DNA from: Bacteroidota bacterium
Lineage (GTDB): Bacteria > Bacteroidota > Bacteroidia > Bacteroidales > GCA-2748055
Length of the DNA stretch: 64,000 nucleotides
Direction of reading: 5' to 3'
Assembly (NCBI GenBank): GCA_002748055.1
Contig: PDRI01000096.1
Location: 13,432 to 77,431, forward strand
Position numbers and translations under genes: made by a program. The stretch's first letter is position 1. Each line of letters opens with the position of its first letter. Under the pieces are notes generated by a model. It saw only the letters and a program-made list of their open reading frames with translations, searched no databases and was not told the origin of the DNA. Shown piece after piece: positions 1 through 64,000 of this stretch.

Positions 1-1
1 T

Positions 2-637
2 AATCCGGGTATGAATCACATCCACCCAGGGCTCTTCGACCGCTTCCTTCATGGCTTCAAGAGAATGTACAGAAACCCCGTGAGCCCGGATCTTACCCTT
101 TGCTTTCAGCTCTTCGAGAATGTCCATCTGCCGCCTCATGGCAGAGGTCCATCCCTTCTCAACCATACAATGAATCTGCACAAGATCGATGTAGTCGGTT
201 TCCAACTCCCTGAGAAAGCGTTCAAGCACGACATTGGCATCGGGGCGTTCCGGTTCCGGAATCCCCCCGGAACTAAACCAGATCTTCGATACCAGGGTGA
301 GTTCGTCCCGTTCCATCCCCTTCATGGCCTTCGCCAGAAGGGGGTGGGTACCATAGCTGTCTGCCGCATCGAACTGCCTCAGCCCCCGATCATAAGCATA
401 GCTCAACAGGGCTATGCTCTGCTGATGATCCTGGCGTGTCAGCGCAGAAGACCGCCCACTCGCATGACAGCCTGTTCCCATTCCAAGGAGGGTCGTCTTC
501 AGACCAGAATTTCCCAATCGCACCCTTTGCAGGGGATCGACCGAGGAAAAACGGGGTGAGGAGCCATAGAGGGGGTTTTCAAAAAGGAGATGGGCCGAAC
601 CAAGTCCAAGCGCAGCCAAAAAGGCCCGGCGATTCAT
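2..637 (-). CDS. aldo/keto reductase with twin-arginine signal; 3' end cut by window edge
   Basis: Manual minus-strand translation from ATG at 637-635 gives MNRRAFLAALGLGSAHL (Tat-like RRxFL), then GNSGLKTTLLGMGTG, FDAADSYG and DYIDLVQIH, motifs typical of the AKR superfamily. The frame stays open to the window edge, so it is absent from the ORF track. The listed + ORF 11..559 is its antisense shadow. Confidence 0.7.
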   Translation of the reverse strand, partial: MNRRAFLAALGLGSAHLLFENPLYGSSPRFSSVDPLQRVRLGNSGLKTTLLGMGTGCHASGRSSALTRQDHQQSIALLSYAYDRGLRQFDAADSYGTHPLLAKAMKGMERDELTLVSKIWFSSGGIPEPERPDANVVLERFLRELETDYIDLVQIHCMVEKGWTSAMRRQMDILEELKAKGKIRAHGVSVHSLEAMKEAVEEPWVDVIHTRI

Positions 638-709
638 GTCAAACGATCCCATATTCAGCTATTGTATAAAAATCAGACGTTTAGATCTGCATATTGCAAG
701 CAGACTCAG

Positions 710-2149
710 CTACTCACCGGGCAGCCACATATCATCGGGCTCCAATCCGGCATAGCCGATCATCTCAATGGCATAGTCCATTCTGCCCAAATCATCTGCA
801 GCGCCATTGTTGGTTCCAAAGCTAAACTTCACCCCTGCTTCTTTAGCTCGCTTAATAAAAGCGGGGCCGGGCAGAAGGAACCGGTTGTTAATCTCCATGG
901 CTACATCATTGGCAAGCACAGCAGCAATGACACGGTCCATCCTTTCTTCGGTCCAAAGTTCCTCGTAGCGGTCCTCCAGTTCCGGAGGTAAGAAAGTGGG
1001 ATTCACATAAATATCAACAGGCTCCTGCAATACAGCCTCAATGGCTGCAACCAGCTGCTCCATGAAATCTTCCGGATCGCCAACCTCGGTCTCTTCCGGA
1101 ATCCACAAACGCTGACGGGTTCCGTTTCGGTTGGTCCAGGTCAGGGCATCGGTAAAGACATAGTCGAAACGGGCTACATTCTCCTCACTAAAGAGCTCAA
1201 GCCATTCCCGGCCTTCGGCCTGCATGGCGTGCCAGGCCAGGGGAGAGGGATCAACCTCGGCCAGATAGGCCTCCAGTTCAGCATCCGATTCGAAACCCAT
1301 CTTCAGGCCGGCATTCACAGCAATGCCATAAGTATACCCATATTTACGGGCATTCGCCAGTGCTTCTTCTTCCTTTAATCCACCCTTCAGGTGGGTATGC
1401 AAATCGACCAGGGGAAAGTTAGCAGCCGACAGGGTAAGGAGCTGTTTCTCGAAATCCAGGTCGGAGGGAGCTGTCCCCGGCGAGGCCAGGTCATCGGGCA
1501 GGACTTTTACTTTAATATCCCTGAAACGGACCTCAGAGGAAGGATCGTGGCACTGCAGGGCAAAGGTACCCTCTCCCAGCAACCTGCCTTCAAAGCCCCC
1601 GGGCCTCCAGGCTTCTTCCGGTTCGGTATAGTCAGCTGCCAAAATGCCATTAATGTAGGTTCTGATGGTCTTGCCTTCGACCCGAATACGAAAATTGAAC
1701 CATGTATTGTCGGGCACCACCTGTTTCCAGACATTCCGAATCGCATAAAGGCTGCCCGTCATTTTGTGCTCGACATAGGCCCCTTCCTGTGCAGGTAACA
1801 TGGTATTAAGAATCTGGCATTCATACCCTTTAGCGGGCCAACCATCCTGTTGGAAAGCGGTATGCACATACACGCCCGAATTTGAACCCTTCGTGGTCAG
1901 TACCTCCAGACTCAGTTCAAAATTCCTGAACCGGTGTCCGTTCACCTTCCCGTCATAGAAAAGATGAGAACGCGGTCCGGCCGTCACAATAGCCCCGTCT
2001 TCCACCTTCCAGGAGGCCTCATTTTCGCTGGCTTTCCATCCCTCTAGGCTATGCCCATCGAAAAGGGAAATCCATTCATCGCTACGGTCATCGCAAGCGG
2101 TACAGAGCAACAGGCTGACAATGGTTAAACTAAAAATGCTGCTTTTCAT
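710..2149 (-). CDS. lipoprotein: DUF1080 (3-keto-disaccharide hydrolase-like) domain fused to a PHP/amidohydrolase-like domain
   Basis: Start moved to internal ATG (2149): MKSSIFSLTIVSLLLCTAC is a signal peptide with lipobox. The N-terminal half has WKASENEASWKVEDGAIV...FELSLEV...NSGVYVH...GYECQILN, typical of DUF1080. The C-terminal half starts with DLHTHLKGG (metal-dependent phosphoesterase/amidohydrolase style). Confidence 0.65.
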   Translation of the reverse strand: MKSSIFSLTIVSLLLCTACDDRSDEWISLFDGHSLEGWKASENEASWKVEDGAIVTAGPRSHLFYDGKVNGHRFRNFELSLEVLTTKGSNSGVYVHTAFQQDGWPAKGYECQILNTMLPAQEGAYVEHKMTGSLYAIRNVWKQVVPDNTWFNFRIRVEGKTIRTYINGILAADYTEPEEAWRPGGFEGRLLGEGTFALQCHDPSSEVRFRDIKVKVLPDDLASPGTAPSDLDFEKQLLTLSAANFPLVDLHTHLKGGLKEEEALANARKYGYTYGIAVNAGLKMGFESDAELEAYLAEVDPSPLAWHAMQAEGREWLELFSEENVARFDYVFTDALTWTNRNGTRQRLWIPEETEVGDPEDFMEQLVAAIEAVLQEPVDIYVNPTFLPPELEDRYEELWTEERMDRVIAAVLANDVAMEINNRFLLPGPAFIKRAKEAGVKFSFGTNNGAADDLGRMDYAIEMIGYAGLEPDDMWLPGE

Positions 2150-2294
2150 AGACTCAATCTTCGTAAAAACTGTTTTGCAGTCTAAATTACATAAAAGCAT
2201 GGAGAATGCGTTAAAGCTCCGTTAATGGACTCCGTTTTCATGGATCACTCACCTGAATTTTCATAACTTGCGTCGGCATACAAAATTCAGAAAA

Positions 2295-3821
2295 ATGAAA
2301 TTAACCAGACGCAGTTTCATTCAGACAGGCGGTGCAGCCATGGCAGGAACCATGGTACTTCCACCGCTGCTGTCTTCTTGCAAGAACCTTCAACTCTCAG
2401 CAGACGTGAAAAACTATCTTGACCATTTTGAAGTCACTCCCGAGATGCTGCAAAAAGTTCTCGCCCGCGCAATGTCGAAGGGTGCAGACTATGCCGATCT
2501 CTTTTTCGAACATAAAATCTCCAATACCCTTGCCCTGGAAGACGGAAAGGTGAACAGGGCTTATTCCAATGTGGACTATGGCATGGGGATCAGGGTCCTG
2601 AAAGGCGACCAGACAGGCTTTGCCTATACCGAAACTACCCACGAAGCGGATATGCTCAAGGTGGCCACCACGGCGGCCAATATTGCCAATGACCCGGTTA
2701 CCTTCAAACAGGACGACCTCCTGGAAAAGGTGCCACCCAACTACTACAAGATCGATCGCAAATGGGAAGATGCTTCGGTAGAAGACAAAATCCCCTTTGT
2801 ACAGCGAATCAATGACCGGGTTTTTGAACTCGACGAGAAGGTCACCAAAGTGAGTGCTTCACTCTCAGATGAAAGCTCTTACGTAATGTTTTACAACTCC
2901 GATGGCCGTATAAGTTATGACTACCGCCCAATGGCCAATTTCCGGGTACGCTGCGTCATGGAAAAAAACGGACAGATCGAAAATGCCGGAAGCTCTCGTT
3001 CCTTCCGTAAAGGCTTTGAATGGTTGGGCGACGATATTATCGAAGAGATTGCCAACGAGGCGGTCGAACGCACCAACATCCTCTTTGGGGCCATCAAGCC
3101 GGTAGCCGGAGAAATGCCCGTTGTGCTGGGTGCAGGTGGATCCGGCATTCTGCTGCACGAGGCCATGGGTCACGCCTTCGAAGCCGACTTTAACCGCAAA
3201 GGCACCTCCATCTTCAGCGAAAAGATGGGCAAGTCCGTAGCAAAGAATTTCATTAACATTGCCGAAGACGGGACCATCGAGAACAACCGTGGTTCGATCA
3301 ACATCGACGATGAAGGCAACGATGTGAAAAAAACCTATCTGGTAAAAGACGGTATTCTGGAAAACTACATTCACGACCGCATCAGTGCAAAATTCTATGG
3401 TGTAGAAGCCTCCGGAAACGGGCGTCGCGAATCCTTCCGCCATGCACCCATGCCCCGCATGCGCATCACCTATATGGATCCCGGGCCACATTCCAAAGAC
3501 GACATTGTCTCCGCGGTGGATTACGGGGTATATGTCGATAATTTCAGCAATGGCCAGGTGAACATTGGTGCGGGCGATTTTACCTTCTTCGTGAAATCGG
3601 GTTATCTGATCGAAAATGGCAAACTGACCCAGCCCATCAAGGACATCAACATCATCGGGAACGGCCCCCAGGCCCTGGCCGACATTACCATGGCTGCCGG
3701 TGACTACAAAACCGACAATGGAACCTGGATGTGCGGGAAAAACGGACAGTCGGTACCAGTTACCATGGGACTGCCCACGGTACTGGTAAGCAAACTGACG
3801 GTAGGTGGAACAAATGCCTGA
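2295..3821 (+). CDS. tldD: TldD-family (peptidase U62) metalloprotease with Tat signal and possible lipobox
   Basis: ATG at 2295 gives MKLTRRSFIQTGGAAMAG...LLSSC. HEAMGHAFEADF (HExxxH) and overall TldD-like sequence. The track start at 2268 is a TTG. Confidence 0.85.
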   Translation: MKLTRRSFIQTGGAAMAGTMVLPPLLSSCKNLQLSADVKNYLDHFEVTPEMLQKVLARAMSKGADYADLFFEHKISNTLALEDGKVNRAYSNVDYGMGIRVLKGDQTGFAYTETTHEADMLKVATTAANIANDPVTFKQDDLLEKVPPNYYKIDRKWEDASVEDKIPFVQRINDRVFELDEKVTKVSASLSDESSYVMFYNSDGRISYDYRPMANFRVRCVMEKNGQIENAGSSRSFRKGFEWLGDDIIEEIANEAVERTNILFGAIKPVAGEMPVVLGAGGSGILLHEAMGHAFEADFNRKGTSIFSEKMGKSVAKNFINIAEDGTIENNRGSINIDDEGNDVKKTYLVKDGILENYIHDRISAKFYGVEASGNGRRESFRHAPMPRMRITYMDPGPHSKDDIVSAVDYGVYVDNFSNGQVNIGAGDFTFFVKSGYLIENGKLTQPIKDINIIGNGPQALADITMAAGDYKTDNGTWMCGKNGQSVPVTMGLPTVLVSKLTVGGTNA

Positions 3822-3837
3822 TTAAAAACATTGCATC

Positions 3838-5157
3838 ATGACGAAAGAAGAAAAATACAGCATCGCGAAATGGGCCATGGAGCACGCGCTTAAGCATGGC
3901 GCTCAGGAGGCCAGCGTATCTATTTACAACAACAACAGTTCCCGCATTGAGGTCAGGGAGGAAAAAATCGACAAGCTGGAAGAAGCCAATCGCAACAATA
4001 TGCGCATTGCCCTCTACGTAGACAATAAGTACTCCAGCATCTCCACGAGCCGCATCAACAATAAGGACGAACTCGGCCGCTTTATCGAAGAAGCCATCGC
4101 CGGTACCCGCTACCTGTCGGAAGATGAGTTCCGCAGCCTGCCCGATCCTTCGCTCTACTACAAAGGCGACGGACCCGACCTGAAGACTGTCGACGAAGGC
4201 TTCAGCTCGGTCGATCCGGCTCAGAAGATCGAACATGCCTTTAACACCGAAAAAGAGGTCCTCGGCAGCGATGATCGCATCGTCTCGGTCTCCAGCACCT
4301 ACAGCGATGGACAAAGTGGGAATGTGATGGTCAGCAGCAACGGTTTTGAGGGCGATACCGAAAACACCTATTTTTCAATGGTGGCCTCCGTATCGGTAAA
4401 AAGCGACGACGCCCGGCCTCAGTCCTACTGGTACGAATCCTCGATTTTCCATAAGGACCTGCCCTCAAAGGGGATCGGGAAGATGGCACTGAAAAGGGCC
4501 CTCGACAAACTGGGACAGGCTAAGATCGAGTCGGGACGCATGCCGATGATTGTGGAAAACCGGCAAGCGGGCCGCACCCTCAGTCCACTTATTTCGGCGC
4601 TGAACGGATACAGCATTCAACAAAAGAACTCCTTCCTGATTGATATGGAGGGTGAGAAAATTGGGTCCGATCTACTCGATTTGGTGGACGATCCCTTTAT
4701 TATTTCCGGACGCGGTTCCAGGCATTTCGACCGCGAGGGACTGGCCATGCAAAAGCGTTCCATCATTGAGAGGGGCGTACTGAAATCCTATTACATCGAC
4801 ACCTATTATGGCAAGAAGCTCGGCATGGCTCCTACCTCGGGCAGTACCTCCAATCTGGTCTTTAAACCGGGAAGCAAGAGCCTTGATGAACTCATCGCCG
4901 ATCAGAGCCGTGCCATTTTGGTTACCGGCTTCAATGGTGGCAACTCGAATGGGGTAACCGGCGACTTCTCCTACGGGATTGAAGGCTTTCTGGTGGAGAA
5001 CGGAAAACTAACCAGGCCGGTGTCAGAAATGAACATCACCGGCAACTACCGCCAGGTATGGAAAGACCTGATCGCTGTAGGCAATGACGTCTACACGGGG
5101 TCGTCCTGGATGATGCCCAGCATGGTCTTTGCTAACATCGACTTCAGCGGCATCTGA
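3838..5157 (+). CDS. pmbA: PmbA/TldE-family (peptidase U62) protein, no signal peptide
   Basis: 439 aa, 17 nt after tldD. C-terminal GDFSYGIEGFLVENGKL motif matches the PmbA/TldD fold. The N-terminus MTKEEKYSIAKWAMEH is not signal-like. Confidence 0.8.
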   Translation: MTKEEKYSIAKWAMEHALKHGAQEASVSIYNNNSSRIEVREEKIDKLEEANRNNMRIALYVDNKYSSISTSRINNKDELGRFIEEAIAGTRYLSEDEFRSLPDPSLYYKGDGPDLKTVDEGFSSVDPAQKIEHAFNTEKEVLGSDDRIVSVSSTYSDGQSGNVMVSSNGFEGDTENTYFSMVASVSVKSDDARPQSYWYESSIFHKDLPSKGIGKMALKRALDKLGQAKIESGRMPMIVENRQAGRTLSPLISALNGYSIQQKNSFLIDMEGEKIGSDLLDLVDDPFIISGRGSRHFDREGLAMQKRSIIERGVLKSYYIDTYYGKKLGMAPTSGSTSNLVFKPGSKSLDELIADQSRAILVTGFNGGNSNGVTGDFSYGIEGFLVENGKLTRPVSEMNITGNYRQVWKDLIAVGNDVYTGSSWMMPSMVFANIDFSGI

Positions 5158-5191
5158 TGGCCGCCTGAACCCGGCGTGCCCGGATACACAC

Positions 5192-5230
5192 ATCCCGCCG
5201 ACGGCAGTCAATCCCCGGCGGGATTCTTTT
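5192..5230. terminator. hairpin between convergent pmbA and GH29 genes, likely bidirectional terminator
   Basis: ATCCCGCCG (5192-5200) pairs with CGGCGGGAT (5216-5224), followed by TCTTTT. Confidence 0.55.
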
Positions 5231-5243
5231 GTGAGCACAGCCC

Positions 5244-6626
5244 TCAGGGCTCCCGCTCCGAAGACCTGTAAAGAGAAATAGTGATGCCCTGGGGTTCAGC
5301 AAGGGCATCCTCAATCACCAGGCGCAGCGACCGGCAGCTATACAGGTCGGTGCGCAAGAGACGCTTGTAGCCGATGGTGGTTCCGGATGTGATTGTCTTC
5401 CAGTCGCCTTCGGAAGGAAGTTCGATTCGAAAGCGGCTCACTCGCTGACCCTTGCTGATATCTTCCCGAATCTCGATGCGGTCGAAGGCAGACTCGCCTG
5501 GGAGGATAAGATCATAAATCCAATGACAGTCCTCCGTCCTGGACTCTTCCAATTCGGCACCGGCCGCCAGGTCCTTTGCAAAGGTCTCGTCCAGGATACT
5601 CCGGAAGGTGGCCAGATGTGCCACATCGGTTTCGTGAATAAGGCCCCGTCGGTCGGGAGGAAGGTTGAGCAAAAGGACAGCGTTTCGGCCAACCGACTTA
5701 TAGTAGATGTCGATCAGCTCTTCCGGCGTTTTCACCAGGCTGTCTTCATCGGCATGATAGAACCAGCCAGGGCGAATCGACACGTCGCATTGCCCGATTA
5801 TCCAGCAGTTGCCCCAGGGCTCGCCGGTATTCAGGTATTCCGGATCCGAAGCTCCGATAAACAGTTGGCTACTGTCTATGGTCGACCAGAAGGTTTCACC
5901 GGCAAAGCCGTGCTCGTTGCCAACCCAGCGCAGATCGGGGCCCGCATCAGAAAAGATCTTGATCCCGGGTTGTAAGTCCTTTACCAGCGCCACCGTATGC
6001 GGCCAATCGTAGTAGGACTTCTTGTCGACCTCCCTGGTTTCATTGGCTCCGCCATAGTAACCGTCACCACCATTTGCGCCATCGAACCATATCTCGTTTA
6101 TTTCGCCATAGCGGGTAAGCAATTCGCGTAGCTGATTCCGGAAATAATCGATGTAAGCCGGGCTCCCATAGTCTGCATGATTCCGGTCCCAGGGCGAAAG
6201 GTAAAGCCCTACCTTGAGCCCATGCTTCCGGCAGGCCGCGACAAACTCCCCGACAATATCACCCTTCCCATCCTTGTAGGGGCTGTTCTTAATGCAATGC
6301 TCGGTGTACTCACTCGGCCACAAACAGAAACCGTCATGATGTTTTGCCGTCAGAATCAATTCTTTCAGTCCGCCTGCCTTGGCAGCCAGGACCCACTGCT
6401 CTGCATCCAATTCGGTCGGATTAAAAATGGCGGGGTCCTCGTCCCCATATCCCCATTCCTTATTGGTAAAGGTATTCACCGTGAAATGAATAAAGCCAAC
6501 CTGCTCCAATTGCTGGTAGGCAAGCTGTCTGGAGCTGGGCTTTACCAAGCCGGGACTATATGTCTTGCAGGCAGGCAGGGAGAGGACTAAAACAACGACC
6601 AGAAAAAATGAAATTTTATTTCGCAT
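5244..6626 (-). CDS. alpha-L-fucosidase, GH29 (subfamily-B-like) with C-terminal F5/8-type-C-like domain
   Basis: Signal peptide with lipobox (LSLPAC). GFIHFTVNTF...WGYG, AKHHDGFCLWPS and EIWFDGANG are typical of GH29. Confidence 0.85.
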   Translation of the reverse strand: MRNKISFFLVVVLVLSLPACKTYSPGLVKPSSRQLAYQQLEQVGFIHFTVNTFTNKEWGYGDEDPAIFNPTELDAEQWVLAAKAGGLKELILTAKHHDGFCLWPSEYTEHCIKNSPYKDGKGDIVGEFVAACRKHGLKVGLYLSPWDRNHADYGSPAYIDYFRNQLRELLTRYGEINEIWFDGANGGDGYYGGANETREVDKKSYYDWPHTVALVKDLQPGIKIFSDAGPDLRWVGNEHGFAGETFWSTIDSSQLFIGASDPEYLNTGEPWGNCWIIGQCDVSIRPGWFYHADEDSLVKTPEELIDIYYKSVGRNAVLLLNLPPDRRGLIHETDVAHLATFRSILDETFAKDLAAGAELEESRTEDCHWIYDLILPGESAFDRIEIREDISKGQRVSRFRIELPSEGDWKTITSGTTIGYKRLLRTDLYSCRSLRLVIEDALAEPQGITISLYRSSEREP

Positions 6627-6661
6627 CTAATTAATATTTAGGCAGTTATTCACAAACAAAG

Positions 6662-7345
6662 CTAATTTCTCAGAAACTCAACGGTGACCCCTGCACTGTC
6701 GGCCTTCGAATCCAGATGCTGGTCGCGGACCTCTACTCCCAGATTAAAAACGCTAAAGGCAGAGGCATGCAGGGCAGCCGTATCGACCATGGTTAAAACC
6801 CCTCCTGCCTGGCTAAGGCCAAAAATACCCTCTTCGTTTCCATTGTAAATACGAAACAGCAATGCCTGCTGAGGCTCAGGGTCATAAGCCTCGAGTAAAG
6901 CAATCGTATCGCCCGGAGCTGCCATTGGACCGAAGGAAAATTGCTGGTCGGGACAGACCGGCGGAAACTCGTTCAGATCGCGCAATTGAATGGAAACAGT
7001 AACAACCGTTTCCATGGGATCATTCGGATGATCATCGGTGGCAGTCACCTCCAGACTCAGCTCCGGATGCGCTTCGTAGTCGAGCTCCCGCGGATCAGCA
7101 ACAGACAGGTGTCCGCTGCGTGCATCCAAATCGAAGGTGCCCGCTCCATTTCCCCCTGTAATGCGAAGGCTGAAACTTTGGCCCTCGTCGAGTTCATAGC
7201 CGGAAACAACCCCGACAATGGTGCCGGCTGGGCTGTTCTCATCAAGCCTAAAGGTCTGGTCCTCGACAAAAGGCGGGTTCGTATTCTCCTCCGTGCAGGA
7301 TCCCAATAACACTGCCATGGCAAGGACAATGATGATCTGCTTCAT
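6662..7345 (-). CDS. cadherin-repeat lipoprotein
   Basis: MKQIIIVLAMAVLLGSC lipobox followed by acidic TEEN. Two repeats of the LDENSPAGTIVG...DYE...L.V.A.D type. Confidence 0.6.
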   Translation of the reverse strand: MKQIIIVLAMAVLLGSCTEENTNPPFVEDQTFRLDENSPAGTIVGVVSGYELDEGQSFSLRITGGNGAGTFDLDARSGHLSVADPRELDYEAHPELSLEVTATDDHPNDPMETVVTVSIQLRDLNEFPPVCPDQQFSFGPMAAPGDTIALLEAYDPEPQQALLFRIYNGNEEGIFGLSQAGGVLTMVDTAALHASAFSVFNLGVEVRDQHLDSKADSAGVTVEFLRN

Positions 7346-7359
7346 CCCTTCGCTTCCTT

Positions 7360-8109
7360 TCAGATACGGGGTTGCGCCTTCAGATGGGCAATGGCCTTTT
7401 TAGCTGCCGGTGCAATCCGCAGCGCAAATTGCCTGGGCCAGGGATTCCGGGCCGAGCGATCCATCATTTCACCGGGTGCCGGCAGACAGATGAAGTTGCT
7501 GTTCTTCCAGATAATCGTTTTCTCAACAATCTCCCCGGTAATAAAGCTTTGGGCCTCTTCCAGGCTTACCAGGAGCATGTTGGCAATGACCTCTGCCCCC
7601 ATCAAAACAATTGCAAGGGGATTGGCAATCTCAATTTCGTCACGAATCCACTTCATGCTGTTGTTGGCATATTCCATAAAATGAGAACGCTGTTCCTGAA
7701 TTTCTACCCCGAGGCGATGATATTTCTTCACCTGCAACTCGTCGAATAAGTGCACCTTTACCATGGAGGTGAGCCAGCATTCGTCCCGCTCAATTCCCAG
7801 GGCTTCCAGAATGACCTCGTCGAGCTCCTGCCCGACCAGGGAACTGCGTACCTGCGATCCATCGTAATAGGCTTCTGTAGAAAAAGGAGCATTTGAATTG
7901 CCTACCGGAACATCCGGAATATCGTCTATGGTGTTCATTCGCACACCGGGCAGGGGTGCAATAATCATGATTTTTCCAACCGCTGTTTCAATCGGAATAA
8001 CCGGAGACACAGGATTGCCATACACGTATTTTAGTTCGGAGGGGAATTGTATGCTCTGACAGTAGTCTGTAAAACACTGCTTCTGGAACTGGTGAATCGT
8101 CATGAACAA
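7360..8109 (-). CDS. hypothetical cytoplasmic protein, possibly uracil-DNA-glycosylase-superfamily fold
   Basis: 249 aa with no signal peptide. IMIIAPLPG and ICLPAPGEMM loosely resemble UDG/MUG motifs A (GxxPG) and B (xPSxx). Weak similarity judged by eye only. Confidence 0.3.
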   Translation of the reverse strand: MFMTIHQFQKQCFTDYCQSIQFPSELKYVYGNPVSPVIPIETAVGKIMIIAPLPGVRMNTIDDIPDVPVGNSNAPFSTEAYYDGSQVRSSLVGQELDEVILEALGIERDECWLTSMVKVHLFDELQVKKYHRLGVEIQEQRSHFMEYANNSMKWIRDEIEIANPLAIVLMGAEVIANMLLVSLEEAQSFITGEIVEKTIIWKNSNFICLPAPGEMMDRSARNPWPRQFALRIAPAAKKAIAHLKAQPRI

Positions 8110-8161
8110 GACCTTTTGGGGATTGAGTTTTCAAATTACGATTTTCTTTGCAATTCTCCCC

Positions 8162-9259
8162 TCAATCGGCTACGAAACAAAAGGAAGATGGCACAATCCC
8201 GGTCCTAAGCGTATCCAGAGGCCCGGCCCGGGGACTGAGCCGATAAACCATTCCGCGCTGTATAAAGTCGATCGCATCGGCGACATAGACCTCCGAGGAA
8301 AAGGGGTCAATACCCAGGCCGTAATACCCGCCCGTCATGGAATTCCCGTATGGACTGGGCAGAAAACACTCGGGCCGGGAAGCAAGCACAGACATGCGGT
8401 ACACATCCCTGTTCAGGAAGTAAAGCGTATCGCCCCCTGCTGTGATCTGCAACTCGGAAGGATTATCGGCCTGGTCGAAACGAAGGATCTGAACAGCCGC
8501 CTTTTCACCTGAACGGATTCTGTATAGTCCAGGTGCTTCGTGTCCAAAAGGATTGCCCTCATAGCCGCCGTCACATAGTACCCATATACTCCCATAACGA
8601 TCCATAACCATGGAATTCGGCTGCAGGCCTACCCGGATCGAATCAACCAGCCGGTCCTCAACAGCATCAATTACCAGAATCTGGTTGTCAAAACTCCAGC
8701 AATTCACAAAGACATAGCGACCCTGCTGTAACATCATCTCCGTAGAATGTCGATTGAAAGCGCCTCCTTCCAGTTCCACATCAATCGATGAGAGCAAATC
8801 GAAGCTGCGCGGATTCACCACGGAAATGGCCCGGGCATAGAGATCCGAAACATAAGCCTTTTCATCGCTCAAAAAATGCATGTATCTGGGCGATGTCAGA
8901 CCGGTGATCTTGCCACGGAAAGCAAAGTTGCGATGATCGATCACCATCACTTTTCCACTGTTGTTCACAACAATATAGGCAAGGCTGTCGCGGATGAGCA
9001 TAGACTGCGCCACATCACCCAGGGGCAGGCCATTGGTCTGGTAGAAAACCTCATTTAGCAAGTCGCCGCTTCCCGGATCATAGTAACTCAAAGAGGCATT
9101 GTCGTATGTGAAATTACCCTCATGGAGGATGAAGACCCCCCCTGCGGGCCTCTTATAGTGCAGGTGTTCGTAATCCCAAAGGGCACTGTCGTCCATGCAG
9201 GAGCGGAACAGGAGCAGGGTCATCGTCCCGCCAATAATGTATAGCCATCTCAGGTTCAC
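8162..9259 (-). CDS. beta-propeller (YncE/BtuG-like) putative surface lipoprotein
   Basis: Start overlaps the stop of the upstream TonB receptor by 4 nt. N-terminus LLLFRSC followed by MDDS. Repetitive beta-strand-rich sequence (YVAD, YVSDLY, IVVNN, ILVID). Sits in a cobalamin-riboswitch operon. Confidence 0.5.
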   Translation of the reverse strand: MNLRWLYIIGGTMTLLLFRSCMDDSALWDYEHLHYKRPAGGVFILHEGNFTYDNASLSYYDPGSGDLLNEVFYQTNGLPLGDVAQSMLIRDSLAYIVVNNSGKVMVIDHRNFAFRGKITGLTSPRYMHFLSDEKAYVSDLYARAISVVNPRSFDLLSSIDVELEGGAFNRHSTEMMLQQGRYVFVNCWSFDNQILVIDAVEDRLVDSIRVGLQPNSMVMDRYGSIWVLCDGGYEGNPFGHEAPGLYRIRSGEKAAVQILRFDQADNPSELQITAGGDTLYFLNRDVYRMSVLASRPECFLPSPYGNSMTGGYYGLGIDPFSSEVYVADAIDFIQRGMVYRLSPRAGPLDTLRTGIVPSSFCFVAD

Positions 9260-11250
9260 AGCTCGAATTGAAGAAGTAAGTAATAGTGCCTTCCGGGCAT
9301 GGGACGAAACAAGACGGAATGATAAGCCTCATCGAAGAGGTTATGGACTTTTAGTTCGAGCCGGAAGTCCATCTTCAGAAGCCTGAACTCAGCTCCTGCC
9401 GAAAGATCGTTCATGAAATAGGGATAAAGCCGGTGCCTGCTTGTCGGATCATTGCTGGAACTGGTAAAACGTTCGCTATAGCTATTGTGCTGCCAGCTTA
9501 AAAAGAAGCTGCGATAAGCCACCCGGAAAAAGGCATTTCCGGAATGAAGCGGAGTATAAACCAATTGCTTGCCATAGGATTCATCTCCCCAGACCAGGGG
9601 ATCGCCATAGTTTAGGGCACGGCTCAGCGCATACTGGCCCCCAAAACGATAGGCTACAGGGCCTGCAGTCCCATTCAGCTTCAGACCGGCCTCAAATCCG
9701 GTGGTCTCAACCCGGCGAATATTCATAGGCTCCCAATAGCCCTTGAACGAAGGAATCCATAGAATCCAGTTATGAATGTCGGAACGAAAAACAGTCAATT
9801 CACTCTCCCATTCCAATCGCGGAATCCCTCCGCTCCAGGCCAGCCCCGCTTCCATACTGAACCCCTCTTCGGGCAAGAGGCCGGGATTCCCTCCCGGCTG
9901 CCAGTAAAGGTCGTTCAGTGTGGGTTGGTGATAATTCCTTGCCAGGTGGGCCTTCAGGAACAGATTTCGGTCTCTGATCAATTTGAAATCGGCCCCGACA
10001 AAAGGAATCACCGGTACCCGCCTGCCTTCGATCCACTCCTGCCTCAGCATCAAATTAATCGTAAATCGCTCCCGGAATTTTCTTCGGGCCGAAAGCAGAA
10101 AGGACCATTCATTCCGCTGCCGCTCGTAAGCCAGCCCTGTGACCCTGTCATGCGACGAAACATCGTGGAAACGGGCATCTATGGTAGCCTCCAGTTCCAG
10201 TTTTGTTCCCACATCGGGGAAAAGCGAAAGGGTATTCATCCAGCTTTGCTGCCTGCCAATAGCGTAAATACTGGTATCGAGCCCGAGCCCGGCGATCCGG
10301 TTTCGTTGAATGAAATCGAGCCGCTTACTGGCATAGCCCGTACGAAGCAGCAGCTGTCCCCTGTCGCCATAGCCCTTCCAGTCGGCTACCAGCCTGTGGT
10401 CAATATCGGTCTGCTTGTTCAGGTTGGCATTATCGGGCCCTTCATAACTGCTTGGCTTCGGAATTACACGCGCGGCAGCCTGGGCCCAGTACTTGATAGA
10501 AAGCAGCTGTGATGCAGCAGGACGATAGTAAAACTCCTGCAGAAGCCCGTAACGCCGATAAGAGGCATTGCCATTGGTATCGATCGGATGCACAATCTCT
10601 CCGCTCAGGGGATCGATTTCCCCGATCCCGTAGTTTACAAATGTGTAATTGTTCGCCGAGCTGTTGTGGTACATTCGGGTCTTGCTCCGGAAAACCTTCT
10701 TCCCGAAGCCTGCAAAAAGATACTCATCCAATGTTCGGTAGCTTCCGATGCCCTGGCTGTATTTCAGTGATCTTCCCTGGTCCCAGCCCGGACTGTTCCC
10801 GATCCTGATCGATCCGCCCATTCCCCCGCTGCGATCGGCCAGAGAAGCCGCACCATGACGAAGACTCAGCTCATCAATAATGTACACCGGCACAAGCGAA
10901 AAATCAACCATCCCGGTCATCGGGCTGTTCAAATCGATCCCGTTCCATTGTACCTGGGTATGGGAAGGCGAAGTCCCCCGGAAGGAGGCCGTTGCCAGGG
11001 CCCCCCGGCCATGATTCTTAATAAAAACAGAGGTGTTTTGGGACAGAAGTTCGGAAAGGGAAGCACTCATCTGGTGCTGGAGAATCGTGGTATCGACAAC
11101 GGTAGCCTTTGCCCCTGCATCCTCAACCCGACTGGCCCTGATCTCGACCTGCTCAATCTGCACCGTATCCTGCAGCTCCTGGGCGGAAATGCTTCCGATA
11201 CAAAGCAGCAATACCGGCACAATCCGAAAAACCTGTCTCGGGGGCTTCAT
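9256..11250 (-). CDS. btuB: TonB-dependent outer-membrane receptor, BtuB-like (cobalamin/corrinoid)
   Basis: Start moved to ATG at 11250 (MKPPRQVFRIVPVLLLCIGSISAQE), 1 nt after the upstream stop. Plug-like N-terminus, beta-barrel repeats and terminal aromatic (LLLQFEL). Assignment to B12 rests on the upstream riboswitch. Confidence 0.7.
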   Translation of the reverse strand: MKPPRQVFRIVPVLLLCIGSISAQELQDTVQIEQVEIRASRVEDAGAKATVVDTTILQHQMSASLSELLSQNTSVFIKNHGRGALATASFRGTSPSHTQVQWNGIDLNSPMTGMVDFSLVPVYIIDELSLRHGAASLADRSGGMGGSIRIGNSPGWDQGRSLKYSQGIGSYRTLDEYLFAGFGKKVFRSKTRMYHNSSANNYTFVNYGIGEIDPLSGEIVHPIDTNGNASYRRYGLLQEFYYRPAASQLLSIKYWAQAAARVIPKPSSYEGPDNANLNKQTDIDHRLVADWKGYGDRGQLLLRTGYASKRLDFIQRNRIAGLGLDTSIYAIGRQQSWMNTLSLFPDVGTKLELEATIDARFHDVSSHDRVTGLAYERQRNEWSFLLSARRKFRERFTINLMLRQEWIEGRRVPVIPFVGADFKLIRDRNLFLKAHLARNYHQPTLNDLYWQPGGNPGLLPEEGFSMEAGLAWSGGIPRLEWESELTVFRSDIHNWILWIPSFKGYWEPMNIRRVETTGFEAGLKLNGTAGPVAYRFGGQYALSRALNYGDPLVWGDESYGKQLVYTPLHSGNAFFRVAYRSFFLSWQHNSYSERFTSSSNDPTSRHRLYPYFMNDLSAGAEFRLLKMDFRLELKVHNLFDEAYHSVLFRPMPGRHYYLLLQFEL

Positions 11251-11251
11251 C

Positions 11252-12664
11252 TTAGCGCTTGATAACTTTAATCCGATGCGTTCCGGCAGCTCCGTCAATC
11301 GAAACAATGTAAACCCCGGAAGGAAGATCGCTTAAGTCGAGGAGGGCAGGTGAAGTCTGTGGGCGGAACTGCTTCAAACAAATGCCCGATAAGGAGTAAA
11401 GAGCAAGCCCCCGGCCGGAAGCCCCACGAACGTACAATACATCGGTCAGGGGATTCGGGTAGACGGCAATCGCTTTGTCGCTTCCAAAAGAGTGGATACG
11501 GGTCGGCGCAACTACGCTTGTAATGGCATCAGCAAAGATATCGGGATTGCTACGCAGGCTTGCCCTCAGCTGCAACTCGCCCTCACTAAGCACAGAGAGA
11601 ACCAGATGTTCATCAACCTTTGCATCACCTTGACTGACGGTCCAGTCCACTTCCGGCAGAGCTTGCAGGCGGCCATTGGAAAAATAAAAGAGTTCGAGCT
11701 GGTGCCGGCCTGTATCGATTTGAAGTGGCAGGTCGCGGATAAGCAGAATCTCCATGCACCCTTCCCAACCAGGTGATGGGCTCACGAGGACAGCACCCGT
11801 AATCTCGGTGGAGACCTCTCCAAGCCAGCCACCATCGGCCTGCATGGCCGATTGCACTTTTACAAAGTGGATTTCGTCCAAATCGACATACCGCCCGCTG
11901 CTGTCCACCGCCCAGGAAATATCAAAGGCATCGCCCCCGGCATTTTCCCTTTCCAGGGTATAGGGATTGTCCGGATAATCGTAAGGTGCTTTCCCCCGCA
12001 GCCGATTATCGGCATAGCCAAAAGCCCGGTGCAGGGAACGCTCCCTGATTGGATTACGATCGTCGCGCATCCCGCTTATCCGGATCCCCTCCAAGCTAAA
12101 GCTGTCGGACCCGATCGACGGAAAAGAATCGGGCAGGGGATAATAGCTTTGGGTATGCGCAGCATTGGTCCGAATGCTTGCACTGTCACCGGAAGTGCTG
12201 GTCCAGGGCACATCCCTGGCCTCATCTCCTCCCGGGTTGTAGTAGGTGACCCTGTACCCGGTTTGGGTATGCGAAAAGAAATAATCGCTGCCTGCAAGGG
12301 CATACCACTGGTCGTCGGGCAGGCCATTTTGGTTCTCATCCTTCATCACCCAAACAACACCAGGCTCCGACCAGTCGGGCAGGGCGTTTCCAAAAATACT
12401 GAAGTCGACACCGAAAGGATGGTCGGGATGGTTCTCCACCGGCCGATCGAAGGAAAACACAACGGAACCCCCAAAGGCTCCCAGGCTTAACAAGCCTGAA
12501 ACTCCATCACAAATTGAAAAAACCGACCGGGGCTGCCCCCCGGTCGGTGTATTAATAAACTGTCCCGGAGCAGGTAGGTAAGACCAAACTGTATCGATGT
12601 ATTGCGCACTGGCCGTCAGCGGCAGAAAAAGACACAGGAACGCAACCTGCAGGGAAGTTCTCAT
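11252..12664 (-). CDS. secreted protein with T9SS C-terminal sorting domain (unknown function)
   Basis: Signal peptide MRTSLQVAFLCLFLPLTASAQ. The C-terminus VYPNPLTDVLYVRG...LSDLPSGVYIVSIDG...RIKVIKR matches the Por_Secre_tail pattern. Start is 1 nt after the upstream stop. Confidence 0.7.
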   Translation of the reverse strand: MRTSLQVAFLCLFLPLTASAQYIDTVWSYLPAPGQFINTPTGGQPRSVFSICDGVSGLLSLGAFGGSVVFSFDRPVENHPDHPFGVDFSIFGNALPDWSEPGVVWVMKDENQNGLPDDQWYALAGSDYFFSHTQTGYRVTYYNPGGDEARDVPWTSTSGDSASIRTNAAHTQSYYPLPDSFPSIGSDSFSLEGIRISGMRDDRNPIRERSLHRAFGYADNRLRGKAPYDYPDNPYTLERENAGGDAFDISWAVDSSGRYVDLDEIHFVKVQSAMQADGGWLGEVSTEITGAVLVSPSPGWEGCMEILLIRDLPLQIDTGRHQLELFYFSNGRLQALPEVDWTVSQGDAKVDEHLVLSVLSEGELQLRASLRSNPDIFADAITSVVAPTRIHSFGSDKAIAVYPNPLTDVLYVRGASGRGLALYSLSGICLKQFRPQTSPALLDLSDLPSGVYIVSIDGAAGTHRIKVIKR

Positions 12665-12665
12665 C

Positions 12666-14162
12666 CTAAAGTTTCTGAATCAGTTGCCTGTGAACCTCAC
12701 CCGCAGATTCTACCAGGATGAGATATGATCCCGGCTTAAGCGCGGAGATATCGAGGCTGGCTTCTGATCCCTTCAGGTCGATGCTGCGCAGACAGGTCCC
12801 CTGGAGATTGTAGAGTTTCACACTGGCACGATCACCGGCAGAGCGAACATAAAGCAGCTCGCGGGCCGGATTCGGATACAGTTTAATGTGTGTCAGACTG
12901 TTCACATCCATGCCCACCGTTGAAGTCAGGCTGATCATGATGGTATCATTAACCATCTTGCCATTGGATTGCGCCTCAACGACAATGCAGGCATTTCCAC
13001 TGCGCTCAGTGGCAAAACTCAGATGCAGGGTATCGTTGGAAATACTTGCAGTGACCAGTGATTCATCACTATTGCTTAGCACGCTACAATCGATATCCTC
13101 ATCGGGATCGTCCGGATCACTGAAAACACCGGCAAGCGCCAGCAGGGAATCAGCACTCGGATCTGTCAGGTCGATGTCAGCCATGGGATTGGCCACTATT
13201 GGAAGGTAGTCCATGTGAAGCTCATTGAGTGGGGTGCCCCCGGCATAGGTATAAACTGCATTCCCGGGCGATGGTTCTGCAAATGAACCTCGAGTCTCAA
13301 TGCTCATAAGCCAGGATGCAGAAGTGGCCAGAGTATCGAGCTGAATACCATCCCCTGCTGTTCCATTCCACCGGGTAAGCGCCTGATTCGAACCTCCCCA
13401 GATATTCAGGTTGACAAACACATCACCATTCGCATCCACCGCACAATCACCTGCCCCGGCGGGCAAATCGGAGAGTTTCACGGCATCATCCAGATCCAGC
13501 GGAAGGGCATCCGTATCATTGATTACAGCAGAAAGGGCGACACTGTCCCACTGAACCAGAACATTGGGGTCCATCGAATAGGAAGTCCCGCAATAAAGGT
13601 CTCCCATCTGATCGACTGACATACCCGTAGAGTATCCACCAATCTTGATCAGTTCACGATGCTGATTGTTTCCACTGAGGTCTAGTAAGTAGATCCCACT
13701 GGGCGCACCGAACTCAGCATTATTGGTGCCGGAAACCAGAATCTGGTCATTCCAAAACTCCAGATCGTAGTTCGCCTGGAAGGCAGCCTTCTGGGTCCAG
13801 GAACCATCGCTCAGATCAACCTGATAAATACGGTCATCGGTAAATCCTGTTGTGGTAAAACCGGTCCACAGGCTTTTTCCGTCGGGGGATAAGGCCACAA
13901 AGCTGATAAAGTGCTTGGCCTCGTAATCGGTGGGTTCAAAAAACTTCCCCAGTTCTCTTCCGTCACGGGTATCGACAATCACAATACTGTCGGCGTTCTG
14001 AATCACCAGACAAGTGTCATTCAGATCGATAGCTCCGTTAATCAGATAATTCGGAAGCATTTCTGCTGCCTTGAAATCCTCTCTGGGTGACAGGATGCTT
14101 TGTGCTTGCACGGACAGCGCCATAAGGACGAGCCCAAGTGCCATAAGGTAAACCTTTTTCAT
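12666..14162 (-). CDS. secreted propeller-like protein with Ig-like domain and T9SS C-terminal sorting domain
   Basis: Signal peptide MKKVYLMALGLVLMALSVQAQ. The C-terminus KLYPNPARELLYVRS...ISALKPGSYLILVES...LIQKL is Por_Secre_tail-like. First gene after the riboswitch. Confidence 0.7.
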   Translation of the reverse strand: MKKVYLMALGLVLMALSVQAQSILSPREDFKAAEMLPNYLINGAIDLNDTCLVIQNADSIVIVDTRDGRELGKFFEPTDYEAKHFISFVALSPDGKSLWTGFTTTGFTDDRIYQVDLSDGSWTQKAAFQANYDLEFWNDQILVSGTNNAEFGAPSGIYLLDLSGNNQHRELIKIGGYSTGMSVDQMGDLYCGTSYSMDPNVLVQWDSVALSAVINDTDALPLDLDDAVKLSDLPAGAGDCAVDANGDVFVNLNIWGGSNQALTRWNGTAGDGIQLDTLATSASWLMSIETRGSFAEPSPGNAVYTYAGGTPLNELHMDYLPIVANPMADIDLTDPSADSLLALAGVFSDPDDPDEDIDCSVLSNSDESLVTASISNDTLHLSFATERSGNACIVVEAQSNGKMVNDTIMISLTSTVGMDVNSLTHIKLYPNPARELLYVRSAGDRASVKLYNLQGTCLRSIDLKGSEASLDISALKPGSYLILVESAGEVHRQLIQKL

Positions 14163-14270
14163 AAGCTGTACTTTTTAATGAATTAAACATACAGCAAGCG
14201 GAGATGAGTTGAAGTCAAAATAGATGTTGTGACCAGCTTCCCGTTCACCGCGGGCTGCAAAAAAAACGTC

Positions 14271-14475
14271 TCATCACTGGCAGGTCTTCTGACTTGTCCA
14301 TGCTTTCGACGCCTTCCCGTTCGAGTCCCGGCCGGACCTGAGTGAACAGTGGCACATTGCCGAAAGCTGTTTGGCCCGGAGAGGGCCTGGATTCACAGCA
14401 GCGGGAACTGTTGCCGATTCTAACGGCATTCCCTTTTCATCCCTGACGCATTCGCGAAACGGAAACCAATGATGA
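14271..14475 (-). promoter_or_regulatory. cobalamin (B12) riboswitch
   Basis: The minus-strand RNA reads UCAUCAUUGG...AAAAGGGAAUGCCGUUAGAAUCGGCAACAGUUCCCGCUGCUGU...GCCACUG...GGGAAGGC...AAGUCAGAAGACCUGCCAGUGAUGA. It contains the conserved GGGAA core, the GCCACUG/GGGAAGGC pair, the B12 box (AGUCAGAAGACCUGCC) and a P1 helix closing 14475-14466 with 14280-14271. Confidence 0.85.
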
Positions 14476-14477
14476 TT

Positions 14478-14485
14478 CAAAAATA
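14478..14485 (-). promoter_or_regulatory. Bacteroidota -7 promoter box (TAnnTTTG) for the riboswitch operon
   Basis: The minus strand reads TATTTTTG ending 3 nt before the P1 5' arm of the riboswitch. Confidence 0.45.
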
Positions 14486-14525
14486 TGAAATAATTCAATA
14501 CGCCTTCACGCCCGCTAATGTGGAA

Positions 14526-15599
14526 TCAGGAGACCCAGGTCACATACAACTTGTAGACCAGAGAAAGCACAATTGAACCCAGGAAAAGGCCGATAAAACC
14601 AAAGGCTATGAAGCCTCCGAGTGCACCCAGAAAAATGACCAGCATCGGTACATCCGAGCCCTTGCCCATCAATACCGGTTTGAGCAGATTGTCGATGAAG
14701 CCCATGACCAGAAAGTAGAGCGACCAGGCCGCCGCCGGCAGGGGCTCCCGGAAAGCGAAAAGGTAGATGATCAGAAACACATTGAAGATCAGCGCAGGAA
14801 TCTGGGCAATGGTCATGATCAGCAGGACCACAATCCAGACGGCAGCCAGTGGAACACTCGCCAAAATCAGGCCTATTCCCATCAGCGTGGTTTGAATAAG
14901 AGCCACACCCAATACACCGGTGGCCACATTGCGAATTGTCCGCAGCGATTCCTTCAGAAATTCATCACCCCTTTCCCCGGCAATCTTCTCAAAGACTTTG
15001 TGCCCGGAGTCCTCTCCCTTTTCAGAAAAGATCAAAAAGATGCCGGCAATAATAACAGAAGCAGCAAACTGCAGGAGTCCAAGCCCTGTATTGGCGAGTG
15101 CTCCCAGTCCTTTCTCAACTGAGGTCGCCATTTGGGGCAGATAACCCGCAAGCAATTTCCCCGGATGATCAGCCATGCGGGTCCAGTTCTCATAAAGCCA
15201 TTCGCCAATCAGGGGCCAGTCTGCCACCTCGGGCGATGGCCCGGGTATCTCCAGGACTCCGGCCTGCATGTGTTCCGCTAAAAAACGCACCCCTTCTATA
15301 AGCTGGTTCACGAGCCAGATGCTGGGCATCACCAATACCGAAAGTGCCAAAACAACGATCAGTATCGCGGTCAGTTTACTTCGCTTGCCCAGCTTTCCCT
15401 GCAACCAGCGAAAAAACGGAAAGATAACAATGGCGATGATGAGCCCCCAAAGCAAAATACTCAGGAAGGGCCTGAGTATCCGTAAGCAGAGAAAAACCAG
15501 GAGAAATAGTGCCCCTATTTTCAGAATCAGGTCGATGGCAATGTTCACATAGCGTTTCCCATTGTCAGTCCTGTCGGGACCATTTGAATTTGTCGTCAT
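14526..15599 (-). CDS. AI-2E (PerM/YhhT) family transporter
   Basis: 357 aa with about 7-8 hydrophobic segments. Size and layout fit the AI-2E family, including the C-terminal GxxGxFxGxxLL-like stretch LGGFIAFGFIGLFLG. Confidence 0.6.
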   Translation of the reverse strand: MTTNSNGPDRTDNGKRYVNIAIDLILKIGALFLLVFLCLRILRPFLSILLWGLIIAIVIFPFFRWLQGKLGKRSKLTAILIVVLALSVLVMPSIWLVNQLIEGVRFLAEHMQAGVLEIPGPSPEVADWPLIGEWLYENWTRMADHPGKLLAGYLPQMATSVEKGLGALANTGLGLLQFAASVIIAGIFLIFSEKGEDSGHKVFEKIAGERGDEFLKESLRTIRNVATGVLGVALIQTTLMGIGLILASVPLAAVWIVVLLIMTIAQIPALIFNVFLIIYLFAFREPLPAAAWSLYFLVMGFIDNLLKPVLMGKGSDVPMLVIFLGALGGFIAFGFIGLFLGSIVLSLVYKLYVTWVS

Positions 15600-15721
15600 A
15601 ACTGCTTTGGCTCAGGACTACAAATTGAATCAGAATTATTGATAAAATCAAATCCTGTCCTTCATCTTCGGGCAGTGGTGCTGAAATGACGGGATGCTGC
15701 GGGAAAGAGATAAATAATAGC

Positions 15722-15729
15722 TACTTTTG
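15722..15729 (+). promoter_or_regulatory. Bacteroidota -7 promoter box (TAnnTTTG)
   Basis: TACTTTTG lies 13 nt upstream of the ATG at 15742 of the His-rich gene that heads the metal-efflux operon. Confidence 0.4.
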
Positions 15730-15741
15730 TGAAATCCTGTG

Positions 15742-16158
15742 ATGAAGGGAAGACAACATACTGCCATCGTCCTGCTGCTGGTGCTCACGTCCATACTGGC
15801 ACACAACCTGATACCCCACCATCACCACGCCGGAATTCTTTGCCCCGTAAATGATCGGGCCATTCATCATCACCGCTGCCCTGGCAATGCGCCTGAAAAA
15901 GAGGATCACAAAGCTTTGCACCACGACAGCCAGCATTGCCATGCCTTTAACGCTCTCGATCTGCAGCGCTACAAAAAGGCAATTGCCCTGCCCAAAGCCC
16001 TGCAAATGGATGCCCTGCTTCTGTCCCTGCCCTTTGAAGCACTCAGCAGGCCTGAACCCGGCTTAAGCTGGCTGATCCTTCCTCAAAAAATCCCGGAGCT
16101 ATCCGGCCCCCCGATTGGGGGAAGCGGCCTTCGTGCCCCTCCCGAATACTGTTCATGA
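15742..16158 (+). CDS. small exported histidine-rich protein
   Basis: MKGRQHTAIVLLLVLTSILA signal, then HNLIPHHHHAG...IHHHRCPG...HKALHHDSQHCHAF. Lies directly upstream of the heavy-metal RND genes. Confidence 0.55.
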   Translation: MKGRQHTAIVLLLVLTSILAHNLIPHHHHAGILCPVNDRAIHHHRCPGNAPEKEDHKALHHDSQHCHAFNALDLQRYKKAIALPKALQMDALLLSLPFEALSRPEPGLSWLILPQKIPELSGPPIGGSGLRAPPEYCS

Positions 16159-16227
16159 TACCCCCTTCAGGGGATTGATACGGACGCTTTGGTGTCCTTT
16201 CACAGTGTTCATCTAAACCATAGCCAC

Positions 16228-17796
16228 ATGAATCGCATAGTACCGGCACTCCTTCTGGCGGGTGCCCTGGCCTGCGGGCCACTAGACAGGCACGAAACCG
16301 CCCCTTCCGGGGATCATGCCCACCAAACCATTGCCCACACCTGCTATACAGCCGATATGGAATTTTTCCTGGAACACCCCCCATTAATTGCCGGGGAAAA
16401 GGCCCGTTTCATTGTCCATTGTACCCGGCTTTCCGATTACAGCCCAATTGCATCGGGTTGCATGACGCTCACCCTCGGAGGAGAAACGGTTAAAAGCACG
16501 AAGCCCGTGGATGAAGGCATCTATGAGCTGGAAATTGCAGCTCCGAAAGCAGGTCTTTTGGAGCTTGATTTAGCATGGCAGGCCGGTGAGCTTTTGCAGA
16601 GAATCCATGCCCATGTGGAAGTATATGAAGACCATAAACAGCTGCATGCAGAACCCTTTTCTCCGGCAGGCCACAGAGACCCGGCAGATCATGACAGCGA
16701 AAAAGCAGATGCAGATCATGCTCATCAAAACACCCCTTTCCAAAACCCTGAATCGTCTGGTACAGGCGACATCATTTTTCACAAGGAGCAGGCCTGGAAG
16801 ACCGATTTCATGGTTTCAAGGGCCGAAACCGCTCCCTTCGCTGCCGTCATTCGTACCACCGGCGAGCTTATGCCAAGCCCTGGAGAAATAAAAAGACAGA
16901 CCGCCCCGGCCAGGGGCATGATCGAATTTGCCGATCCCGAATTGGTTCAGGGTGCTTACGTAAATGCCGGCAAACACCTGTTCACCATTCGCTCGGGCAA
17001 GCTGCCGGGCGACAACCTGGAACTACGCCTGCAACAGGCCGAAAACCGACTGACCAAAAGCCGGAGCGATTACCTTCGCCACCAGGAGCTGTTGAAGGCA
17101 GGTGCGACTTCAAAAAAAGCCTTTTTGGCCTCGCAGTCGACCTACAGGGCCGACAGCCTTCTTTATAGCGATCTGGGAAAAGACACCGGACCGGGTGGCA
17201 TGAAAATCTTTGCCGAAAACAGCGGAAGTATTCACTTGCTCAATGTCTCCAACGGGAGCTTTGTGGAGACCGGACAGGCCCTTCTGACCATCTCATCGGA
17301 CCAGAAACTCCTGCTCCGGGCAGATCTTCCCCAGCCACAAGCACACTTCGGCAAGGAAATCCAAACGGCCAACTTCCGCCCGGCCTACGCAGAGGAGGCC
17401 TGGAGTATGGAAGATTTCAACGGAAAACACCTGTCCACGGGTCATTCCGTAGCCGAAAACGAACACTACCTGCCGGTCTATTTCGTACTTGAGAACGACG
17501 GCCGCCTGATGGAAGGTGCCTTTACCGAGGTTTATCTGATCGGTCGCACCCTCGATTCGGCCCTGCTCGTCCCAAACACCGCCCTGCTCGAAGAACAGGG
17601 CAATTTCTATGTCTATGTGCAAAAGGGCGGAGAAAGCTATGAAAAGCGGGCCGTTGATATCGGCCCCGGCGATGGCAGAGAAACAGTGATAAAGACGGGA
17701 CTCACTAAAGGCGAGCGCTTCGTTTCACGCGGATGTATGCTGCTCAAAGCGGCATCCACTGTTCGCACGGCAGTCGGAGATGGACACACACACTAA
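16228..17796 (+). CDS. efflux RND periplasmic adaptor (CusB/CzcB-type) with His-rich N-terminal extension
   Basis: ATG at 16228 gives MNRIVPALLLAGALAC. An N-terminal extension of about 190 aa has an Ig/YtkA-like segment and HAHVEVYEDHKQLHAEPFSPAGHRDPADHDSEKADADHAHQ. The C-terminal half looks like a typical membrane-fusion protein. Confidence 0.75.
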   Translation: MNRIVPALLLAGALACGPLDRHETAPSGDHAHQTIAHTCYTADMEFFLEHPPLIAGEKARFIVHCTRLSDYSPIASGCMTLTLGGETVKSTKPVDEGIYELEIAAPKAGLLELDLAWQAGELLQRIHAHVEVYEDHKQLHAEPFSPAGHRDPADHDSEKADADHAHQNTPFQNPESSGTGDIIFHKEQAWKTDFMVSRAETAPFAAVIRTTGELMPSPGEIKRQTAPARGMIEFADPELVQGAYVNAGKHLFTIRSGKLPGDNLELRLQQAENRLTKSRSDYLRHQELLKAGATSKKAFLASQSTYRADSLLYSDLGKDTGPGGMKIFAENSGSIHLLNVSNGSFVETGQALLTISSDQKLLLRADLPQPQAHFGKEIQTANFRPAYAEEAWSMEDFNGKHLSTGHSVAENEHYLPVYFVLENDGRLMEGAFTEVYLIGRTLDSALLVPNTALLEEQGNFYVYVQKGGESYEKRAVDIGPGDGRETVIKTGLTKGERFVSRGCMLLKAASTVRTAVGDGHTH

Positions 17797-17807
17797 AGGG
17801 AAAAATC

Positions 17808-20800
17808 ATGCTGAACAGAATCATAGAATTTGCATTGAATAACCGCATCCTGGTTGTCTCGCTTTCGCTTCTGATCCTGGCCGGTGGTTTGTTTACCCTC
17901 CCTGACATGGATATCGATGTTTTTCCCGATCTGACCGCACCCACAGTGACCGTACTTTGCGATGCCCATGGCATGGCTGCTGAAGAGGTTGAGTCCCTGG
18001 TAAGCTTTCCCATCGAATCGGCCATGAATGGTGCCACCCATGTCCGGAGAGTCCGGTCCTCCTCTTCCTACGGCTTTTCAATCGTATGGATCGAATTCGA
18101 CTGGGATATGGATATTTATCGGGCACGCCAGGTAGTGAGTGAACGGCTTCCAGTCATCGCTGCACAATTGCCGGCTGGTATTGAAGCGCCCATCCTGGCG
18201 CCCCAAACCTCGGTAATGGGCGAAATCATGCTGATCTCCCTCAGATCCGATACCCTGTCAATGGCCGAACTACGGGATGTAGCCGACAAACAGATCAGAC
18301 AGCGCCTGCTTTCAGTTACGGGGGTTGCACAGGTCGTAACCATCGGCGGCTATCCCAAAGAATACCAGGTCCTGGCCGATCCCTTCAAAATGGACTACTG
18401 CGATGTAAGCCTGGAGGAGCTGAGAACGACGGTCAGGAACACAAACAAAAATGCCTCGGGTGGTTTCATCAAGCAACACGGACAGGAATACACGATCAGG
18501 GCCACAAGCCAGACAAAGGATCCTCTCGAGCTCGGTGCTTCGGTAATCAAGATCCGGAAAGGGCAACCGGTGAAGATCAGCGATGTGGCAAGCCTTCGTA
18601 CAGGCAGTCCCGACCAGATTGGTGAGGCCCGCCTGAATGGCAGGCAGGCCATCATTATGACCATCCTGAAACAACCCGACGTAAACACCATGCAGCTGAC
18701 TGCCGATGTAGAAGCTGCCCTTGAAGGACTAAAGGCTACCATGCCTCCCGGGGTAGAGATCAACCCGGCTATTTTTCGACAAGCCGATTTCATCGATACA
18801 GCCGTGAAGAATGTACTCAGAGTCCTGATGGAAGGCGGCTTTTACGTCAGTCTCATCCTCTTCTTCTTCCTGCTAAACATGCGTACAACTGTCATCTCCC
18901 TGCTTGCCATTCCCCTTTCTTTGCTCCTCTCGCTGATCACCCTGAGGCTGCTGGGCTTCACCATTAATACCATGTCGCTGGGTGGCATGGCCATTGCGAT
19001 AGGTGTACTGGTCGACGATGCCATCATCGATGTGGAAAACGTGCTGAAACGCCTCAAACAAAACCATCGCAGGAAGCCCGAAGAGCGGGAAAACACCATC
19101 CGGGTTATCTACAAAGCCTCTGTGGAGATTCGCTCTTCCATTGTTCAGGCAACCCTGATCATCATCATTGCCTTTATGCCGCTCTTTTTTCTGTCTGGAT
19201 TTGAAGGGCGTATGCTGAAACCCCTGGGAATTACCTTCATTGTATCGCTGCTGGCCTCACTGGTGGTTGCCCTTAGCCTGACACCGGTACTGGCCAGCTA
19301 CCTGCTGACCACCGAAAAGCAACTCTCCCGGGACGAACGCGGGCGCAACCGCATCGTGCAGCAGCTTAACCACTGGTACACCGGTTTTCTGAGAAGGTTA
19401 TTGCCCTATCGAAAAGCTGTAATAGGAGTGGCGGCCGGGCTCTTCCTTTTGACCCTCCTGCTCTTCTTCAGGCTGGGGAGTGCCTTTCTGCCCGATTTTC
19501 ATGAAGGCACACTGACCATCTCGGCCACCACCCTCCCGGGCGTTTCCCTGCCCCAAAGCAATGCCATGCTCGACCAGGTAGATGCCGAACTGATGCAGAT
19601 TCCGGAGGTACGCTATGTGAGTCGCCGTACCGGGAGAGCCGAACTCAATGAACACAGCCACGGTGGTTCCAATACCGCTGAGATTGATGTTCCCTACATC
19701 CTTGACCATCGGAGGCATGCCGATTTTATGAAGGAAGTCAGGGAAAGACTATCGGGTATCGCCGGACTAAACCTGAATATTGGTCAGCCGCTTGGACACC
19801 GCATCGATCACATGCTATCCGGAACCAGGGCAAGCATCGCCATCAAACTCTTCGGCCCCGATCTGGGTAAAATGTATCGCCTGGCCAATGAAATAGCGAA
19901 AGAAATTGAAACGATAGACGGTCTGGTAGACCTCAACGTGGAACAGTTGGTGGAGATTCCCCAGATTCAGATTCAACCCCGGCGCGAGATGCTGGCCCGT
20001 TATGGCATCTCCATGAACCAGTTCAATGCATTTGTTGAAACGGCGATTGCAGGCGAGGTCTGTGCCGAGGTCTACGACGATAACCTGAGTTACCCGGTAG
20101 TTCTTCGCTACGAAGAAAGCTTCCGGAACAGCCTGGAGGCCCTGCGCAACACAAGAATCGATGCAGCCAACGGACCTAAGATCCCCCTGAGCTACGTAGC
20201 CGATCTGGTTTCAAGTTCCGGACCCAATACCATCAACCGCGAAAAGGTCATGCGTAAGCTGGTCATCTCGGCCAACACAGCAGGACGCGACCTGGGAAGC
20301 GTAGTAGCCGACATCCGTACACGAATCGATGAACATGTGGATCTGCCTCCTGAGTACCGGATCGAATACGGGGGCCAGTTTGTGAACGCACGACAGGCCA
20401 GAAGCACCCTGCTGATCACCTCGCTTCTGGCCATCCTGGCCATCTTTGTCATCCTTTTCCAGGAATTCAGGAGTGGCAGCCTGGCAGGGATCATTTTGCT
20501 GAACCTGCCTCTGGCACTCATTGGCGGGGTGGCTGCAGTCTGGATTACTTCTGCTACGGTCAGCATTCCCTCCATCATCGGCTTCATTACCCTCTATGGC
20601 ATCGCCACCCGCAATGGCATCCTTTTGGTTTCCCGGTACAGCCATTTGCGAAAGGAGGGACTCGGACTGGTCGATACCATTGTACAGGGTTCGGCCGACC
20701 GCCTTAATCCCATCCTGATGACCGTTTTGGCCTCAGCACTGGCACTGATTCCCCTGGCCCTGGCCGGGGATAAGCCCGGGAATGAGATTCAGAGCCCCAT

Positions 20801-20897
20801 GGCAATCGTCATACTGGGCGGACTGGTGAGTTCCACTCTCCTGAATCTCCTGGTCATCCCCTCTGTGTACTATATGCTAGAAAAAGGAAAATCATGA
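17808..20897 (+). CDS. CusA/CzcA-family heavy-metal efflux RND permease
   Basis: ATG at 17808 gives MLNRIIEFALNNRILVV...DVFPDLTAPTVTV. About 1030 aa with a 12-TM RND layout. The N-terminal block resembles HME-RND pumps. Confidence 0.85.
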   Translation: MLNRIIEFALNNRILVVSLSLLILAGGLFTLPDMDIDVFPDLTAPTVTVLCDAHGMAAEEVESLVSFPIESAMNGATHVRRVRSSSSYGFSIVWIEFDWDMDIYRARQVVSERLPVIAAQLPAGIEAPILAPQTSVMGEIMLISLRSDTLSMAELRDVADKQIRQRLLSVTGVAQVVTIGGYPKEYQVLADPFKMDYCDVSLEELRTTVRNTNKNASGGFIKQHGQEYTIRATSQTKDPLELGASVIKIRKGQPVKISDVASLRTGSPDQIGEARLNGRQAIIMTILKQPDVNTMQLTADVEAALEGLKATMPPGVEINPAIFRQADFIDTAVKNVLRVLMEGGFYVSLILFFFLLNMRTTVISLLAIPLSLLLSLITLRLLGFTINTMSLGGMAIAIGVLVDDAIIDVENVLKRLKQNHRRKPEERENTIRVIYKASVEIRSSIVQATLIIIIAFMPLFFLSGFEGRMLKPLGITFIVSLLASLVVALSLTPVLASYLLTTEKQLSRDERGRNRIVQQLNHWYTGFLRRLLPYRKAVIGVAAGLFLLTLLLFFRLGSAFLPDFHEGTLTISATTLPGVSLPQSNAMLDQVDAELMQIPEVRYVSRRTGRAELNEHSHGGSNTAEIDVPYILDHRRHADFMKEVRERLSGIAGLNLNIGQPLGHRIDHMLSGTRASIAIKLFGPDLGKMYRLANEIAKEIETIDGLVDLNVEQLVEIPQIQIQPRREMLARYGISMNQFNAFVETAIAGEVCAEVYDDNLSYPVVLRYEESFRNSLEALRNTRIDAANGPKIPLSYVADLVSSSGPNTINREKVMRKLVISANTAGRDLGSVVADIRTRIDEHVDLPPEYRIEYGGQFVNARQARSTLLITSLLAILAIFVILFQEFRSGSLAGIILLNLPLALIGGVAAVWITSATVSIPSIIGFITLYGIATRNGILLVSRYSHLRKEGLGLVDTIVQGSADRLNPILMTVLASALALIPLALAGDKPGNEIQSPMAIVILGGLVSSTLLNLLVIPSVYYMLEKGKS

Positions 20898-22069
20898 TCA
20901 AAAAAATCAGTCTAGGCCTGCTTCTTCTGGGATGGGGAGTAAGTGCCACAGCCCAGTATTTCCCGGATACACTCATGAGAACGGTCCTGGAACACAATCC
21001 CGCTCTGAAAGTGGCCCGTGCACAAAAAGAGGCCAGCATCCTGGCTGCCGGTACAGGCAACACCCTTTATAACCCAAGCTTCGAATTCGACTATCTCTTT
21101 GGAACCCCAAAAGAAATCGGAAACAAGGTCAATCTGAGATTGAACCAAAGCTTCGACTTCCCGACAAGCTATCTGCACCGCACGCGGCTGCGGGATTTAA
21201 AAACAAAGCAGGCCGAACTGGATTACGTTCTGGTCCGCCAGGAGATCCTCCTCAAGGCCCGCCTCCTATGGCTGGAACAGGTTTTTCTAAGGGAGCAGAG
21301 TTCCCTGTTCCGACAACGGCTTGGAAAAGCGAAACAGCTGCTTGATTACTACAGAACCCAATTGGAACTGGGAGAATGCGACCAGTTAACTTACAGCCAG
21401 GCCGTTCTTCAGTATACCGTGCTGGAGGGACAGGCCGACCAGGTGAAAAGCAGCATCTTGCAGAACCATCAGGCCCTGAAAGAATTATGTGGAGGTTTTG
21501 AAATCAGCGAAAATGCTTCCATGCTTCCCCTTTCGCATGCCATCCGGGCCGATTCGCTCAGAATGGCCTACAAAGAAGCTCCGGGCATCCTCCGTTACCA
21601 GGAAGAACTGAGAATCCGGGAGGGCCGGAAAAAGCTGATTCGCAGTGAGACCCTGCCCCAATTCTCGGCCGGGTACTTCTCGGAAGCGCTTATGAATCGA
21701 CAGTTCCAGGGCCTGCAACTGGGGATGTCGATCCCCCTCTGGGAAAACAAGGGCCGGGTGAAACAAGCCATATCCGAAATTGAGCTGGCAGGTGCCAGGC
21801 TGGAAGGCTATGCACTCGAACAGGAACGCCGGCTCGAGCAACAGCTTACTGAAGCGAATAGCCTCGACCAGCGGATACGACAACTTGAAGTCGCCCTGGA
21901 AAGCACCCATGGACTGGACATGTTGGATGCCGCCCTGAAAAGCGGAGAGATCTCAGCGGCAGACTACTATTACAGTTCGGATTTCTACTTCCGCAATCAG
22001 CTCCTGCTCTTAAACTACAAACAAGAACGCCTGACACTGGAAGCAGAACTCTATAAAATCTTCCTTTAA
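20894..22069 (+). CDS. TolC-family outer-membrane efflux protein (CzcC-like)
   Basis: ATGA overlap with the RND gene, a signal peptide, and coiled-coil-rich repeats typical of outer-membrane factors. Confidence 0.75.
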   Translation: MIKKISLGLLLLGWGVSATAQYFPDTLMRTVLEHNPALKVARAQKEASILAAGTGNTLYNPSFEFDYLFGTPKEIGNKVNLRLNQSFDFPTSYLHRTRLRDLKTKQAELDYVLVRQEILLKARLLWLEQVFLREQSSLFRQRLGKAKQLLDYYRTQLELGECDQLTYSQAVLQYTVLEGQADQVKSSILQNHQALKELCGGFEISENASMLPLSHAIRADSLRMAYKEAPGILRYQEELRIREGRKKLIRSETLPQFSAGYFSEALMNRQFQGLQLGMSIPLWENKGRVKQAISEIELAGARLEGYALEQERRLEQQLTEANSLDQRIRQLEVALESTHGLDMLDAALKSGEISAADYYYSSDFYFRNQLLLLNYKQERLTLEAELYKIFL

Positions 22070-22094
22070 GCAAAAGCGGTGCTTCAGCCGATAC

Positions 22095-23567
22095 TCAGTT
22101 CAAGGCTTCCAGGCTGAAGATTTCGAATCGGTCCATATCGACCCAATAGTGCTGGGCCAATTCTTCTACATACAGCCAGTAAGCGTCTGTCTTAAGCCCG
22201 TAGGTGCGAACCCCGTATGCGATGTCTGCCTTCATCCGCTGTGCAATCTCAGCGCTCAGTTCCAACCTGGCCTTACGACCATTGAAGCTAAAAATCAGGG
22301 ATGGACGCCTGGAAATGCTGTCGGACACGCTTATCAGGCCCTGGCCAATGGTAGACCCTGTGCTAATCTGAAGCCCGTCATTGAAACAACTAAAGGGGGG
22401 CCTGTTCCCTGCAAAACTCAGAATCTCAAGGTTATTAATCCCCACATTGAAGTACTCCATCGCACGGATACCTGCCTTGGCGCCAATGATAGAATAAATC
22501 CCGGTATGCCCGTGAATCTCGTTGGTCATGCAGATGGCTTTCCACTCCTGCAATCCGTATTTCCCGCTCACTTCTGCCAGAATGCCCGCATAAGCCGGTT
22601 TATACAGCGCTGTATCCAAAGGAAAACTGCTAAATACCCGGTTATTCGTGGCATTCGACGAGGCCAGTATCTGAGCGATGGTCTCCTGTAGAAAGCCGGT
22701 CGGAAGAGCAGGGTTCAGCGACACCAGATCCATGCCCTTTTCTTTCTTCAGATCGAAAAGTACAGGGGCATTCAGATAAACAGGAAGCAGATCATCCCAG
22801 AGCTTCAGGTGGCCGTCTCCAACTTTGGAAGCGACCTGGTCCTGTTTATGAACCCTGAGAATATGCTCCGCATAGGAAGATGGATGAGCCACAAGCCGGT
22901 CTATAAAAGATTGGTTAAAGGCGTAGTCCCGATCCCCGGCATCCAGAACAACCAGGGGGAGCTTAGTACCTTGAATGACCTTAAAAGCCGCCGGGTCGCA
23001 ACGATAATTGAATCCCTCCTCAATCTGGTGTTCATTGTACCAAAGGATGCGCTCAACCTTGTCTTTCAATTCGGGCGAAGTGCTGAACAATCGGGCATAG
23101 GTAGCCAGGGAACCCAAGGCCAGGAAGCTGACCTTTTCCGAATAGGTGGCCAGGACTTGTTGCAAAAGCCGATCTGAAGGTACAGGCGCCGGCACATTCC
23201 GCATACTTTCTTCCGTTCCCCAACTTACAGCCTTTGCAAAACCGGCCCACGGGGGTAAATCTATTGCCGGTTCACCGCTGATGCCCACCGGAACACCTTC
23301 ATGATGAAAGGTTCCCAGCAGAGCCCTTACCTTCCGGCTTACTTCCTGGGCAGGAAGAGTCCCTCCCGAACAGGTGATGGCAAGCACACGAACATCATCT
23401 GAGGCAAGCAGGATTGTAAGGGCCCGCATGTCATCAATGGCTCCATCTGTATCGATCACGACATGGAATTTTGGTTTACCCGAATGTCCAAGGACCGGGT
23501 TCGGCATAAAAAGGTTCAGTGCCAGCAGCAGGGCGGCAAAGATGCGCAAGTGTTGGAAAGCATTCAT
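22095..23567 (-). CDS. exported fusion: inosine-uridine nucleoside hydrolase-like domain plus FmdE-like domain
   Basis: Signal peptide, then VVIDTDGAIDDMRAL (the DxDxxxDD nucleoside-hydrolase motif). The C-terminal part has HGHTGIYSIIGAKAG and CFNDGLQISTGSTIGQG (FmdE/FwdE family pattern). Confidence 0.6.
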   Translation of the reverse strand: MNAFQHLRIFAALLLALNLFMPNPVLGHSGKPKFHVVIDTDGAIDDMRALTILLASDDVRVLAITCSGGTLPAQEVSRKVRALLGTFHHEGVPVGISGEPAIDLPPWAGFAKAVSWGTEESMRNVPAPVPSDRLLQQVLATYSEKVSFLALGSLATYARLFSTSPELKDKVERILWYNEHQIEEGFNYRCDPAAFKVIQGTKLPLVVLDAGDRDYAFNQSFIDRLVAHPSSYAEHILRVHKQDQVASKVGDGHLKLWDDLLPVYLNAPVLFDLKKEKGMDLVSLNPALPTGFLQETIAQILASSNATNNRVFSSFPLDTALYKPAYAGILAEVSGKYGLQEWKAICMTNEIHGHTGIYSIIGAKAGIRAMEYFNVGINNLEILSFAGNRPPFSCFNDGLQISTGSTIGQGLISVSDSISRRPSLIFSFNGRKARLELSAEIAQRMKADIAYGVRTYGLKTDAYWLYVEELAQHYWVDMDRFEIFSLEALN

Positions 23568-23965
23568 CGTTTAGTCTTCTTTTTCTTCCCGGACTTTTTC
23601 GTTTTCTTTTGCATGGCCTCAAGAATCAGCAGGGAAGCGTTTACTTCGGCCTTATCCACTTTCTTCTGCTGACAAAAGTAATGAAGTACCTCGCTCAGCG
23701 AATCGGAAAAATAATTTTTCAGTAGCCGGTCCATCTGCATATCCCGGTATTGCTTCTTCGACAGAAGGGGATAGTATTGGTAAGATCCACCATAGGCCCT
23801 GTAGGACACAATATCCTTTTTCACCAACACGCGCACGATGGTTGAAACGCTATTGTAGGGAGGCTTCGGATCGGGAAATTCAGCCTGGATATCCTTGATA
23901 AAACCCTTTTCGATCGCCCATAATATAAGCATGATACGCTCTTCCCCTTTCGTCAGCTTCAGCAT
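23564..23965 (-). CDS. BlaI/MecI/CopY-family transcriptional repressor with lysine-rich tail
   Basis: LTKGEERIMLILW...YNSVSTIVRVLVKKDIVSY is a winged-helix penicillinase-repressor pattern. The C-terminus is KKTKKSGKKKKTKR. Its stop overlaps the downstream start by 4 nt. Confidence 0.8.
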   Translation of the reverse strand: MLKLTKGEERIMLILWAIEKGFIKDIQAEFPDPKPPYNSVSTIVRVLVKKDIVSYRAYGGSYQYYPLLSKKQYRDMQMDRLLKNYFSDSLSEVLHYFCQQKKVDKAEVNASLLILEAMQKKTKKSGKKKKTKR

Positions 23966-24197
23966 AAAACAAGACTCATTTCAGGATAGTATTCTAAAAT
24001 AGAACTTATTTTTACGTTTTCCTATTTATTTATAAGTTATTATACCTTACGATTAAATATTTCGGGCCTCCATTGTCGCACCATAAACTGATAACATCGC
24101 TGCCTGAACAGCTAAAATGTTTAATGACATTCGTCCTTGGATTTCTTTAGAATCTTTCTAAACTTGCAGCATTGTTATTCACTAAAAAATAAAAACA

Positions 24198-24629
24198 ATG
24201 GCTATATCCACATTAAAACTCAACGCAAAAATGGGCAATAGCTTCAAAACTGAAGTAAACTGCTCACACCCTTTCATTATAGACCAACCAGAAGCCATGG
24301 GTGGAGAAGGCCTGGGCCCGAATCCCATGGAGATTTTCCTCTCCTCTCTTCCCGCATGCATTTGTGCCATCGGCCGAATCATTGCGAACCAAAAAAGGAT
24401 CAAACTGAACGGAATCAAGGTAGATCTGGAAGGCGATATCGACAAGGATTTTCTGCTGGGAAAAACCCAGGAAGGACGTGCCGGATTTACAGAAATCAGG
24501 GTTAATGTAGATATCGATGCAGATATGAGCAAGGCTGAAAAGGAAGACTACCTGAAAGAAATCACCAGGCGCTGCCCAATCGCCGACAACATTACGTTCA
24601 CCTCCACCATCAAGGAGACGATTAAGTAA
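24198..24629 (+). CDS. OsmC-family peroxiredoxin-like protein
   Basis: GGEGLGPNPMEIFLSSLPACICAIG and C-terminal RCPIADN, the two conserved Cys regions of OsmC/Ohr. Confidence 0.8.
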   Translation: MAISTLKLNAKMGNSFKTEVNCSHPFIIDQPEAMGGEGLGPNPMEIFLSSLPACICAIGRIIANQKRIKLNGIKVDLEGDIDKDFLLGKTQEGRAGFTEIRVNVDIDADMSKAEKEDYLKEITRRCPIADNITFTSTIKETIK

Positions 24630-24656
24630 GACGCCCTGATTTATTCAAATGAACTA

Positions 24657-24695
24657 CCGGGCCGAAGCTGATCGTTAGCTTCGGCCCGGTTTGTT
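24657..24695 (+). terminator. rho-independent terminator after the OsmC gene
   Basis: CCGGGCCGAAGCT-GATCGTT-AGCTTCGGCCCGG, a perfect 13-bp stem, followed by TTTGTT. Confidence 0.75.
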
Positions 24696-24756
24696 ATCGG
24701 CTCCCCCTGTCGGATGCCCCGGATAAAGACTGACAAAAAAACCATCCCGACACAGG

Positions 24757-25593
24757 ATGTCGGATAGTAAATCGACCAGGCAACCATCTATGAAAGCTCG
24801 TATCCTGATTTTACTGACCGTGCTTTTTGCACAGGCTGTCTATTCCCAGACCGGCACGTTCCAATGGCCCGATAATAAAAAAGCGGCTATCTGCCTCACC
24901 TTTGACGATGGCCTGGACTGTCATCTCGACAAGGCCATTCCGCTGCTCGACTCTTTCAATGTAAAGGGCACCTTCTATTGCACGGCTTATTCAAGCTCAC
25001 TGGGGGCCCGTATTCCTGAATGGCGCAAGGCTGCTGCAGAGGGACACGAACTGGGAAATCACACACTGTTTCACCCCTGTGATGGCCGTCGAAACAACTG
25101 GGTCAGACCCGAATACGATCTGTCCAACTATAGCAGGGAAGAAATTCGGGATGAACTCAGAACAGCCAACACCCTGCTAAAAGCAATAGATGGCCGGGAA
25201 GAAAGAACCTTTGCCTATAGCTGTGGAGATTACAGGGTTGCGGGCGACAGTTCCTTTGTCGACATTGTTCAAGCCCTTTTCCCGGCAGCCAGAAATACGG
25301 TACAGGGCCTTCCCTCCTCCATGAACTCGATCGACCTTCACTTCGTGCCAAGCCGTGGTATGCACAATAAAACAGGACAGGAACTGATCCACTTTGCAGA
25401 GGAAGCCCGTGAAAAAGGGACGATGGCTGTTTTCATGTTCCACAGTGTTGGTGGAGGCTACCTGAATATCCCCACCGAAGCCCTCAGGGAACTGCTTCAA
25501 TACCTCAACGATCACTCCGGCGACTACTGGGTCGACAGCTTTTACAATGTTACCCGCTACATTGCTTCAAAACAGCAGGATTCAGGAGAATAG
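24757..25593 (+). CDS. polysaccharide deacetylase (CE4) family protein
   Basis: Signal peptide, then CLTFDDGLDCHLD and NHTLFH motifs. The alternative start ATG at 24790 (MKARILILL) is equally plausible. Confidence 0.75.
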   Translation: MSDSKSTRQPSMKARILILLTVLFAQAVYSQTGTFQWPDNKKAAICLTFDDGLDCHLDKAIPLLDSFNVKGTFYCTAYSSSLGARIPEWRKAAAEGHELGNHTLFHPCDGRRNNWVRPEYDLSNYSREEIRDELRTANTLLKAIDGREERTFAYSCGDYRVAGDSSFVDIVQALFPAARNTVQGLPSSMNSIDLHFVPSRGMHNKTGQELIHFAEEAREKGTMAVFMFHSVGGGYLNIPTEALRELLQYLNDHSGDYWVDSFYNVTRYIASKQQDSGE

Positions 25594-25684
25594 TAAGCCT
25601 TATTAAGCCCTTTATAAGCTGCAGTCGGACCAGTATTTTTGAATCCAGGGCTTTAGCAGCTATCTTCGTCTAAAACTGCATGAA

Positions 25685-28042
25685 ATGAAAACCCCGGCAA
25701 CCATCCTTCCCATTCTTATCCTTGCCCTGTTTTCCTGTAAACAAAACGACCGGCCCGATACCAAAAAGCCAGACACTGAAGATCTTCTTTGGTATCGCTC
25801 GCCAGCAACTGCCTGGATCGAAGCATTGCCCCTGGGAAACGGACGCATTGGTGCCATGGTCTTCGGGGACCCCCACAAAGAACGCATCCAGCTAAATGAT
25901 GATTCCATGTGGTCCGGAGCGGCTGAATGGGATGAACCTTTGGGCCGGCCCGGTGACCTTCAACAGATTCGTCGCCTCCTGATGGAAGGAGACCATGCAG
26001 GGGCCGACCGGCAATTTGTGGAACGCTTTTCTAACAAGCGTATCGTGCGCTCTCATCAGACCCTGGGAGAGCTTTTTATTGAGATGGATTCGGGACAGAT
26101 CAGCGACTATCGCCGGGAACTGAACTTAAGTAAAGCACTGTGCACCGTCTCCTACAAAAGAAACGGACATGCCTTTAGCGAGTGTGTACTGGCCTCCCAC
26201 CCAGACCAGGTCATCGCAATCAGACTAAACTCGGAAGATCCTGAAGGCTTCGATGCACGACTGATGCTGGAAAGGCCCGATGATGAAGGCATTCCCACGG
26301 TAAAGACATGGGCCGGGGAAAACTGCATCTATATGGAGGGGGAGGTCACACAGCATGGTGGACTGTTCCGCTCCGAAGCTGTAGATATCGACCATGGGGT
26401 GCGCTTCCGCAGCCTGCTTAAGGTCGACCACCAGGGCGGGCAGTTAACAACAGACGGGCAAAGCCTTTCCCTGGAAGGGGTCCGGCAGGCCACCCTGTAT
26501 TTTGTAAACAATTCGTCCTGGTACGGCGAGGATTTTAAGGAAAAGGGGGCGAAACAGCTCCTTGACCTGGAACATTGCGATTTCGAAGAGCTGCTCGCCC
26601 GGCACATCCAGGATCACCAGAGCTACTACAATCGCACCAGGCTGCATTTATCCGGCGAACGCTACAAGGACCGACCCACCGACGAACGGCTCGCAAGGCT
26701 TAGGGATGGATTCGAGGATGCTGCACTCAGCGAACTGCTGTTTAACTATGGCCGCTATCTGCTGATCGCCTCATCCCGTCCGGGAAGCAACCCGGCCAAC
26801 CTGCAGGGCTTGTGGAACGAGCACATCAACGCTCCATGGAATGCAGATTATCATTTGAACATCAATTTGCAGATGAACTACTGGCTGGCCGACATCTGTG
26901 GTTTAAGCGAGCTGAATGAGCCCCTGTATGCCTATATCGACCGCCTGATCGAAAGGGGAAAGAAGACTGCAATGACCAATTTCGGTTGCCGCGGGAGCTT
27001 CCTCCCGCATGCCACCGACCTGTGGGCACCAACCTGGCTGCGAGCCCCAACCGCTTACTGGGGTTGCTCCATGGCAGCAGGCGGATGGATGCTGCAACAC
27101 TACTGGACAGGTTTTGAATACAACCGGGACACAAGCTTTCTCCGAAACAGGGTCTTCCCGGCACTTGAGCAAGTGGCCCTCTTTTACAGCGACTGGCTCA
27201 TAGAGGATCCACGCGACGGAAGCCTGGTATCGGCTCCCTCTACCTCGCCCGAAAACCGTTTTATCACGGCCAAAGGCGATACTGTAGCCAGCTGCATGGG
27301 AAGCGCGATGGACCAGCAGGTGATCGCCGAGGTTTTTTCCCACTACCTCGAGGCCTGTAAGATCCTGGGAATAGAAAGCGAATTGCACTCAAGCATTACC
27401 CGACAACAGAAGAAACTGCGTCCGGGATTTGTCGTTGGAAAAGACGGCCGCATTCTCGAATGGGACAGAGCCTACAGGGAACCGGAGCCCGGGCACCGGC
27501 ACATGTCTCAGGTCTATGGCTTCCATCCCGGCACAGATGTTTCCCCGGAAACCAGCCCCGAGATCTTCGAAGCAATCAGGAAAACACTCGATTATCGCCT
27601 GGCCAATGGCGGTGCGGGGACAGGCTGGAGCCGGGCCTGGCTGATCAACTTAAGTGCCCGGCTGCTGGAAGGAGAGATGGCCTATGAACACATTGGCCTG
27701 ATGTTCAGAAAATCGATTAGCGACAATCTCTTTGACATGCATCCACCCTTCCAGATTGATGGCAATTTTGGCTTCAGCTCGGGGCTTGCAGAAATGCTGC
27801 TCCAGTCACATGAAAAGGATATTCTGCGCATATTGCCGGCCCTGCCAAAGGCCTGGCCGGATGGATATGTTCTTGGATTGCAGGCCCGTGGTGGAATGAG
27901 CCTCGACATCGAATGGAAGGATGGCCGGGCCAGTTCCGTCCGCATCCATTCCCTCCACAACAATCGTTTCACCATGAAAGTGAATGGCCTGGACCTGCCG
28001 GTATCAATCGCTAAAGGGGATACTTTTGAGTGGAAAAACTAA
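25685..28042 (+). CDS. glycoside hydrolase family 95 (alpha-L-fucosidase-type)
   Basis: WYRSPATAWIEALPLGNGRIGAMVFGDPHKERIQLNDDSMWSG is the characteristic GH95 N-terminal block. 785 aa with a lipoprotein signal (LFSC). Confidence 0.85.
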   Translation: MKTPATILPILILALFSCKQNDRPDTKKPDTEDLLWYRSPATAWIEALPLGNGRIGAMVFGDPHKERIQLNDDSMWSGAAEWDEPLGRPGDLQQIRRLLMEGDHAGADRQFVERFSNKRIVRSHQTLGELFIEMDSGQISDYRRELNLSKALCTVSYKRNGHAFSECVLASHPDQVIAIRLNSEDPEGFDARLMLERPDDEGIPTVKTWAGENCIYMEGEVTQHGGLFRSEAVDIDHGVRFRSLLKVDHQGGQLTTDGQSLSLEGVRQATLYFVNNSSWYGEDFKEKGAKQLLDLEHCDFEELLARHIQDHQSYYNRTRLHLSGERYKDRPTDERLARLRDGFEDAALSELLFNYGRYLLIASSRPGSNPANLQGLWNEHINAPWNADYHLNINLQMNYWLADICGLSELNEPLYAYIDRLIERGKKTAMTNFGCRGSFLPHATDLWAPTWLRAPTAYWGCSMAAGGWMLQHYWTGFEYNRDTSFLRNRVFPALEQVALFYSDWLIEDPRDGSLVSAPSTSPENRFITAKGDTVASCMGSAMDQQVIAEVFSHYLEACKILGIESELHSSITRQQKKLRPGFVVGKDGRILEWDRAYREPEPGHRHMSQVYGFHPGTDVSPETSPEIFEAIRKTLDYRLANGGAGTGWSRAWLINLSARLLEGEMAYEHIGLMFRKSISDNLFDMHPPFQIDGNFGFSSGLAEMLLQSHEKDILRILPALPKAWPDGYVLGLQARGGMSLDIEWKDGRASSVRIHSLHNNRFTMKVNGLDLPVSIAKGDTFEWKN

Positions 28043-28083
28043 GCATCTCGTTTTCAGAGGAGAAAATCAAAATACGCGGGCAC

Positions 28084-29037
28084 TCAAGCACAATGATGTA
28101 GATTCAATTGCTTGTAACGCTTATCCATCACAGCCAGGTAAGCGTCTTTCATCTCACGGGTCAGGAATGAATTCTCAACCCAGTCATCGGCCAGTGGCCG
28201 GTTCCGCTGCATACGATGAAAGGCAGCCTTAACTTGTTTGGTCGTTAGCTGAAGCGAAGCACCCAGGGCCTCAAAATCAGCTCTGTTAAACTTGCTCTTC
28301 TTCCCGTGCATGGAAAGGGCCAGTTCTTCCCTGGCCTCGGGAAGGACCAGGGCCACATTCAACAAATCGTAAGCCGGCGCAAGCACCCAGCCGTAGGGCT
28401 TCTTAACCATCGAAAAGTTTTTCAGATGCATGTCATTGTTGCCTGTAAGGAAGCTGAACAGGGATACTTCAAAGAAATAAACCTTGTCGAGCCAGGGATT
28501 TGCAGAATGCAAATGGATGGCCTGGCCCACCTTTTCCATTGAACTCTTATGCTTATCAAAGGCCTGGGTAATCTGAAACATATCGAGCATATGAAGCTTC
28601 CCTCTCCGGGGATCCCGGTCGATGCGCCTGGCAATATAGGCAAGCTCCCCAGATGCCATGCGAATCAGAGAAGAAGGAACCACAGGAATTCCATAGGCTT
28701 TTGCCAGTTGCATGCTTAAGTGCTCATTCTCGGGCATTTCCCGAAAATGCTTTGCAGGCGGCTTAAAAATAAAGGATGCTCCAGGCCCGGCTCCGGTTTC
28801 AAGCCGACTATGCCCTGTACGCAACCCATCCTTTACAATATGAAGGGAAATTTTTGCCTGGACACCCGGAATGGAAATGTGCCTATCCGTCATCCGCCGG
28901 CCCTGTCGCTCGATCTGATCGAAGCGATGCGGCATGATGGGCGGGTGGATCTGCCCAAAAAAACTCCTGGAGCAGCGCTGGTGATAGCGCTCCTCCTCCC
29001 CAAGGGGTTCATAACAGTATAAACACTTACGCTTCAT
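28084..29037 (-). CDS. hipT: HipA-family Ser/Thr kinase toxin lacking the HipA N-subdomain (HipT-like)
   Basis: SIPGVQAK (Gly-rich loop), GNNDMHLKNFS (catalytic loop) and APAYDLLN (Mg-binding). The N-terminal CxxC...HxxC stretch is MKRKCLYCYEPL...YHQRC. 11-nt overlap with the upstream gene. Confidence 0.8.
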   Translation of the reverse strand: MKRKCLYCYEPLGEEERYHQRCSRSFFGQIHPPIMPHRFDQIERQGRRMTDRHISIPGVQAKISLHIVKDGLRTGHSRLETGAGPGASFIFKPPAKHFREMPENEHLSMQLAKAYGIPVVPSSLIRMASGELAYIARRIDRDPRRGKLHMLDMFQITQAFDKHKSSMEKVGQAIHLHSANPWLDKVYFFEVSLFSFLTGNNDMHLKNFSMVKKPYGWVLAPAYDLLNVALVLPEAREELALSMHGKKSKFNRADFEALGASLQLTTKQVKAAFHRMQRNRPLADDWVENSFLTREMKDAYLAVMDKRYKQLNLHHCA

Positions 29038-29362
29038 CGCCCTCTGTTTCAGCTATCACACTCACGGCTCCAATACAGTCCCTGCAACAGGCCAGCAGCA
29101 AGCCCATTCTGTCGTTCCTCTTAACCCCCCAACGGGTTATCGCCATATCCAGCAACCAGCCCTCCGGAAGCAAGGCCTCGAAAAAGGGAAACAAGCGTCG
29201 CTCCCTGTAAGGCATAGGACTTACAGGTAGAGAAAAACTCAAATGCTGGTCGGGATGGGCCAGGACATAGGCTTCATCGTACTGGAAAACGTATTCCCCG
29301 TCACCTGTATCGGTCAGAAGCCCGGCCAGCTCGTCTCCGTAATATACCTTCGCCCGTCTCAT
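29027..29362 (-). CDS. hipS: HipA N-terminal-subdomain protein (HipS-like)
   Basis: 111 aa. VYYGDELAGLLTDTGDGEYVFQYDEAY...LSFSLP...FPFFEALLPEGW is the HipA_N (couple_hipA) pattern, encoded as a separate ORF. Confidence 0.75.
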   Translation of the reverse strand: MRRAKVYYGDELAGLLTDTGDGEYVFQYDEAYVLAHPDQHLSFSLPVSPMPYRERRLFPFFEALLPEGWLLDMAITRWGVKRNDRMGLLLACCRDCIGAVSVIAETEGDEA

Positions 29363-29568
29363 TCTTCTTCTGCAATGCTCTTTACCGGCCCCAGTTCATG
29401 CCCGAACATGCGCAACACCAGGTTTACCGTATCCATGTTTAGATTCGTTTTTCCCTGCTCGATCTTCCGCACAACCGCAAGGGCAACACCAGCCCTTTCA
29501 GCAAATGCTTCTTGGGTAAGACCAGCTTCCTTTCGGCGGATTTTGACAAAACGGGCCAAGTCTTTCAT
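29359..29568 (-). CDS. hipB: XRE-family helix-turn-helix protein (HipB-like)
   Basis: 69 aa. IRRKEAGLTQEAFAERAGVALAVVRKIEQGK is a Cro/C1 HTH. ATGA overlap with hipS-like. Confidence 0.8.
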   Translation of the reverse strand: MKDLARFVKIRRKEAGLTQEAFAERAGVALAVVRKIEQGKTNLNMDTVNLVLRMFGHELGPVKSIAEEE

Positions 29569-29877
29569 TATATAGATTTAGATATATAATATGCTAATGT
29601 ACAAAATATATTGCATATATTATATAAATTCAATGATTATTTTTTATTTATATATTATTAGGTGCAGTATAAGTAATTATTGCTATTTTATATGTGTTTA
29701 AGAATATTATTGCCTATATTGCTATGTTTATATTAAATTAAATATATTATTCGAGGTATTCCTACTTTTATATTATTTTACGTATGCTTTTAGGTTTTAT
29801 ACTCTTTTTATATGTCTTTGCATATATCTGCGTCTCTGGTCTTCGATCGCTGTGTCCGCAAAAAGAACCGGCAGACC
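29569..29877. other. strongly AT-rich intergenic island with short recurring words (hip promoter region)
   Basis: Hand count gives 44 G/C in the 240 nt 29581-29820 (about 18% GC). It contains the palindrome AATATAT-TGC-ATATATT (29605-29621), TTGCATATAT twice (29611-29620 and 29818-29827) and ATTATTGC twice exactly 30 bp apart (29676 and 29706). Confidence 0.8.
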
Positions 29878-30810
29878 TTATCCCAGGTTAGCCCATACCT
29901 TTTGAATCAGGGCACGGGTAGCCAAAATCCCCTCATGTTCGGGTTTCTCAACCCCTTCATATTCGACCCCGATGTAACCATCGAAGCCAAAATCCTTCAC
30001 CACTTTGAGCATCTTGTGATAGTCGATGATTTTGTCCTCGCCAGCTTCATTAAAGTTGTAGGCCTTGGCACTTACCCCTCTGGCATAGGGAAGAAATTCC
30101 CTTACACCCGTATAGCGGTCATAAACCTCCTCGCATTCAAACTGGGTTGATCCCCATTTAGCACTCAGACACCAGTTCCCGAAATCGGGCAGGGTCCCTA
30201 AATTGTCCTTGGCCACTTCCTCAATGATTCCGACAATAAAAGCTGCATCGGAGGAGAAAAGCCCGTGGTTCTCAATAAGAATAGCAATATTCTCAGCAGC
30301 AGCATATTCGGCCAGCCTTCCCATTGCATCAACAATCGCAGCCCTGTAAACAGCCCGTTCGGGCTCTCCGAAAGCATTTACGCGAATCGAATGGCAACCA
30401 AGCATTTTTGCTGCATTTACCCACTTGTAGTGGTTCTCCACTGCCTGCTTACGAAGGGCATCATCAGCCACTCCCAAATCCCCTTCATTGTCGCACATAA
30501 TCAGCAAATTCTTCACACCAGCAGCATCTGAACGCTGTTTCATATCCTGCCAGAAATGTTCATCACTGCCCTGCTCCATAAAAAAGCCATTTACATATTC
30601 AACAGCCTCAAAACCATAATTTTCCGCAGCAATAGCTGCAAAATCCCTGGGATCCAGATCTCCACCAAAAAAGGCCCTGTTCAACGACCACTGTGCGAGT
30701 GACAATTTTGGGCCTGAAGGCCTGGTGCTACAGGATGAGATCAGGGATGGTGCAAGTGCAACTGCAGCGCTACCGACGCCCAGCCTTTGTATAAAGGTTC
30801 TTCTTTTCAT
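29878..30810 (-). CDS. sugar phosphate isomerase/epimerase (xylose-isomerase-like TIM barrel) with Tat signal and lipobox
   Basis: ATG at 30810 gives MKRRTFIQRLGVGSAAVALAPSLISSC. TIM-barrel AP-endonuclease-2-like sequence (GFEAVEY, IRVNAFG, IAILIENH). Confidence 0.75.
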   Translation of the reverse strand: MKRRTFIQRLGVGSAAVALAPSLISSCSTRPSGPKLSLAQWSLNRAFFGGDLDPRDFAAIAAENYGFEAVEYVNGFFMEQGSDEHFWQDMKQRSDAAGVKNLLIMCDNEGDLGVADDALRKQAVENHYKWVNAAKMLGCHSIRVNAFGEPERAVYRAAIVDAMGRLAEYAAAENIAILIENHGLFSSDAAFIVGIIEEVAKDNLGTLPDFGNWCLSAKWGSTQFECEEVYDRYTGVREFLPYARGVSAKAYNFNEAGEDKIIDYHKMLKVVKDFGFDGYIGVEYEGVEKPEHEGILATRALIQKVWANLG

Positions 30811-30967
30811 GGTGTTTATTTCATTCGTGTATAAAAACAAAATTCGTCTCTTTCGAATCCTGAAAAGCAATTTCAGCCCGTAGGCCACTAATTTTCTCAT
30901 GGGAACATGGAAGGAAAGCTGCGAAACAGCACTAAATTAGGATTCCTTCCCCGATTTCACAAACCAA

Positions 30968-31804
30968 TCATTCCACAATAAATACCGTATCAATCCGCGA
31001 GCGGGCCATAAAATAGCCCATGATCCCCTCTCCAAGGTTGGAAGCCGGGTTATATGGCGTTGCCGAAGTGGCCATTCTGCCATACAAGGTCTCATTGAGC
31101 TGACTGCAATAGACATAGCTTTTCTGATCGATGGAATAGAGTCTTAGCTCAAGGGTATCACCCACTTCGGTACCAAAGAGGAAGAGGCTCATCTCCAATG
31201 AAGAACCGTTCTCTCCGTACATATCAGTAGCCAAAAAATAGCCGAGATCGACGGGAACCTGGTTGTGCATCACCTTAAGCAAATAATTGTCCGGGCGTCC
31301 CGGATGATCGGTCAGGAAAAGAATAACCATACGGGGAAGACCTTCGGCCCTGGGTGGTGCAAAGGCCAATTCCTCACTAAAAATCCCGCGAATCTCTGCC
31401 GGTGGATAGAGATAACTACTACCCGCATAGTGCTTCCCATTCCTATCGATTTCCAGGGTGTAGTCCTTATCCGGCGTTCCCCTGAGCCGGCTCCCTTTGT
31501 AAACCCCATCGCCCAAACAGGTCAGCAGTTCTTCTTCTCCATCAGCCGTAAGCACACGCACAGTGGCATCTTCCACTGGCTCTTCTGCATCTGCTGAGAA
31601 ATAATCCGAACTCAGACTCAGCCGAACCCGGCACAGGGAATCCTTCTCCATATAGCCCTCGGCGACAAGCACCGGATCTGCACGGTTCAGATCAATCTCA
31701 ATAAGCTCCTCACAGGAGATCAGAAGACCTGTAAATACGGCTCCAAGAACAATTGTCTGAACCGGTTTCACTTGCTTCATCCCTGTAAATATCTTCATGG
31801 TCAA
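30968..31804 (-). CDS. DUF4249-like lipoprotein
   Basis: Lipobox LLISC, about 270 aa, starting 6 nt after the stop of a CarboxypepD_reg TonB receptor. This is the canonical DUF4249 context. Confidence 0.6.
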   Translation of the reverse strand: MTMKIFTGMKQVKPVQTIVLGAVFTGLLISCEELIEIDLNRADPVLVAEGYMEKDSLCRVRLSLSSDYFSADAEEPVEDATVRVLTADGEEELLTCLGDGVYKGSRLRGTPDKDYTLEIDRNGKHYAGSSYLYPPAEIRGIFSEELAFAPPRAEGLPRMVILFLTDHPGRPDNYLLKVMHNQVPVDLGYFLATDMYGENGSSLEMSLFLFGTEVGDTLELRLYSIDQKSYVYCSQLNETLYGRMATSATPYNPASNLGEGIMGYFMARSRIDTVFIVE

Positions 31805-31809
31805 AGGAG

Positions 31810-34134
31810 CTAAAACTTAAAGTTCCAGGTAAGAGAGGGGACAACACCGAAAAGGCTGAGTCGGACTGCCTCAGTTCTTCCCGGCATGCTTTCACTTTCC
31901 TGAAAACTGATGATGTAAGCGTTGTGGCGATTGTAGACATTGTAAACCGAAAAATTCCAGCCCGATTCAAATCGCTTCCCTGGCCTGCCATCAATGTGCA
32001 GGCTGAGATCGAGACGATGATAGTCCGGCATTCGGTAGCCGTTTCGCTCTGTGTAGTAGGAAAGGGTGTGCCCATCAAAAGTATACTTTCCGCTGGGAAA
32101 AGTGACCGCATTCCCGGTGTAGTACACCCAGGCCCCCGAAAGGGCTATCCGCTTGCTCAGCTGATAACTAAGCACCACCGACAGGTCATGAGTCTTGTCG
32201 TAGGTCGTTGAATACCAGTGCCCGTAATTAATCCCTTCGATCCGCTTTTCGGTCCTGGCCAGTGTATAGCTCAACCAGCCGGTAAACGCCCCGTTCTTCT
32301 TCTTCAGATAGACCTCCGCCCCGTAGCTGCGACCATCTCCCGCCAGGATACTGGCCTCCACATCCTCATTAAACAACACATTAGTTCCGTCTTCGTAGTC
32401 GGTCACTGCATCCATATCTTTGTAATAAGCTTCGAGGGAAAACTCCAGCGTGTTGTCGAGGAAATTCCGGAAATAGCCGGCCGAAACCTGATTTACGATC
32501 ACCGGTTTAATATTGGTCGTACTGGGCACCCAGGTATCTGTCGGCTGGCCCGAGGTAGCATTCGACAACAGGTGAAGATACTGTGCCATACGATTATAGG
32601 AGGCCTTGAACGCGTGCTTATTTCCGAGGCGGTAGTTTAGACTTATCCTGGGCTCAAAAGCCGTGTAAGTCTGCATAATCTCCCCGGCCTCAAAGTGCAC
32701 CGAATCAATCCGCTCGTTCAGTTCGTTAAAGCTGTAAGTGTTCCCTTCTCCGATCTGATTAAACATTGAGAAACGAAAGCCGTAGTTAGCCGCAAAGCGC
32801 TCTCCGATCTTCATCTCATTCGACACATAAATGCCCGATTCAAGTGCCTTTTTCTCGGGCAGAACGATCTTCGGTACGAAACTGCTGTCGGGATCGTCCG
32901 GCACCAACTCTCCTGGGCTGAAACGGTGATAGGTCGATTGCAGACCGAACTTGAGGGAATTCTCGGGATTCAGGAAGAAGCTCATATCTTCCTTGAGGCC
33001 CAGATTCTCAATACCTGCCGACATCTTAATTGCATCCATGATATTGAAAGCGTAGTCATAATTCGAATAAATAAAAGTCGTGTTGGAGAAGAGACGCGGA
33101 CCAAAGAGATGGTTCCAACGGGCAGTAAGGGTATTGTTACCCCAATTGATGCCGAAATCCTCATAACTGAAATCATCTGCACCATTGTAAGCCGAAAGAT
33201 AAAGCCGGTTATTCTCATTGATTCGGTAGTTGAACTTCGCATTCAGGTCATAGAAATAAAGCCCCATGTTGTTGTCAATATAACCTGCAAGCCTGGCCAT
33301 CAAATCTGCATAGCTGCGTCTGCCCGATAAGATAAAAGAACCCCTGTCTTTTACGATTGGCCCCTCCAGTGTCAATCGGGAGGAAATCAGACCAATACCT
33401 CCGGTGGCACCGAATTTCTGGTTATTCCCATCCCTCATTTGTATATCAACTACCGATGAGGCGCGCCCGCCATAATTGGCCGGAATGCCTCCTTTATAAA
33501 CAGATACATCTTTCACTGCATCTGCATTGAAAACCGAAAAGAAGCCCATCAGATGAGAGGAACTGTAAACCGGTGCCTCATCAAGCAGGATAAGGTTCTG
33601 GTCAATGGATCCGCCACGTACACTGAAGCCTGTTCCCCCTTCAGCCACAGTAGAGATCCCGGGCAACAATTGCAGGGTTTTAAGCAGATCTCTTTCGCCA
33701 AACAATACAGGCAATCTGGCAATTGAAGCCATGTCTACTTTCTCCACACCGATCTCGGCTGTGCGCAACCGCTGGTCGGCGCGTTCAGCCTTGACCACGA
33801 CCTCTTCGATCCGGGTAGGCAGGGACTCCAGCTTCAGATCAAAGGTCCGGCTACCCTTTATCGTCAAGGGCATTTGTATTCCCCTGTAGCCAATATAGGA
33901 GCACACCAGAACCACTTCTCCTGCAGGAATGGTCAGAGAATAAAAACCATAACTGTTCGATGCAGTTCCCAGACTGGTACCTGCTACAAAGACCGTCGCC
34001 CCGATCAGATTCTCACCCGTTTCAGCATCTGACACGTGACCACTAACAACGAAACGGTCCTGGGAGAGCCCATTCCATCCGTACAAGAGGGGAAAAACGG
34101 CCAGTACAAGAAGCCTAAGACCACGCTTTTTCAT
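31810..34134 (-). CDS. TonB-dependent receptor with N-terminal carboxypeptidase-regulatory-like domain
   Basis: FVVSGHVSDAETGENLIGATVFV...NSYGFYSLTIP is a CarboxypepD_reg domain, followed by a plug domain and barrel ending in TWNFKF. Confidence 0.85.
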   Translation of the reverse strand: MKKRGLRLLVLAVFPLLYGWNGLSQDRFVVSGHVSDAETGENLIGATVFVAGTSLGTASNSYGFYSLTIPAGEVVLVCSYIGYRGIQMPLTIKGSRTFDLKLESLPTRIEEVVVKAERADQRLRTAEIGVEKVDMASIARLPVLFGERDLLKTLQLLPGISTVAEGGTGFSVRGGSIDQNLILLDEAPVYSSSHLMGFFSVFNADAVKDVSVYKGGIPANYGGRASSVVDIQMRDGNNQKFGATGGIGLISSRLTLEGPIVKDRGSFILSGRRSYADLMARLAGYIDNNMGLYFYDLNAKFNYRINENNRLYLSAYNGADDFSYEDFGINWGNNTLTARWNHLFGPRLFSNTTFIYSNYDYAFNIMDAIKMSAGIENLGLKEDMSFFLNPENSLKFGLQSTYHRFSPGELVPDDPDSSFVPKIVLPEKKALESGIYVSNEMKIGERFAANYGFRFSMFNQIGEGNTYSFNELNERIDSVHFEAGEIMQTYTAFEPRISLNYRLGNKHAFKASYNRMAQYLHLLSNATSGQPTDTWVPSTTNIKPVIVNQVSAGYFRNFLDNTLEFSLEAYYKDMDAVTDYEDGTNVLFNEDVEASILAGDGRSYGAEVYLKKKNGAFTGWLSYTLARTEKRIEGINYGHWYSTTYDKTHDLSVVLSYQLSKRIALSGAWVYYTGNAVTFPSGKYTFDGHTLSYYTERNGYRMPDYHRLDLSLHIDGRPGKRFESGWNFSVYNVYNRHNAYIISFQESESMPGRTEAVRLSLFGVVPSLTWNFKF

Positions 34135-34291
34135 ACAGATCAGTAACTACACTAAAGAGTCATAAACAAAGAAATAGTTGCTGCAGGCTCTGTAAAACAA
34201 AAACATCCCGGCAAAAGCCGATCAGTTTAGATTTGCATACCCGGACATTTATGCCCTTGATAAAGAAGGATTTACACCAGTCTGAAAACTT

Positions 34292-34690
34292 CTATGTTTC
34301 CTCCCGGTCTCGTATAAGCTTTTTTCCCGCCCTTTCGGCGATATACTTCTCACCTCGCTTTCTGGCCCGCTCGGTCCGTTGCACAAACAAGGCATCGATG
34401 AAGGCGAATATAAGTCCGATTCCAATGAGAATGTAAAAGACCGTAAAGACTTTTCCGAAATCTGTAGCGGGAGAAAAATCACCATAGCCAACAGTGGTCA
34501 GGGTGATAGCAGAGAAATAGAAGGCATCCAGCCAGTGCCAGCCTTCAGTAAAATGATAAACGACTGTCCCACTCAGTAGAATCAAGCTCGTGGAAATACC
34601 GAGATAGATAAGCCTCCGCCTTCGATTCCTTTCATCAACCGGATCTGTTTTTGCTGCTGAAGCTTCAACCATAGGATTTTTCAGATTCAT
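34292..34690 (-). CDS. miniature two-TM potassium channel
   Basis: Selectivity filter TTVGYGD flanked by two hydrophobic helices. I prefer the start at ATG 34690 (the track start at 34765 is a TTG). No RCK or other gating domain. Confidence 0.7.
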   Translation of the reverse strand: MNLKNPMVEASAAKTDPVDERNRRRRLIYLGISTSLILLSGTVVYHFTEGWHWLDAFYFSAITLTTVGYGDFSPATDFGKVFTVFYILIGIGLIFAFIDALFVQRTERARKRGEKYIAERAGKKLIRDREET

Positions 34691-34881
34691 GATCCATTTA
34701 AACCCTAAAGATAGGGAACCTTTTTTAAGGGCTGAAATCCCCTGCAGAAACGCCTGCCCGGGCAACAGTAGTAAAAAAATACATCAGGCCTGTAAAATTA
34801 ATGCCCGGATAAAAGCAAAAACTGCAAGGAAATAAGTACTTTATTTCCCAAAAATTAGACCCCAATTTAGCCCCCCTAACA

Positions 34882-37800
34882 ATGAAAAGAGTTTATCCCC
34901 TTCTTCTCGGACTCCTCATCCTGATTGCCTGCAACGAAAAAAAGCCGCAATCCCCGACCGAAATAGACACAGCCTTTACTTCCTATGTCTCCGGATTTAC
35001 AAGTGGGGTGGTTTCCACAACCGCAGATATCAGCATCCGCCTGGTCTCGGAACTTCCTGAATCACAACGCAATGAGCTCCTTGAAAAAGCGCTCTTTCAG
35101 ATCAGGCCCGCACTCAAGGGAACACTCGTCTGGCTGGATAACAGAACCCTGGCCTTCAGGCCCGAACACAAAATGGAACCGGGCACAAACTATTCCTGCC
35201 GGTTCCGGCTCGACAAGCTCCTAGATGTCCCTGCTCGACTCGGCACTCTGGAATTCGAATTTCGAACCATGGCACAGGCTATGGCGGTTGAAATCGGTGG
35301 AATGACCTGCCTTGATGAAGAAGACCTTTCCTGGCAGCAGCTTTCGGGTATCCTGCGTACAGCCGACTTTGCCGATGCTGAAGCGATTGAACAAAGCCTC
35401 GAAGGCAGGCAAAAAGGAAGAATGCTTGGCATCGAATGGACACACAGCGAAGATGGAAGAACCCATGCTTTTAGGATCGATAGCATCGCCCGAAACGACG
35501 AAAAAGGAGAGCTTAACCTGCAATGGAAGGGCGAAGCCCTGGGATGCAGGGATGAGGGTAGTGAAACTGTCAGCATCCCCGCCCTGAACGAATTTACCCT
35601 TATGAAGGTGAATGTGGTACAACAACCCGAACAATACATCAGTGTATTCTTCTCGGATCCGGTTCGAAGAAACCAGGAACTGAATGGTCTGATCTATCTG
35701 TCGACAGAAGACGCCCTGAACTTTGAGCGCAGGGGCAACGAGGTCAGGTTGCATCCACAAAACCGCCTGGAAGGTGACAAAATACTCTATATTGACCGGG
35801 GACTCAGGAACAGCCTCGGCTATGCCCTTCCGAAAGAGTATCGCGAAGAGCTTCAGTTCACCAGCCTGGATCCGGCAGTTGAACTAATCGGTGATGGGGT
35901 TATTCTGCCCGGAAACGAGGGCTGGGCCTTCCCCTTCAGAGCAGTTAACCTTTCGGCAGTCAATCTGAAAATCATCAGGATTTACGAAGAAAACATCCCC
36001 CAGTTTTTCCAGGTAAACCAATACAGTGGAAGAGATGAACTGAGCCGGGTAGGACGCCTGGTGCTGAAGAAAGAAATCAAACTCACTGCAGACCGCCCCA
36101 TCGACTATGGTAAATGGAACCTTTTCTCGCTCGATCTGTCGGAACTCATCAAGGCCGCCCCTGGTGATATGTTCCACATCAGCCTGTCCTTCGACCGCAG
36201 CCAATCGCTTCTGCCATGTGCAAAAGAGGGGGCAGATGATTCCCTACGCGATGAAAACGAATCCGGCCACGGGGTGTCAGGTAGCGATGATCCCGAGATG
36301 GCTGTTTACGACAATCCTGTTTCCGATGGATATTACTGGAACGATTGGGAAGACTTCAACTGGTATGAGCGGGACGACCCCTGTACAGATGCTTATTACA
36401 TTTACAAGAAGAACCAGCACGAACTTGAACGGAATGTACTGGCCTCAAATCTGGGTATCATTGCCAAGCACGGGGAAGGGCAATCCCTTTTTGTCGCAGT
36501 AACGGATCTTGTGAATGCCAATCCGCTGAGCAATGTCGAAATAGAAATCTACAACTACCAACATCGCCTGCTTGGCAATGCAAAAACCGACCAGCAGGGA
36601 ATGGCCGAAATTCCTCTGGACAGAAAACCCTTTCTGCTGATTGCTAAACATGGGGCCCAACGGGGTTATCTCCGTCTCGACGATGGTTCATCCCTGTCGA
36701 CCAGCATGTTCGATGTTAGCGGGCAGCGGAATGAGCGCGGCATTGAAGGCCATTTGTATGGCGAACGGGGCGTCTGGCGACCGGGCGATTCTCTCTACCT
36801 TACCTTCGTGCTGGAGGATCCCCTCGGACAATTGCCCCAGGACCATCCGGTACGTTTTGAGTTATACAGTCCGGATATGCACTTGCAACAAAGCCGCACC
36901 CTGACCCACAACCTGAATGGGGTGTACGATTTCAGAACGGCTACCGAACCCGACGCAGTAACCGGAACCTGGCTGGCAAAAATCAGGGTTGGCGGACAAA
37001 ACTTCAGCAAAACCCTGCGCATCGAAACTGTAAAACCAAATCGCCTGAAGATCGGGCTCAACTTCGACAACCCCATCCTGCAACAGGGACGAAATCCCGG
37101 AACCATTCAGGCTCGCTGGCTGCATGGAGCAACTGCCGGAGACCTGAATGCCGATATTGAACTGGAGCTTAAGGCTGCTAACACTCCCTTCCCCGATTAT
37201 CCGGACTACCATTTCAACGATCCCTCGAAGTCATTCGAATCAACGGCCAGGCAGATTTATTCGGGCCGGCTTGATGCCGGGGGAGAGGCGCGCATCTCAG
37301 CCCTCATCGACGTTGAGGACCAGGCCCCGGGCATGCTTCAGGCGCGTTTTAAAACGCGGGTCTTTGAGCGCTCCGGCGATTTCAGCGTGGACAGGCAGAA
37401 TGTGCCTTTTGCGCCCTACCACCGCTTTGTCGGCGTCAAGGTTCCCAAAGGACCGGGCTGGAATGGAGCCCTCTATTCGAACGAAAGCAATATGATCCCC
37501 ATCGTGAGTGTCGATGCCCATGGCCGCCCGGTTGATATCTCCAACCTGAGGGTGGAAATTTTCGATGTCAACTGGCGCTGGTGGTGGGACCGTGATCAGA
37601 GCGACGACCTGGGTTCCTTTGTCAGAAACAGAAGTGAACACCTGGTCAGAAGTGGGCGCATCGCAACGGTGAATGGCAAGGCCATGTACGAACTGCGCTT
37701 CGATGAAGAACAGTGGGGACGAAAGCTAATTCGCATTAGCGACCCCAATGGTGGCCACAGCTGTGGACAAACCTTCTATGTAAGCTACAAGGGATATTGG

Positions 37801-40449
37801 AACGACGCCGGCCAGGACGCCCCCGGTGGGGCTGAAATGCTCAGCTTCACCACAGACAAGTCTGCCTATGAGGTTGGTGAAGACATCTATCTAACTCTGC
37901 CCGATATTCAGGAAGGCCGGGCACTGGTAAGTGTGGAAAATGCATCGACCCGCCTCCGGAGTTTCTGGGTGGAGGCGCCTCTTGACGGAGCCCTTCAGAT
38001 TGAAGCCACTCCGGAGATGGCACCAAATGCCTACATCAATGTAAGCCTGGTCCAACCACACAGTTCATCCAACGACCGTCCCATCCGCATGTATGGCATA
38101 CAGCAGGTAAAGGTAAGCGATGCCAACAGCATCCTCAAACCCCGGCTTGAAATGCCGGATGTTCTGGAACCCGAAGCGGAAGTTACGATGAAGATTTCTG
38201 AAGAAAGTGGCCGGGCCATGACCTACACCATTGCTGTGGTGGACGAAGGGCTGCTCGATCTCACCCGCTTTCGGACACCTGATCTGTGGCACTTGTTCAA
38301 TGCAAGGGAAGCCCTGGGCATCCGGACCTGGGACATGTATAAATATGTCATGGGAGCGCTCGGGGGAGAAATGGCCGGCCTTCTGTCTGTCGGGGGAGAT
38401 GAATACCAGGAAGAAGACGGCAGCAGCAACGCAAGCCGGTTTAAACCCGTGGTGAAGTTCCTTGGCCCCTTCGAGCTGAAAGCCGGAAAAGAACAAAGCC
38501 ACCGTTTCACCATGCCCAACTATGTGGGTTCGGTGCGTACGATGGTAGTAGCCAGCCACTCCGGTGCCTATGGCAGTACCGAAAAGACCACAGCTGTTAA
38601 GAAACCCCTGATGGTCCTGGCCACACTGCCACGCATCGCCGGACCCAATGAGACCATCTCACTACCTGTCAGTGTTTTCTCCATGGAACCCGGAAGCCGT
38701 GAGGTAGAGGTCAGTCTCAAAACCAATAGCCTGTTTAGGATTGAAGGCCCGGAAAAACAGACCCTCCGCTTCGAAGAAGAAGGTGAACAAATGTGTTGGT
38801 TCTCTCTTAAGGTGGCACAGAAAACGGGTGAAGGGACAGTGGAGCTAAGCGCGAAAAGTGGCTCGGAAGAAGCCAATCATGAAACCAGCCTGATAATCCG
38901 CCTGCCCAATCCCTCCATTACCAAAGTAGAGGACGCCATGCTTGATCCGGGCAAGAACTGGAAAGGCAACTATGATGGTTTCGGCCTGGAAGGCAGTAAC
39001 CAGGCGGTCCTCGAGATCTCAACCATCCCTCCCATGCACCTTTCGCGTCGACTCGGCTTCCTGATGAACTATCCCCACGGCTGCATCGAACAGACGACTT
39101 CAGCCGTATTTCCCCAGCTCTACCTCGACAAGCTCATGGAATTAGACGACCAGCAAAAAGGAGAGATCCAACGCAATGTGGAAGCCGGTATAAAGCGCAT
39201 CCAGAGTTTCCAATTGCCCGATGGAGGACTCAGCTACTGGCCGGGCAGCGGCTATTCAGCAAGTACCTGGGGCAGTAGCTATGCCGGGCACTTCATGCTC
39301 GAAGCCCGTAACCGGGGTTATAAACTTCCCACAGGTTTCATGGAAAACTGGATCCGTTTTCAGACCAGACGAGCCAACAGCTGGAACCGTACTGTAAGAG
39401 AGGGATGGCTTCCCAGCAGCAGCGAGCTGGACCAGGCTTACCGCCTCTACACCCTGGCCCTGGCAAAAAAACCAGCCATGGGAGCAATGAACCGGCTCAG
39501 GGAACATAAAGAATTGTCGAACACCACGCGCTGGACCCTGGCCGGAGCTTATGCACTGGCCGGGAGGAAGGATGCTGCAAGACAACTCATCGCTGAGGCT
39601 TCAAACGATATAAAGGCCTATCGTGAACCCGGACCAACCTTCGGCAGTACATTGAGAGACAGGGCAATGATCCTTGAAGTGATGAATGCCATGGAAAATG
39701 GAGAAGCCATAGGGGACCTGATCAACGACCTGGCAAAAAGCATGGCTTCCGACAACTGGTACAGCACACAGACCACCGCTTTCGTGTTAACCGCCCTTGC
39801 CCGAAGTACGGGAAGTCATGAAAGCATGGAAAAAATCGGCTGCAATCTCAGGATTGGGGACCATAAAGAAAAGCTGAATTCCAAAATGCCCCTGGTCGAG
39901 CTTTCCCTCCCCTTTGATGGAGTCTCCGGACAACAGATTCGTGTCGACAATACGGGTGAAGGCCGGCTTTTCATCCACCTGAAACAGGAAGGGATCCCGC
40001 TTGATTCTAAACTTGAAAAAATGGAGAATGATCTTCGTATGCGGATAAGCTATCTCGACCTTGAAGGTCGCCGAATTGATCCTTCGCAGCTGGTTCAGGG
40101 CAGCGATTTCATGGTCAGGGTCGATCTCGAACATCCAGGTATTCGAAGCGCCTACAGGGAACTGGCCCTTGAGCAGCGCTTCCCCTCGGGCTGGGAGATT
40201 CGGAACCTGCGCCTCGACGAAATGTCGCTGCCGGTAGATGCCGATCAGCCCGATTACCAGGACATTCGGGACGACAGGGTTTACAGCTATTTCGACCTGG
40301 AACCGGGTGAGCGAAAAAGCTTCTACTTTTTGCTGAACGCCAGCTATGAAGGACGTTTCTTCCTGCCGGCTGTGAGCTGCGAAGCCATGTATGACAAAAC
40401 AATTGGAGCAGTTGAACCAGGGAAATGGGTGGAGGTTATTCGCCCCTGA
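34882..40449 (+). CDS. bacterial alpha-2-macroglobulin (YfhM-type) lipoprotein with thioester motif
   Basis: 1855 aa with lipobox LILIAC. CIEQ thioester codons at 39082-39093, in frame. MG-domain repeats. pbpC lies immediately downstream. Confidence 0.9.
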   Translation: MKRVYPLLLGLLILIACNEKKPQSPTEIDTAFTSYVSGFTSGVVSTTADISIRLVSELPESQRNELLEKALFQIRPALKGTLVWLDNRTLAFRPEHKMEPGTNYSCRFRLDKLLDVPARLGTLEFEFRTMAQAMAVEIGGMTCLDEEDLSWQQLSGILRTADFADAEAIEQSLEGRQKGRMLGIEWTHSEDGRTHAFRIDSIARNDEKGELNLQWKGEALGCRDEGSETVSIPALNEFTLMKVNVVQQPEQYISVFFSDPVRRNQELNGLIYLSTEDALNFERRGNEVRLHPQNRLEGDKILYIDRGLRNSLGYALPKEYREELQFTSLDPAVELIGDGVILPGNEGWAFPFRAVNLSAVNLKIIRIYEENIPQFFQVNQYSGRDELSRVGRLVLKKEIKLTADRPIDYGKWNLFSLDLSELIKAAPGDMFHISLSFDRSQSLLPCAKEGADDSLRDENESGHGVSGSDDPEMAVYDNPVSDGYYWNDWEDFNWYERDDPCTDAYYIYKKNQHELERNVLASNLGIIAKHGEGQSLFVAVTDLVNANPLSNVEIEIYNYQHRLLGNAKTDQQGMAEIPLDRKPFLLIAKHGAQRGYLRLDDGSSLSTSMFDVSGQRNERGIEGHLYGERGVWRPGDSLYLTFVLEDPLGQLPQDHPVRFELYSPDMHLQQSRTLTHNLNGVYDFRTATEPDAVTGTWLAKIRVGGQNFSKTLRIETVKPNRLKIGLNFDNPILQQGRNPGTIQARWLHGATAGDLNADIELELKAANTPFPDYPDYHFNDPSKSFESTARQIYSGRLDAGGEARISALIDVEDQAPGMLQARFKTRVFERSGDFSVDRQNVPFAPYHRFVGVKVPKGPGWNGALYSNESNMIPIVSVDAHGRPVDISNLRVEIFDVNWRWWWDRDQSDDLGSFVRNRSEHLVRSGRIATVNGKAMYELRFDEEQWGRKLIRISDPNGGHSCGQTFYVSYKGYWNDAGQDAPGGAEMLSFTTDKSAYEVGEDIYLTLPDIQEGRALVSVENASTRLRSFWVEAPLDGALQIEATPEMAPNAYINVSLVQPHSSSNDRPIRMYGIQQVKVSDANSILKPRLEMPDVLEPEAEVTMKISEESGRAMTYTIAVVDEGLLDLTRFRTPDLWHLFNAREALGIRTWDMYKYVMGALGGEMAGLLSVGGDEYQEEDGSSNASRFKPVVKFLGPFELKAGKEQSHRFTMPNYVGSVRTMVVASHSGAYGSTEKTTAVKKPLMVLATLPRIAGPNETISLPVSVFSMEPGSREVEVSLKTNSLFRIEGPEKQTLRFEEEGEQMCWFSLKVAQKTGEGTVELSAKSGSEEANHETSLIIRLPNPSITKVEDAMLDPGKNWKGNYDGFGLEGSNQAVLEISTIPPMHLSRRLGFLMNYPHGCIEQTTSAVFPQLYLDKLMELDDQQKGEIQRNVEAGIKRIQSFQLPDGGLSYWPGSGYSASTWGSSYAGHFMLEARNRGYKLPTGFMENWIRFQTRRANSWNRTVREGWLPSSSELDQAYRLYTLALAKKPAMGAMNRLREHKELSNTTRWTLAGAYALAGRKDAARQLIAEASNDIKAYREPGPTFGSTLRDRAMILEVMNAMENGEAIGDLINDLAKSMASDNWYSTQTTAFVLTALARSTGSHESMEKIGCNLRIGDHKEKLNSKMPLVELSLPFDGVSGQQIRVDNTGEGRLFIHLKQEGIPLDSKLEKMENDLRMRISYLDLEGRRIDPSQLVQGSDFMVRVDLEHPGIRSAYRELALEQRFPSGWEIRNLRLDEMSLPVDADQPDYQDIRDDRVYSYFDLEPGERKSFYFLLNASYEGRFFLPAVSCEAMYDKTIGAVEPGKWVEVIRP

Positions 40450-40459
40450 GCAGTCCCGG

Positions 40460-42823
40460 ATGCCGATAAGGGCCTGGCTGTTTCGAAAGCGCTACCTCCT
40501 TGCAGCTTTGTTGCTACTGATGGTGGGCTTCTTCTGCCTTCCGGTAGTGGAGTTTGAGGACCCTACAAACACCGTGTTGGAGGATGCAGATGGAACACTG
40601 CTGTCGGCAAGGATCACCTCCGACGGCCAGTGGCGTTTCCCGGCTTCCGACAGCCTGCCTCACAAAGTAGCCACCTGCATCCGCTACTTCGAGGATGAAT
40701 ATTTCTACCGTCATCCCGGGCTAAACCCGGTATCCTTATTCAAGGCTCTGTTTCGGAACATCAGTGCTGGCAGAGTAGTCAGCGGGGGAAGCACCCTGAG
40801 TATGCAGGTGGTTCGCCTTTCCCGAAAAGGCCGGAAACGAACCCTTGGCCAAAAAATCATTGAAATCGTGCTGGCCCTGCGAATGGAGCTCGCCCTGAGC
40901 AAGGAAGAAATCTTCCTGCTCTATGCCTCTCATGCGCCTTTTGGGAGCAATGTAGTGGGACTCGATGCAGCCGCCTGGCGATACTACGGTCGGGCTGCCT
41001 CCACACTCTCATGGGGCGAGTCGGCTACCCTGGCTGTTTTACCGAATGCCCCCGCCCTCATCTATCCGGGCAAAGGCCGGCAGGCCTTGCTCAACAAGCG
41101 CAATCGTCTGCTTCAAAAACTGGTGGAAAAGGGAGAGTTGGATCAGCTCAGTGCCAATCTGGCCATGTCCGAGGCCCTTCCAGGAAAGCCCCTGCCCCTG
41201 CCCGACCTCTTACCTCACCTGCTCGAGCGATGCGAATCCGAGGGACATGGAGGAGAAAGACTGAGTACCACCATCGACCTGCACCTGCAAGAACAACTCA
41301 ATGCATTGATCCATCGCCATCACCTTCAGCTAAGGCAAAACGAAATACAGAATGCAGCCATTCTGGTGCTGGACGTGCGATCCGCTACCGTGCTGGCCTA
41401 TGTTGGCAATACAAGGGATGAAAGCGAAGGCAGTGGAAGGCATGTCGATATCATCGACGCGCCCCGAAGCTCCGGCAGCATCCTGAAGCCCCTGCTCTAT
41501 ACCATGATGCTGGATGAAGGCAAGCTGCTTCCCCGGATGCTTGTCCCCGATGTGCCCACCTACATGTCGGGGTACAGCCCACTAAACTTCGATCACAGTT
41601 ACAGCGGTGCCGTAGCTGCCAACAGGGCACTGGTGCGTTCATTGAATATCCCGGCTGTACGCATGCTCAGAGATTTTGGTCTGGAAAAATTTCATGCCCG
41701 CTTGCAGGAACTTCAGTTCAGCACCATAAACCAGCGCCCCGGACACTACGGCCTCACCCTCATACTTGGTGGCGCGGAGGTCAGGCTCTGGGACATCTGC
41801 CGGGTTTATGCCGGCATGGCACGCACGCTCAATAAAATCGAGGAACTCGACTATCGCTACGATCCAATGGCTTATGATGCACCCGACTATATCCGTAAAG
41901 CTACTGACCCGATGATCCCTAAAGGGCCCGTAACCAAAACACAGGGCATCATGAGTGCCGCTGCAATCTGGCAATGCATGGAAACCCTGACCGAGTTGGA
42001 ACGCCCCTCCGTAGAAGGACAGTGGGAACGCTTTAGGTCGTCCAGGAGGATTGCATGGAAAACAGGCACCAGCTTCGGCTTCCGTGATGCGTGGGCCGTG
42101 GGGGTAAGCCCCGAATACGTGGTAGGGGTCTGGGTAGGCAATGCCGACGGGGAAGGTCGTCCGGGACTAACGGGCCTCCAGGCAGCCGCGCCACTCATGT
42201 TCGATGCCTTTGCCCTCCTTCCCCCGACGAGCTGGTTCCAAACACCTCTCGATGAGCTTTACGAAATAAGCATTTGTACTAAAAGCGGTTTCCAGGCGGG
42301 ACCTGATTGTCCGGAGCGTACAAAGACCCTGGCGACGGAGAAAGGCCTGCGGGCCGCAAGCTGCCCCTTTCACCGCAAAATCCACCTCGATCGCACTGGG
42401 GCCTGCCGGGTCCACAGCAATTGCTATCCCGTCCATGACATCCGGACCGAAGCCTGGTTCGTCCTTCCCCCTCTCATGGAATGGTACTTTAAGAAGCAAA
42501 ACCCGGGCTACCGGAGTCTCCCGCCCTACCTATCGGGTTGTGAGTCCGGACAGGAGGGTGCTATGGAGATGATCTATCCACCCCAGGGCCACCAGCTTTT
42601 CATTCCGAGACAATTGGATGGCACGCTTAGCCGCATCGTACTGGAAGTAGCCCACCGTAAACCCGCCACAAGCATTTACTGGCATCTCGACGATCACTAT
42701 CTGGGCAAAACAAAGCAAATCCACCAGATGGAATGCCTTGCTGAAGAAGGATGGCACAATCTGGTACTGGTCGATGCCAGGGGCGAAGTCCTGGAAAAGC
42801 ACTTCGAAATCGTGGGCCGATAA
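40460..42823 (+). CDS. pbpC: penicillin-binding protein 1C
   Basis: ATG at 40460, 10 nt after the A2M stop. Glycosyltransferase motif RYFEDEYFYRHPGLNP, transpeptidase SGSILKP (SxxK), and a C-terminal PbpC-specific domain. Confidence 0.9.
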   Translation: MPIRAWLFRKRYLLAALLLLMVGFFCLPVVEFEDPTNTVLEDADGTLLSARITSDGQWRFPASDSLPHKVATCIRYFEDEYFYRHPGLNPVSLFKALFRNISAGRVVSGGSTLSMQVVRLSRKGRKRTLGQKIIEIVLALRMELALSKEEIFLLYASHAPFGSNVVGLDAAAWRYYGRAASTLSWGESATLAVLPNAPALIYPGKGRQALLNKRNRLLQKLVEKGELDQLSANLAMSEALPGKPLPLPDLLPHLLERCESEGHGGERLSTTIDLHLQEQLNALIHRHHLQLRQNEIQNAAILVLDVRSATVLAYVGNTRDESEGSGRHVDIIDAPRSSGSILKPLLYTMMLDEGKLLPRMLVPDVPTYMSGYSPLNFDHSYSGAVAANRALVRSLNIPAVRMLRDFGLEKFHARLQELQFSTINQRPGHYGLTLILGGAEVRLWDICRVYAGMARTLNKIEELDYRYDPMAYDAPDYIRKATDPMIPKGPVTKTQGIMSAAAIWQCMETLTELERPSVEGQWERFRSSRRIAWKTGTSFGFRDAWAVGVSPEYVVGVWVGNADGEGRPGLTGLQAAAPLMFDAFALLPPTSWFQTPLDELYEISICTKSGFQAGPDCPERTKTLATEKGLRAASCPFHRKIHLDRTGACRVHSNCYPVHDIRTEAWFVLPPLMEWYFKKQNPGYRSLPPYLSGCESGQEGAMEMIYPPQGHQLFIPRQLDGTLSRIVLEVAHRKPATSIYWHLDDHYLGKTKQIHQMECLAEEGWHNLVLVDARGEVLEKHFEIVGR

Positions 42824-42825
42824 AC

Positions 42826-43539
42826 CTATTCCATAGAAAAGAGCGCGTCATCGAGATTGGTGTTGAACCTGACCTCGTCGAAAGTCCACGACATTATAGT
42901 CTGGCCACCAACCTTTTGTGTAGTCGACATGGGCATCATATACCCCTCGATGCGCTTATAGTCACTCATATGTGCTTCCACCTCCATTGCTGTACCATTC
43001 ACGGGTGCAGTGGCTTTCACCATCACAATCAGATAGCTCTCCTTGTCGATGTAGTACTTTTCATCATCGCCACCGGCCTTGGTCAGTTTCAGAACGTAGC
43101 TTGCTTTACCATGAACATCCTCTTCGCCAACAAGCTCCACTTTGTGCCCCTTTTGCGCATAGTCCCAGAGTTTGCCATCCATATCGGCCGACTCCATAAA
43201 GCCATCGGCCTCTGCACCCGACATAGCCACCGGCACAGATGAACCCGTCATCGGGTTAATCGTCCATGCAGTTTTCCCATCATAGCCCGTAATTATTTCC
43301 ATGCCCTGCAGCTCAATCACCATACGCAATTTATGCGGACGCTTGGCCATCATGTGAATGCCTGTTGACATTCCCATCATTGAAGCAGAACCCCGGGCAT
43401 CAATGGTTTTGATCTTACTCAGCTTATCCTGGCCGATGGCCCTGAAATGCTTGTCCAGGATCTTATCAGCATCCTGGGCCATAGAAACACTCATGGCTGC
43501 AAAGGCCATGAAAACTGAAAGTGAAATTGCTTTTTTCAT
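42826..43539 (-). CDS. LolA-like outer-membrane lipoprotein-sorting family protein
   Basis: ATG at 43539 gives MKKAISLSVFMAFAAMSVSMAQ. About 235 aa, Met-rich, beta-rich, LolA-fold-like sequence. Divergent from tetR. Confidence 0.5.
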   Translation of the reverse strand: MKKAISLSVFMAFAAMSVSMAQDADKILDKHFRAIGQDKLSKIKTIDARGSASMMGMSTGIHMMAKRPHKLRMVIELQGMEIITGYDGKTAWTINPMTGSSVPVAMSGAEADGFMESADMDGKLWDYAQKGHKVELVGEEDVHGKASYVLKLTKAGGDDEKYYIDKESYLIVMVKATAPVNGTAMEVEAHMSDYKRIEGYMMPMSTTQKVGGQTIMSWTFDEVRFNTNLDDALFSME

Positions 43540-43690
43540 TGTAGTCTGTTGAAATGAATAATCGAATCCCCTAAGGCAACAACCAAATATACGGCCTTTT
43601 TCTGAACGGTGCTCACCGGGAATCATCCCCTAAACAAAATGCTGATTTCAAAAAAAATGCAAAAAAATTTACGGATTGAAAAAAAAGCAA

Positions 43691-43698
43691 TACTTTTG
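43691..43698 (+). promoter_or_regulatory. Bacteroidota -7 promoter box (TAnnTTTG) for tetR
   Basis: TACTTTTG lies 26 nt upstream of the tetR ATG (43724). Confidence 0.4.
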
Positions 43699-43723
43699 GA
43701 CTGTTTTATTCTATTAGTCGAAT

Positions 43724-44311
43724 ATGAGAAAAGAAAACACATCCCTCGACATTGTCCATGCAGCTAAATCGGTCTTCGCCCGATTCGGCTTCAAAAAAAC
43801 CAGCATGGATATGATTGCCCGGAGCATTGGCAAGGGGAAAAGTTCGATCTACTATTATTTTAAAAGCAAGGAGGACATCTTCCAGGCCGTAGTTGAGCAG
43901 GAAGCAATCGAACTCAAAAACGAAATATACCACGCAGTCAACAGTGTAGAGTTGCCGCGACAAAAGCTAAAGACCTACATCCTTACCCGTCTTAAAACAC
44001 TTGAAAAAATGGACAACCTGAGCAATGCGCTGCGGGGTGACTATCTGTCGAACCTGCACTTCATTAACCAGGTCAAAGCCCGTTACAGGGCCGAAGAAAT
44101 GGAAATGGTCAGCGAAATTCTGCTATACGGCCAACAGAGAGGAAAATTTGAATTCGAAAACGTCAGGGAAGTCGCGAAACCCATTGTTTTGGCAATCAGC
44201 GGCCTCGAAATGGAATACTTTATAAACCCCATGAAAGAAGACATGAACGAGATGGAACGAAACCTGGACCTCTTGCTGGATGTCTTTTTCAAAGGACTAA
44301 GCAAATCATAA
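43724..44311 (+). CDS. TetR/AcrR-family transcriptional regulator
   Basis: N-terminal HTH FGFKKTSMDMIARSIGKGKSSIYYYFKSKEDIF. 195 aa. Confidence 0.85.
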   Translation: MRKENTSLDIVHAAKSVFARFGFKKTSMDMIARSIGKGKSSIYYYFKSKEDIFQAVVEQEAIELKNEIYHAVNSVELPRQKLKTYILTRLKTLEKMDNLSNALRGDYLSNLHFINQVKARYRAEEMEMVSEILLYGQQRGKFEFENVREVAKPIVLAISGLEMEYFINPMKEDMNEMERNLDLLLDVFFKGLSKS

Positions 44312-44315
44312 TTTT

Positions 44316-44361
44316 TTTGTCATTTTTTCGACTATTTGTCATTATTCGTCGATTCGACTAT
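44316..44361 (+). repeat. paired direct repeats in the tetR-tolC spacer (candidate operator)
   Basis: TTTGTCATT at 44316-44324 and 44335-44343. TTCGACTAT at 44327-44335 and 44353-44361. The 8-mer TTCGACTA also occurs inverted at 43715-43722, just before the tetR ATG. Confidence 0.5.
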
Positions 44362-44382
44362 ATCACTAATCATACCATTCAC

Positions 44383-45903
44383 ATGAAAAAACAAGCATTC
44401 ATTCAACACCGGCCCGGGACGAAGTCCTTTCTTCTCCTGAGTACCGGTCTGCTGACCCTCGCCACGCTCAGTGCACAGGAAAGCCTGTCGCTTGAAGAAT
44501 GTCGCGCCCGGGTCCTCGAACACAACCATGAAATCGTACTTTCGGGCCATGCCAAAGACGAAGCCCATGAGGCCTATGAATCGGCCCGGACTCAGCTCTT
44601 ACCAAGGGTATCGGCCACTGCGGCCTATACTTACCTGAACAAGCCCATCAGCTACGACATCAGCATCCCGGAACTTCATCTGCCGGTGGGTTCTCTCGCA
44701 CCAGACGGTTCCTGGACCATTACCCCGGAAGATACCAAGAACACCTGGGTTCCCATGGGGGAAAGCTACGTGCCTCTTGATGCCAATGGTGCACCCTTCG
44801 ATCCCAGAGAGGAGCCCGAAAAGCTTATCATCGCCGATTGGGTCAATGTTCCTGCCACGGATACTTCCCTGAGTCTGGGTCGACACAATTACATGCTGGG
44901 GAGTGTGAACCTGACCCAACCCATCTATATGGGAGGGAAAATCAGACAGGGAATTAAAATGGCTGAGTATGCTGAAAATATAGCAACAGCTGCCATGCAG
45001 GGTACCCGATCCGAGATCCTCTATCGCACCGATGAGGCTTACTACCGCATCCTCACCCTCGAGGAAAAACACAGGCTTGTCCGATCGGCCATCGAAATGC
45101 TGGAAACCCTTCAGCAGGATCTCCAAAACTATTACGACGAGGGCCTGATTAACAGGAACGATCTGCTGAAGGTGGGAGTTAAACTCAACGAGGCCCGGCT
45201 AAATCAACAAAAGGTAGAGAACGGGATCCAGCTTTCAGTGATGGTCCTGAATCAGATGATGGGATCGGCACTTGACACACCGCTTGAACTTAGTGATAGC
45301 ATAAGTATAAAACTGCTCTCGCTAAATGCTGAAGACTATCGGTCAAAAGCCCTGGAAAACCGCTATGAAATCAAAGCCCTGAGGGAAAAACAAAAGATAG
45401 AAGAAGCCAAGGTCCAAATCGCCCGTTCCCGCTACCTGCCAAATGTGGTGGCCAACGCCAACTACTTTGTCCTTACACCGAACCCCTATGACAGCTTTAA
45501 GGAAAATTTCGGTGCTGACTGGAGCGTGGAACTGGCCGCCAACATTCCCATCTTTCACTGGGGTGACCGGCGACACACCACCAATGCAGCCAAAATCGCT
45601 CAAACCTCAACAAATATTCGCTTGGAACAAGCCAATGAGCTCATCAGCCTGCAGGTGGAGCAAGCCCTGGTACATTGCCGCGAAAGTGTCAGTACCGTCC
45701 TTCTGGCCGAAAAAAACATTGAGCAGGCTGAGGAGAACCTGCGCATCCACCAGGAAAACCTGTCAGAAGGCATGGCCACGGTCACCGAGGTGCTTGAGGC
45801 AGAACTCATGTGGCAAAAGAGCCATGAAGAACTGATCAATGCTCGATCCGAGATGCAGATGGCCTTTACCCATCTCGATAAAGTAAGTGGAACAATCAAC
45901 TAA
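44383..45903 (+). CDS. TolC-family outer-membrane efflux protein
   Basis: ATG at 44383 gives MKKQAFIQ. Signal peptide and two coiled-coil OMF repeats. Confidence 0.8.
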   Translation: MKKQAFIQHRPGTKSFLLLSTGLLTLATLSAQESLSLEECRARVLEHNHEIVLSGHAKDEAHEAYESARTQLLPRVSATAAYTYLNKPISYDISIPELHLPVGSLAPDGSWTITPEDTKNTWVPMGESYVPLDANGAPFDPREEPEKLIIADWVNVPATDTSLSLGRHNYMLGSVNLTQPIYMGGKIRQGIKMAEYAENIATAAMQGTRSEILYRTDEAYYRILTLEEKHRLVRSAIEMLETLQQDLQNYYDEGLINRNDLLKVGVKLNEARLNQQKVENGIQLSVMVLNQMMGSALDTPLELSDSISIKLLSLNAEDYRSKALENRYEIKALREKQKIEEAKVQIARSRYLPNVVANANYFVLTPNPYDSFKENFGADWSVELAANIPIFHWGDRRHTTNAAKIAQTSTNIRLEQANELISLQVEQALVHCRESVSTVLLAEKNIEQAEENLRIHQENLSEGMATVTEVLEAELMWQKSHEELINARSEMQMAFTHLDKVSGTIN

Positions 45904-45916
45904 TAACAAAATAACC

Positions 45917-46957
45917 ATGAAAAGAAACAGTCTCATCATGCTGCTTTCAGCCGCCGTACTAAGCAGCGCATGCAGCGAAGAAAAACGCGTTGAAACACAA
46001 TCATCTGAACCGGTAATGGTCCTTACCGGTACTGCAAAAGAAATTGAATACCGTCCAAGCATGGACTATGCAGGAACCGCCCTGCCCTTTCGCGAGGCCA
46101 ATCTGGGCTCTCCATTACCCGGCAGGGTCGAAAAACTGTATTACGAAAGCAACGACTATGTGAAGAAAGGAGCGCTGATTGCCAGCCTCTCCCAGAATAT
46201 GCTCGACCAGACCAAGGCCGAACTCGATGCCGTAAAAAAAGACTACGAAAGGGTACAGCGGCTTCAGCAAAAAGGAAGCCTGACCCAGCAGGACCTGGAT
46301 CACATCAGTGCAAAGCTGGAGGCCACCGAAGCCAAAAACAGCATGTTTGCCAGCTTCTCCGAAATCAGGGCTCCCTTTAGTGGCAAAATTGTTGGCTTCC
46401 TGGTCAACGAAGGAGAAGTCTTTACCATCGCCCCGGGCCTGCAGCCAGGTTATTCGATGACCTCCGGTATAGTCCGCCTGATGCAAATCGACAAAATAAA
46501 GGTCTGTGTCGAAATCAATGAAAAGGACTATGCAGCAGTGAAATCCGGCATGGAAGTGCGGGTTTTCCTGGATGCCTATCCGGACCGTGTATTCACAGGC
46601 AAGGTGCTAAAAAAGGCTGATTTCCTTTCCACCGTAACCCACACCGCTGAAGTGGAGATCGTTGTGAACAACAAGGAAGAGCTCATCAAGCCCGGTATGT
46701 TTGCCAGGGTAGAAATTGAAAAAGAAGCCAGGCCGGCCGTCTTTGTACCCCAGGAGGCCATTTACAAACTTGAAGGGACCAGTGAGGAGTTCCTTTACCT
46801 CCTTGAAGCCGAGAACCGTGTACGCAGAATGCCGGTTGTCAGGGAAGGTTTCAAAGCCGACCTGGTAGCTGTAAAAGGCCTGAAAGACGGGCAGACCGTC
46901 CTGATCAGCGGACAAAGAAAAGTAAATGATGGCGATCAGGTACGGATCGCTGAATAA
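45917..46957 (+). CDS. efflux RND periplasmic adaptor subunit
   Basis: ATG at 45917 gives MKRNSLIMLLSAAVLSSAC (lipobox). HlyD/MFP-like barrel-sandwich and coiled-coil. Confidence 0.8.
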   Translation: MKRNSLIMLLSAAVLSSACSEEKRVETQSSEPVMVLTGTAKEIEYRPSMDYAGTALPFREANLGSPLPGRVEKLYYESNDYVKKGALIASLSQNMLDQTKAELDAVKKDYERVQRLQQKGSLTQQDLDHISAKLEATEAKNSMFASFSEIRAPFSGKIVGFLVNEGEVFTIAPGLQPGYSMTSGIVRLMQIDKIKVCVEINEKDYAAVKSGMEVRVFLDAYPDRVFTGKVLKKADFLSTVTHTAEVEIVVNNKEELIKPGMFARVEIEKEARPAVFVPQEAIYKLEGTSEEFLYLLEAENRVRRMPVVREGFKADLVAVKGLKDGQTVLISGQRKVNDGDQVRIAE

Positions 46958-46971
46958 GAAAGAATGAAGCC

Positions 46972-49900
46972 ATGAAACTACCTGAAATATCCGTAAAAAG
47001 ACCCGTGGCCACAACCATGGTCTTCCTGGCCGTACTCCTCTTCGGTCTGGTATCTCTGAAAATGCTTCCACTGGATGTCATGCCAGAACTGGAAGTACCC
47101 TCTCTGACCGTTATTACGGTGTATCCGGGTGCCTCTGCCGAGGAAGTGGAAGAACAGGTCAGCGATGTCCTTGAGGCCACCCTGGCCACTGCATCCAACC
47201 TGAAAGAGATCTCTTCAAACTCGAAGGAAAACGTGTCCTTCGTTCAGATGTCCTATCGCTGGGGAACCGATGTTACCGAGGCGGCAAACAATGCCCGTGA
47301 CATTATCGAAGGCATCTCTGCCCACCTGCCCGATGCCGCCCGGAAACCAATTATCTACAAAATCAACTCATCGATGATGCCGGTCATGTTTTACAGTGTG
47401 ACCGCCAACCAGAACTACGCCGGACTCGAAAAGATTCTGGCTGATAAGATTGCAGCCCCCATCCGCAAAGCCGATGGTGTGGGAACTGTCATCTTCCTGG
47501 GCCAGCCGCGCCGGGAAATAGAAATCCTGGTCGACCCTGCCCGCCTCGATGCCTATGGCCTTTCCATGATGCAGCTTTCCACCATCCTGAAGGCCGAGAA
47601 CATCTCTGTTCCGGGTGGTAGCCTGGGTGTTGGTACACGCGACTATGCCATCCATGTCGAAGGCAACATCGAAGACACCGGGATGCTCGAAAAGCTGGTC
47701 CTGGCGGAATTCAACAACCGGATTATCCGGCTCGAAGATGTGGCTGAGGTCCGTGACGGCTTCCCCGAAGATGACGAAATCGCTCGTAGTACAGATGGAG
47801 AGGGCGCCGCACTGATGATTCAGAAACAGAGTGGTGAAAACACTCTGGCCGTTATTCGCAACGTCCGCGAAAAGATGGAAGAAGTAAGGAAAACCCTGCC
47901 CGATGATGTAAAAGTGCAGGAAGTTATTTCGACCGATGAAATTGTTACCGAGAGCCTTAGTTCACTGGGGTCGTCTCTGTTCTGGGCCTTCATCTTCGTC
48001 ATCGTCGTGGTTTTCCTCTTCCTGCGAGAGGGCAGAAGCAGCCTGATTGTGGCCCTCACCATCCCCTTCTCCCTGATTTCAGGGATCATCGCCATGTTCG
48101 TCATGGGCTGGACGATTAACATCTTCTCACTCATGTCGCTGATCATTGCCATCGGGATGGTTGTGGACAATGCCATCGTAGTCCTTGAAAACATCACCCG
48201 TCACATCGAAAATGGCGCCCACCCAAAGGAAGCTGCCATCTTCGGCTCTTCCGAGATGGGACGCCCCATCATTGCTTCAACCCTGACCACCATCATGGTC
48301 TTCCTGCCCATGGTATTCATGGGGGGTATCGTGGGCATCCTGTTCAAGCAACTGGCTGTAATTACAGTTATTACCATGCTGGCCTCGCTGATCACTGCCC
48401 TCAGCCTCACGCCCATGGCTTCGTCCAGACTGCTGAAAGGCCGGGAGAAAGGCCAAAGCAGAAAGCACACTGCGCTTTACCGCTTCAGCGAAAAAAACCT
48501 GGTATTCATTGAGAACAATTACAAAAGGCTGCTGTCCTGGGCCCTGAATCACAAGTTCATCACCCTGTTCATCGCCATCCTCATCCTTGTTGTATCGCTC
48601 TGGTGGGGCAAAAGCACGGGCTCGGATTACATTCCCGATTTCGATGCCGGCGACCTGATTGTTGTCATGGAAACCCCGGTAGGCACCAGTGCAGCCGAAA
48701 CCGACCGGATCGCTCAAAAGGTGATGCAAATCATCCGTGAAGAAGTTCCCGAGCGCATTCCCGGCAGCCTCTCCGAAATTGCCGGCCAGACCAACGACGG
48801 TGCTCTCACCGCCGTGGGCTTCAGCGAAGGAAAAAACGTAGCCACCATCCTTTGCCACATGGTAAAACCGGACGAACGCGAACGGAGTGCTGCCGAAATT
48901 GGCAAAGTGGTCCGTGCCAGGGTAGCCGAGATCCCCGAGATTGAGAAATTCCATGTCACCGCCGGAAACATCCTTTCCACAGCCCTCACCGGGAATGAAA
49001 AGCCCGTTGAGCTGAAGGTCTTTGGATCGGACTTCGACGACATGAACCGGGTTGCACTCGAGATCGAAGCAAAAATGAAAGCGATCTCCGGATTCAATGA
49101 CATTGAGAATACCATTGATCCTGGAAAACTCGAACTCAAGGTCCACATCAACCGCGAAAAAGCCTCCATCCTTGGCCTCAACTCTGCCCTTATCGGGGCC
49201 CAGGTCAGACAATCGGTCTACGGTACCGAAGCTGGCGAACTGAAAGAAGGCAGCGAACGCTACGACATCACTATCCGTTACAATGACGCAGAACTCGCCG
49301 GGATCGATGACCTGGAAAACCTGATGATCTCCAATATCCGCGGATCACAGATCAAACTGGGATCAGTGGCCGATATCGAAGTCGACTATGGCTCATTGGA
49401 GATCCGGCACATCAACCAAGAACGGGTAATCAAGGTTCAGGCCAACACCGACGGAATCTCGCTGAACGAGGCTGCAGAACTGGCTACCGACTGCATTAAT
49501 GAAATTGATCTCCCGGATGGAGTAGAGGTGGAACTCGGCGGCCAAATCGCCTCCAAGGACGATTCCTTCGCCGATCTGAAGCTGGTGATGATCATGGGTA
49601 TCCTTCTGGTATACATGGTAATGGCCGGACAGTTCGAATCCTTTAAACACCCCTTCATTATCATGCTGGCACTTCCCTTCATGTCGGTTGGAGCCATTCT
49701 GGCCTTTAAAGCCACAGGCATTACCCTTTCGGTCACCACCTTCATTGCCCTCATCATGCTGGTGGGTATCGTAGTCAACAACGGTATCGTATTGGTCGAC
49801 TACATCAACCTGCTCAGGGCTCGTGGGTATCGTGTTAAGGATGCTGCTGCCGAAGCTGGCAGGTCCCGGATGCGGCCTGTAATGATGACATCCTTTACAA

Positions 49901-50073
49901 CCATTCTCGCCATGGTTCCCATGGCCATAAGCAGTGGGATGGGTAAAGAAATGTTTTCTCCCCTGGGCATCACCATCATCGGAGGACTGCTGGTCTCCAT
50001 GCTGATCAGCCTGATCATCGTTCCCACACTCTATGTGAGCATGAACCGAGAAAAGAACATTGTCAGGAACTAA
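46972..50073 (+). CDS. efflux RND permease (AcrB/HAE-type)
   Basis: 1033 aa. MKLPEISVKRPVATTMVFLAVLLFG... with a 12-TM RND layout. Confidence 0.85.
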   Translation: MKLPEISVKRPVATTMVFLAVLLFGLVSLKMLPLDVMPELEVPSLTVITVYPGASAEEVEEQVSDVLEATLATASNLKEISSNSKENVSFVQMSYRWGTDVTEAANNARDIIEGISAHLPDAARKPIIYKINSSMMPVMFYSVTANQNYAGLEKILADKIAAPIRKADGVGTVIFLGQPRREIEILVDPARLDAYGLSMMQLSTILKAENISVPGGSLGVGTRDYAIHVEGNIEDTGMLEKLVLAEFNNRIIRLEDVAEVRDGFPEDDEIARSTDGEGAALMIQKQSGENTLAVIRNVREKMEEVRKTLPDDVKVQEVISTDEIVTESLSSLGSSLFWAFIFVIVVVFLFLREGRSSLIVALTIPFSLISGIIAMFVMGWTINIFSLMSLIIAIGMVVDNAIVVLENITRHIENGAHPKEAAIFGSSEMGRPIIASTLTTIMVFLPMVFMGGIVGILFKQLAVITVITMLASLITALSLTPMASSRLLKGREKGQSRKHTALYRFSEKNLVFIENNYKRLLSWALNHKFITLFIAILILVVSLWWGKSTGSDYIPDFDAGDLIVVMETPVGTSAAETDRIAQKVMQIIREEVPERIPGSLSEIAGQTNDGALTAVGFSEGKNVATILCHMVKPDERERSAAEIGKVVRARVAEIPEIEKFHVTAGNILSTALTGNEKPVELKVFGSDFDDMNRVALEIEAKMKAISGFNDIENTIDPGKLELKVHINREKASILGLNSALIGAQVRQSVYGTEAGELKEGSERYDITIRYNDAELAGIDDLENLMISNIRGSQIKLGSVADIEVDYGSLEIRHINQERVIKVQANTDGISLNEAAELATDCINEIDLPDGVEVELGGQIASKDDSFADLKLVMIMGILLVYMVMAGQFESFKHPFIIMLALPFMSVGAILAFKATGITLSVTTFIALIMLVGIVVNNGIVLVDYINLLRARGYRVKDAAAEAGRSRMRPVMMTSFTTILAMVPMAISSGMGKEMFSPLGITIIGGLLVSMLISLIIVPTLYVSMNREKNIVRN

Positions 50074-50086
50074 AACATCAAGTGAA

Positions 50087-50413
50087 ATGGAAATGGTATA
50101 TATCACAGGCAAAGTAAGCCTGCGCAGAAAAATCATCGAGATGCTGGAAGACAGCAAGATACGTGATTATCAGATACTGGACCATGCCGTAGTGAAAAAC
50201 AAAATCGGACCACCCCGCTTCGATACGGAGATCTGGCCAGGCTATAACATCGCCTTCCTGATCCAGGTCAGTGAAGAAGAAAAAGTCGGTCAACTGCTCG
50301 ATCGCCTCAAACGCTTCAACGTGGATGAGGCCTACAATGAAACAGAGTTGCTGACGGTCTGCACCTGGTCCCTCAACAATTACTTCTACGGACAGGACTA
50401 CCAGGGGCACTAA
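50087..50413 (+). CDS. small cytoplasmic transporter-associated protein (P-II-like size; resembles the PG0541-type family seen after Bacteroidota RND pumps)
   Basis: 108 aa from ATG 50087, 13 nt after the RND stop, with no signal peptide, followed by a strong terminator. Family assignment is from memory and was not searched. Confidence 0.45.
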   Translation: MEMVYITGKVSLRRKIIEMLEDSKIRDYQILDHAVVKNKIGPPRFDTEIWPGYNIAFLIQVSEEEKVGQLLDRLKRFNVDEAYNETELLTVCTWSLNNYFYGQDYQGH

Positions 50414-50434
50414 GCCCTCCCCCAATCATCAATG

Positions 50435-50476
50435 CAAAACAGACAGTAGCCCTGGCTAACTGTCTGTTTTGTTTTG
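50435..50476 (+). terminator. rho-independent terminator ending the RND operon
   Basis: CAAAACAGACAG (50435-50446) pairs with CTGTCTGTTTTG (50460-50471), followed by TTTTG. Confidence 0.75.
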
Positions 50477-50523
50477 CTACATATTGAATACCTTGCAGGA
50501 AATGGCTTTTAAAACCAATCCTT

Positions 50524-51960
50524 ATGAGACAGCTTTCGAAAACCAAAATCCTGTCAGCACTTATCCTTTCAATTCCGCTCCTGCTTATCGTATACAAACT
50601 GGCCGAAAAGAGGAATCCCGTACTCGAGATTGAGGGCGGAAAAATTCAGGGCCTTGCATCTGAAACAGCAGGTGTTTACATCTATCGAGGCATTCCCTTT
50701 GCCGCTCCCCCCATTGGAGATCTGCGCTGGAAGGCACCCCGGAAAGTCATCCCCTGGGAGGGAGTCCGGCTGGCCGACACCTTTGGCCCCCCGGCCTACC
50801 AAGCGAAACACGAAGAAGGATCCTTTTATCAGAAGGAATTCTTTTTCGATGGCGACCCCCCGTACAGCGAAGACTGTCTCTTCCTGAATATCTGGACCCC
50901 GGCCCCTGGCAAAAGCAATCAAAAACTCCCGGTAGCCATGTGGATTCATGGAGGTGGTTATGTCGCAGGTTGGGGATTCGAACCCGAAATGGATGGTGAG
51001 GCATGGGCTGAAAGGGGGGTGATCCTGGTAACCATCAATTATCGCCTTGGCATCTTTGGGTTCATGGCCCATCCCGAACTCAGCGCTGAAAACCCGGCCG
51101 GTATTTCCGGCAACTATGGCATCCTCGACCAGATCGCAGCCCTGAAATGGATAAAAAACAACATTGCACAATTCGGAGGCGACCCCGACAACATCATGGT
51201 CTTCGGACAAAGCGCCGGGGCCAACAGCGTCAAACAACTCGTTGCTTCTCCCTTATCGAGAGAGCTGATGGCCAGTGCAGTGATCATGAGCGGGGGAGGT
51301 TTGAGCCCCCAGGGCGGGCCGATGAAAAGCGACAGCCTGGACGAAGCCGAAGAAAAGGGTAAAAGCATGATGGACATAGCCGGACTGGATGGCCTCGACA
51401 AGATGCGTTCCGCTTCAACTGAGGAAATCTTCGGTGCACTTCAGGGCTATGCCGACTCCATGAAGCAATGGCTAAGATGGGGACCGGTGATCGATGGCTC
51501 CGTCATCCCACAGTCCTTTGAAGATGCCGCCTACGCGGGTCAAATTGCCGATATCCCCTACATGATTGGTTTCACCATGGATGACTTCGGAAGCCTGGCC
51601 GACAAGGGCCAGATTATTGATTTCTGTGAATTGAGAAAGGAACAGGGTGGCAAAGCCTTTGCCTACCAGTTTGCCAGACCCCTGCCCGGTGACTCGGCCG
51701 GTGCCTTTCATTCATCCGAACTCTGGTTTGTATTCCATACCCTGGACCGGTCTTGGCGGCCTTTTACTGAAGGAGATGCAGCCCTGAGTGAAACAATGGT
51801 GGATGCCTGGACAAACTTTAGCAAGTATGGAAATCCGAACGACGCCGGGGGCAAAAGCTGGCAGGCCAGCAGCAAATCCCGGACCGACTGCATGGTTTTC
51901 AAACTGGACGAAAACGGACTTGAGGCATCCGAAATGAGACAACCCCTGCCACGCAGGTAG
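50524..51960 (+). CDS. type-B carboxylesterase/lipase family protein
   Basis: YRGIPFAAPPIGDLRW, EDCLFLNIW, WIHGGGY and the nucleophile elbow GQSAGA. Confidence 0.85.
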   Translation: MRQLSKTKILSALILSIPLLLIVYKLAEKRNPVLEIEGGKIQGLASETAGVYIYRGIPFAAPPIGDLRWKAPRKVIPWEGVRLADTFGPPAYQAKHEEGSFYQKEFFFDGDPPYSEDCLFLNIWTPAPGKSNQKLPVAMWIHGGGYVAGWGFEPEMDGEAWAERGVILVTINYRLGIFGFMAHPELSAENPAGISGNYGILDQIAALKWIKNNIAQFGGDPDNIMVFGQSAGANSVKQLVASPLSRELMASAVIMSGGGLSPQGGPMKSDSLDEAEEKGKSMMDIAGLDGLDKMRSASTEEIFGALQGYADSMKQWLRWGPVIDGSVIPQSFEDAAYAGQIADIPYMIGFTMDDFGSLADKGQIIDFCELRKEQGGKAFAYQFARPLPGDSAGAFHSSELWFVFHTLDRSWRPFTEGDAALSETMVDAWTNFSKYGNPNDAGGKSWQASSKSRTDCMVFKLDENGLEASEMRQPLPRR

Positions 51961-52361
51961 TTTCCCGGCTGGGGATACTCCATCTGCGGAAAAGAAGACC
52001 ACCAAGCCAAAACCTTAAATATACCAAACCCGTAAAAAGAAAAGCTCATGAATTCAATCGTTTACGGTTTAGTGTCCGTTGCAATGCTCCTTTGTTCGTG
52101 CAGGAACTAAATGACGGACATCGTGCATTTTCACAACTAAGCCTGCAAAAGAAAGGTTCAATGCTTTTATAAACAGCAGAGAAGGAAACAGCCTTACATG
52201 GAATCGTGTATCGCTTCGCTGGGCACAGTCCACAAGACTTCGGCAGCCTTGGATAACTCACTGCTCTTCGGCGTAAAAAACTGGCTGAAGGGATAGAAAA
52301 CAGGTGAACCCGTCAAACAGCCTCCCGGATCAGGGGGGGCTGCCTTATTTGTCAAAGTCAT

Positions 52362-54038
52362 TTAGTTTGGCTCCACCCGCATGGTATGAAAGGCTGTGAA
52401 GGTCCGATCGTAACGATCCCTGGCCCTGACCTCAATAATATGCCTTCCGGCGGGCCAGTCTGTTCCAATGCTGGCCTCCCACATATGGCTCGAATTCTGT
52501 GGAGGTGTTAAAGGTCTGCCCGGAAAATCGTCCAGGCTAAGGTTCGGGTTTTCTTCAATAATTTTCGCATATCCCATTTCCTCAAAGGTCAACCAGCGCT
52601 TATAAATCATCTCATAGTAAGGGTCCGGTTTCTCCACTTTATCCATTGTTTTCCAATCGCTTAAACCCTTGATTCGGTATTCGAGACTGGATTCTTCACT
52701 GCCGTTGAAGAAGTTTACACTCAACAGGACTGTATCGGCCGAACCGGCGATAATCCCCCTGGGAACATGGATGTTCATCCGATGGTCATCCGGACTACCG
52801 GCCACCTTCCAGTCGATAATGTATTCGGTGCCCTTGAAGGAAATGAAAGAATAGCCATTGGGTGTCCCATCACGCATCATGGTGTGGGGCACATCGGTTT
52901 CACCTTTCAGGCCGCTCCACCAACTACCCGAAGCCGTTCCAACATTGAAATGATGGTGAGGTACCGGCTGCTGCCAATCGCTGGAATCGGCATGAAAATG
53001 CATGTTCTCATGAACATGGCTGTGCGCAGAAATGGAAAGGGTATGGGGAAATTTTTTCAAGAGATCGAAGAGTTTCTTCTGATCGCTTTTCCTGAAAGCC
53101 TCTCCGTGTTGCGCCAGAGGAATGTGCATCGTAAGGACCACCAGGTCTTCGCGGGGAACCGTCTGAAGATAATTACTGACAAATTCGAACTGATCGGGAC
53201 GAAGCCCTCCCACATAGGAGGTCGAACCCGATTCACTGGTATGGATCACGTCATCCACGACAATGAAATGCACCTCGCCATACTCAAAGGCATAAGTGGC
53301 CGGCCCAAAAACGCGTTCATAGGTCTCATCCGACAAGCGGTCATTGGGTGCCAGATAATTTACATCGTGGTTCCCCAACACATTGTACCAGGGGATCCCT
53401 ATCATTGAAACTGCCTGATTCAGGGGAGAGAATAGATCCAGTGAATTTCCGACAATGTCACCCATAGTCATCCCGAATTCCAGATCGTCGCGACCAATCA
53501 ATTCAAGCACGATGTCCTCCGCCAGGTAGTCGATTTGTTGAATATTGTAAGGTTGGGGATCTCCAAAAACCACCATTTTAAAGGCCTCAGAGGCATTTTC
53601 CGGATAGAGCGGAAAATTAATTTCCTCGGGCAGATCGCCTGTGGGGTCCACCCCTTTGTATCTCAAATACTCCGGGGAGCCCTTGGGCTTATGGAGATAA
53701 TAAAACTGGGGGAGGTTCTGTTCATTAACCGGCGTCATCCAGTCCTTTGGTTTAATTACAAACACAATGGCATCGTCCGATACCGGTATCGCATAGTCCC
53801 CATTCGCATCGGTCTGAACAAGTTTGGTGCCATTGGATACCAGTACCCCGGAAATACCCCTTTCGCCGTCATCCTTCATCCGGTTTCCATTCTTGTCGTG
53901 AAAAACACAACCGCTGGCAAGCTCTTCGCCTGGTCCTGCCTCAAGGCTGTGCGGCAAATTGTAGCGTGATTTGTCATCCTTTGTGCTGCAGGCAACAACA
54001 ACCAGCAGCAGTCCAATAAGCAATCCATATGGTTTCAT
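52362..54038 (-). CDS. calcineurin-like metallophosphoesterase with N-terminal Ig/CarboxypepD-like and C-terminal Metallophos_C-like domains
   Basis: ATG at 54038 gives MKPYGLLIGLLLVVVAC (lipobox). VFGDPQ, MGDIVG, GNHDVNY and SAHSHV are phosphoesterase motifs. Confidence 0.75.
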   Translation of the reverse strand: MKPYGLLIGLLLVVVACSTKDDKSRYNLPHSLEAGPGEELASGCVFHDKNGNRMKDDGERGISGVLVSNGTKLVQTDANGDYAIPVSDDAIVFVIKPKDWMTPVNEQNLPQFYYLHKPKGSPEYLRYKGVDPTGDLPEEINFPLYPENASEAFKMVVFGDPQPYNIQQIDYLAEDIVLELIGRDDLEFGMTMGDIVGNSLDLFSPLNQAVSMIGIPWYNVLGNHDVNYLAPNDRLSDETYERVFGPATYAFEYGEVHFIVVDDVIHTSESGSTSYVGGLRPDQFEFVSNYLQTVPREDLVVLTMHIPLAQHGEAFRKSDQKKLFDLLKKFPHTLSISAHSHVHENMHFHADSSDWQQPVPHHHFNVGTASGSWWSGLKGETDVPHTMMRDGTPNGYSFISFKGTEYIIDWKVAGSPDDHRMNIHVPRGIIAGSADTVLLSVNFFNGSEESSLEYRIKGLSDWKTMDKVEKPDPYYEMIYKRWLTFEEMGYAKIIEENPNLSLDDFPGRPLTPPQNSSHMWEASIGTDWPAGRHIIEVRARDRYDRTFTAFHTMRVEPN

Positions 54039-54080
54039 GATCAGGCGATTTGGTTCTGAGAACAAGATACCCTAAAGTTT

Positions 54081-55694
54081 TTATTCCGACCTAAATTTCC
54101 AGTACTCAATGCGGGGATTTTTTGCAACCTTTTTCTTATACGCTTCGATGTAAGACAGGTTCAGGGAGTCGCTGTCGCCATACTGCTTCCTGAGTTCTTC
54201 CAGACGCCGGTGTAAATCGGCCTGTACATCGGCATAGGCAGGATCTCCATAAATATTCTGCATCTCGTCGGGATCCTGTTCCAGATCGTACATTTCCCAC
54301 TCATCGATATCGTAGTAGCAATGCATGAGTTTATATCTGCTCGTAGTAATCCCATAGTGACGCATCACATGGTGTTCCGAAGGATGCTCATAGTAATGAT
54401 AGTAGTGTCCGGTTCGCCAATCCTCGGGTGTATTCCCCTGAAGAATGGGCAGTAAACTGCGGCCCTGCATTTCTTCAGGAATGCTTGCACCGGCAATATC
54501 AATAAAGGTCTCCCCGAAATCGAGGTTGGAAACCAAATCGGTATTCACGCTTCCGGCTTCGATCTGCTCCGGCCATTTAATCAGCAGGGGAGTCCGAAGC
54601 GATTCCTTATACATCCAGCGTTTGTCGAACCAGCCATGCTCCCCCAGATAAAAGCCCTGGTCAGAGGTATAGACGACAATGGTATTTTTATCGAGCCCGC
54701 TTTCCTCCAGGTAATCCAGTACTTTCCCGACGCTCTTGTCGACTGCCGCAACCGTGGACAAATAGTCCTTCATGTAGCGCTGGTGCTTGAACTTCACCAG
54801 ATCCACTGCTGTCGGATTGGCCCGCTGGTAAGCTTCAAAAACGGGACCATAGACAGCATTCCACTTTTCGAGTTGCGCCTCGTTCAATCCCACGCGGGGC
54901 TGGTCCGACATTTTCAGGTCATAAACCATGGTCATCGTTTCAGCGATGCTCATATTGTTCAGCGCAGCCGCCTTTCTGTTCCCCTTGTAATCGTCGAAAA
55001 GGCCGGGCGGTTCGGGAAAACTCACATCTTCGTACATGCCCAGCTCATTGGGGCCGGGCTCCCATGCACGATGAGGAGCCTTGTGATGCATCATTACCAT
55101 AAAGGGCCGACCATCGTCCTTCACGCTTTTGATCCACTCAATGGTCTTGTCGGTAATAATCTCAGTGGCATAGCCCTCCATTTCGTATTTGCCCGAATCA
55201 TTGATAAACTCAGGGTTGTAATACCTTCCCTGTCCCGGTAAAATGTCATAGTAATCAAAGCCCTCCGGACTGCCCCCAAGGTGCAGCTTCCCAATGATAG
55301 CCGTCTTGTAGCCCGCCTGTTGCAGGACCTTGGTAAAGGTTTGCTGACTGAAATCGAACACCGTTCCCGCGGTATTGTCCACGAAACCATTCCGATGGCT
55401 GTACTTCCCGGTCAGAATCGTAGCCCTGGACGGACCACAAATAGAGTTGGTTACCATGCACCTGTTAAAACGCATACCCTCCTTCGCAAGGCGGTCAATC
55501 TGAGGCGTTGGTGCCAGCTCGGCCAGCGAGCCACCATAAGCCGAAATAGCCTGATAGGCATGGTCGTCGCTCATGATGAAAACGATGTTTGGTCTTTGGG
55601 CAGGCTGGTTTTCAGTCCCTAAGTGGCAAGAACTGAACAAAAGTGATGTGACAGGGAATGCCGAAATAAAGACAATAAGCTTGATCAGTCTCAT
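54081..55694 (-). CDS. S1-family sulfatase (formylglycine-dependent)
   Basis: PNIVFIMSDDH and CGPSRATILTGKY (the C-x-P-x-R signature). Signal peptide with lipobox. Confidence 0.85.
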   Translation of the reverse strand: MRLIKLIVFISAFPVTSLLFSSCHLGTENQPAQRPNIVFIMSDDHAYQAISAYGGSLAELAPTPQIDRLAKEGMRFNRCMVTNSICGPSRATILTGKYSHRNGFVDNTAGTVFDFSQQTFTKVLQQAGYKTAIIGKLHLGGSPEGFDYYDILPGQGRYYNPEFINDSGKYEMEGYATEIITDKTIEWIKSVKDDGRPFMVMMHHKAPHRAWEPGPNELGMYEDVSFPEPPGLFDDYKGNRKAAALNNMSIAETMTMVYDLKMSDQPRVGLNEAQLEKWNAVYGPVFEAYQRANPTAVDLVKFKHQRYMKDYLSTVAAVDKSVGKVLDYLEESGLDKNTIVVYTSDQGFYLGEHGWFDKRWMYKESLRTPLLIKWPEQIEAGSVNTDLVSNLDFGETFIDIAGASIPEEMQGRSLLPILQGNTPEDWRTGHYYHYYEHPSEHHVMRHYGITTSRYKLMHCYYDIDEWEMYDLEQDPDEMQNIYGDPAYADVQADLHRRLEELRKQYGDSDSLNLSYIEAYKKKVAKNPRIEYWKFRSE

Positions 55695-55848
55695 ATCGCT
55701 TGTTTTGGGTTATGCGAATAAAAGTATGGGATTTATTCATATCCGCCACACTGAAGTGTCTATTTGCTACTGTAAATGCGCCAGATCAGAATCAGGCCAC
55801 CAGCTTAGATCGCTTTGGAAGAACAGCCCGGCACTATAAAAACCAACC

Positions 55849-57645
55849 TTAACTGGCCACCCTTCCCTTCATCAACAAATCCAAAGCCTCTCCAAAAGAA
55901 CCCGCAGCGATGATCTCACCATCATTCACAAAAAAGATCTCATCGGCATTTTCGATGGTATTCAGACGATGGGCAATAATGACCCGGGTAGTGGTATCGG
56001 GCAGGTTGGTAAGAATCTCTTCAAGTTGCTGTTCGGTCACCGTATCGATATTGGCAGTAGCCTCATCCAGAATAAGTAGTTCCGGCTTACGAAGAATGGC
56101 CCTGATAAACGCGATGAGCTGCTTCTGCCCCAGACTGATCCCATCTCCGTTCATCTCTATATGCGTATCCAAACCATCCTCGAAGCGATGCAGTAATTTC
56201 AACAAACGGGCATCCCTCAGGGCTGCCTCCAGTTCTTCATTGCTGAAGGCTGCATACTGAGGATTGCCATACAGGATATTGTCACGTACGGTCCCCGTAA
56301 ACAGAATGGGATCCTGAAGGATGAAACCAATCTTTGCAGCCCTTTCAGCGGGGGTGTAAGACCGGATATCGCGTCCGTCGAGCCGGACAATTCCTTTGCT
56401 CGCATCATAGAGCCTGGCAACGAGCGATACCGTTGTGGTCTTACCCCCTCCGGTGGGACCCACAAAGGCATAGGTCCTGCCACGTTGGAGATCGAAACTG
56501 ACCCTATGCAGGACCTCCTTGCCGTCGCCATAGGAAAAAGAGACTTTATCGAAACCAAGGTATGATCCATTCGGAGCGGGAAGCACATCCTCAACCACCT
56601 TCAGATTGCTTTCCAGGGCAAGCAGATCGGAAATCCGGTCCCATGCCGCCATAGCACTCTGAAAACTGGCCCAGAGTGCAGACATCTGGCGAAGAGGTTG
56701 ATAAAAATAGGCAATATAGGAGAGAAAACTGATCAGTATTCCGACCGTAAACTGGCCTCTGCTGATCAGGAAGACCCCCAGGACCAGAATAATGAGCTGA
56801 CCCAGATGGGATGCAAAGGAGTATACCGGAATCAGGATGGTGTTGGCAATGCCTGCATGAACAGCCCGTTTATAATTCTCCCTGTTCACTTCCCTGAAGC
56901 GGCGACGAAAATAATCGCGCCGGTTGAAGACCACGATCACTTTGTAATTGGCCAGACTCTCCTGGATCTCGGCCGAGAGTGCACCCAGGGACTCAAGGCT
57001 CTTTTCGTTCTTTTTACGAATCCAGGGTGAAACAGCCCTTGTAAAAAGCCAAAGAAAGAAGGCCGGGACCAGAGCTGCCAGTCCAAGCTTCCAATTGATC
57101 ACCACCAGAATAATCCCTGCCCCAATCATCGTAAACAGGCTCCCGATAAAGCGCATCAGCGACTGGGAGATGAACTGGTTTACCTTTTCGCTGTCATTGT
57201 TAATACGCGAAATCAGATCGCCCGATTTGTTTTGGTTGAAAAATGCCAGGGGCAGTTCCTGCAGCTTTCCAAAGATTTGTTCGCGAAGCTTAAAAAGCAT
57301 GCGTTGACCGATCCCCCCCATGATGCGAATCTGCAGATAGTTCACCACAAATGCGACCAGATAAATCCCCAACAAAATGGCAGCAAAGCGCAGAATGCCC
57401 GGATAGTCCCCGGCTGCTACATGCGTATCAATGGTGTAGCCCACAAGATAGGGACCCAGGAGGGTAAGTACAGCGTTCAGGAAGATGGCAGACAAGGATA
57501 CAATCGTATTCCGCCGTTCCCCGCTGATCATGCCCGCAAGCTTTTTCAGGGAAGGCGCCAGGGCCTGCTTTCGTTCCTCCTTACTCAATTCATCCAGCCT
57601 ATAGTTGCCTACCCCGGATTCGTTGACGCCATGCTGACTACTCAT
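55849..57645 (-). CDS. ABC exporter, fused permease/ATPase (half-transporter B)
   Basis: Six-TM N-terminal domain. Walker A GPTGGGKTT, signature ISLGQKQ, Walker B LLILDEAT. Confidence 0.85.
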   Translation of the reverse strand: MSSQHGVNESGVGNYRLDELSKEERKQALAPSLKKLAGMISGERRNTIVSLSAIFLNAVLTLLGPYLVGYTIDTHVAAGDYPGILRFAAILLGIYLVAFVVNYLQIRIMGGIGQRMLFKLREQIFGKLQELPLAFFNQNKSGDLISRINNDSEKVNQFISQSLMRFIGSLFTMIGAGIILVVINWKLGLAALVPAFFLWLFTRAVSPWIRKKNEKSLESLGALSAEIQESLANYKVIVVFNRRDYFRRRFREVNRENYKRAVHAGIANTILIPVYSFASHLGQLIILVLGVFLISRGQFTVGILISFLSYIAYFYQPLRQMSALWASFQSAMAAWDRISDLLALESNLKVVEDVLPAPNGSYLGFDKVSFSYGDGKEVLHRVSFDLQRGRTYAFVGPTGGGKTTTVSLVARLYDASKGIVRLDGRDIRSYTPAERAAKIGFILQDPILFTGTVRDNILYGNPQYAAFSNEELEAALRDARLLKLLHRFEDGLDTHIEMNGDGISLGQKQLIAFIRAILRKPELLILDEATANIDTVTEQQLEEILTNLPDTTTRVIIAHRLNTIENADEIFFVNDGEIIAAGSFGEALDLLMKGRVAS

Positions 57646-59377
57646 AGTGCTGTGTACTCTTTTGTGAACTGTAAATCTGCATGTATTCGGGCGAGTCTTT
57701 GAGCAATTCCCTGTGCGTTCCGCTAACCACCACTTCCCCGTTCATCAGCAAGATAAGCTGGTCGAAATGCTTCACAGAAGCAATCTTTTGGGTCACCGTA
57801 AGGAGGGTCAGATCGGGGTAGTTGTTTGCAATACGATCAAGGATCTTGTTCTCTGTTTGCCTGTCGACCCGGGAGGTAAAATCGTCGAGCAACAGGATTT
57901 TCGGTTCGAGAGCCAGGGCGCGGGCCAGCATAATTCGCTGTTTTTGCCCCCCCGATAAGCTTGTACCCCTTTCCGACACCTGTGTATCGAGCTTTTCGGG
58001 CAAGCTGTCGATAAACGCCTGCAACCCGGCCGTATCGATGGCCTTTTCCACAGCCTCGGGCTTTACAGCATCACTGAAGGCAATGTTCTCGCGTAGGCTC
58101 ATATTAAAGATAACGCTGTCCTGAAAGACAATGCCAATGTGGGTATGCAATACCTCAGGGTCATAGTCCTTCAAATCGATTCCGTCGAGCACAATCCGGC
58201 CTTCCTGTGCTTCGGTCAGATGGGAAAGCAGGTAAAGCAACTGGCTTTTTCCTGCAGCCGTAGGACCAATAATGGCTGTTCTACTTCCTGCCTTCACAGC
58301 AAAGTTCAGATCGCGTAACACGGTCTTTTGCCCATAACGCATCGTGAGTCCAACAACGCGGATATTCCCTTCGGGAACTGTCTTTATCCGGCCACAGGAA
58401 GCCGCAGAGGGCTCAATAAGCACCTCTCTGATGCGGCCATAGGAAGCAGAAGCCGAGGCAATAATGTTGCCCATAAAGCCAATCATCAGGATGGGATAGA
58501 TGAGCATCATCAGATAGGAGTTAAAGGCAGCAAAATTTCCGAGTGAGAGAGAACCCAGAACCACAAAATGCCCGCCAAGTGCCAGGATGGCTACTACGGC
58601 CAGGTTTGACACAAACATAATAATGGGCACCAGCACTGAAAAAAGCCTTACAATAACGAGCCCCAGGTCTCTCGACTCGACATTCCTTTCCAGGAACTTC
58701 TGTCCTTCGGGCTGCTGTGAATTCAAGACCCGAATAAGGGCCGAACCCAGAATGCTCTCGCTAATAACCGCATTAAGCTTGTCGATCACCTCCCTGCTCT
58801 TCTTGAAGAAGATGCGCAATTTACTGAATACCAAAGCAAATGAGACAGCTATAATGGGGACAATTGCCAAAACGACCAATGCCAGCTGAAGATGGATGCG
58901 AATCAAAAGCACTGCGGCCCCGCCAATCACAAACAGGGAGGAAATGAACATCACGAAGGCCATGGAGACAAAGGTCTTTACCGATTCCATGTCGGAGGTC
59001 AGGTTGGTTAACAACTTTGCCGGATTGGCCCCGATCACATAGGAATAACTCTGCTCGGAAATCTTGTCAGATAAACGGTTCCGCAGGTCCATAGCCACCT
59101 TTTCGGCCGTATATGTTTGCAGAATCCCCTGCAGGAAAGTAAAAATGAAAATACTCCCTGCAGCCAGCATAAACTGCAGGATGACCTGCCGGACTTCGAA
59201 CACACCGGCACTGAAATCGTCGATACCTTCTGCCACGATTCTCGGAATGAGTAAATTTACGGCCGAACTCAACAAGGCAAAGCCAATCAAAAGGGTCACG
59301 AGCAACTTATAGGGCCCAAGCACCCTGAATAAGGCCCCCCGGTCATTCTGCTTTTTTCCCCTTTCCTTTCTTCGCAT
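57638..59377 (-). CDS. ABC exporter, fused permease/ATPase (half-transporter A)
   Basis: ATG at 59377. Walker A GPTAAGKSQ, signature LSGGQKQ, Walker B LLLDDFTS. 8-nt overlap with the partner gene. Confidence 0.85.
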   Translation of the reverse strand: MRRKERGKKQNDRGALFRVLGPYKLLVTLLIGFALLSSAVNLLIPRIVAEGIDDFSAGVFEVRQVILQFMLAAGSIFIFTFLQGILQTYTAEKVAMDLRNRLSDKISEQSYSYVIGANPAKLLTNLTSDMESVKTFVSMAFVMFISSLFVIGGAAVLLIRIHLQLALVVLAIVPIIAVSFALVFSKLRIFFKKSREVIDKLNAVISESILGSALIRVLNSQQPEGQKFLERNVESRDLGLVIVRLFSVLVPIIMFVSNLAVVAILALGGHFVVLGSLSLGNFAAFNSYLMMLIYPILMIGFMGNIIASASASYGRIREVLIEPSAASCGRIKTVPEGNIRVVGLTMRYGQKTVLRDLNFAVKAGSRTAIIGPTAAGKSQLLYLLSHLTEAQEGRIVLDGIDLKDYDPEVLHTHIGIVFQDSVIFNMSLRENIAFSDAVKPEAVEKAIDTAGLQAFIDSLPEKLDTQVSERGTSLSGGQKQRIMLARALALEPKILLLDDFTSRVDRQTENKILDRIANNYPDLTLLTVTQKIASVKHFDQLILLMNGEVVVSGTHRELLKDSPEYMQIYSSQKSTQHYE

Positions 59378-59553
59378 GGTTTCCGTTCCCTTTCTGAATA
59401 GAATCGGCTGACATGTCAGGCATCGAAGCATAAAACTAACACAATTTTTCCATCATGCCGGCGGGTGGCTCTTTCAAGCCTGCCGACCCGGATTCAAAGA
59501 CCTTTGATTGATATTTCCTACCTTAGCACTAAAGCATCATTATCAACTGTTCC

Positions 59554-60516
59554 ATGCGCCTGAACACGCCTGTTGAATGGCCGGCATATCCCTTCCGCAT
59601 AAGTCACCAAAGCCCTGTCATGCTTATGGGATCCTGCTTCAGTGAAAACATCGGGAAGAAGTTGTATCAGCACCTCTTCCCCACCTGCACCAATCCTTTT
59701 GGTGTCAGCTACAACCCCCTTTCTGTATTGAGAGGCCTTGAAGTTCTTATGAGGAAAGAGAGATATGGGATGAAGGACCTGAACAAGCGTGGTGACACCT
59801 GGTTCTCCTTCGACCACTTCACAGGTTTTTCCTCGAACAGTGCTGAAGGATGTCTGAACAAGATCAATACCCGGCTTCTGGAGGCCAGATCGTTTCTTAA
59901 CAATACAGCTTACCTGATCCTGACCTGGGGAACTTCCTGGGTTTATTACCACCTGGAGCAAAAGCGGATCGTAAACAACTGCCACAAACTGCCATCCCAA
60001 CAATTCAAACGCGATCGTCTGACTCCCGAACAAATCAGGACAGCTTACGAAGCTTTTCTCCCCCGCTTGTTTTCCAGTTTGCCCGATCTCAGGATTCTGC
60101 TAAGCCTGAGCCCGGTCAGACACCTGAAAGATGGGGCGCATGAAAACCAACTTAGCAAGGCTGGTCTGCTCCTGGCTGCGGAGGAACTGGTGAAGCAAGA
60201 TCCGGAACGCATCTCCTACCTTCCCGTTTACGAAAGCGTATTAGATGATATGCGCGACTACCGGTTTTATACCAGCGATCTGGTGCATCCCAACGAAACG
60301 GCCATAGCCCTGATCTGGGAACAATTTCAGCAGGCCCTGTTCTCGGAAGAAACGCGGGAAACCAACCGTCAACTTAAACCATTGTTAAACCTGTGGGCAC
60401 ATCGACCGATGAGCGATAACCCATCCGGACTGTTGCAGCACGAAAAGAAAAAGGCAGAGAAAAAAGAAGCCCTGATCGGTCGCTTTCCTAATCTGGCCTG
60501 GCAGAACCTGATTTAG
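59554..60516 (+). CDS. GSCFA-domain protein
   Basis: LMGSCFSENIG near the N-terminus. SGNH/GSCFA-family layout, 320 aa. Confidence 0.7.
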   Translation: MRLNTPVEWPAYPFRISHQSPVMLMGSCFSENIGKKLYQHLFPTCTNPFGVSYNPLSVLRGLEVLMRKERYGMKDLNKRGDTWFSFDHFTGFSSNSAEGCLNKINTRLLEARSFLNNTAYLILTWGTSWVYYHLEQKRIVNNCHKLPSQQFKRDRLTPEQIRTAYEAFLPRLFSSLPDLRILLSLSPVRHLKDGAHENQLSKAGLLLAAEELVKQDPERISYLPVYESVLDDMRDYRFYTSDLVHPNETAIALIWEQFQQALFSEETRETNRQLKPLLNLWAHRPMSDNPSGLLQHEKKKAEKKEALIGRFPNLAWQNLI

Positions 60517-60600
60517 CTTCTTTCGAACCACCCTCATTTATACGATATCCTTGTAAACATTAACGATCATCCTTTGTTTCAATGAAAAAGTAGGATATTC

Positions 60601-63009
60601 ATGAAGAAATGGACATTTTTCATCGCCCTCTTGCTCCTGCAAACGAGTCTTTGTGGGCAAAAAGGGATTCTTCGTGGGAGGGTTTACAATGCTGCCAACA
60701 ACGAGCCTGTTGCCTTTGCCACCATTGCAGTATATGGCACCACCATCGGCTCGACCAGTGATCTGGACGGAAATTTTCTCTTCACCGGTCTCGAACCCGG
60801 TTATATAGAACTGCGGGCATCCTCGGTAGGCTTCGATCCCTTTATCTCCACGAGCATAGAAATCAGCAATGCACGCGAGGTATTTATCGACATCCCATTA
60901 AATGAGGCCAATATAAAACTGGAAGAAGTAAGCATCCGGGCTTCCATTTTCCGAAAAACAGAAGAGAGTCCGGTTTCACTTCAACGAATCAGTATTGAAG
61001 AAATTGAAAAGAACCCCGGTGCAAACCGCGACATCTCAAGGGTTTTACAGTCTTACCCCGGGGTAGCATCGACACCGGCTCAACGAAACGATATCATTGT
61101 TCGTGGCGGGGGACCAAGCGAAAACAGCTTCTACCTGGACGGAATTGAGATTCCGAATATCAATCACTTTGCCACCCAGGGGGCCTCGGGCGGACCGGTA
61201 GGCATTATCAATGCAGACCTTCTTCGGGAGGTAAAACTTTATACGGGAGCCTTTCCGGCTTCGACCGGCAATGCCCTTAGTTCGGTGATTGAGCTCTCAC
61301 AAAAAGACGGGAACAAAGAAGGCCTGAAATTCAAGGGATCGGTTGGAGCCTCGGACCTGGCACTAACCCTGGATGGGCCGTTGGGCGAAAAGAGTTCATA
61401 TATCCTGTCGTACAGGCGCTCGTACCTGCAATTCCTGTTCCGCGCACTTGGGCTACCCTTCCTCCCCAAGTACAACGACTATCAGCTTAAACTGAAAACC
61501 CGTCTCAATGAACACAACGAACTGTCGTTGATCAGTATCGGTTCGTACGACAACAATGCACTGAATCTCGATGCCAATGAGACCGAAGAAAAGCGTTTCA
61601 TCCTGGGCTATCTGCCCGAAAGCTACCAATGGAGCTATACCATTGGCCTGGTCCTGAAACACTATCGCGAAAAGGGCTTCGATACCTGGGTACTGAGCCG
61701 AAATTACCTTCACAACGAATCGCTTAAGTATGCCAACAACATCCCATCGGAAGACAGGCTGATCCGGGACTACAATTCGGATGAGATCGAAAACAAGTTT
61801 CGCTACACCAGGTCCGGCTCATTTAAAAATGGCCTGAAGACAAAACTGGGAGGAGGACTTGAATATGCCAAATTCCACGCCGGAGTCTTCAACAAGAGCT
61901 TCATGAACGGGGCGCCACTGGTCATCGACAATACCTCCTCCTTCGATCTCTTCAAATGGCATGTCTTTGCACAGGCCGGCAAAAAACTGTTTTCCAACCG
62001 CCTGACCCTCTCTCTGGGCATTCGAAGCGATGCAACGAATTACAACGCCAAAATGCAAAACCTCCTTAAGCAGCTATCGCCCCGTTTCTCAGCCTCCTAT
62101 ATGCTCAACACCAAATGGTTCCTGAATTTCTCCACGGGCAGGTACTATCAGCTCCCTGCCTATACATCCATGGGCTATTCGGACAATTCAAAGCAATTGT
62201 TGAATCGCAACAAGCTGCGCTATATACGTGCCGAACACCTGGTCGGGGGACTGGAGTTCCTTCCCGACAATGACTCCAGACTGAGCCTGGAAGGTTTCTA
62301 CAAGCACTACAGCTATTACCCCTTTTCCCTCTCAGACTCTGTATCACTGGCCAGCAAGGGAGCCAATTTCGGACTCTATGGAAACGAGGCCCTAAGCTCG
62401 ACAGGCAAAGGCCGGGCTTTTGGTGCAGAGTTTCTCTACAGGAATCGCGATTTAAAGGGACTTAGTCTTACCCTTTCCTATACCCTTGTCAGGAGTGAAA
62501 CCCTCCCCAAACGATCATCTTTCGAAAACCTCGGCCCCATTCCCACAAGCTGGGACAACATCCACCTGCTCAATGTTTACGGCTTTCGCAAATTCAAAGG
62601 CAACTGGCAACTTGGTTTCAAATGGCGCTATGTGGGCGGACAACCCTATACCCCTTTCGATCCTGTTCTTTCATCAAGGACTCAATACTGGGATGTTACC
62701 GGATACCCTGCCCTGAATTACAACCTTTACAACCAATTGCGCTACAATGCCTATCATCAGCTTGATCTTCGGATCGACAAAACCTGGTATCTGAATTTGG
62801 TCACCATTAACCTGTATGCAGATGTGCAAAATGTCTACAATTACAAATCCGACAGCTCTACCTTCCTCGTTACTGAAAAGGGTGCCAACGGGGAAGCCCT
62901 GATTGAAAACCCCGATGATCCCCCTTCTCTCCAGCGCTATAAAATGAAGGAACTAAAATCGACTTCCGGAACCCTTTTACCCACGCTGGGCATCATTCTT
63001 TCATTCTAA
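60601..63009 (+). CDS. TonB-dependent receptor with carboxypeptidase-regulatory-like N-terminal domain
   Basis: ILRGRVYNAANNEPVAFATIAVYGT...DGNFLFTGLEPG is a CarboxypepD_reg domain, followed by plug and barrel. 802 aa. Confidence 0.8.
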   Translation: MKKWTFFIALLLLQTSLCGQKGILRGRVYNAANNEPVAFATIAVYGTTIGSTSDLDGNFLFTGLEPGYIELRASSVGFDPFISTSIEISNAREVFIDIPLNEANIKLEEVSIRASIFRKTEESPVSLQRISIEEIEKNPGANRDISRVLQSYPGVASTPAQRNDIIVRGGGPSENSFYLDGIEIPNINHFATQGASGGPVGIINADLLREVKLYTGAFPASTGNALSSVIELSQKDGNKEGLKFKGSVGASDLALTLDGPLGEKSSYILSYRRSYLQFLFRALGLPFLPKYNDYQLKLKTRLNEHNELSLISIGSYDNNALNLDANETEEKRFILGYLPESYQWSYTIGLVLKHYREKGFDTWVLSRNYLHNESLKYANNIPSEDRLIRDYNSDEIENKFRYTRSGSFKNGLKTKLGGGLEYAKFHAGVFNKSFMNGAPLVIDNTSSFDLFKWHVFAQAGKKLFSNRLTLSLGIRSDATNYNAKMQNLLKQLSPRFSASYMLNTKWFLNFSTGRYYQLPAYTSMGYSDNSKQLLNRNKLRYIRAEHLVGGLEFLPDNDSRLSLEGFYKHYSYYPFSLSDSVSLASKGANFGLYGNEALSSTGKGRAFGAEFLYRNRDLKGLSLTLSYTLVRSETLPKRSSFENLGPIPTSWDNIHLLNVYGFRKFKGNWQLGFKWRYVGGQPYTPFDPVLSSRTQYWDVTGYPALNYNLYNQLRYNAYHQLDLRIDKTWYLNLVTINLYADVQNVYNYKSDSSTFLVTEKGANGEALIENPDDPPSLQRYKMKELKSTSGTLLPTLGIILSF

Positions 63010-63020
63010 AACCCAGAATC

Positions 63021-63755
63021 ATGTACAGAACCATCAACTACATACTCCTGATCCTGCTGGCAACCGCCTGTAAAACGACCCATATTCCAGTCGATGATCC
63101 ACCAGCACATATCCATACCAATCCCAATGGCCAGGGCCTGGCGCTTGAGATTGAAATGATCCGTGGTCCGGGTCACAATCATCCACTAATGGCCATCTGG
63201 GTCGAAGATACCACAGGAGGGTTCATTCAGACGCTCTATGTTGCCAATTCGATTGGGACAGGCTGCTTCTTACACGGCGATAATTCGGAAGGGTTCTGGA
63301 AATCCTGTGAGGTTCGCAGGCCTGCAGCACTACCCCGATGGGGCCATCAACGAGGCATCAGGGCAAAGGATGGCCTATTTCTTCCTGATAGTCAAAACCC
63401 TGTTGCCGATGCTTATACCGGTCCAACACCACAAAGCAGTTTCATCCTGCATACCCGGCTCGATGAAAAGGTGGAAGGACCAATCAGGCTCTTTTTTGAA
63501 ATCAACCAGACCTGGGACTGGAACGAATACTGGACCAATAATAAATATCCTGACAACGAAGAGTATAAAACCTCCTGCCAGCCTGCGCTGGTCTATGCCC
63601 TGGAGATTGACAGTTCCGGACCAAAAGCAGCAGGAGATATGAAACTAATTGGACGAAGCCATCATTCTGGTGAAAATGGAGAATTGTACACCGATCTCCA
63701 TACCATGACTGCACAGAAAATTGTGAAAAGAATAAGCGTAAGGCTTTCAGATTAA
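63021..63755 (+). CDS. lipoprotein of unknown function, possibly DUF2271-like
   Basis: Lipobox LLATAC. HPLMAIWVEDTTGGFIQTLYV resembles the DUF2271 core. Starts 11 nt after the TonB receptor stop. Weak call made by eye. Confidence 0.35.
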   Translation: MYRTINYILLILLATACKTTHIPVDDPPAHIHTNPNGQGLALEIEMIRGPGHNHPLMAIWVEDTTGGFIQTLYVANSIGTGCFLHGDNSEGFWKSCEVRRPAALPRWGHQRGIRAKDGLFLPDSQNPVADAYTGPTPQSSFILHTRLDEKVEGPIRLFFEINQTWDWNEYWTNNKYPDNEEYKTSCQPALVYALEIDSSGPKAAGDMKLIGRSHHSGENGELYTDLHTMTAQKIVKRISVRLSD

Positions 63756-63869
63756 TTTAGTTCGAAGCACTATCCAAAGCTCCTTATGAGTTTTCTCATA
63801 TTTTGTCCGACCTAAAATTGAGATCTTTGAAACCTATTTAGGTTAACAATAGGGTTAGATCTAGGGCTA

Positions 63870-63905
63870 GAAAAGCTGTCCGTCAGGGCGGCTTTTCTTT
63901 TTTTC
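63870..63905 (+). terminator. strong rho-independent terminator
   Basis: GAAAAGCTGTCC-GTCA-GGGCGGCTTTTC is a 12-bp stem (two G-U pairs) with a 4-nt loop, followed by TTTTTTT. Confidence 0.8.
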
Positions 63906-63964
63906 GTACGCATAAATTGTATATATTCGTTGCAGATTCTAAACAAACCAAAAAGCTCCTGAAA

Positions 63965-64000
63965 ATGAAGTACTTTAAATTCCCTCTGGCCCTGGTATTG
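63965..64000 (+). CDS. 5' end of an exported protein gene (truncated by window)
   Basis: ATG at 63965 gives MKYFKFPLALVL, a signal-peptide-like start. Only 12 codons are visible. Confidence 0.3.
   Translation, partial: MKYFKFPLALVL

Follow-up and report, generated by a model that had tools for sequence, protein, structure and literature searches.

A cobalamin-riboswitch operon of a Bacteroidota bacterium that joins BtuB and BtuG to two accessory proteins with predicted T9SS sorting

The operon presented here can be compared with locus 2 of Bacteroides thetaiotaomicron, which has the composition BtuJ2-BtuH2-BtuL-BtuG2-BtuB2-BtuFCD-BtuX. Cobalamin riboswitch control is common to both loci, and both contain a BtuB-BtuG core, with sequence matches at about 1e-100. 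In locus 2 the genes of accessory extracellular B12 binders precede that of the transporter; this arrangement recurs in the present operon, where the accessory proteins are putative binders. The BtuH2 domain has been shown experimentally to bind B12 (PMC8941943), and DUF4465 proteins bind it as well (PMC13398666, PMC12751083). The accessory proteins of Bacteroides are all lipoproteins with an export signal (PMC12751083, PMC13616437), whereas the two accessory proteins of this operon, designated P1 and P2, have a signal-peptidase-I site and a C-terminal T9SS sorting domain (CTD). In existing work BtuG, BtuH, BtuJ and BtuK are deployed solely as surface lipoproteins or in vesicles, and accounts of the Bacteroides BtuBG/BtuH/BtuJ capture system involve lipoproteins alone. 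To our knowledge, gut Bacteroides, the source of nearly all work on B12 capture in Bacteroidota, lack the T9SS.

Judged from its sequence, the operon is a variant of this capture system with predicted T9SS sorting. No description of a T9SS-tailed B12 capture operon was found in the searchable literature, and a term search of a set of papers on BtuH, BtuJ, DUF4465 and B12 uptake returned no mention of the T9SS.

The operon, its leader and the BtuB-BtuG core

The window analysed is a stretch of 64,000 nt from contig PDRI01000096.1 (assembly GCA_002748055.1, positions 13,432-77,431). All coordinates are given within this window and all features described below are on the minus strand. ORF calling found four tightly packed genes behind a cobalamin riboswitch, as described in an earlier note on this DNA. 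The riboswitch aptamer (14262..14485) matches RF00174 with 98.1 bits and E 3e-23 over the full model (1-189), the gathering score being 31.5 bits, and is the sole Rfam match in the 64-kb window. It is followed by the genes of P1 (12666..14162, 498 aa), P2 (11252..12664, 470 aa), BtuB (9256..11250, 664 aa, ATG start at 11250) and BtuG (8162..9259, 365 aa, GTG start); the btuG gene has a 4-nt overlap with the stop of btuB. The earlier note had assigned to the third gene both a length of 683 aa and a 1-nt junction with P2. These values belong to different starts: the ORF called at 9256-11307 gives 683 aa from a TTG, while the 1-nt junction fits the ATG and the 664-aa product.

A promoter-like -7 box, TATTTTTG (14478..14485), directly abuts the aptamer. 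It fits TAnnTTTG, the Bacteroides -7 consensus. By itself this motif shows no enrichment in the window (21 matches, 27.6 expected). Of 58 related loci, 35 have TAnnTTTG at exactly this distance from the aptamer, and the variant TAnnTTTA is frequent among the remaining related loci listed. There is no evident -33 TTTG upstream of the box. On the 3' side of the aptamer there is a conserved hairpin, GCAGCCCGCGGTGAACGGGAAGCTG (14234..14258), preceded by a run of eight T residues at 14259-14266. The same hairpin sequence, GCAGCCYGCGGWGAACRGGAAGCTGATCA, recurs behind the aptamer in the majority of the 70 related loci listed, and it is probably an element of the expression platform. The folding of the leader was no better than that of shuffled sequences.

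The third gene, recognized earlier as a TonB-dependent receptor, can be assigned by sequence to BtuB, the TonB-dependent B12 transporter of the Bacteroidota type. Residues 24-659, near full length, match BtuB2 (8BMX_C) with E 4.3e-109, and BtuB3 (8P98_A) is matched with E 1.2e-102. The plug domain scores 49.2 bits and the best NCBIfam match is TonB-B12; the scores are below the equivalog cut-offs, which were built on E. coli-type BtuB. The fourth gene, the β-propeller lipoprotein of the earlier note, corresponds to BtuG, a surface lipoprotein with a YncE/DUF5074-type β-propeller predicted to cap BtuB. Residues 15-362 match B. thetaiotaomicron BtuG2 (8BMX_D) with E 6e-106, further matches are 8BN0, 8BAZ, 3DSM and 8P97_B, and DUF5074 (PF16819) scores 71.9 bits. 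The lipoprotein residue C21 is invariant in the family alignment and is followed by an acidic stretch at +2 to +5. The btuFCD genes, previously noted as missing from the operon, were found neither there nor among the subset of window ORFs scanned with Pfam, and no T9SS machinery genes (GldK/L/M/N, SprA/Sov, PorU/V) were seen among the window ORFs scanned, again a subset.

The accessory proteins P1 and P2

The P2 protein consists of a Sec signal (residues 1-20, signal-peptidase-I type, cleavage between ASA and QYI), a BtuH-type B12-binding globular domain (residues 19-292, nt 11789-12610), an Ig-like domain (residues 293-395, nt 11480-11788) and a T9SS type-A CTD (residues 398-470, nt 11255-11473). 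Residues 19-289 match the B12-binding domain of BtuH2 (7BIZ_A) with E 1.3e-35, and BtuGH (8BLW_B) is matched with E 2e-35. The same two proteins are the top Foldseek matches of the P2 model, 7BIZ (E 1.5e-17, 33% identity) and 8BLW, with E about 1e-17; they are the only specific ones, and the next, unrelated match has E 9e-6. These results allow us to assign to P2 a BtuH2-type B12-binding globular domain, and P2 itself would be expected to bind B12. The earlier note could name the family of neither T9SS protein. This remains the case for P1 but not for P2, whose family was probably missed because no Pfam model matches the BtuH-type domain.

The B12 contacts of BtuH2 are Q333, N399, F401, H476, Y510, W511, W577 and L578 (PMC8941943). 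The chain index of 7BIZ is the residue number minus 100, which was checked in the alignment on H476, Y510/W511 and W577/L578. Six of these eight contacts map to Q35, N93, L95, H170, W280 and L281 of P2, five of them identical and one conservative, and the position of F401 is occupied by Leu or Met in the P2 family. Over 88 family domains, the Q and N residues are both conserved in 88/88, H in 81/88, W in 71/88 and L in 79/88. The residues Y510 and W511 are without a conserved counterpart and fall in a variable loop (P2 residues 198-233) of low model confidence. The affinity or specificity of P2 may therefore differ from that of BtuH2.

The P1 protein is organized similarly, with a Sec signal (residues 1-24, signal-peptidase-I type, cleavage between VQA and QS), a β-propeller designated P1N (residues 28-318, nt 13209-14081), an Ig-like domain (residues 330-413, nt 12924-13175) and a T9SS type-A CTD (residues 426-498, nt 12669-12887). 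The AlphaFold model (pLDDT 89) has six four-stranded blades, in agreement with the earlier description of P1 as propeller-like. Foldseek returned only generic propellers, and no sequence relatives of P1 were found in the PDB apart from the CTD. A BtuG-like propeller was considered and rejected: hhalign against BtuG gave a probability of 2.9%, BtuG is seven-bladed, and its structures are absent from the top 50 Foldseek matches. P1 also has a weak match to a DUF5074 protein, confined to the Ig-like domain and the CTD. Assignment to BtuJ/DUF4465 was also rejected, as P1 has no PF14717 match; PF14717 is present in P1 relatives of about 725-820 aa.

By sequence, P1N belongs to a small unnamed propeller family, which in relatives is joined to DUF4465 (BtuJ-type) or to BtuH-type B12-binding domains, the latter in loci L022 and L023. 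The first-gene slot of the operon is occupied by a cassette of proteins with T9SS tails, assembled from P1N, DUF4465 and BtuH-type domains, with the layouts DUF4465+CTD, P1N+DUF4465+CTD and DUF4465+BtuH domain+CTD in relatives. P1N-type propellers are found with PEP-CTERM anchors too, in proteins not resembling those of Bacteroidota. The suggested link of P1 to corrinoids comes only from its operon position and the domain fusions in relatives.

Both the Sec signals and the Por_Secre_tail-type sorting domains proposed earlier for the two leading proteins were confirmed, the former by signal-peptidase-I sites read directly from the sequence. The scores of P1 and P2 are 42.3 and 30.7 bits for PF18962 (cut-off 27) and 41.0 and 39.9 bits for TIGR04183 (cut-off 23). 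In P1 the matches reach residues 490-492 of 498 and in P2 residues 463-470 of 470, which places them at the extreme C-terminus. PF18962 is present on almost all P2 relatives and most P1 relatives among the database matches listed, and a CTD query matches 80 of the 87 P2 homologues in the fetched loci. The signal-peptidase-I site, A or G before Q-Y-I, was found in 85 P2 homologues, and a lipoprotein Cys at the cleavage site was found neither in P2 nor in any of these 85. Both P1 and P2 are predicted to be secreted through the T9SS, to a surface or soluble location.

The same arrangement is retained in related loci, which were taken from one-genome-per-species contigs. A cobalamin riboswitch is located upstream of the P2 homologue, on the same strand, in 62 of the 62 loci with at least 3.5 kb of upstream sequence, and Rfam confirms the eight weakest of these calls with 82-108 bits. 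The BtuB gene comes next after P2 in 67/70 loci, followed by BtuG in 60/63. Homologues of P1, too, nearly always follow a cobalamin riboswitch and precede btuB and btuG. The T9SS-tailed B12-binding layout was found in at least 87 distinct loci examined, with 273 matching stretches in the one-genome-per-species collection. The carriers are Bacteroidia of sediment, marine and bioreactor origin, and the layout recurs in many environmental Bacteroidia. The computational checks that the earlier note had proposed, namely the CTD models, the co-occurrence with riboswitch, btuB and btuG, and the match to a BtuH domain, all gave favourable results.

Proposed mechanism and alternatives

The features described above allow us to propose, with a probability of roughly 0.8, that the operon encodes an outer-membrane module for corrinoid capture and import, induced by B12 starvation, in which accessory capture proteins, brought to the cell surface or the medium by the T9SS and not by lipidation, are added to the known BtuB-BtuG core. 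When corrinoid is scarce, the unliganded riboswitch would permit expression of the four genes. P1 and P2 would cross the inner membrane via Sec, and the cut by signal peptidase I would leave an N-terminal Gln. The type-A CTDs would direct them through the T9SS and be removed, with the proteins then attached to the surface or released. The BtuH-type domain of P2 would bind corrinoids and hand them over to the lipoprotein BtuG, which covers BtuB as a lid, and BtuB would import them with TonB energy; inner-membrane transport would be encoded elsewhere. P1 is most likely a partner or scaffold of P2, or an extra ligand- or carrier-binding module for it.

The fate of P1 and P2 outside the cell could differ from surface attachment. 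Both might be released as soluble, diffusible corrinoid carriers that pick up B12 at a distance and return it to BtuG/BtuB, a possibility toward which we do not lean. Cargo with a type-A CTD occurs both surface-attached and freely secreted, which counts in favour of release, and P2 has no other anchoring feature. In B. thetaiotaomicron, vesicles carrying BtuJ act 'analogously to siderophores' (PMC12751083). However, no sequence feature separates release from anchoring, a diffusible 50-kDa carrier would be costly in open water, and in Bacteroides BtuH2 occurs in the membrane fraction as well as in the supernatant (PMC8941943). Released carriers would be comparable, as proteins, to haemophores or to the B12-loaded Bacteroides vesicles. 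It can also be imagined, although we consider it unlikely, that soluble T9SS-released 'corrinophores' of environmental Bacteroidia, with BtuH-type and DUF4465 domains carried on P1N, collect cobamides at some distance from the cell and dock to BtuG/BtuB, and that P1N binds the corrinoid or strips the carrier. Vitamin piracy would then join the known roles of the T9SS, and B12-capture proteins would have a third route of delivery beside lipoproteins and vesicles. A periplasmic location is very hard to credit. The CTDs would then be unused, and P1 and P2 would be B12 binders standing in for the btuF missing from the operon; the lack of btuFCD and of T9SS machinery among the ORFs scanned would agree with this. 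Nevertheless, the occurrence of the CTD in related loci and database relatives indicates that it is under selection, both CTDs score above curated cut-offs, and an Ig-like spacer followed by a CTD is a layout typical of surface display. In addition, the characterised BtuH and BtuJ proteins act outside the cell (PMC8941943; 10.1101/2025.07.01.662609).

The ligands of the two proteins must also be considered. There is nearly an even chance that P1 handles no corrinoid and is a structural or docking partner like BtuL, with the ligand touched only by P2, BtuG and BtuB. P1 has neither a DUF4465 nor a BtuH-type domain, its propeller is unrelated to that of BtuG and resembles only generic ones, the first-slot gene is absent from 8 of 75 related operons and is without P1N in some others, and BtuL, which is encoded in the operon of B. 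thetaiotaomicron, does not bind B12 (PMC12751083). However, fusions of P1N to B12-binding domains recur, the propeller keeps the same slot, it has strongly conserved surface-type motifs, and BtuG is an example of a propeller that can bind B12. The BtuH-like domain of P2 might, in turn, have shifted to another ligand, such as a different tetrapyrrole or a corrinoid precursor like cobinamide, and not scavenge complete cobamides. The loss of the Y510/W511 equivalents in the variable loop and the substitution at F401 could be read in this way. This appears improbable, since Q35, N93, H170 and W280, the residues in contact with the phosphate, ribose and corrin amides, vary little or not at all, and the operon always has a cobalamin riboswitch in control and adjoins BtuB/BtuG.

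Comparison with known systems

The capture module proposed here provides a testable link between a major secretion system of Bacteroidota and competition for a micronutrient. It also suggests a BtuH-type B12-binding annotation for a large family that so far has no label other than 'T9SS type A sorting domain-containing protein', and P1N, a small new propeller family, becomes a candidate component of corrinoid capture.

The P2 protein shares the BtuH-type globular B12-binding domain with locus 2 of B. thetaiotaomicron. However, BtuH2 has N-terminal PKD domains, while in P2 the binding domain comes first and is followed by the Ig-like spacer. Locus 2 includes BtuFCD, which this operon is without, and here the gene order is BtuB then BtuG. 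The BtuGH protein (BtuG1, BT1490, 8BLW) is a fusion of a propeller with a BtuH-type domain and is comparable with the fusions of P1N and BtuH-type domains in relatives of this operon. Its propeller, however, is of the seven-bladed BtuG type, to which the six-bladed P1N is not detectably related. Moreover, BtuGH is one protein, while the P1 propeller and the BtuH-type domain of P2 are encoded by separate genes, each with its own CTD. The BtuJ/DUF4465 (PF14717) jelly-roll B12 binders occupy the same operon slot as P1 in relatives, but the published BtuJ proteins are lipoproteins, and P1 is without DUF4465.

A similar principle is found in HBP35 of P. gingivalis, a cargo protein with a type-A CTD whose ligand, haem, is a tetrapyrrole nutrient. 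In both cases a nutrient-binding protein has a C-terminal T9SS sorting domain, with binding and export predicted in the present operon. The two differ in that HBP35 has an unrelated fold and haem as ligand, and is associated neither with a riboswitch nor with a BtuB/BtuG pair.

The operon, its riboswitch and its leader

The operon consists of four open reading frames on the minus strand, preceded by a cobalamin riboswitch. The aptamer (14262-14485, minus strand) is recognized by Rfam over its full length with 98.1 bits against a gathering score of 31.5 (E 3e-23) and is the sole Rfam match in the window. The B12 riboswitch proposed in the earlier note is thus borne out. The first two frames encode P1 (12666-14162, 498 aa) and P2 (11252-12664, 470 aa). 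The third gene (9256-11307) codes for 683 residues from a TTG start or 664 residues from the ATG at 11250, and the fourth (8162-9259, 365 aa) begins with GTG and overlaps the preceding stop by 4 nt. The 1-nt junction described previously between the P2 gene and gene 3 holds with the ATG start, and the 4-nt overlap of genes 3 and 4 is seen as described. No btuFCD, DUF6580, T9SS machinery or additional sorting-domain proteins were found among the window ORFs examined.

The promoter-like box TATTTTTG at 14478-14485 (minus strand), reported from the first inspection of the sequence, is present and fits the Bacteroides -7 promoter consensus TAnnTTTG. This motif occurs 21 times in the window while 27.6 occurrences are expected, and judging it by its own statistics was dropped because it is not enriched. 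What speaks for the box is therefore its conserved position: 35 of 58 related loci share TAnnTTTG at this exact distance from the aptamer, with the variant TAnnTTTA being common among the remaining related loci listed.

The hairpin-forming element GCAGCCCGCGGTGAACGGGAAGCTG / GCAGCCYGCGGWGAACRGGAAGCTGATCA (14234-14258, minus strand) is located just past the aptamer, outside the Rfam model, and is conserved 3' of the aptamer in the majority of related loci. Possibly it is an L13-type kissing-loop partner of the riboswitch: the GGUG loop of this hairpin could pair with CCACUG of the aptamer, in the manner of kissing-loop cobalamin riboswitches. A run of eight T (14259-14266, minus strand) adjoins the hairpin. 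Read-out of the riboswitch by an intrinsic terminator was rejected, since a T run of at least five is present in just 13 of 70 relatives, so that the T8 run of the window is not conserved, and the leader folds no better than shuffled sequences.

The two distal genes are readily assigned by homology. Nearly all of gene 3 matches 8BMX_C (E 4.3e-109) and 8P98_A (E 1.2e-102), and by sequence it is a Bacteroidota-type BtuB. Gene 4 matches 8BMX_D with an E-value of 6e-106, which is BtuG2 in the solved B. thetaiotaomicron BtuB2-BtuG2 complex; further matches are 8BN0, 8BAZ, 3DSM and 8P97_B, and DUF5074 is found in its product. Cys21 is invariant in an alignment of 17 orthologues and acidic residues come right after it, which is the pattern expected of a surface lipoprotein. 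The gene 4 product is accordingly annotated by homology as BtuG.

The two leading proteins

Both P1 and P2 carry a T9SS type-A C-terminal sorting domain (CTD) at the extreme C-terminus. PF18962 scores 42.3 bits for P1 and 30.7 bits for P2 (cut-off 27), and TIGR04183 scores 41.0 and 39.9 bits, respectively (cut-off 23). The Por_Secre_tail-type ends recognized earlier from the sequence alone therefore exceed the curated cut-offs of both models.

Residues 19-289 of P2 align with residues 217-486 of 7BIZ_A and 392-654 of 8BLW_B, with an E-value of 1e-35. The first structure is BtuH2, the C-terminal globular domain of which binds B12 in the crystal (PMC8941943), and the second is BT1490, a BtuG-BtuH fusion (PMC10404256, PMC13616437). 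The same two structures are the sole specific Foldseek matches of the P2 AlphaFold model (pLDDT 73), with E about 1e-17 and 33% identity; the next matches, with E near 1e-5, cover the Ig-like and CTD parts. P2, for which no family could be named in the earlier note, thus has a BtuH-type domain according to both the 7BIZ_A alignment and Foldseek. No Pfam model matches this domain of P2, and this probably explains why the family could not be named.

The residues contacting B12 in BtuH2 are Q333, N399, F401, H476, Y510, W511, W577 and L578 (PMC8941943). They were mapped by taking the chain index as the residue number minus 100, and H376, Y410/W411 and W477/L478 of the 7BIZ chain sit where this rule predicts in the alignment with P2. 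Q333 and N399 correspond to Q35 and N93 of P2, both kept in 88 of 88 BtuH-type domains. H476 corresponds to H170 (kept in 81 of 88), L578 to L281 (79 of 88) and W577 to W280 (71 of 88, with nine other aromatics). F401 is replaced by L95, a position held by Leu or Met in 57 of the 88 domains. Y510 and W511 correspond to I206 and R207, which have no conservation across the 88 domains and fall in a variable loop (P2 residues 198-233) of low confidence in the model. It is therefore likely that P2 binds the corrin and nucleotide-loop part of cobamides, with an affinity and selectivity that may differ from those of BtuH2.

Within the P2 coding sequence, toward its 5' end (12522-12548, minus strand), the coding strand has a strong hairpin of 11 pairs, including nine G-C pairs, with a T run behind it. 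At this place P2 of the window has PTGG, compared with the nearly invariant PWG motif of the family. The hairpin could be a chance feature or an internal attenuator.

P1 was described earlier as propeller-like, and its model (pLDDT 89) is a confident six-bladed beta-propeller (residues 28-318) followed by an Ig-like domain (330-413) and the CTD (426-497). The Foldseek matches of P1 are all generic propellers, and sequence and profile searches against the PDB give CTD matches only. A BtuG-like propeller was rejected in view of the six blades, the profile-profile probability of 2.9% against the BtuG family (hhalign) and the absence of BtuG among the Foldseek matches. A weak match of P1 to a DUF5074 protein spans only the Ig-like domain and CTD. 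P0046, a DUF5074 protein of Candidatus Azobacteroides, has the Ig-like domain of P1 and a CTD-like tail in common with it. Assignment to DUF4465 was also rejected for the window copy, although many relatives carry this domain.

The P1 propeller alone, termed P1N, was searched exhaustively against 1.84 billion representative proteins; with just 174 relatives it is a small new propeller family. The Bacteroidota relatives are T9SS-tailed, and behind the propeller they have a BtuH-type domain, DUF4465 (in proteins of about 725-820 aa) or an apparent DUF5074/BtuG-type propeller (judged by eye; 955-1427 aa). Most of the fetched relatives of about 350-600 aa end in PEP-CTERM-like anchors. With T9SS tails in some relatives and PEP-CTERM-like anchors in others, P1N thus seems to be a propeller displayed at the surface via different sorting systems. 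What suggests a link between P1N and corrinoids is operon position and domain fusion.

Among these shorter P1N relatives (P0202-P0240, P0206, P0211, P0214, P0221, P0232), some have dockerin-like repeats, and the N-terminal segment of P0221 resembles the start of a BtuH-type domain (YAPAPG...). The giant proteins P0178, P0181 and P0194 combine P1N, DUF5074/BtuG-like segments (by eye), Ig-like repeats and a CTD. Together with P0046, they suggest that BtuG, too, has T9SS-tailed relatives.

Conservation of the module and its boundaries

Relatives were searched in a one-genome-per-species collection, giving 25 loci for P1 and 273 matching stretches for P2. The latter were cut down to the best 80, and once duplicates had been removed there were 87 P2-bearing loci. 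All P1 and P2 loci are from environmental Bacteroidia metagenome-assembled genomes, labeled Bacteroidales, Marinilabiliales, Lentimicrobiaceae, Salinivirgaceae or Prolixibacteraceae. A same-strand cobalamin riboswitch precedes the P2 homologue in 62 of the 62 loci with at least 3.5 kb upstream (nhmmer). The eight weakest calls were all confirmed by Rfam (82-108 bits), and in those loci, up to about 18 kb, the riboswitch is the sole Rfam match. BtuB is found immediately 3' of the P2 homologue in 67 of 70 loci, and BtuG is next after BtuB in 60 of 63. The co-occurrence with cobalamin riboswitches or btuB raised in the earlier note is thus found for the P2 homologues.

The CTD query matched 80 of 87 P2 homologues. 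This count is a minimum, since in neighboring first-slot proteins, for example in locus L064, Pfam detects CTDs that escaped the query. A signal-peptidase-I site, A/G↓Q-Y-I, is present in 85 P2 homologues and a cysteine at that position in none. Substrates of this peptidase in Bacteroidota often start with Gln.

Between the riboswitch and P2 lies a cassette gene whose content varies among loci. Over 75 loci, with forms having and lacking a CTD pooled because CTD detection is a lower bound, this first slot holds P1N with DUF4465 in about 33, P1N as in the window in 15 and DUF4465 in 12. The gene is absent in eight loci; DUF4465 is fused to the BtuH-type protein in five and P1N in two. In L038 (5234-5833, 184 bits) and L067 (2861-3409), a DUF6580 membrane protein comes first after the riboswitch, before the T9SS-tailed genes, and is a candidate inner-membrane component. 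L058, L060 and L075 (about 4800-9400) have the order riboswitch, btuG, riboswitch, P1N protein, P2 homologue, with two riboswitch-like matches each and no btuB directly downstream.

A UDG-superfamily gene (7360-8109, minus strand; 247-249 aa, without a signal peptide) lies 52 nt past btuG, and a cadherin-domain gene (6662-7345, minus strand; 227 aa, with a lipoprotein-like N-terminus) is found downstream of it. Roughly 26 distinct related loci have the former gene after btuG, and in about nine the latter occupies its position (e.g. L001-L005, L007, L027, L100). The UDG-like family is narrow: among its 174 matches, nearly every one of the 120 that are listed has a length of about 247 aa and an identity of 59% or more. 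By sequence it has no PDB relative. Extension of the operon to these two genes was considered and rejected. Loci L106 and L107 retain the UDG-like gene in the same chromosomal backbone, ahead of PmbA/TldD and 3-keto-disaccharide hydrolase genes, where the B12 operon is absent, and clade synteny is therefore the best reading of its adjacency to btuG. Elsewhere in the window (34882-42823, plus strand), a gene for a 1855-aa bacterial alpha-2-macroglobulin is followed by one for a PBP1C-type penicillin-binding protein, a commonplace pair with no bearing on the B12 operon.

Proposed mechanism and comparison with known systems

A type-A CTD sends a protein through the T9SS; the CTD is cut off there, and the protein is afterwards linked to the surface or released. 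The best-supported reading of the operon is a riboswitch-controlled BtuB-BtuG importer for which the T9SS would deploy accessory capture proteins. By analogy with Bacteroides, corrinoid would be handed over from P2 to BtuG and then to BtuB (PMC10404256, PMC13616437).

The published BtuG, BtuH, BtuJ, BtuK and BtuL are all lipoproteins of gut Bacteroides, and some such B12 lipoproteins are loaded onto vesicles (PMC12751083, PMC13616437, 10.1101/2025.07.01.662609). T9SS terms are absent from the term-searched papers on BtuH, BtuJ, DUF4465 and B12 uptake, and full-text searches combining T9SS with B12, BtuB, BtuG, BtuH, BtuJ or cargo, outside subscription journals, gave incidental co-mentions only. 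The database labels of the relatives are limited to 'T9SS type A sorting domain-containing protein', 'DUF4465 domain-containing protein' or 'hypothetical protein'. P2 has the B12-binding domain and the operon context in common with described BtuH proteins. However, it has no lipoprotein signal, which is one of their defining features. For these reasons P2 is filed as a putative T9SS-sorted variant working like BtuH and not as a plain BtuH orthologue. What is new here is a T9SS-sorted variant of known B12 capture, together with a small new propeller family.
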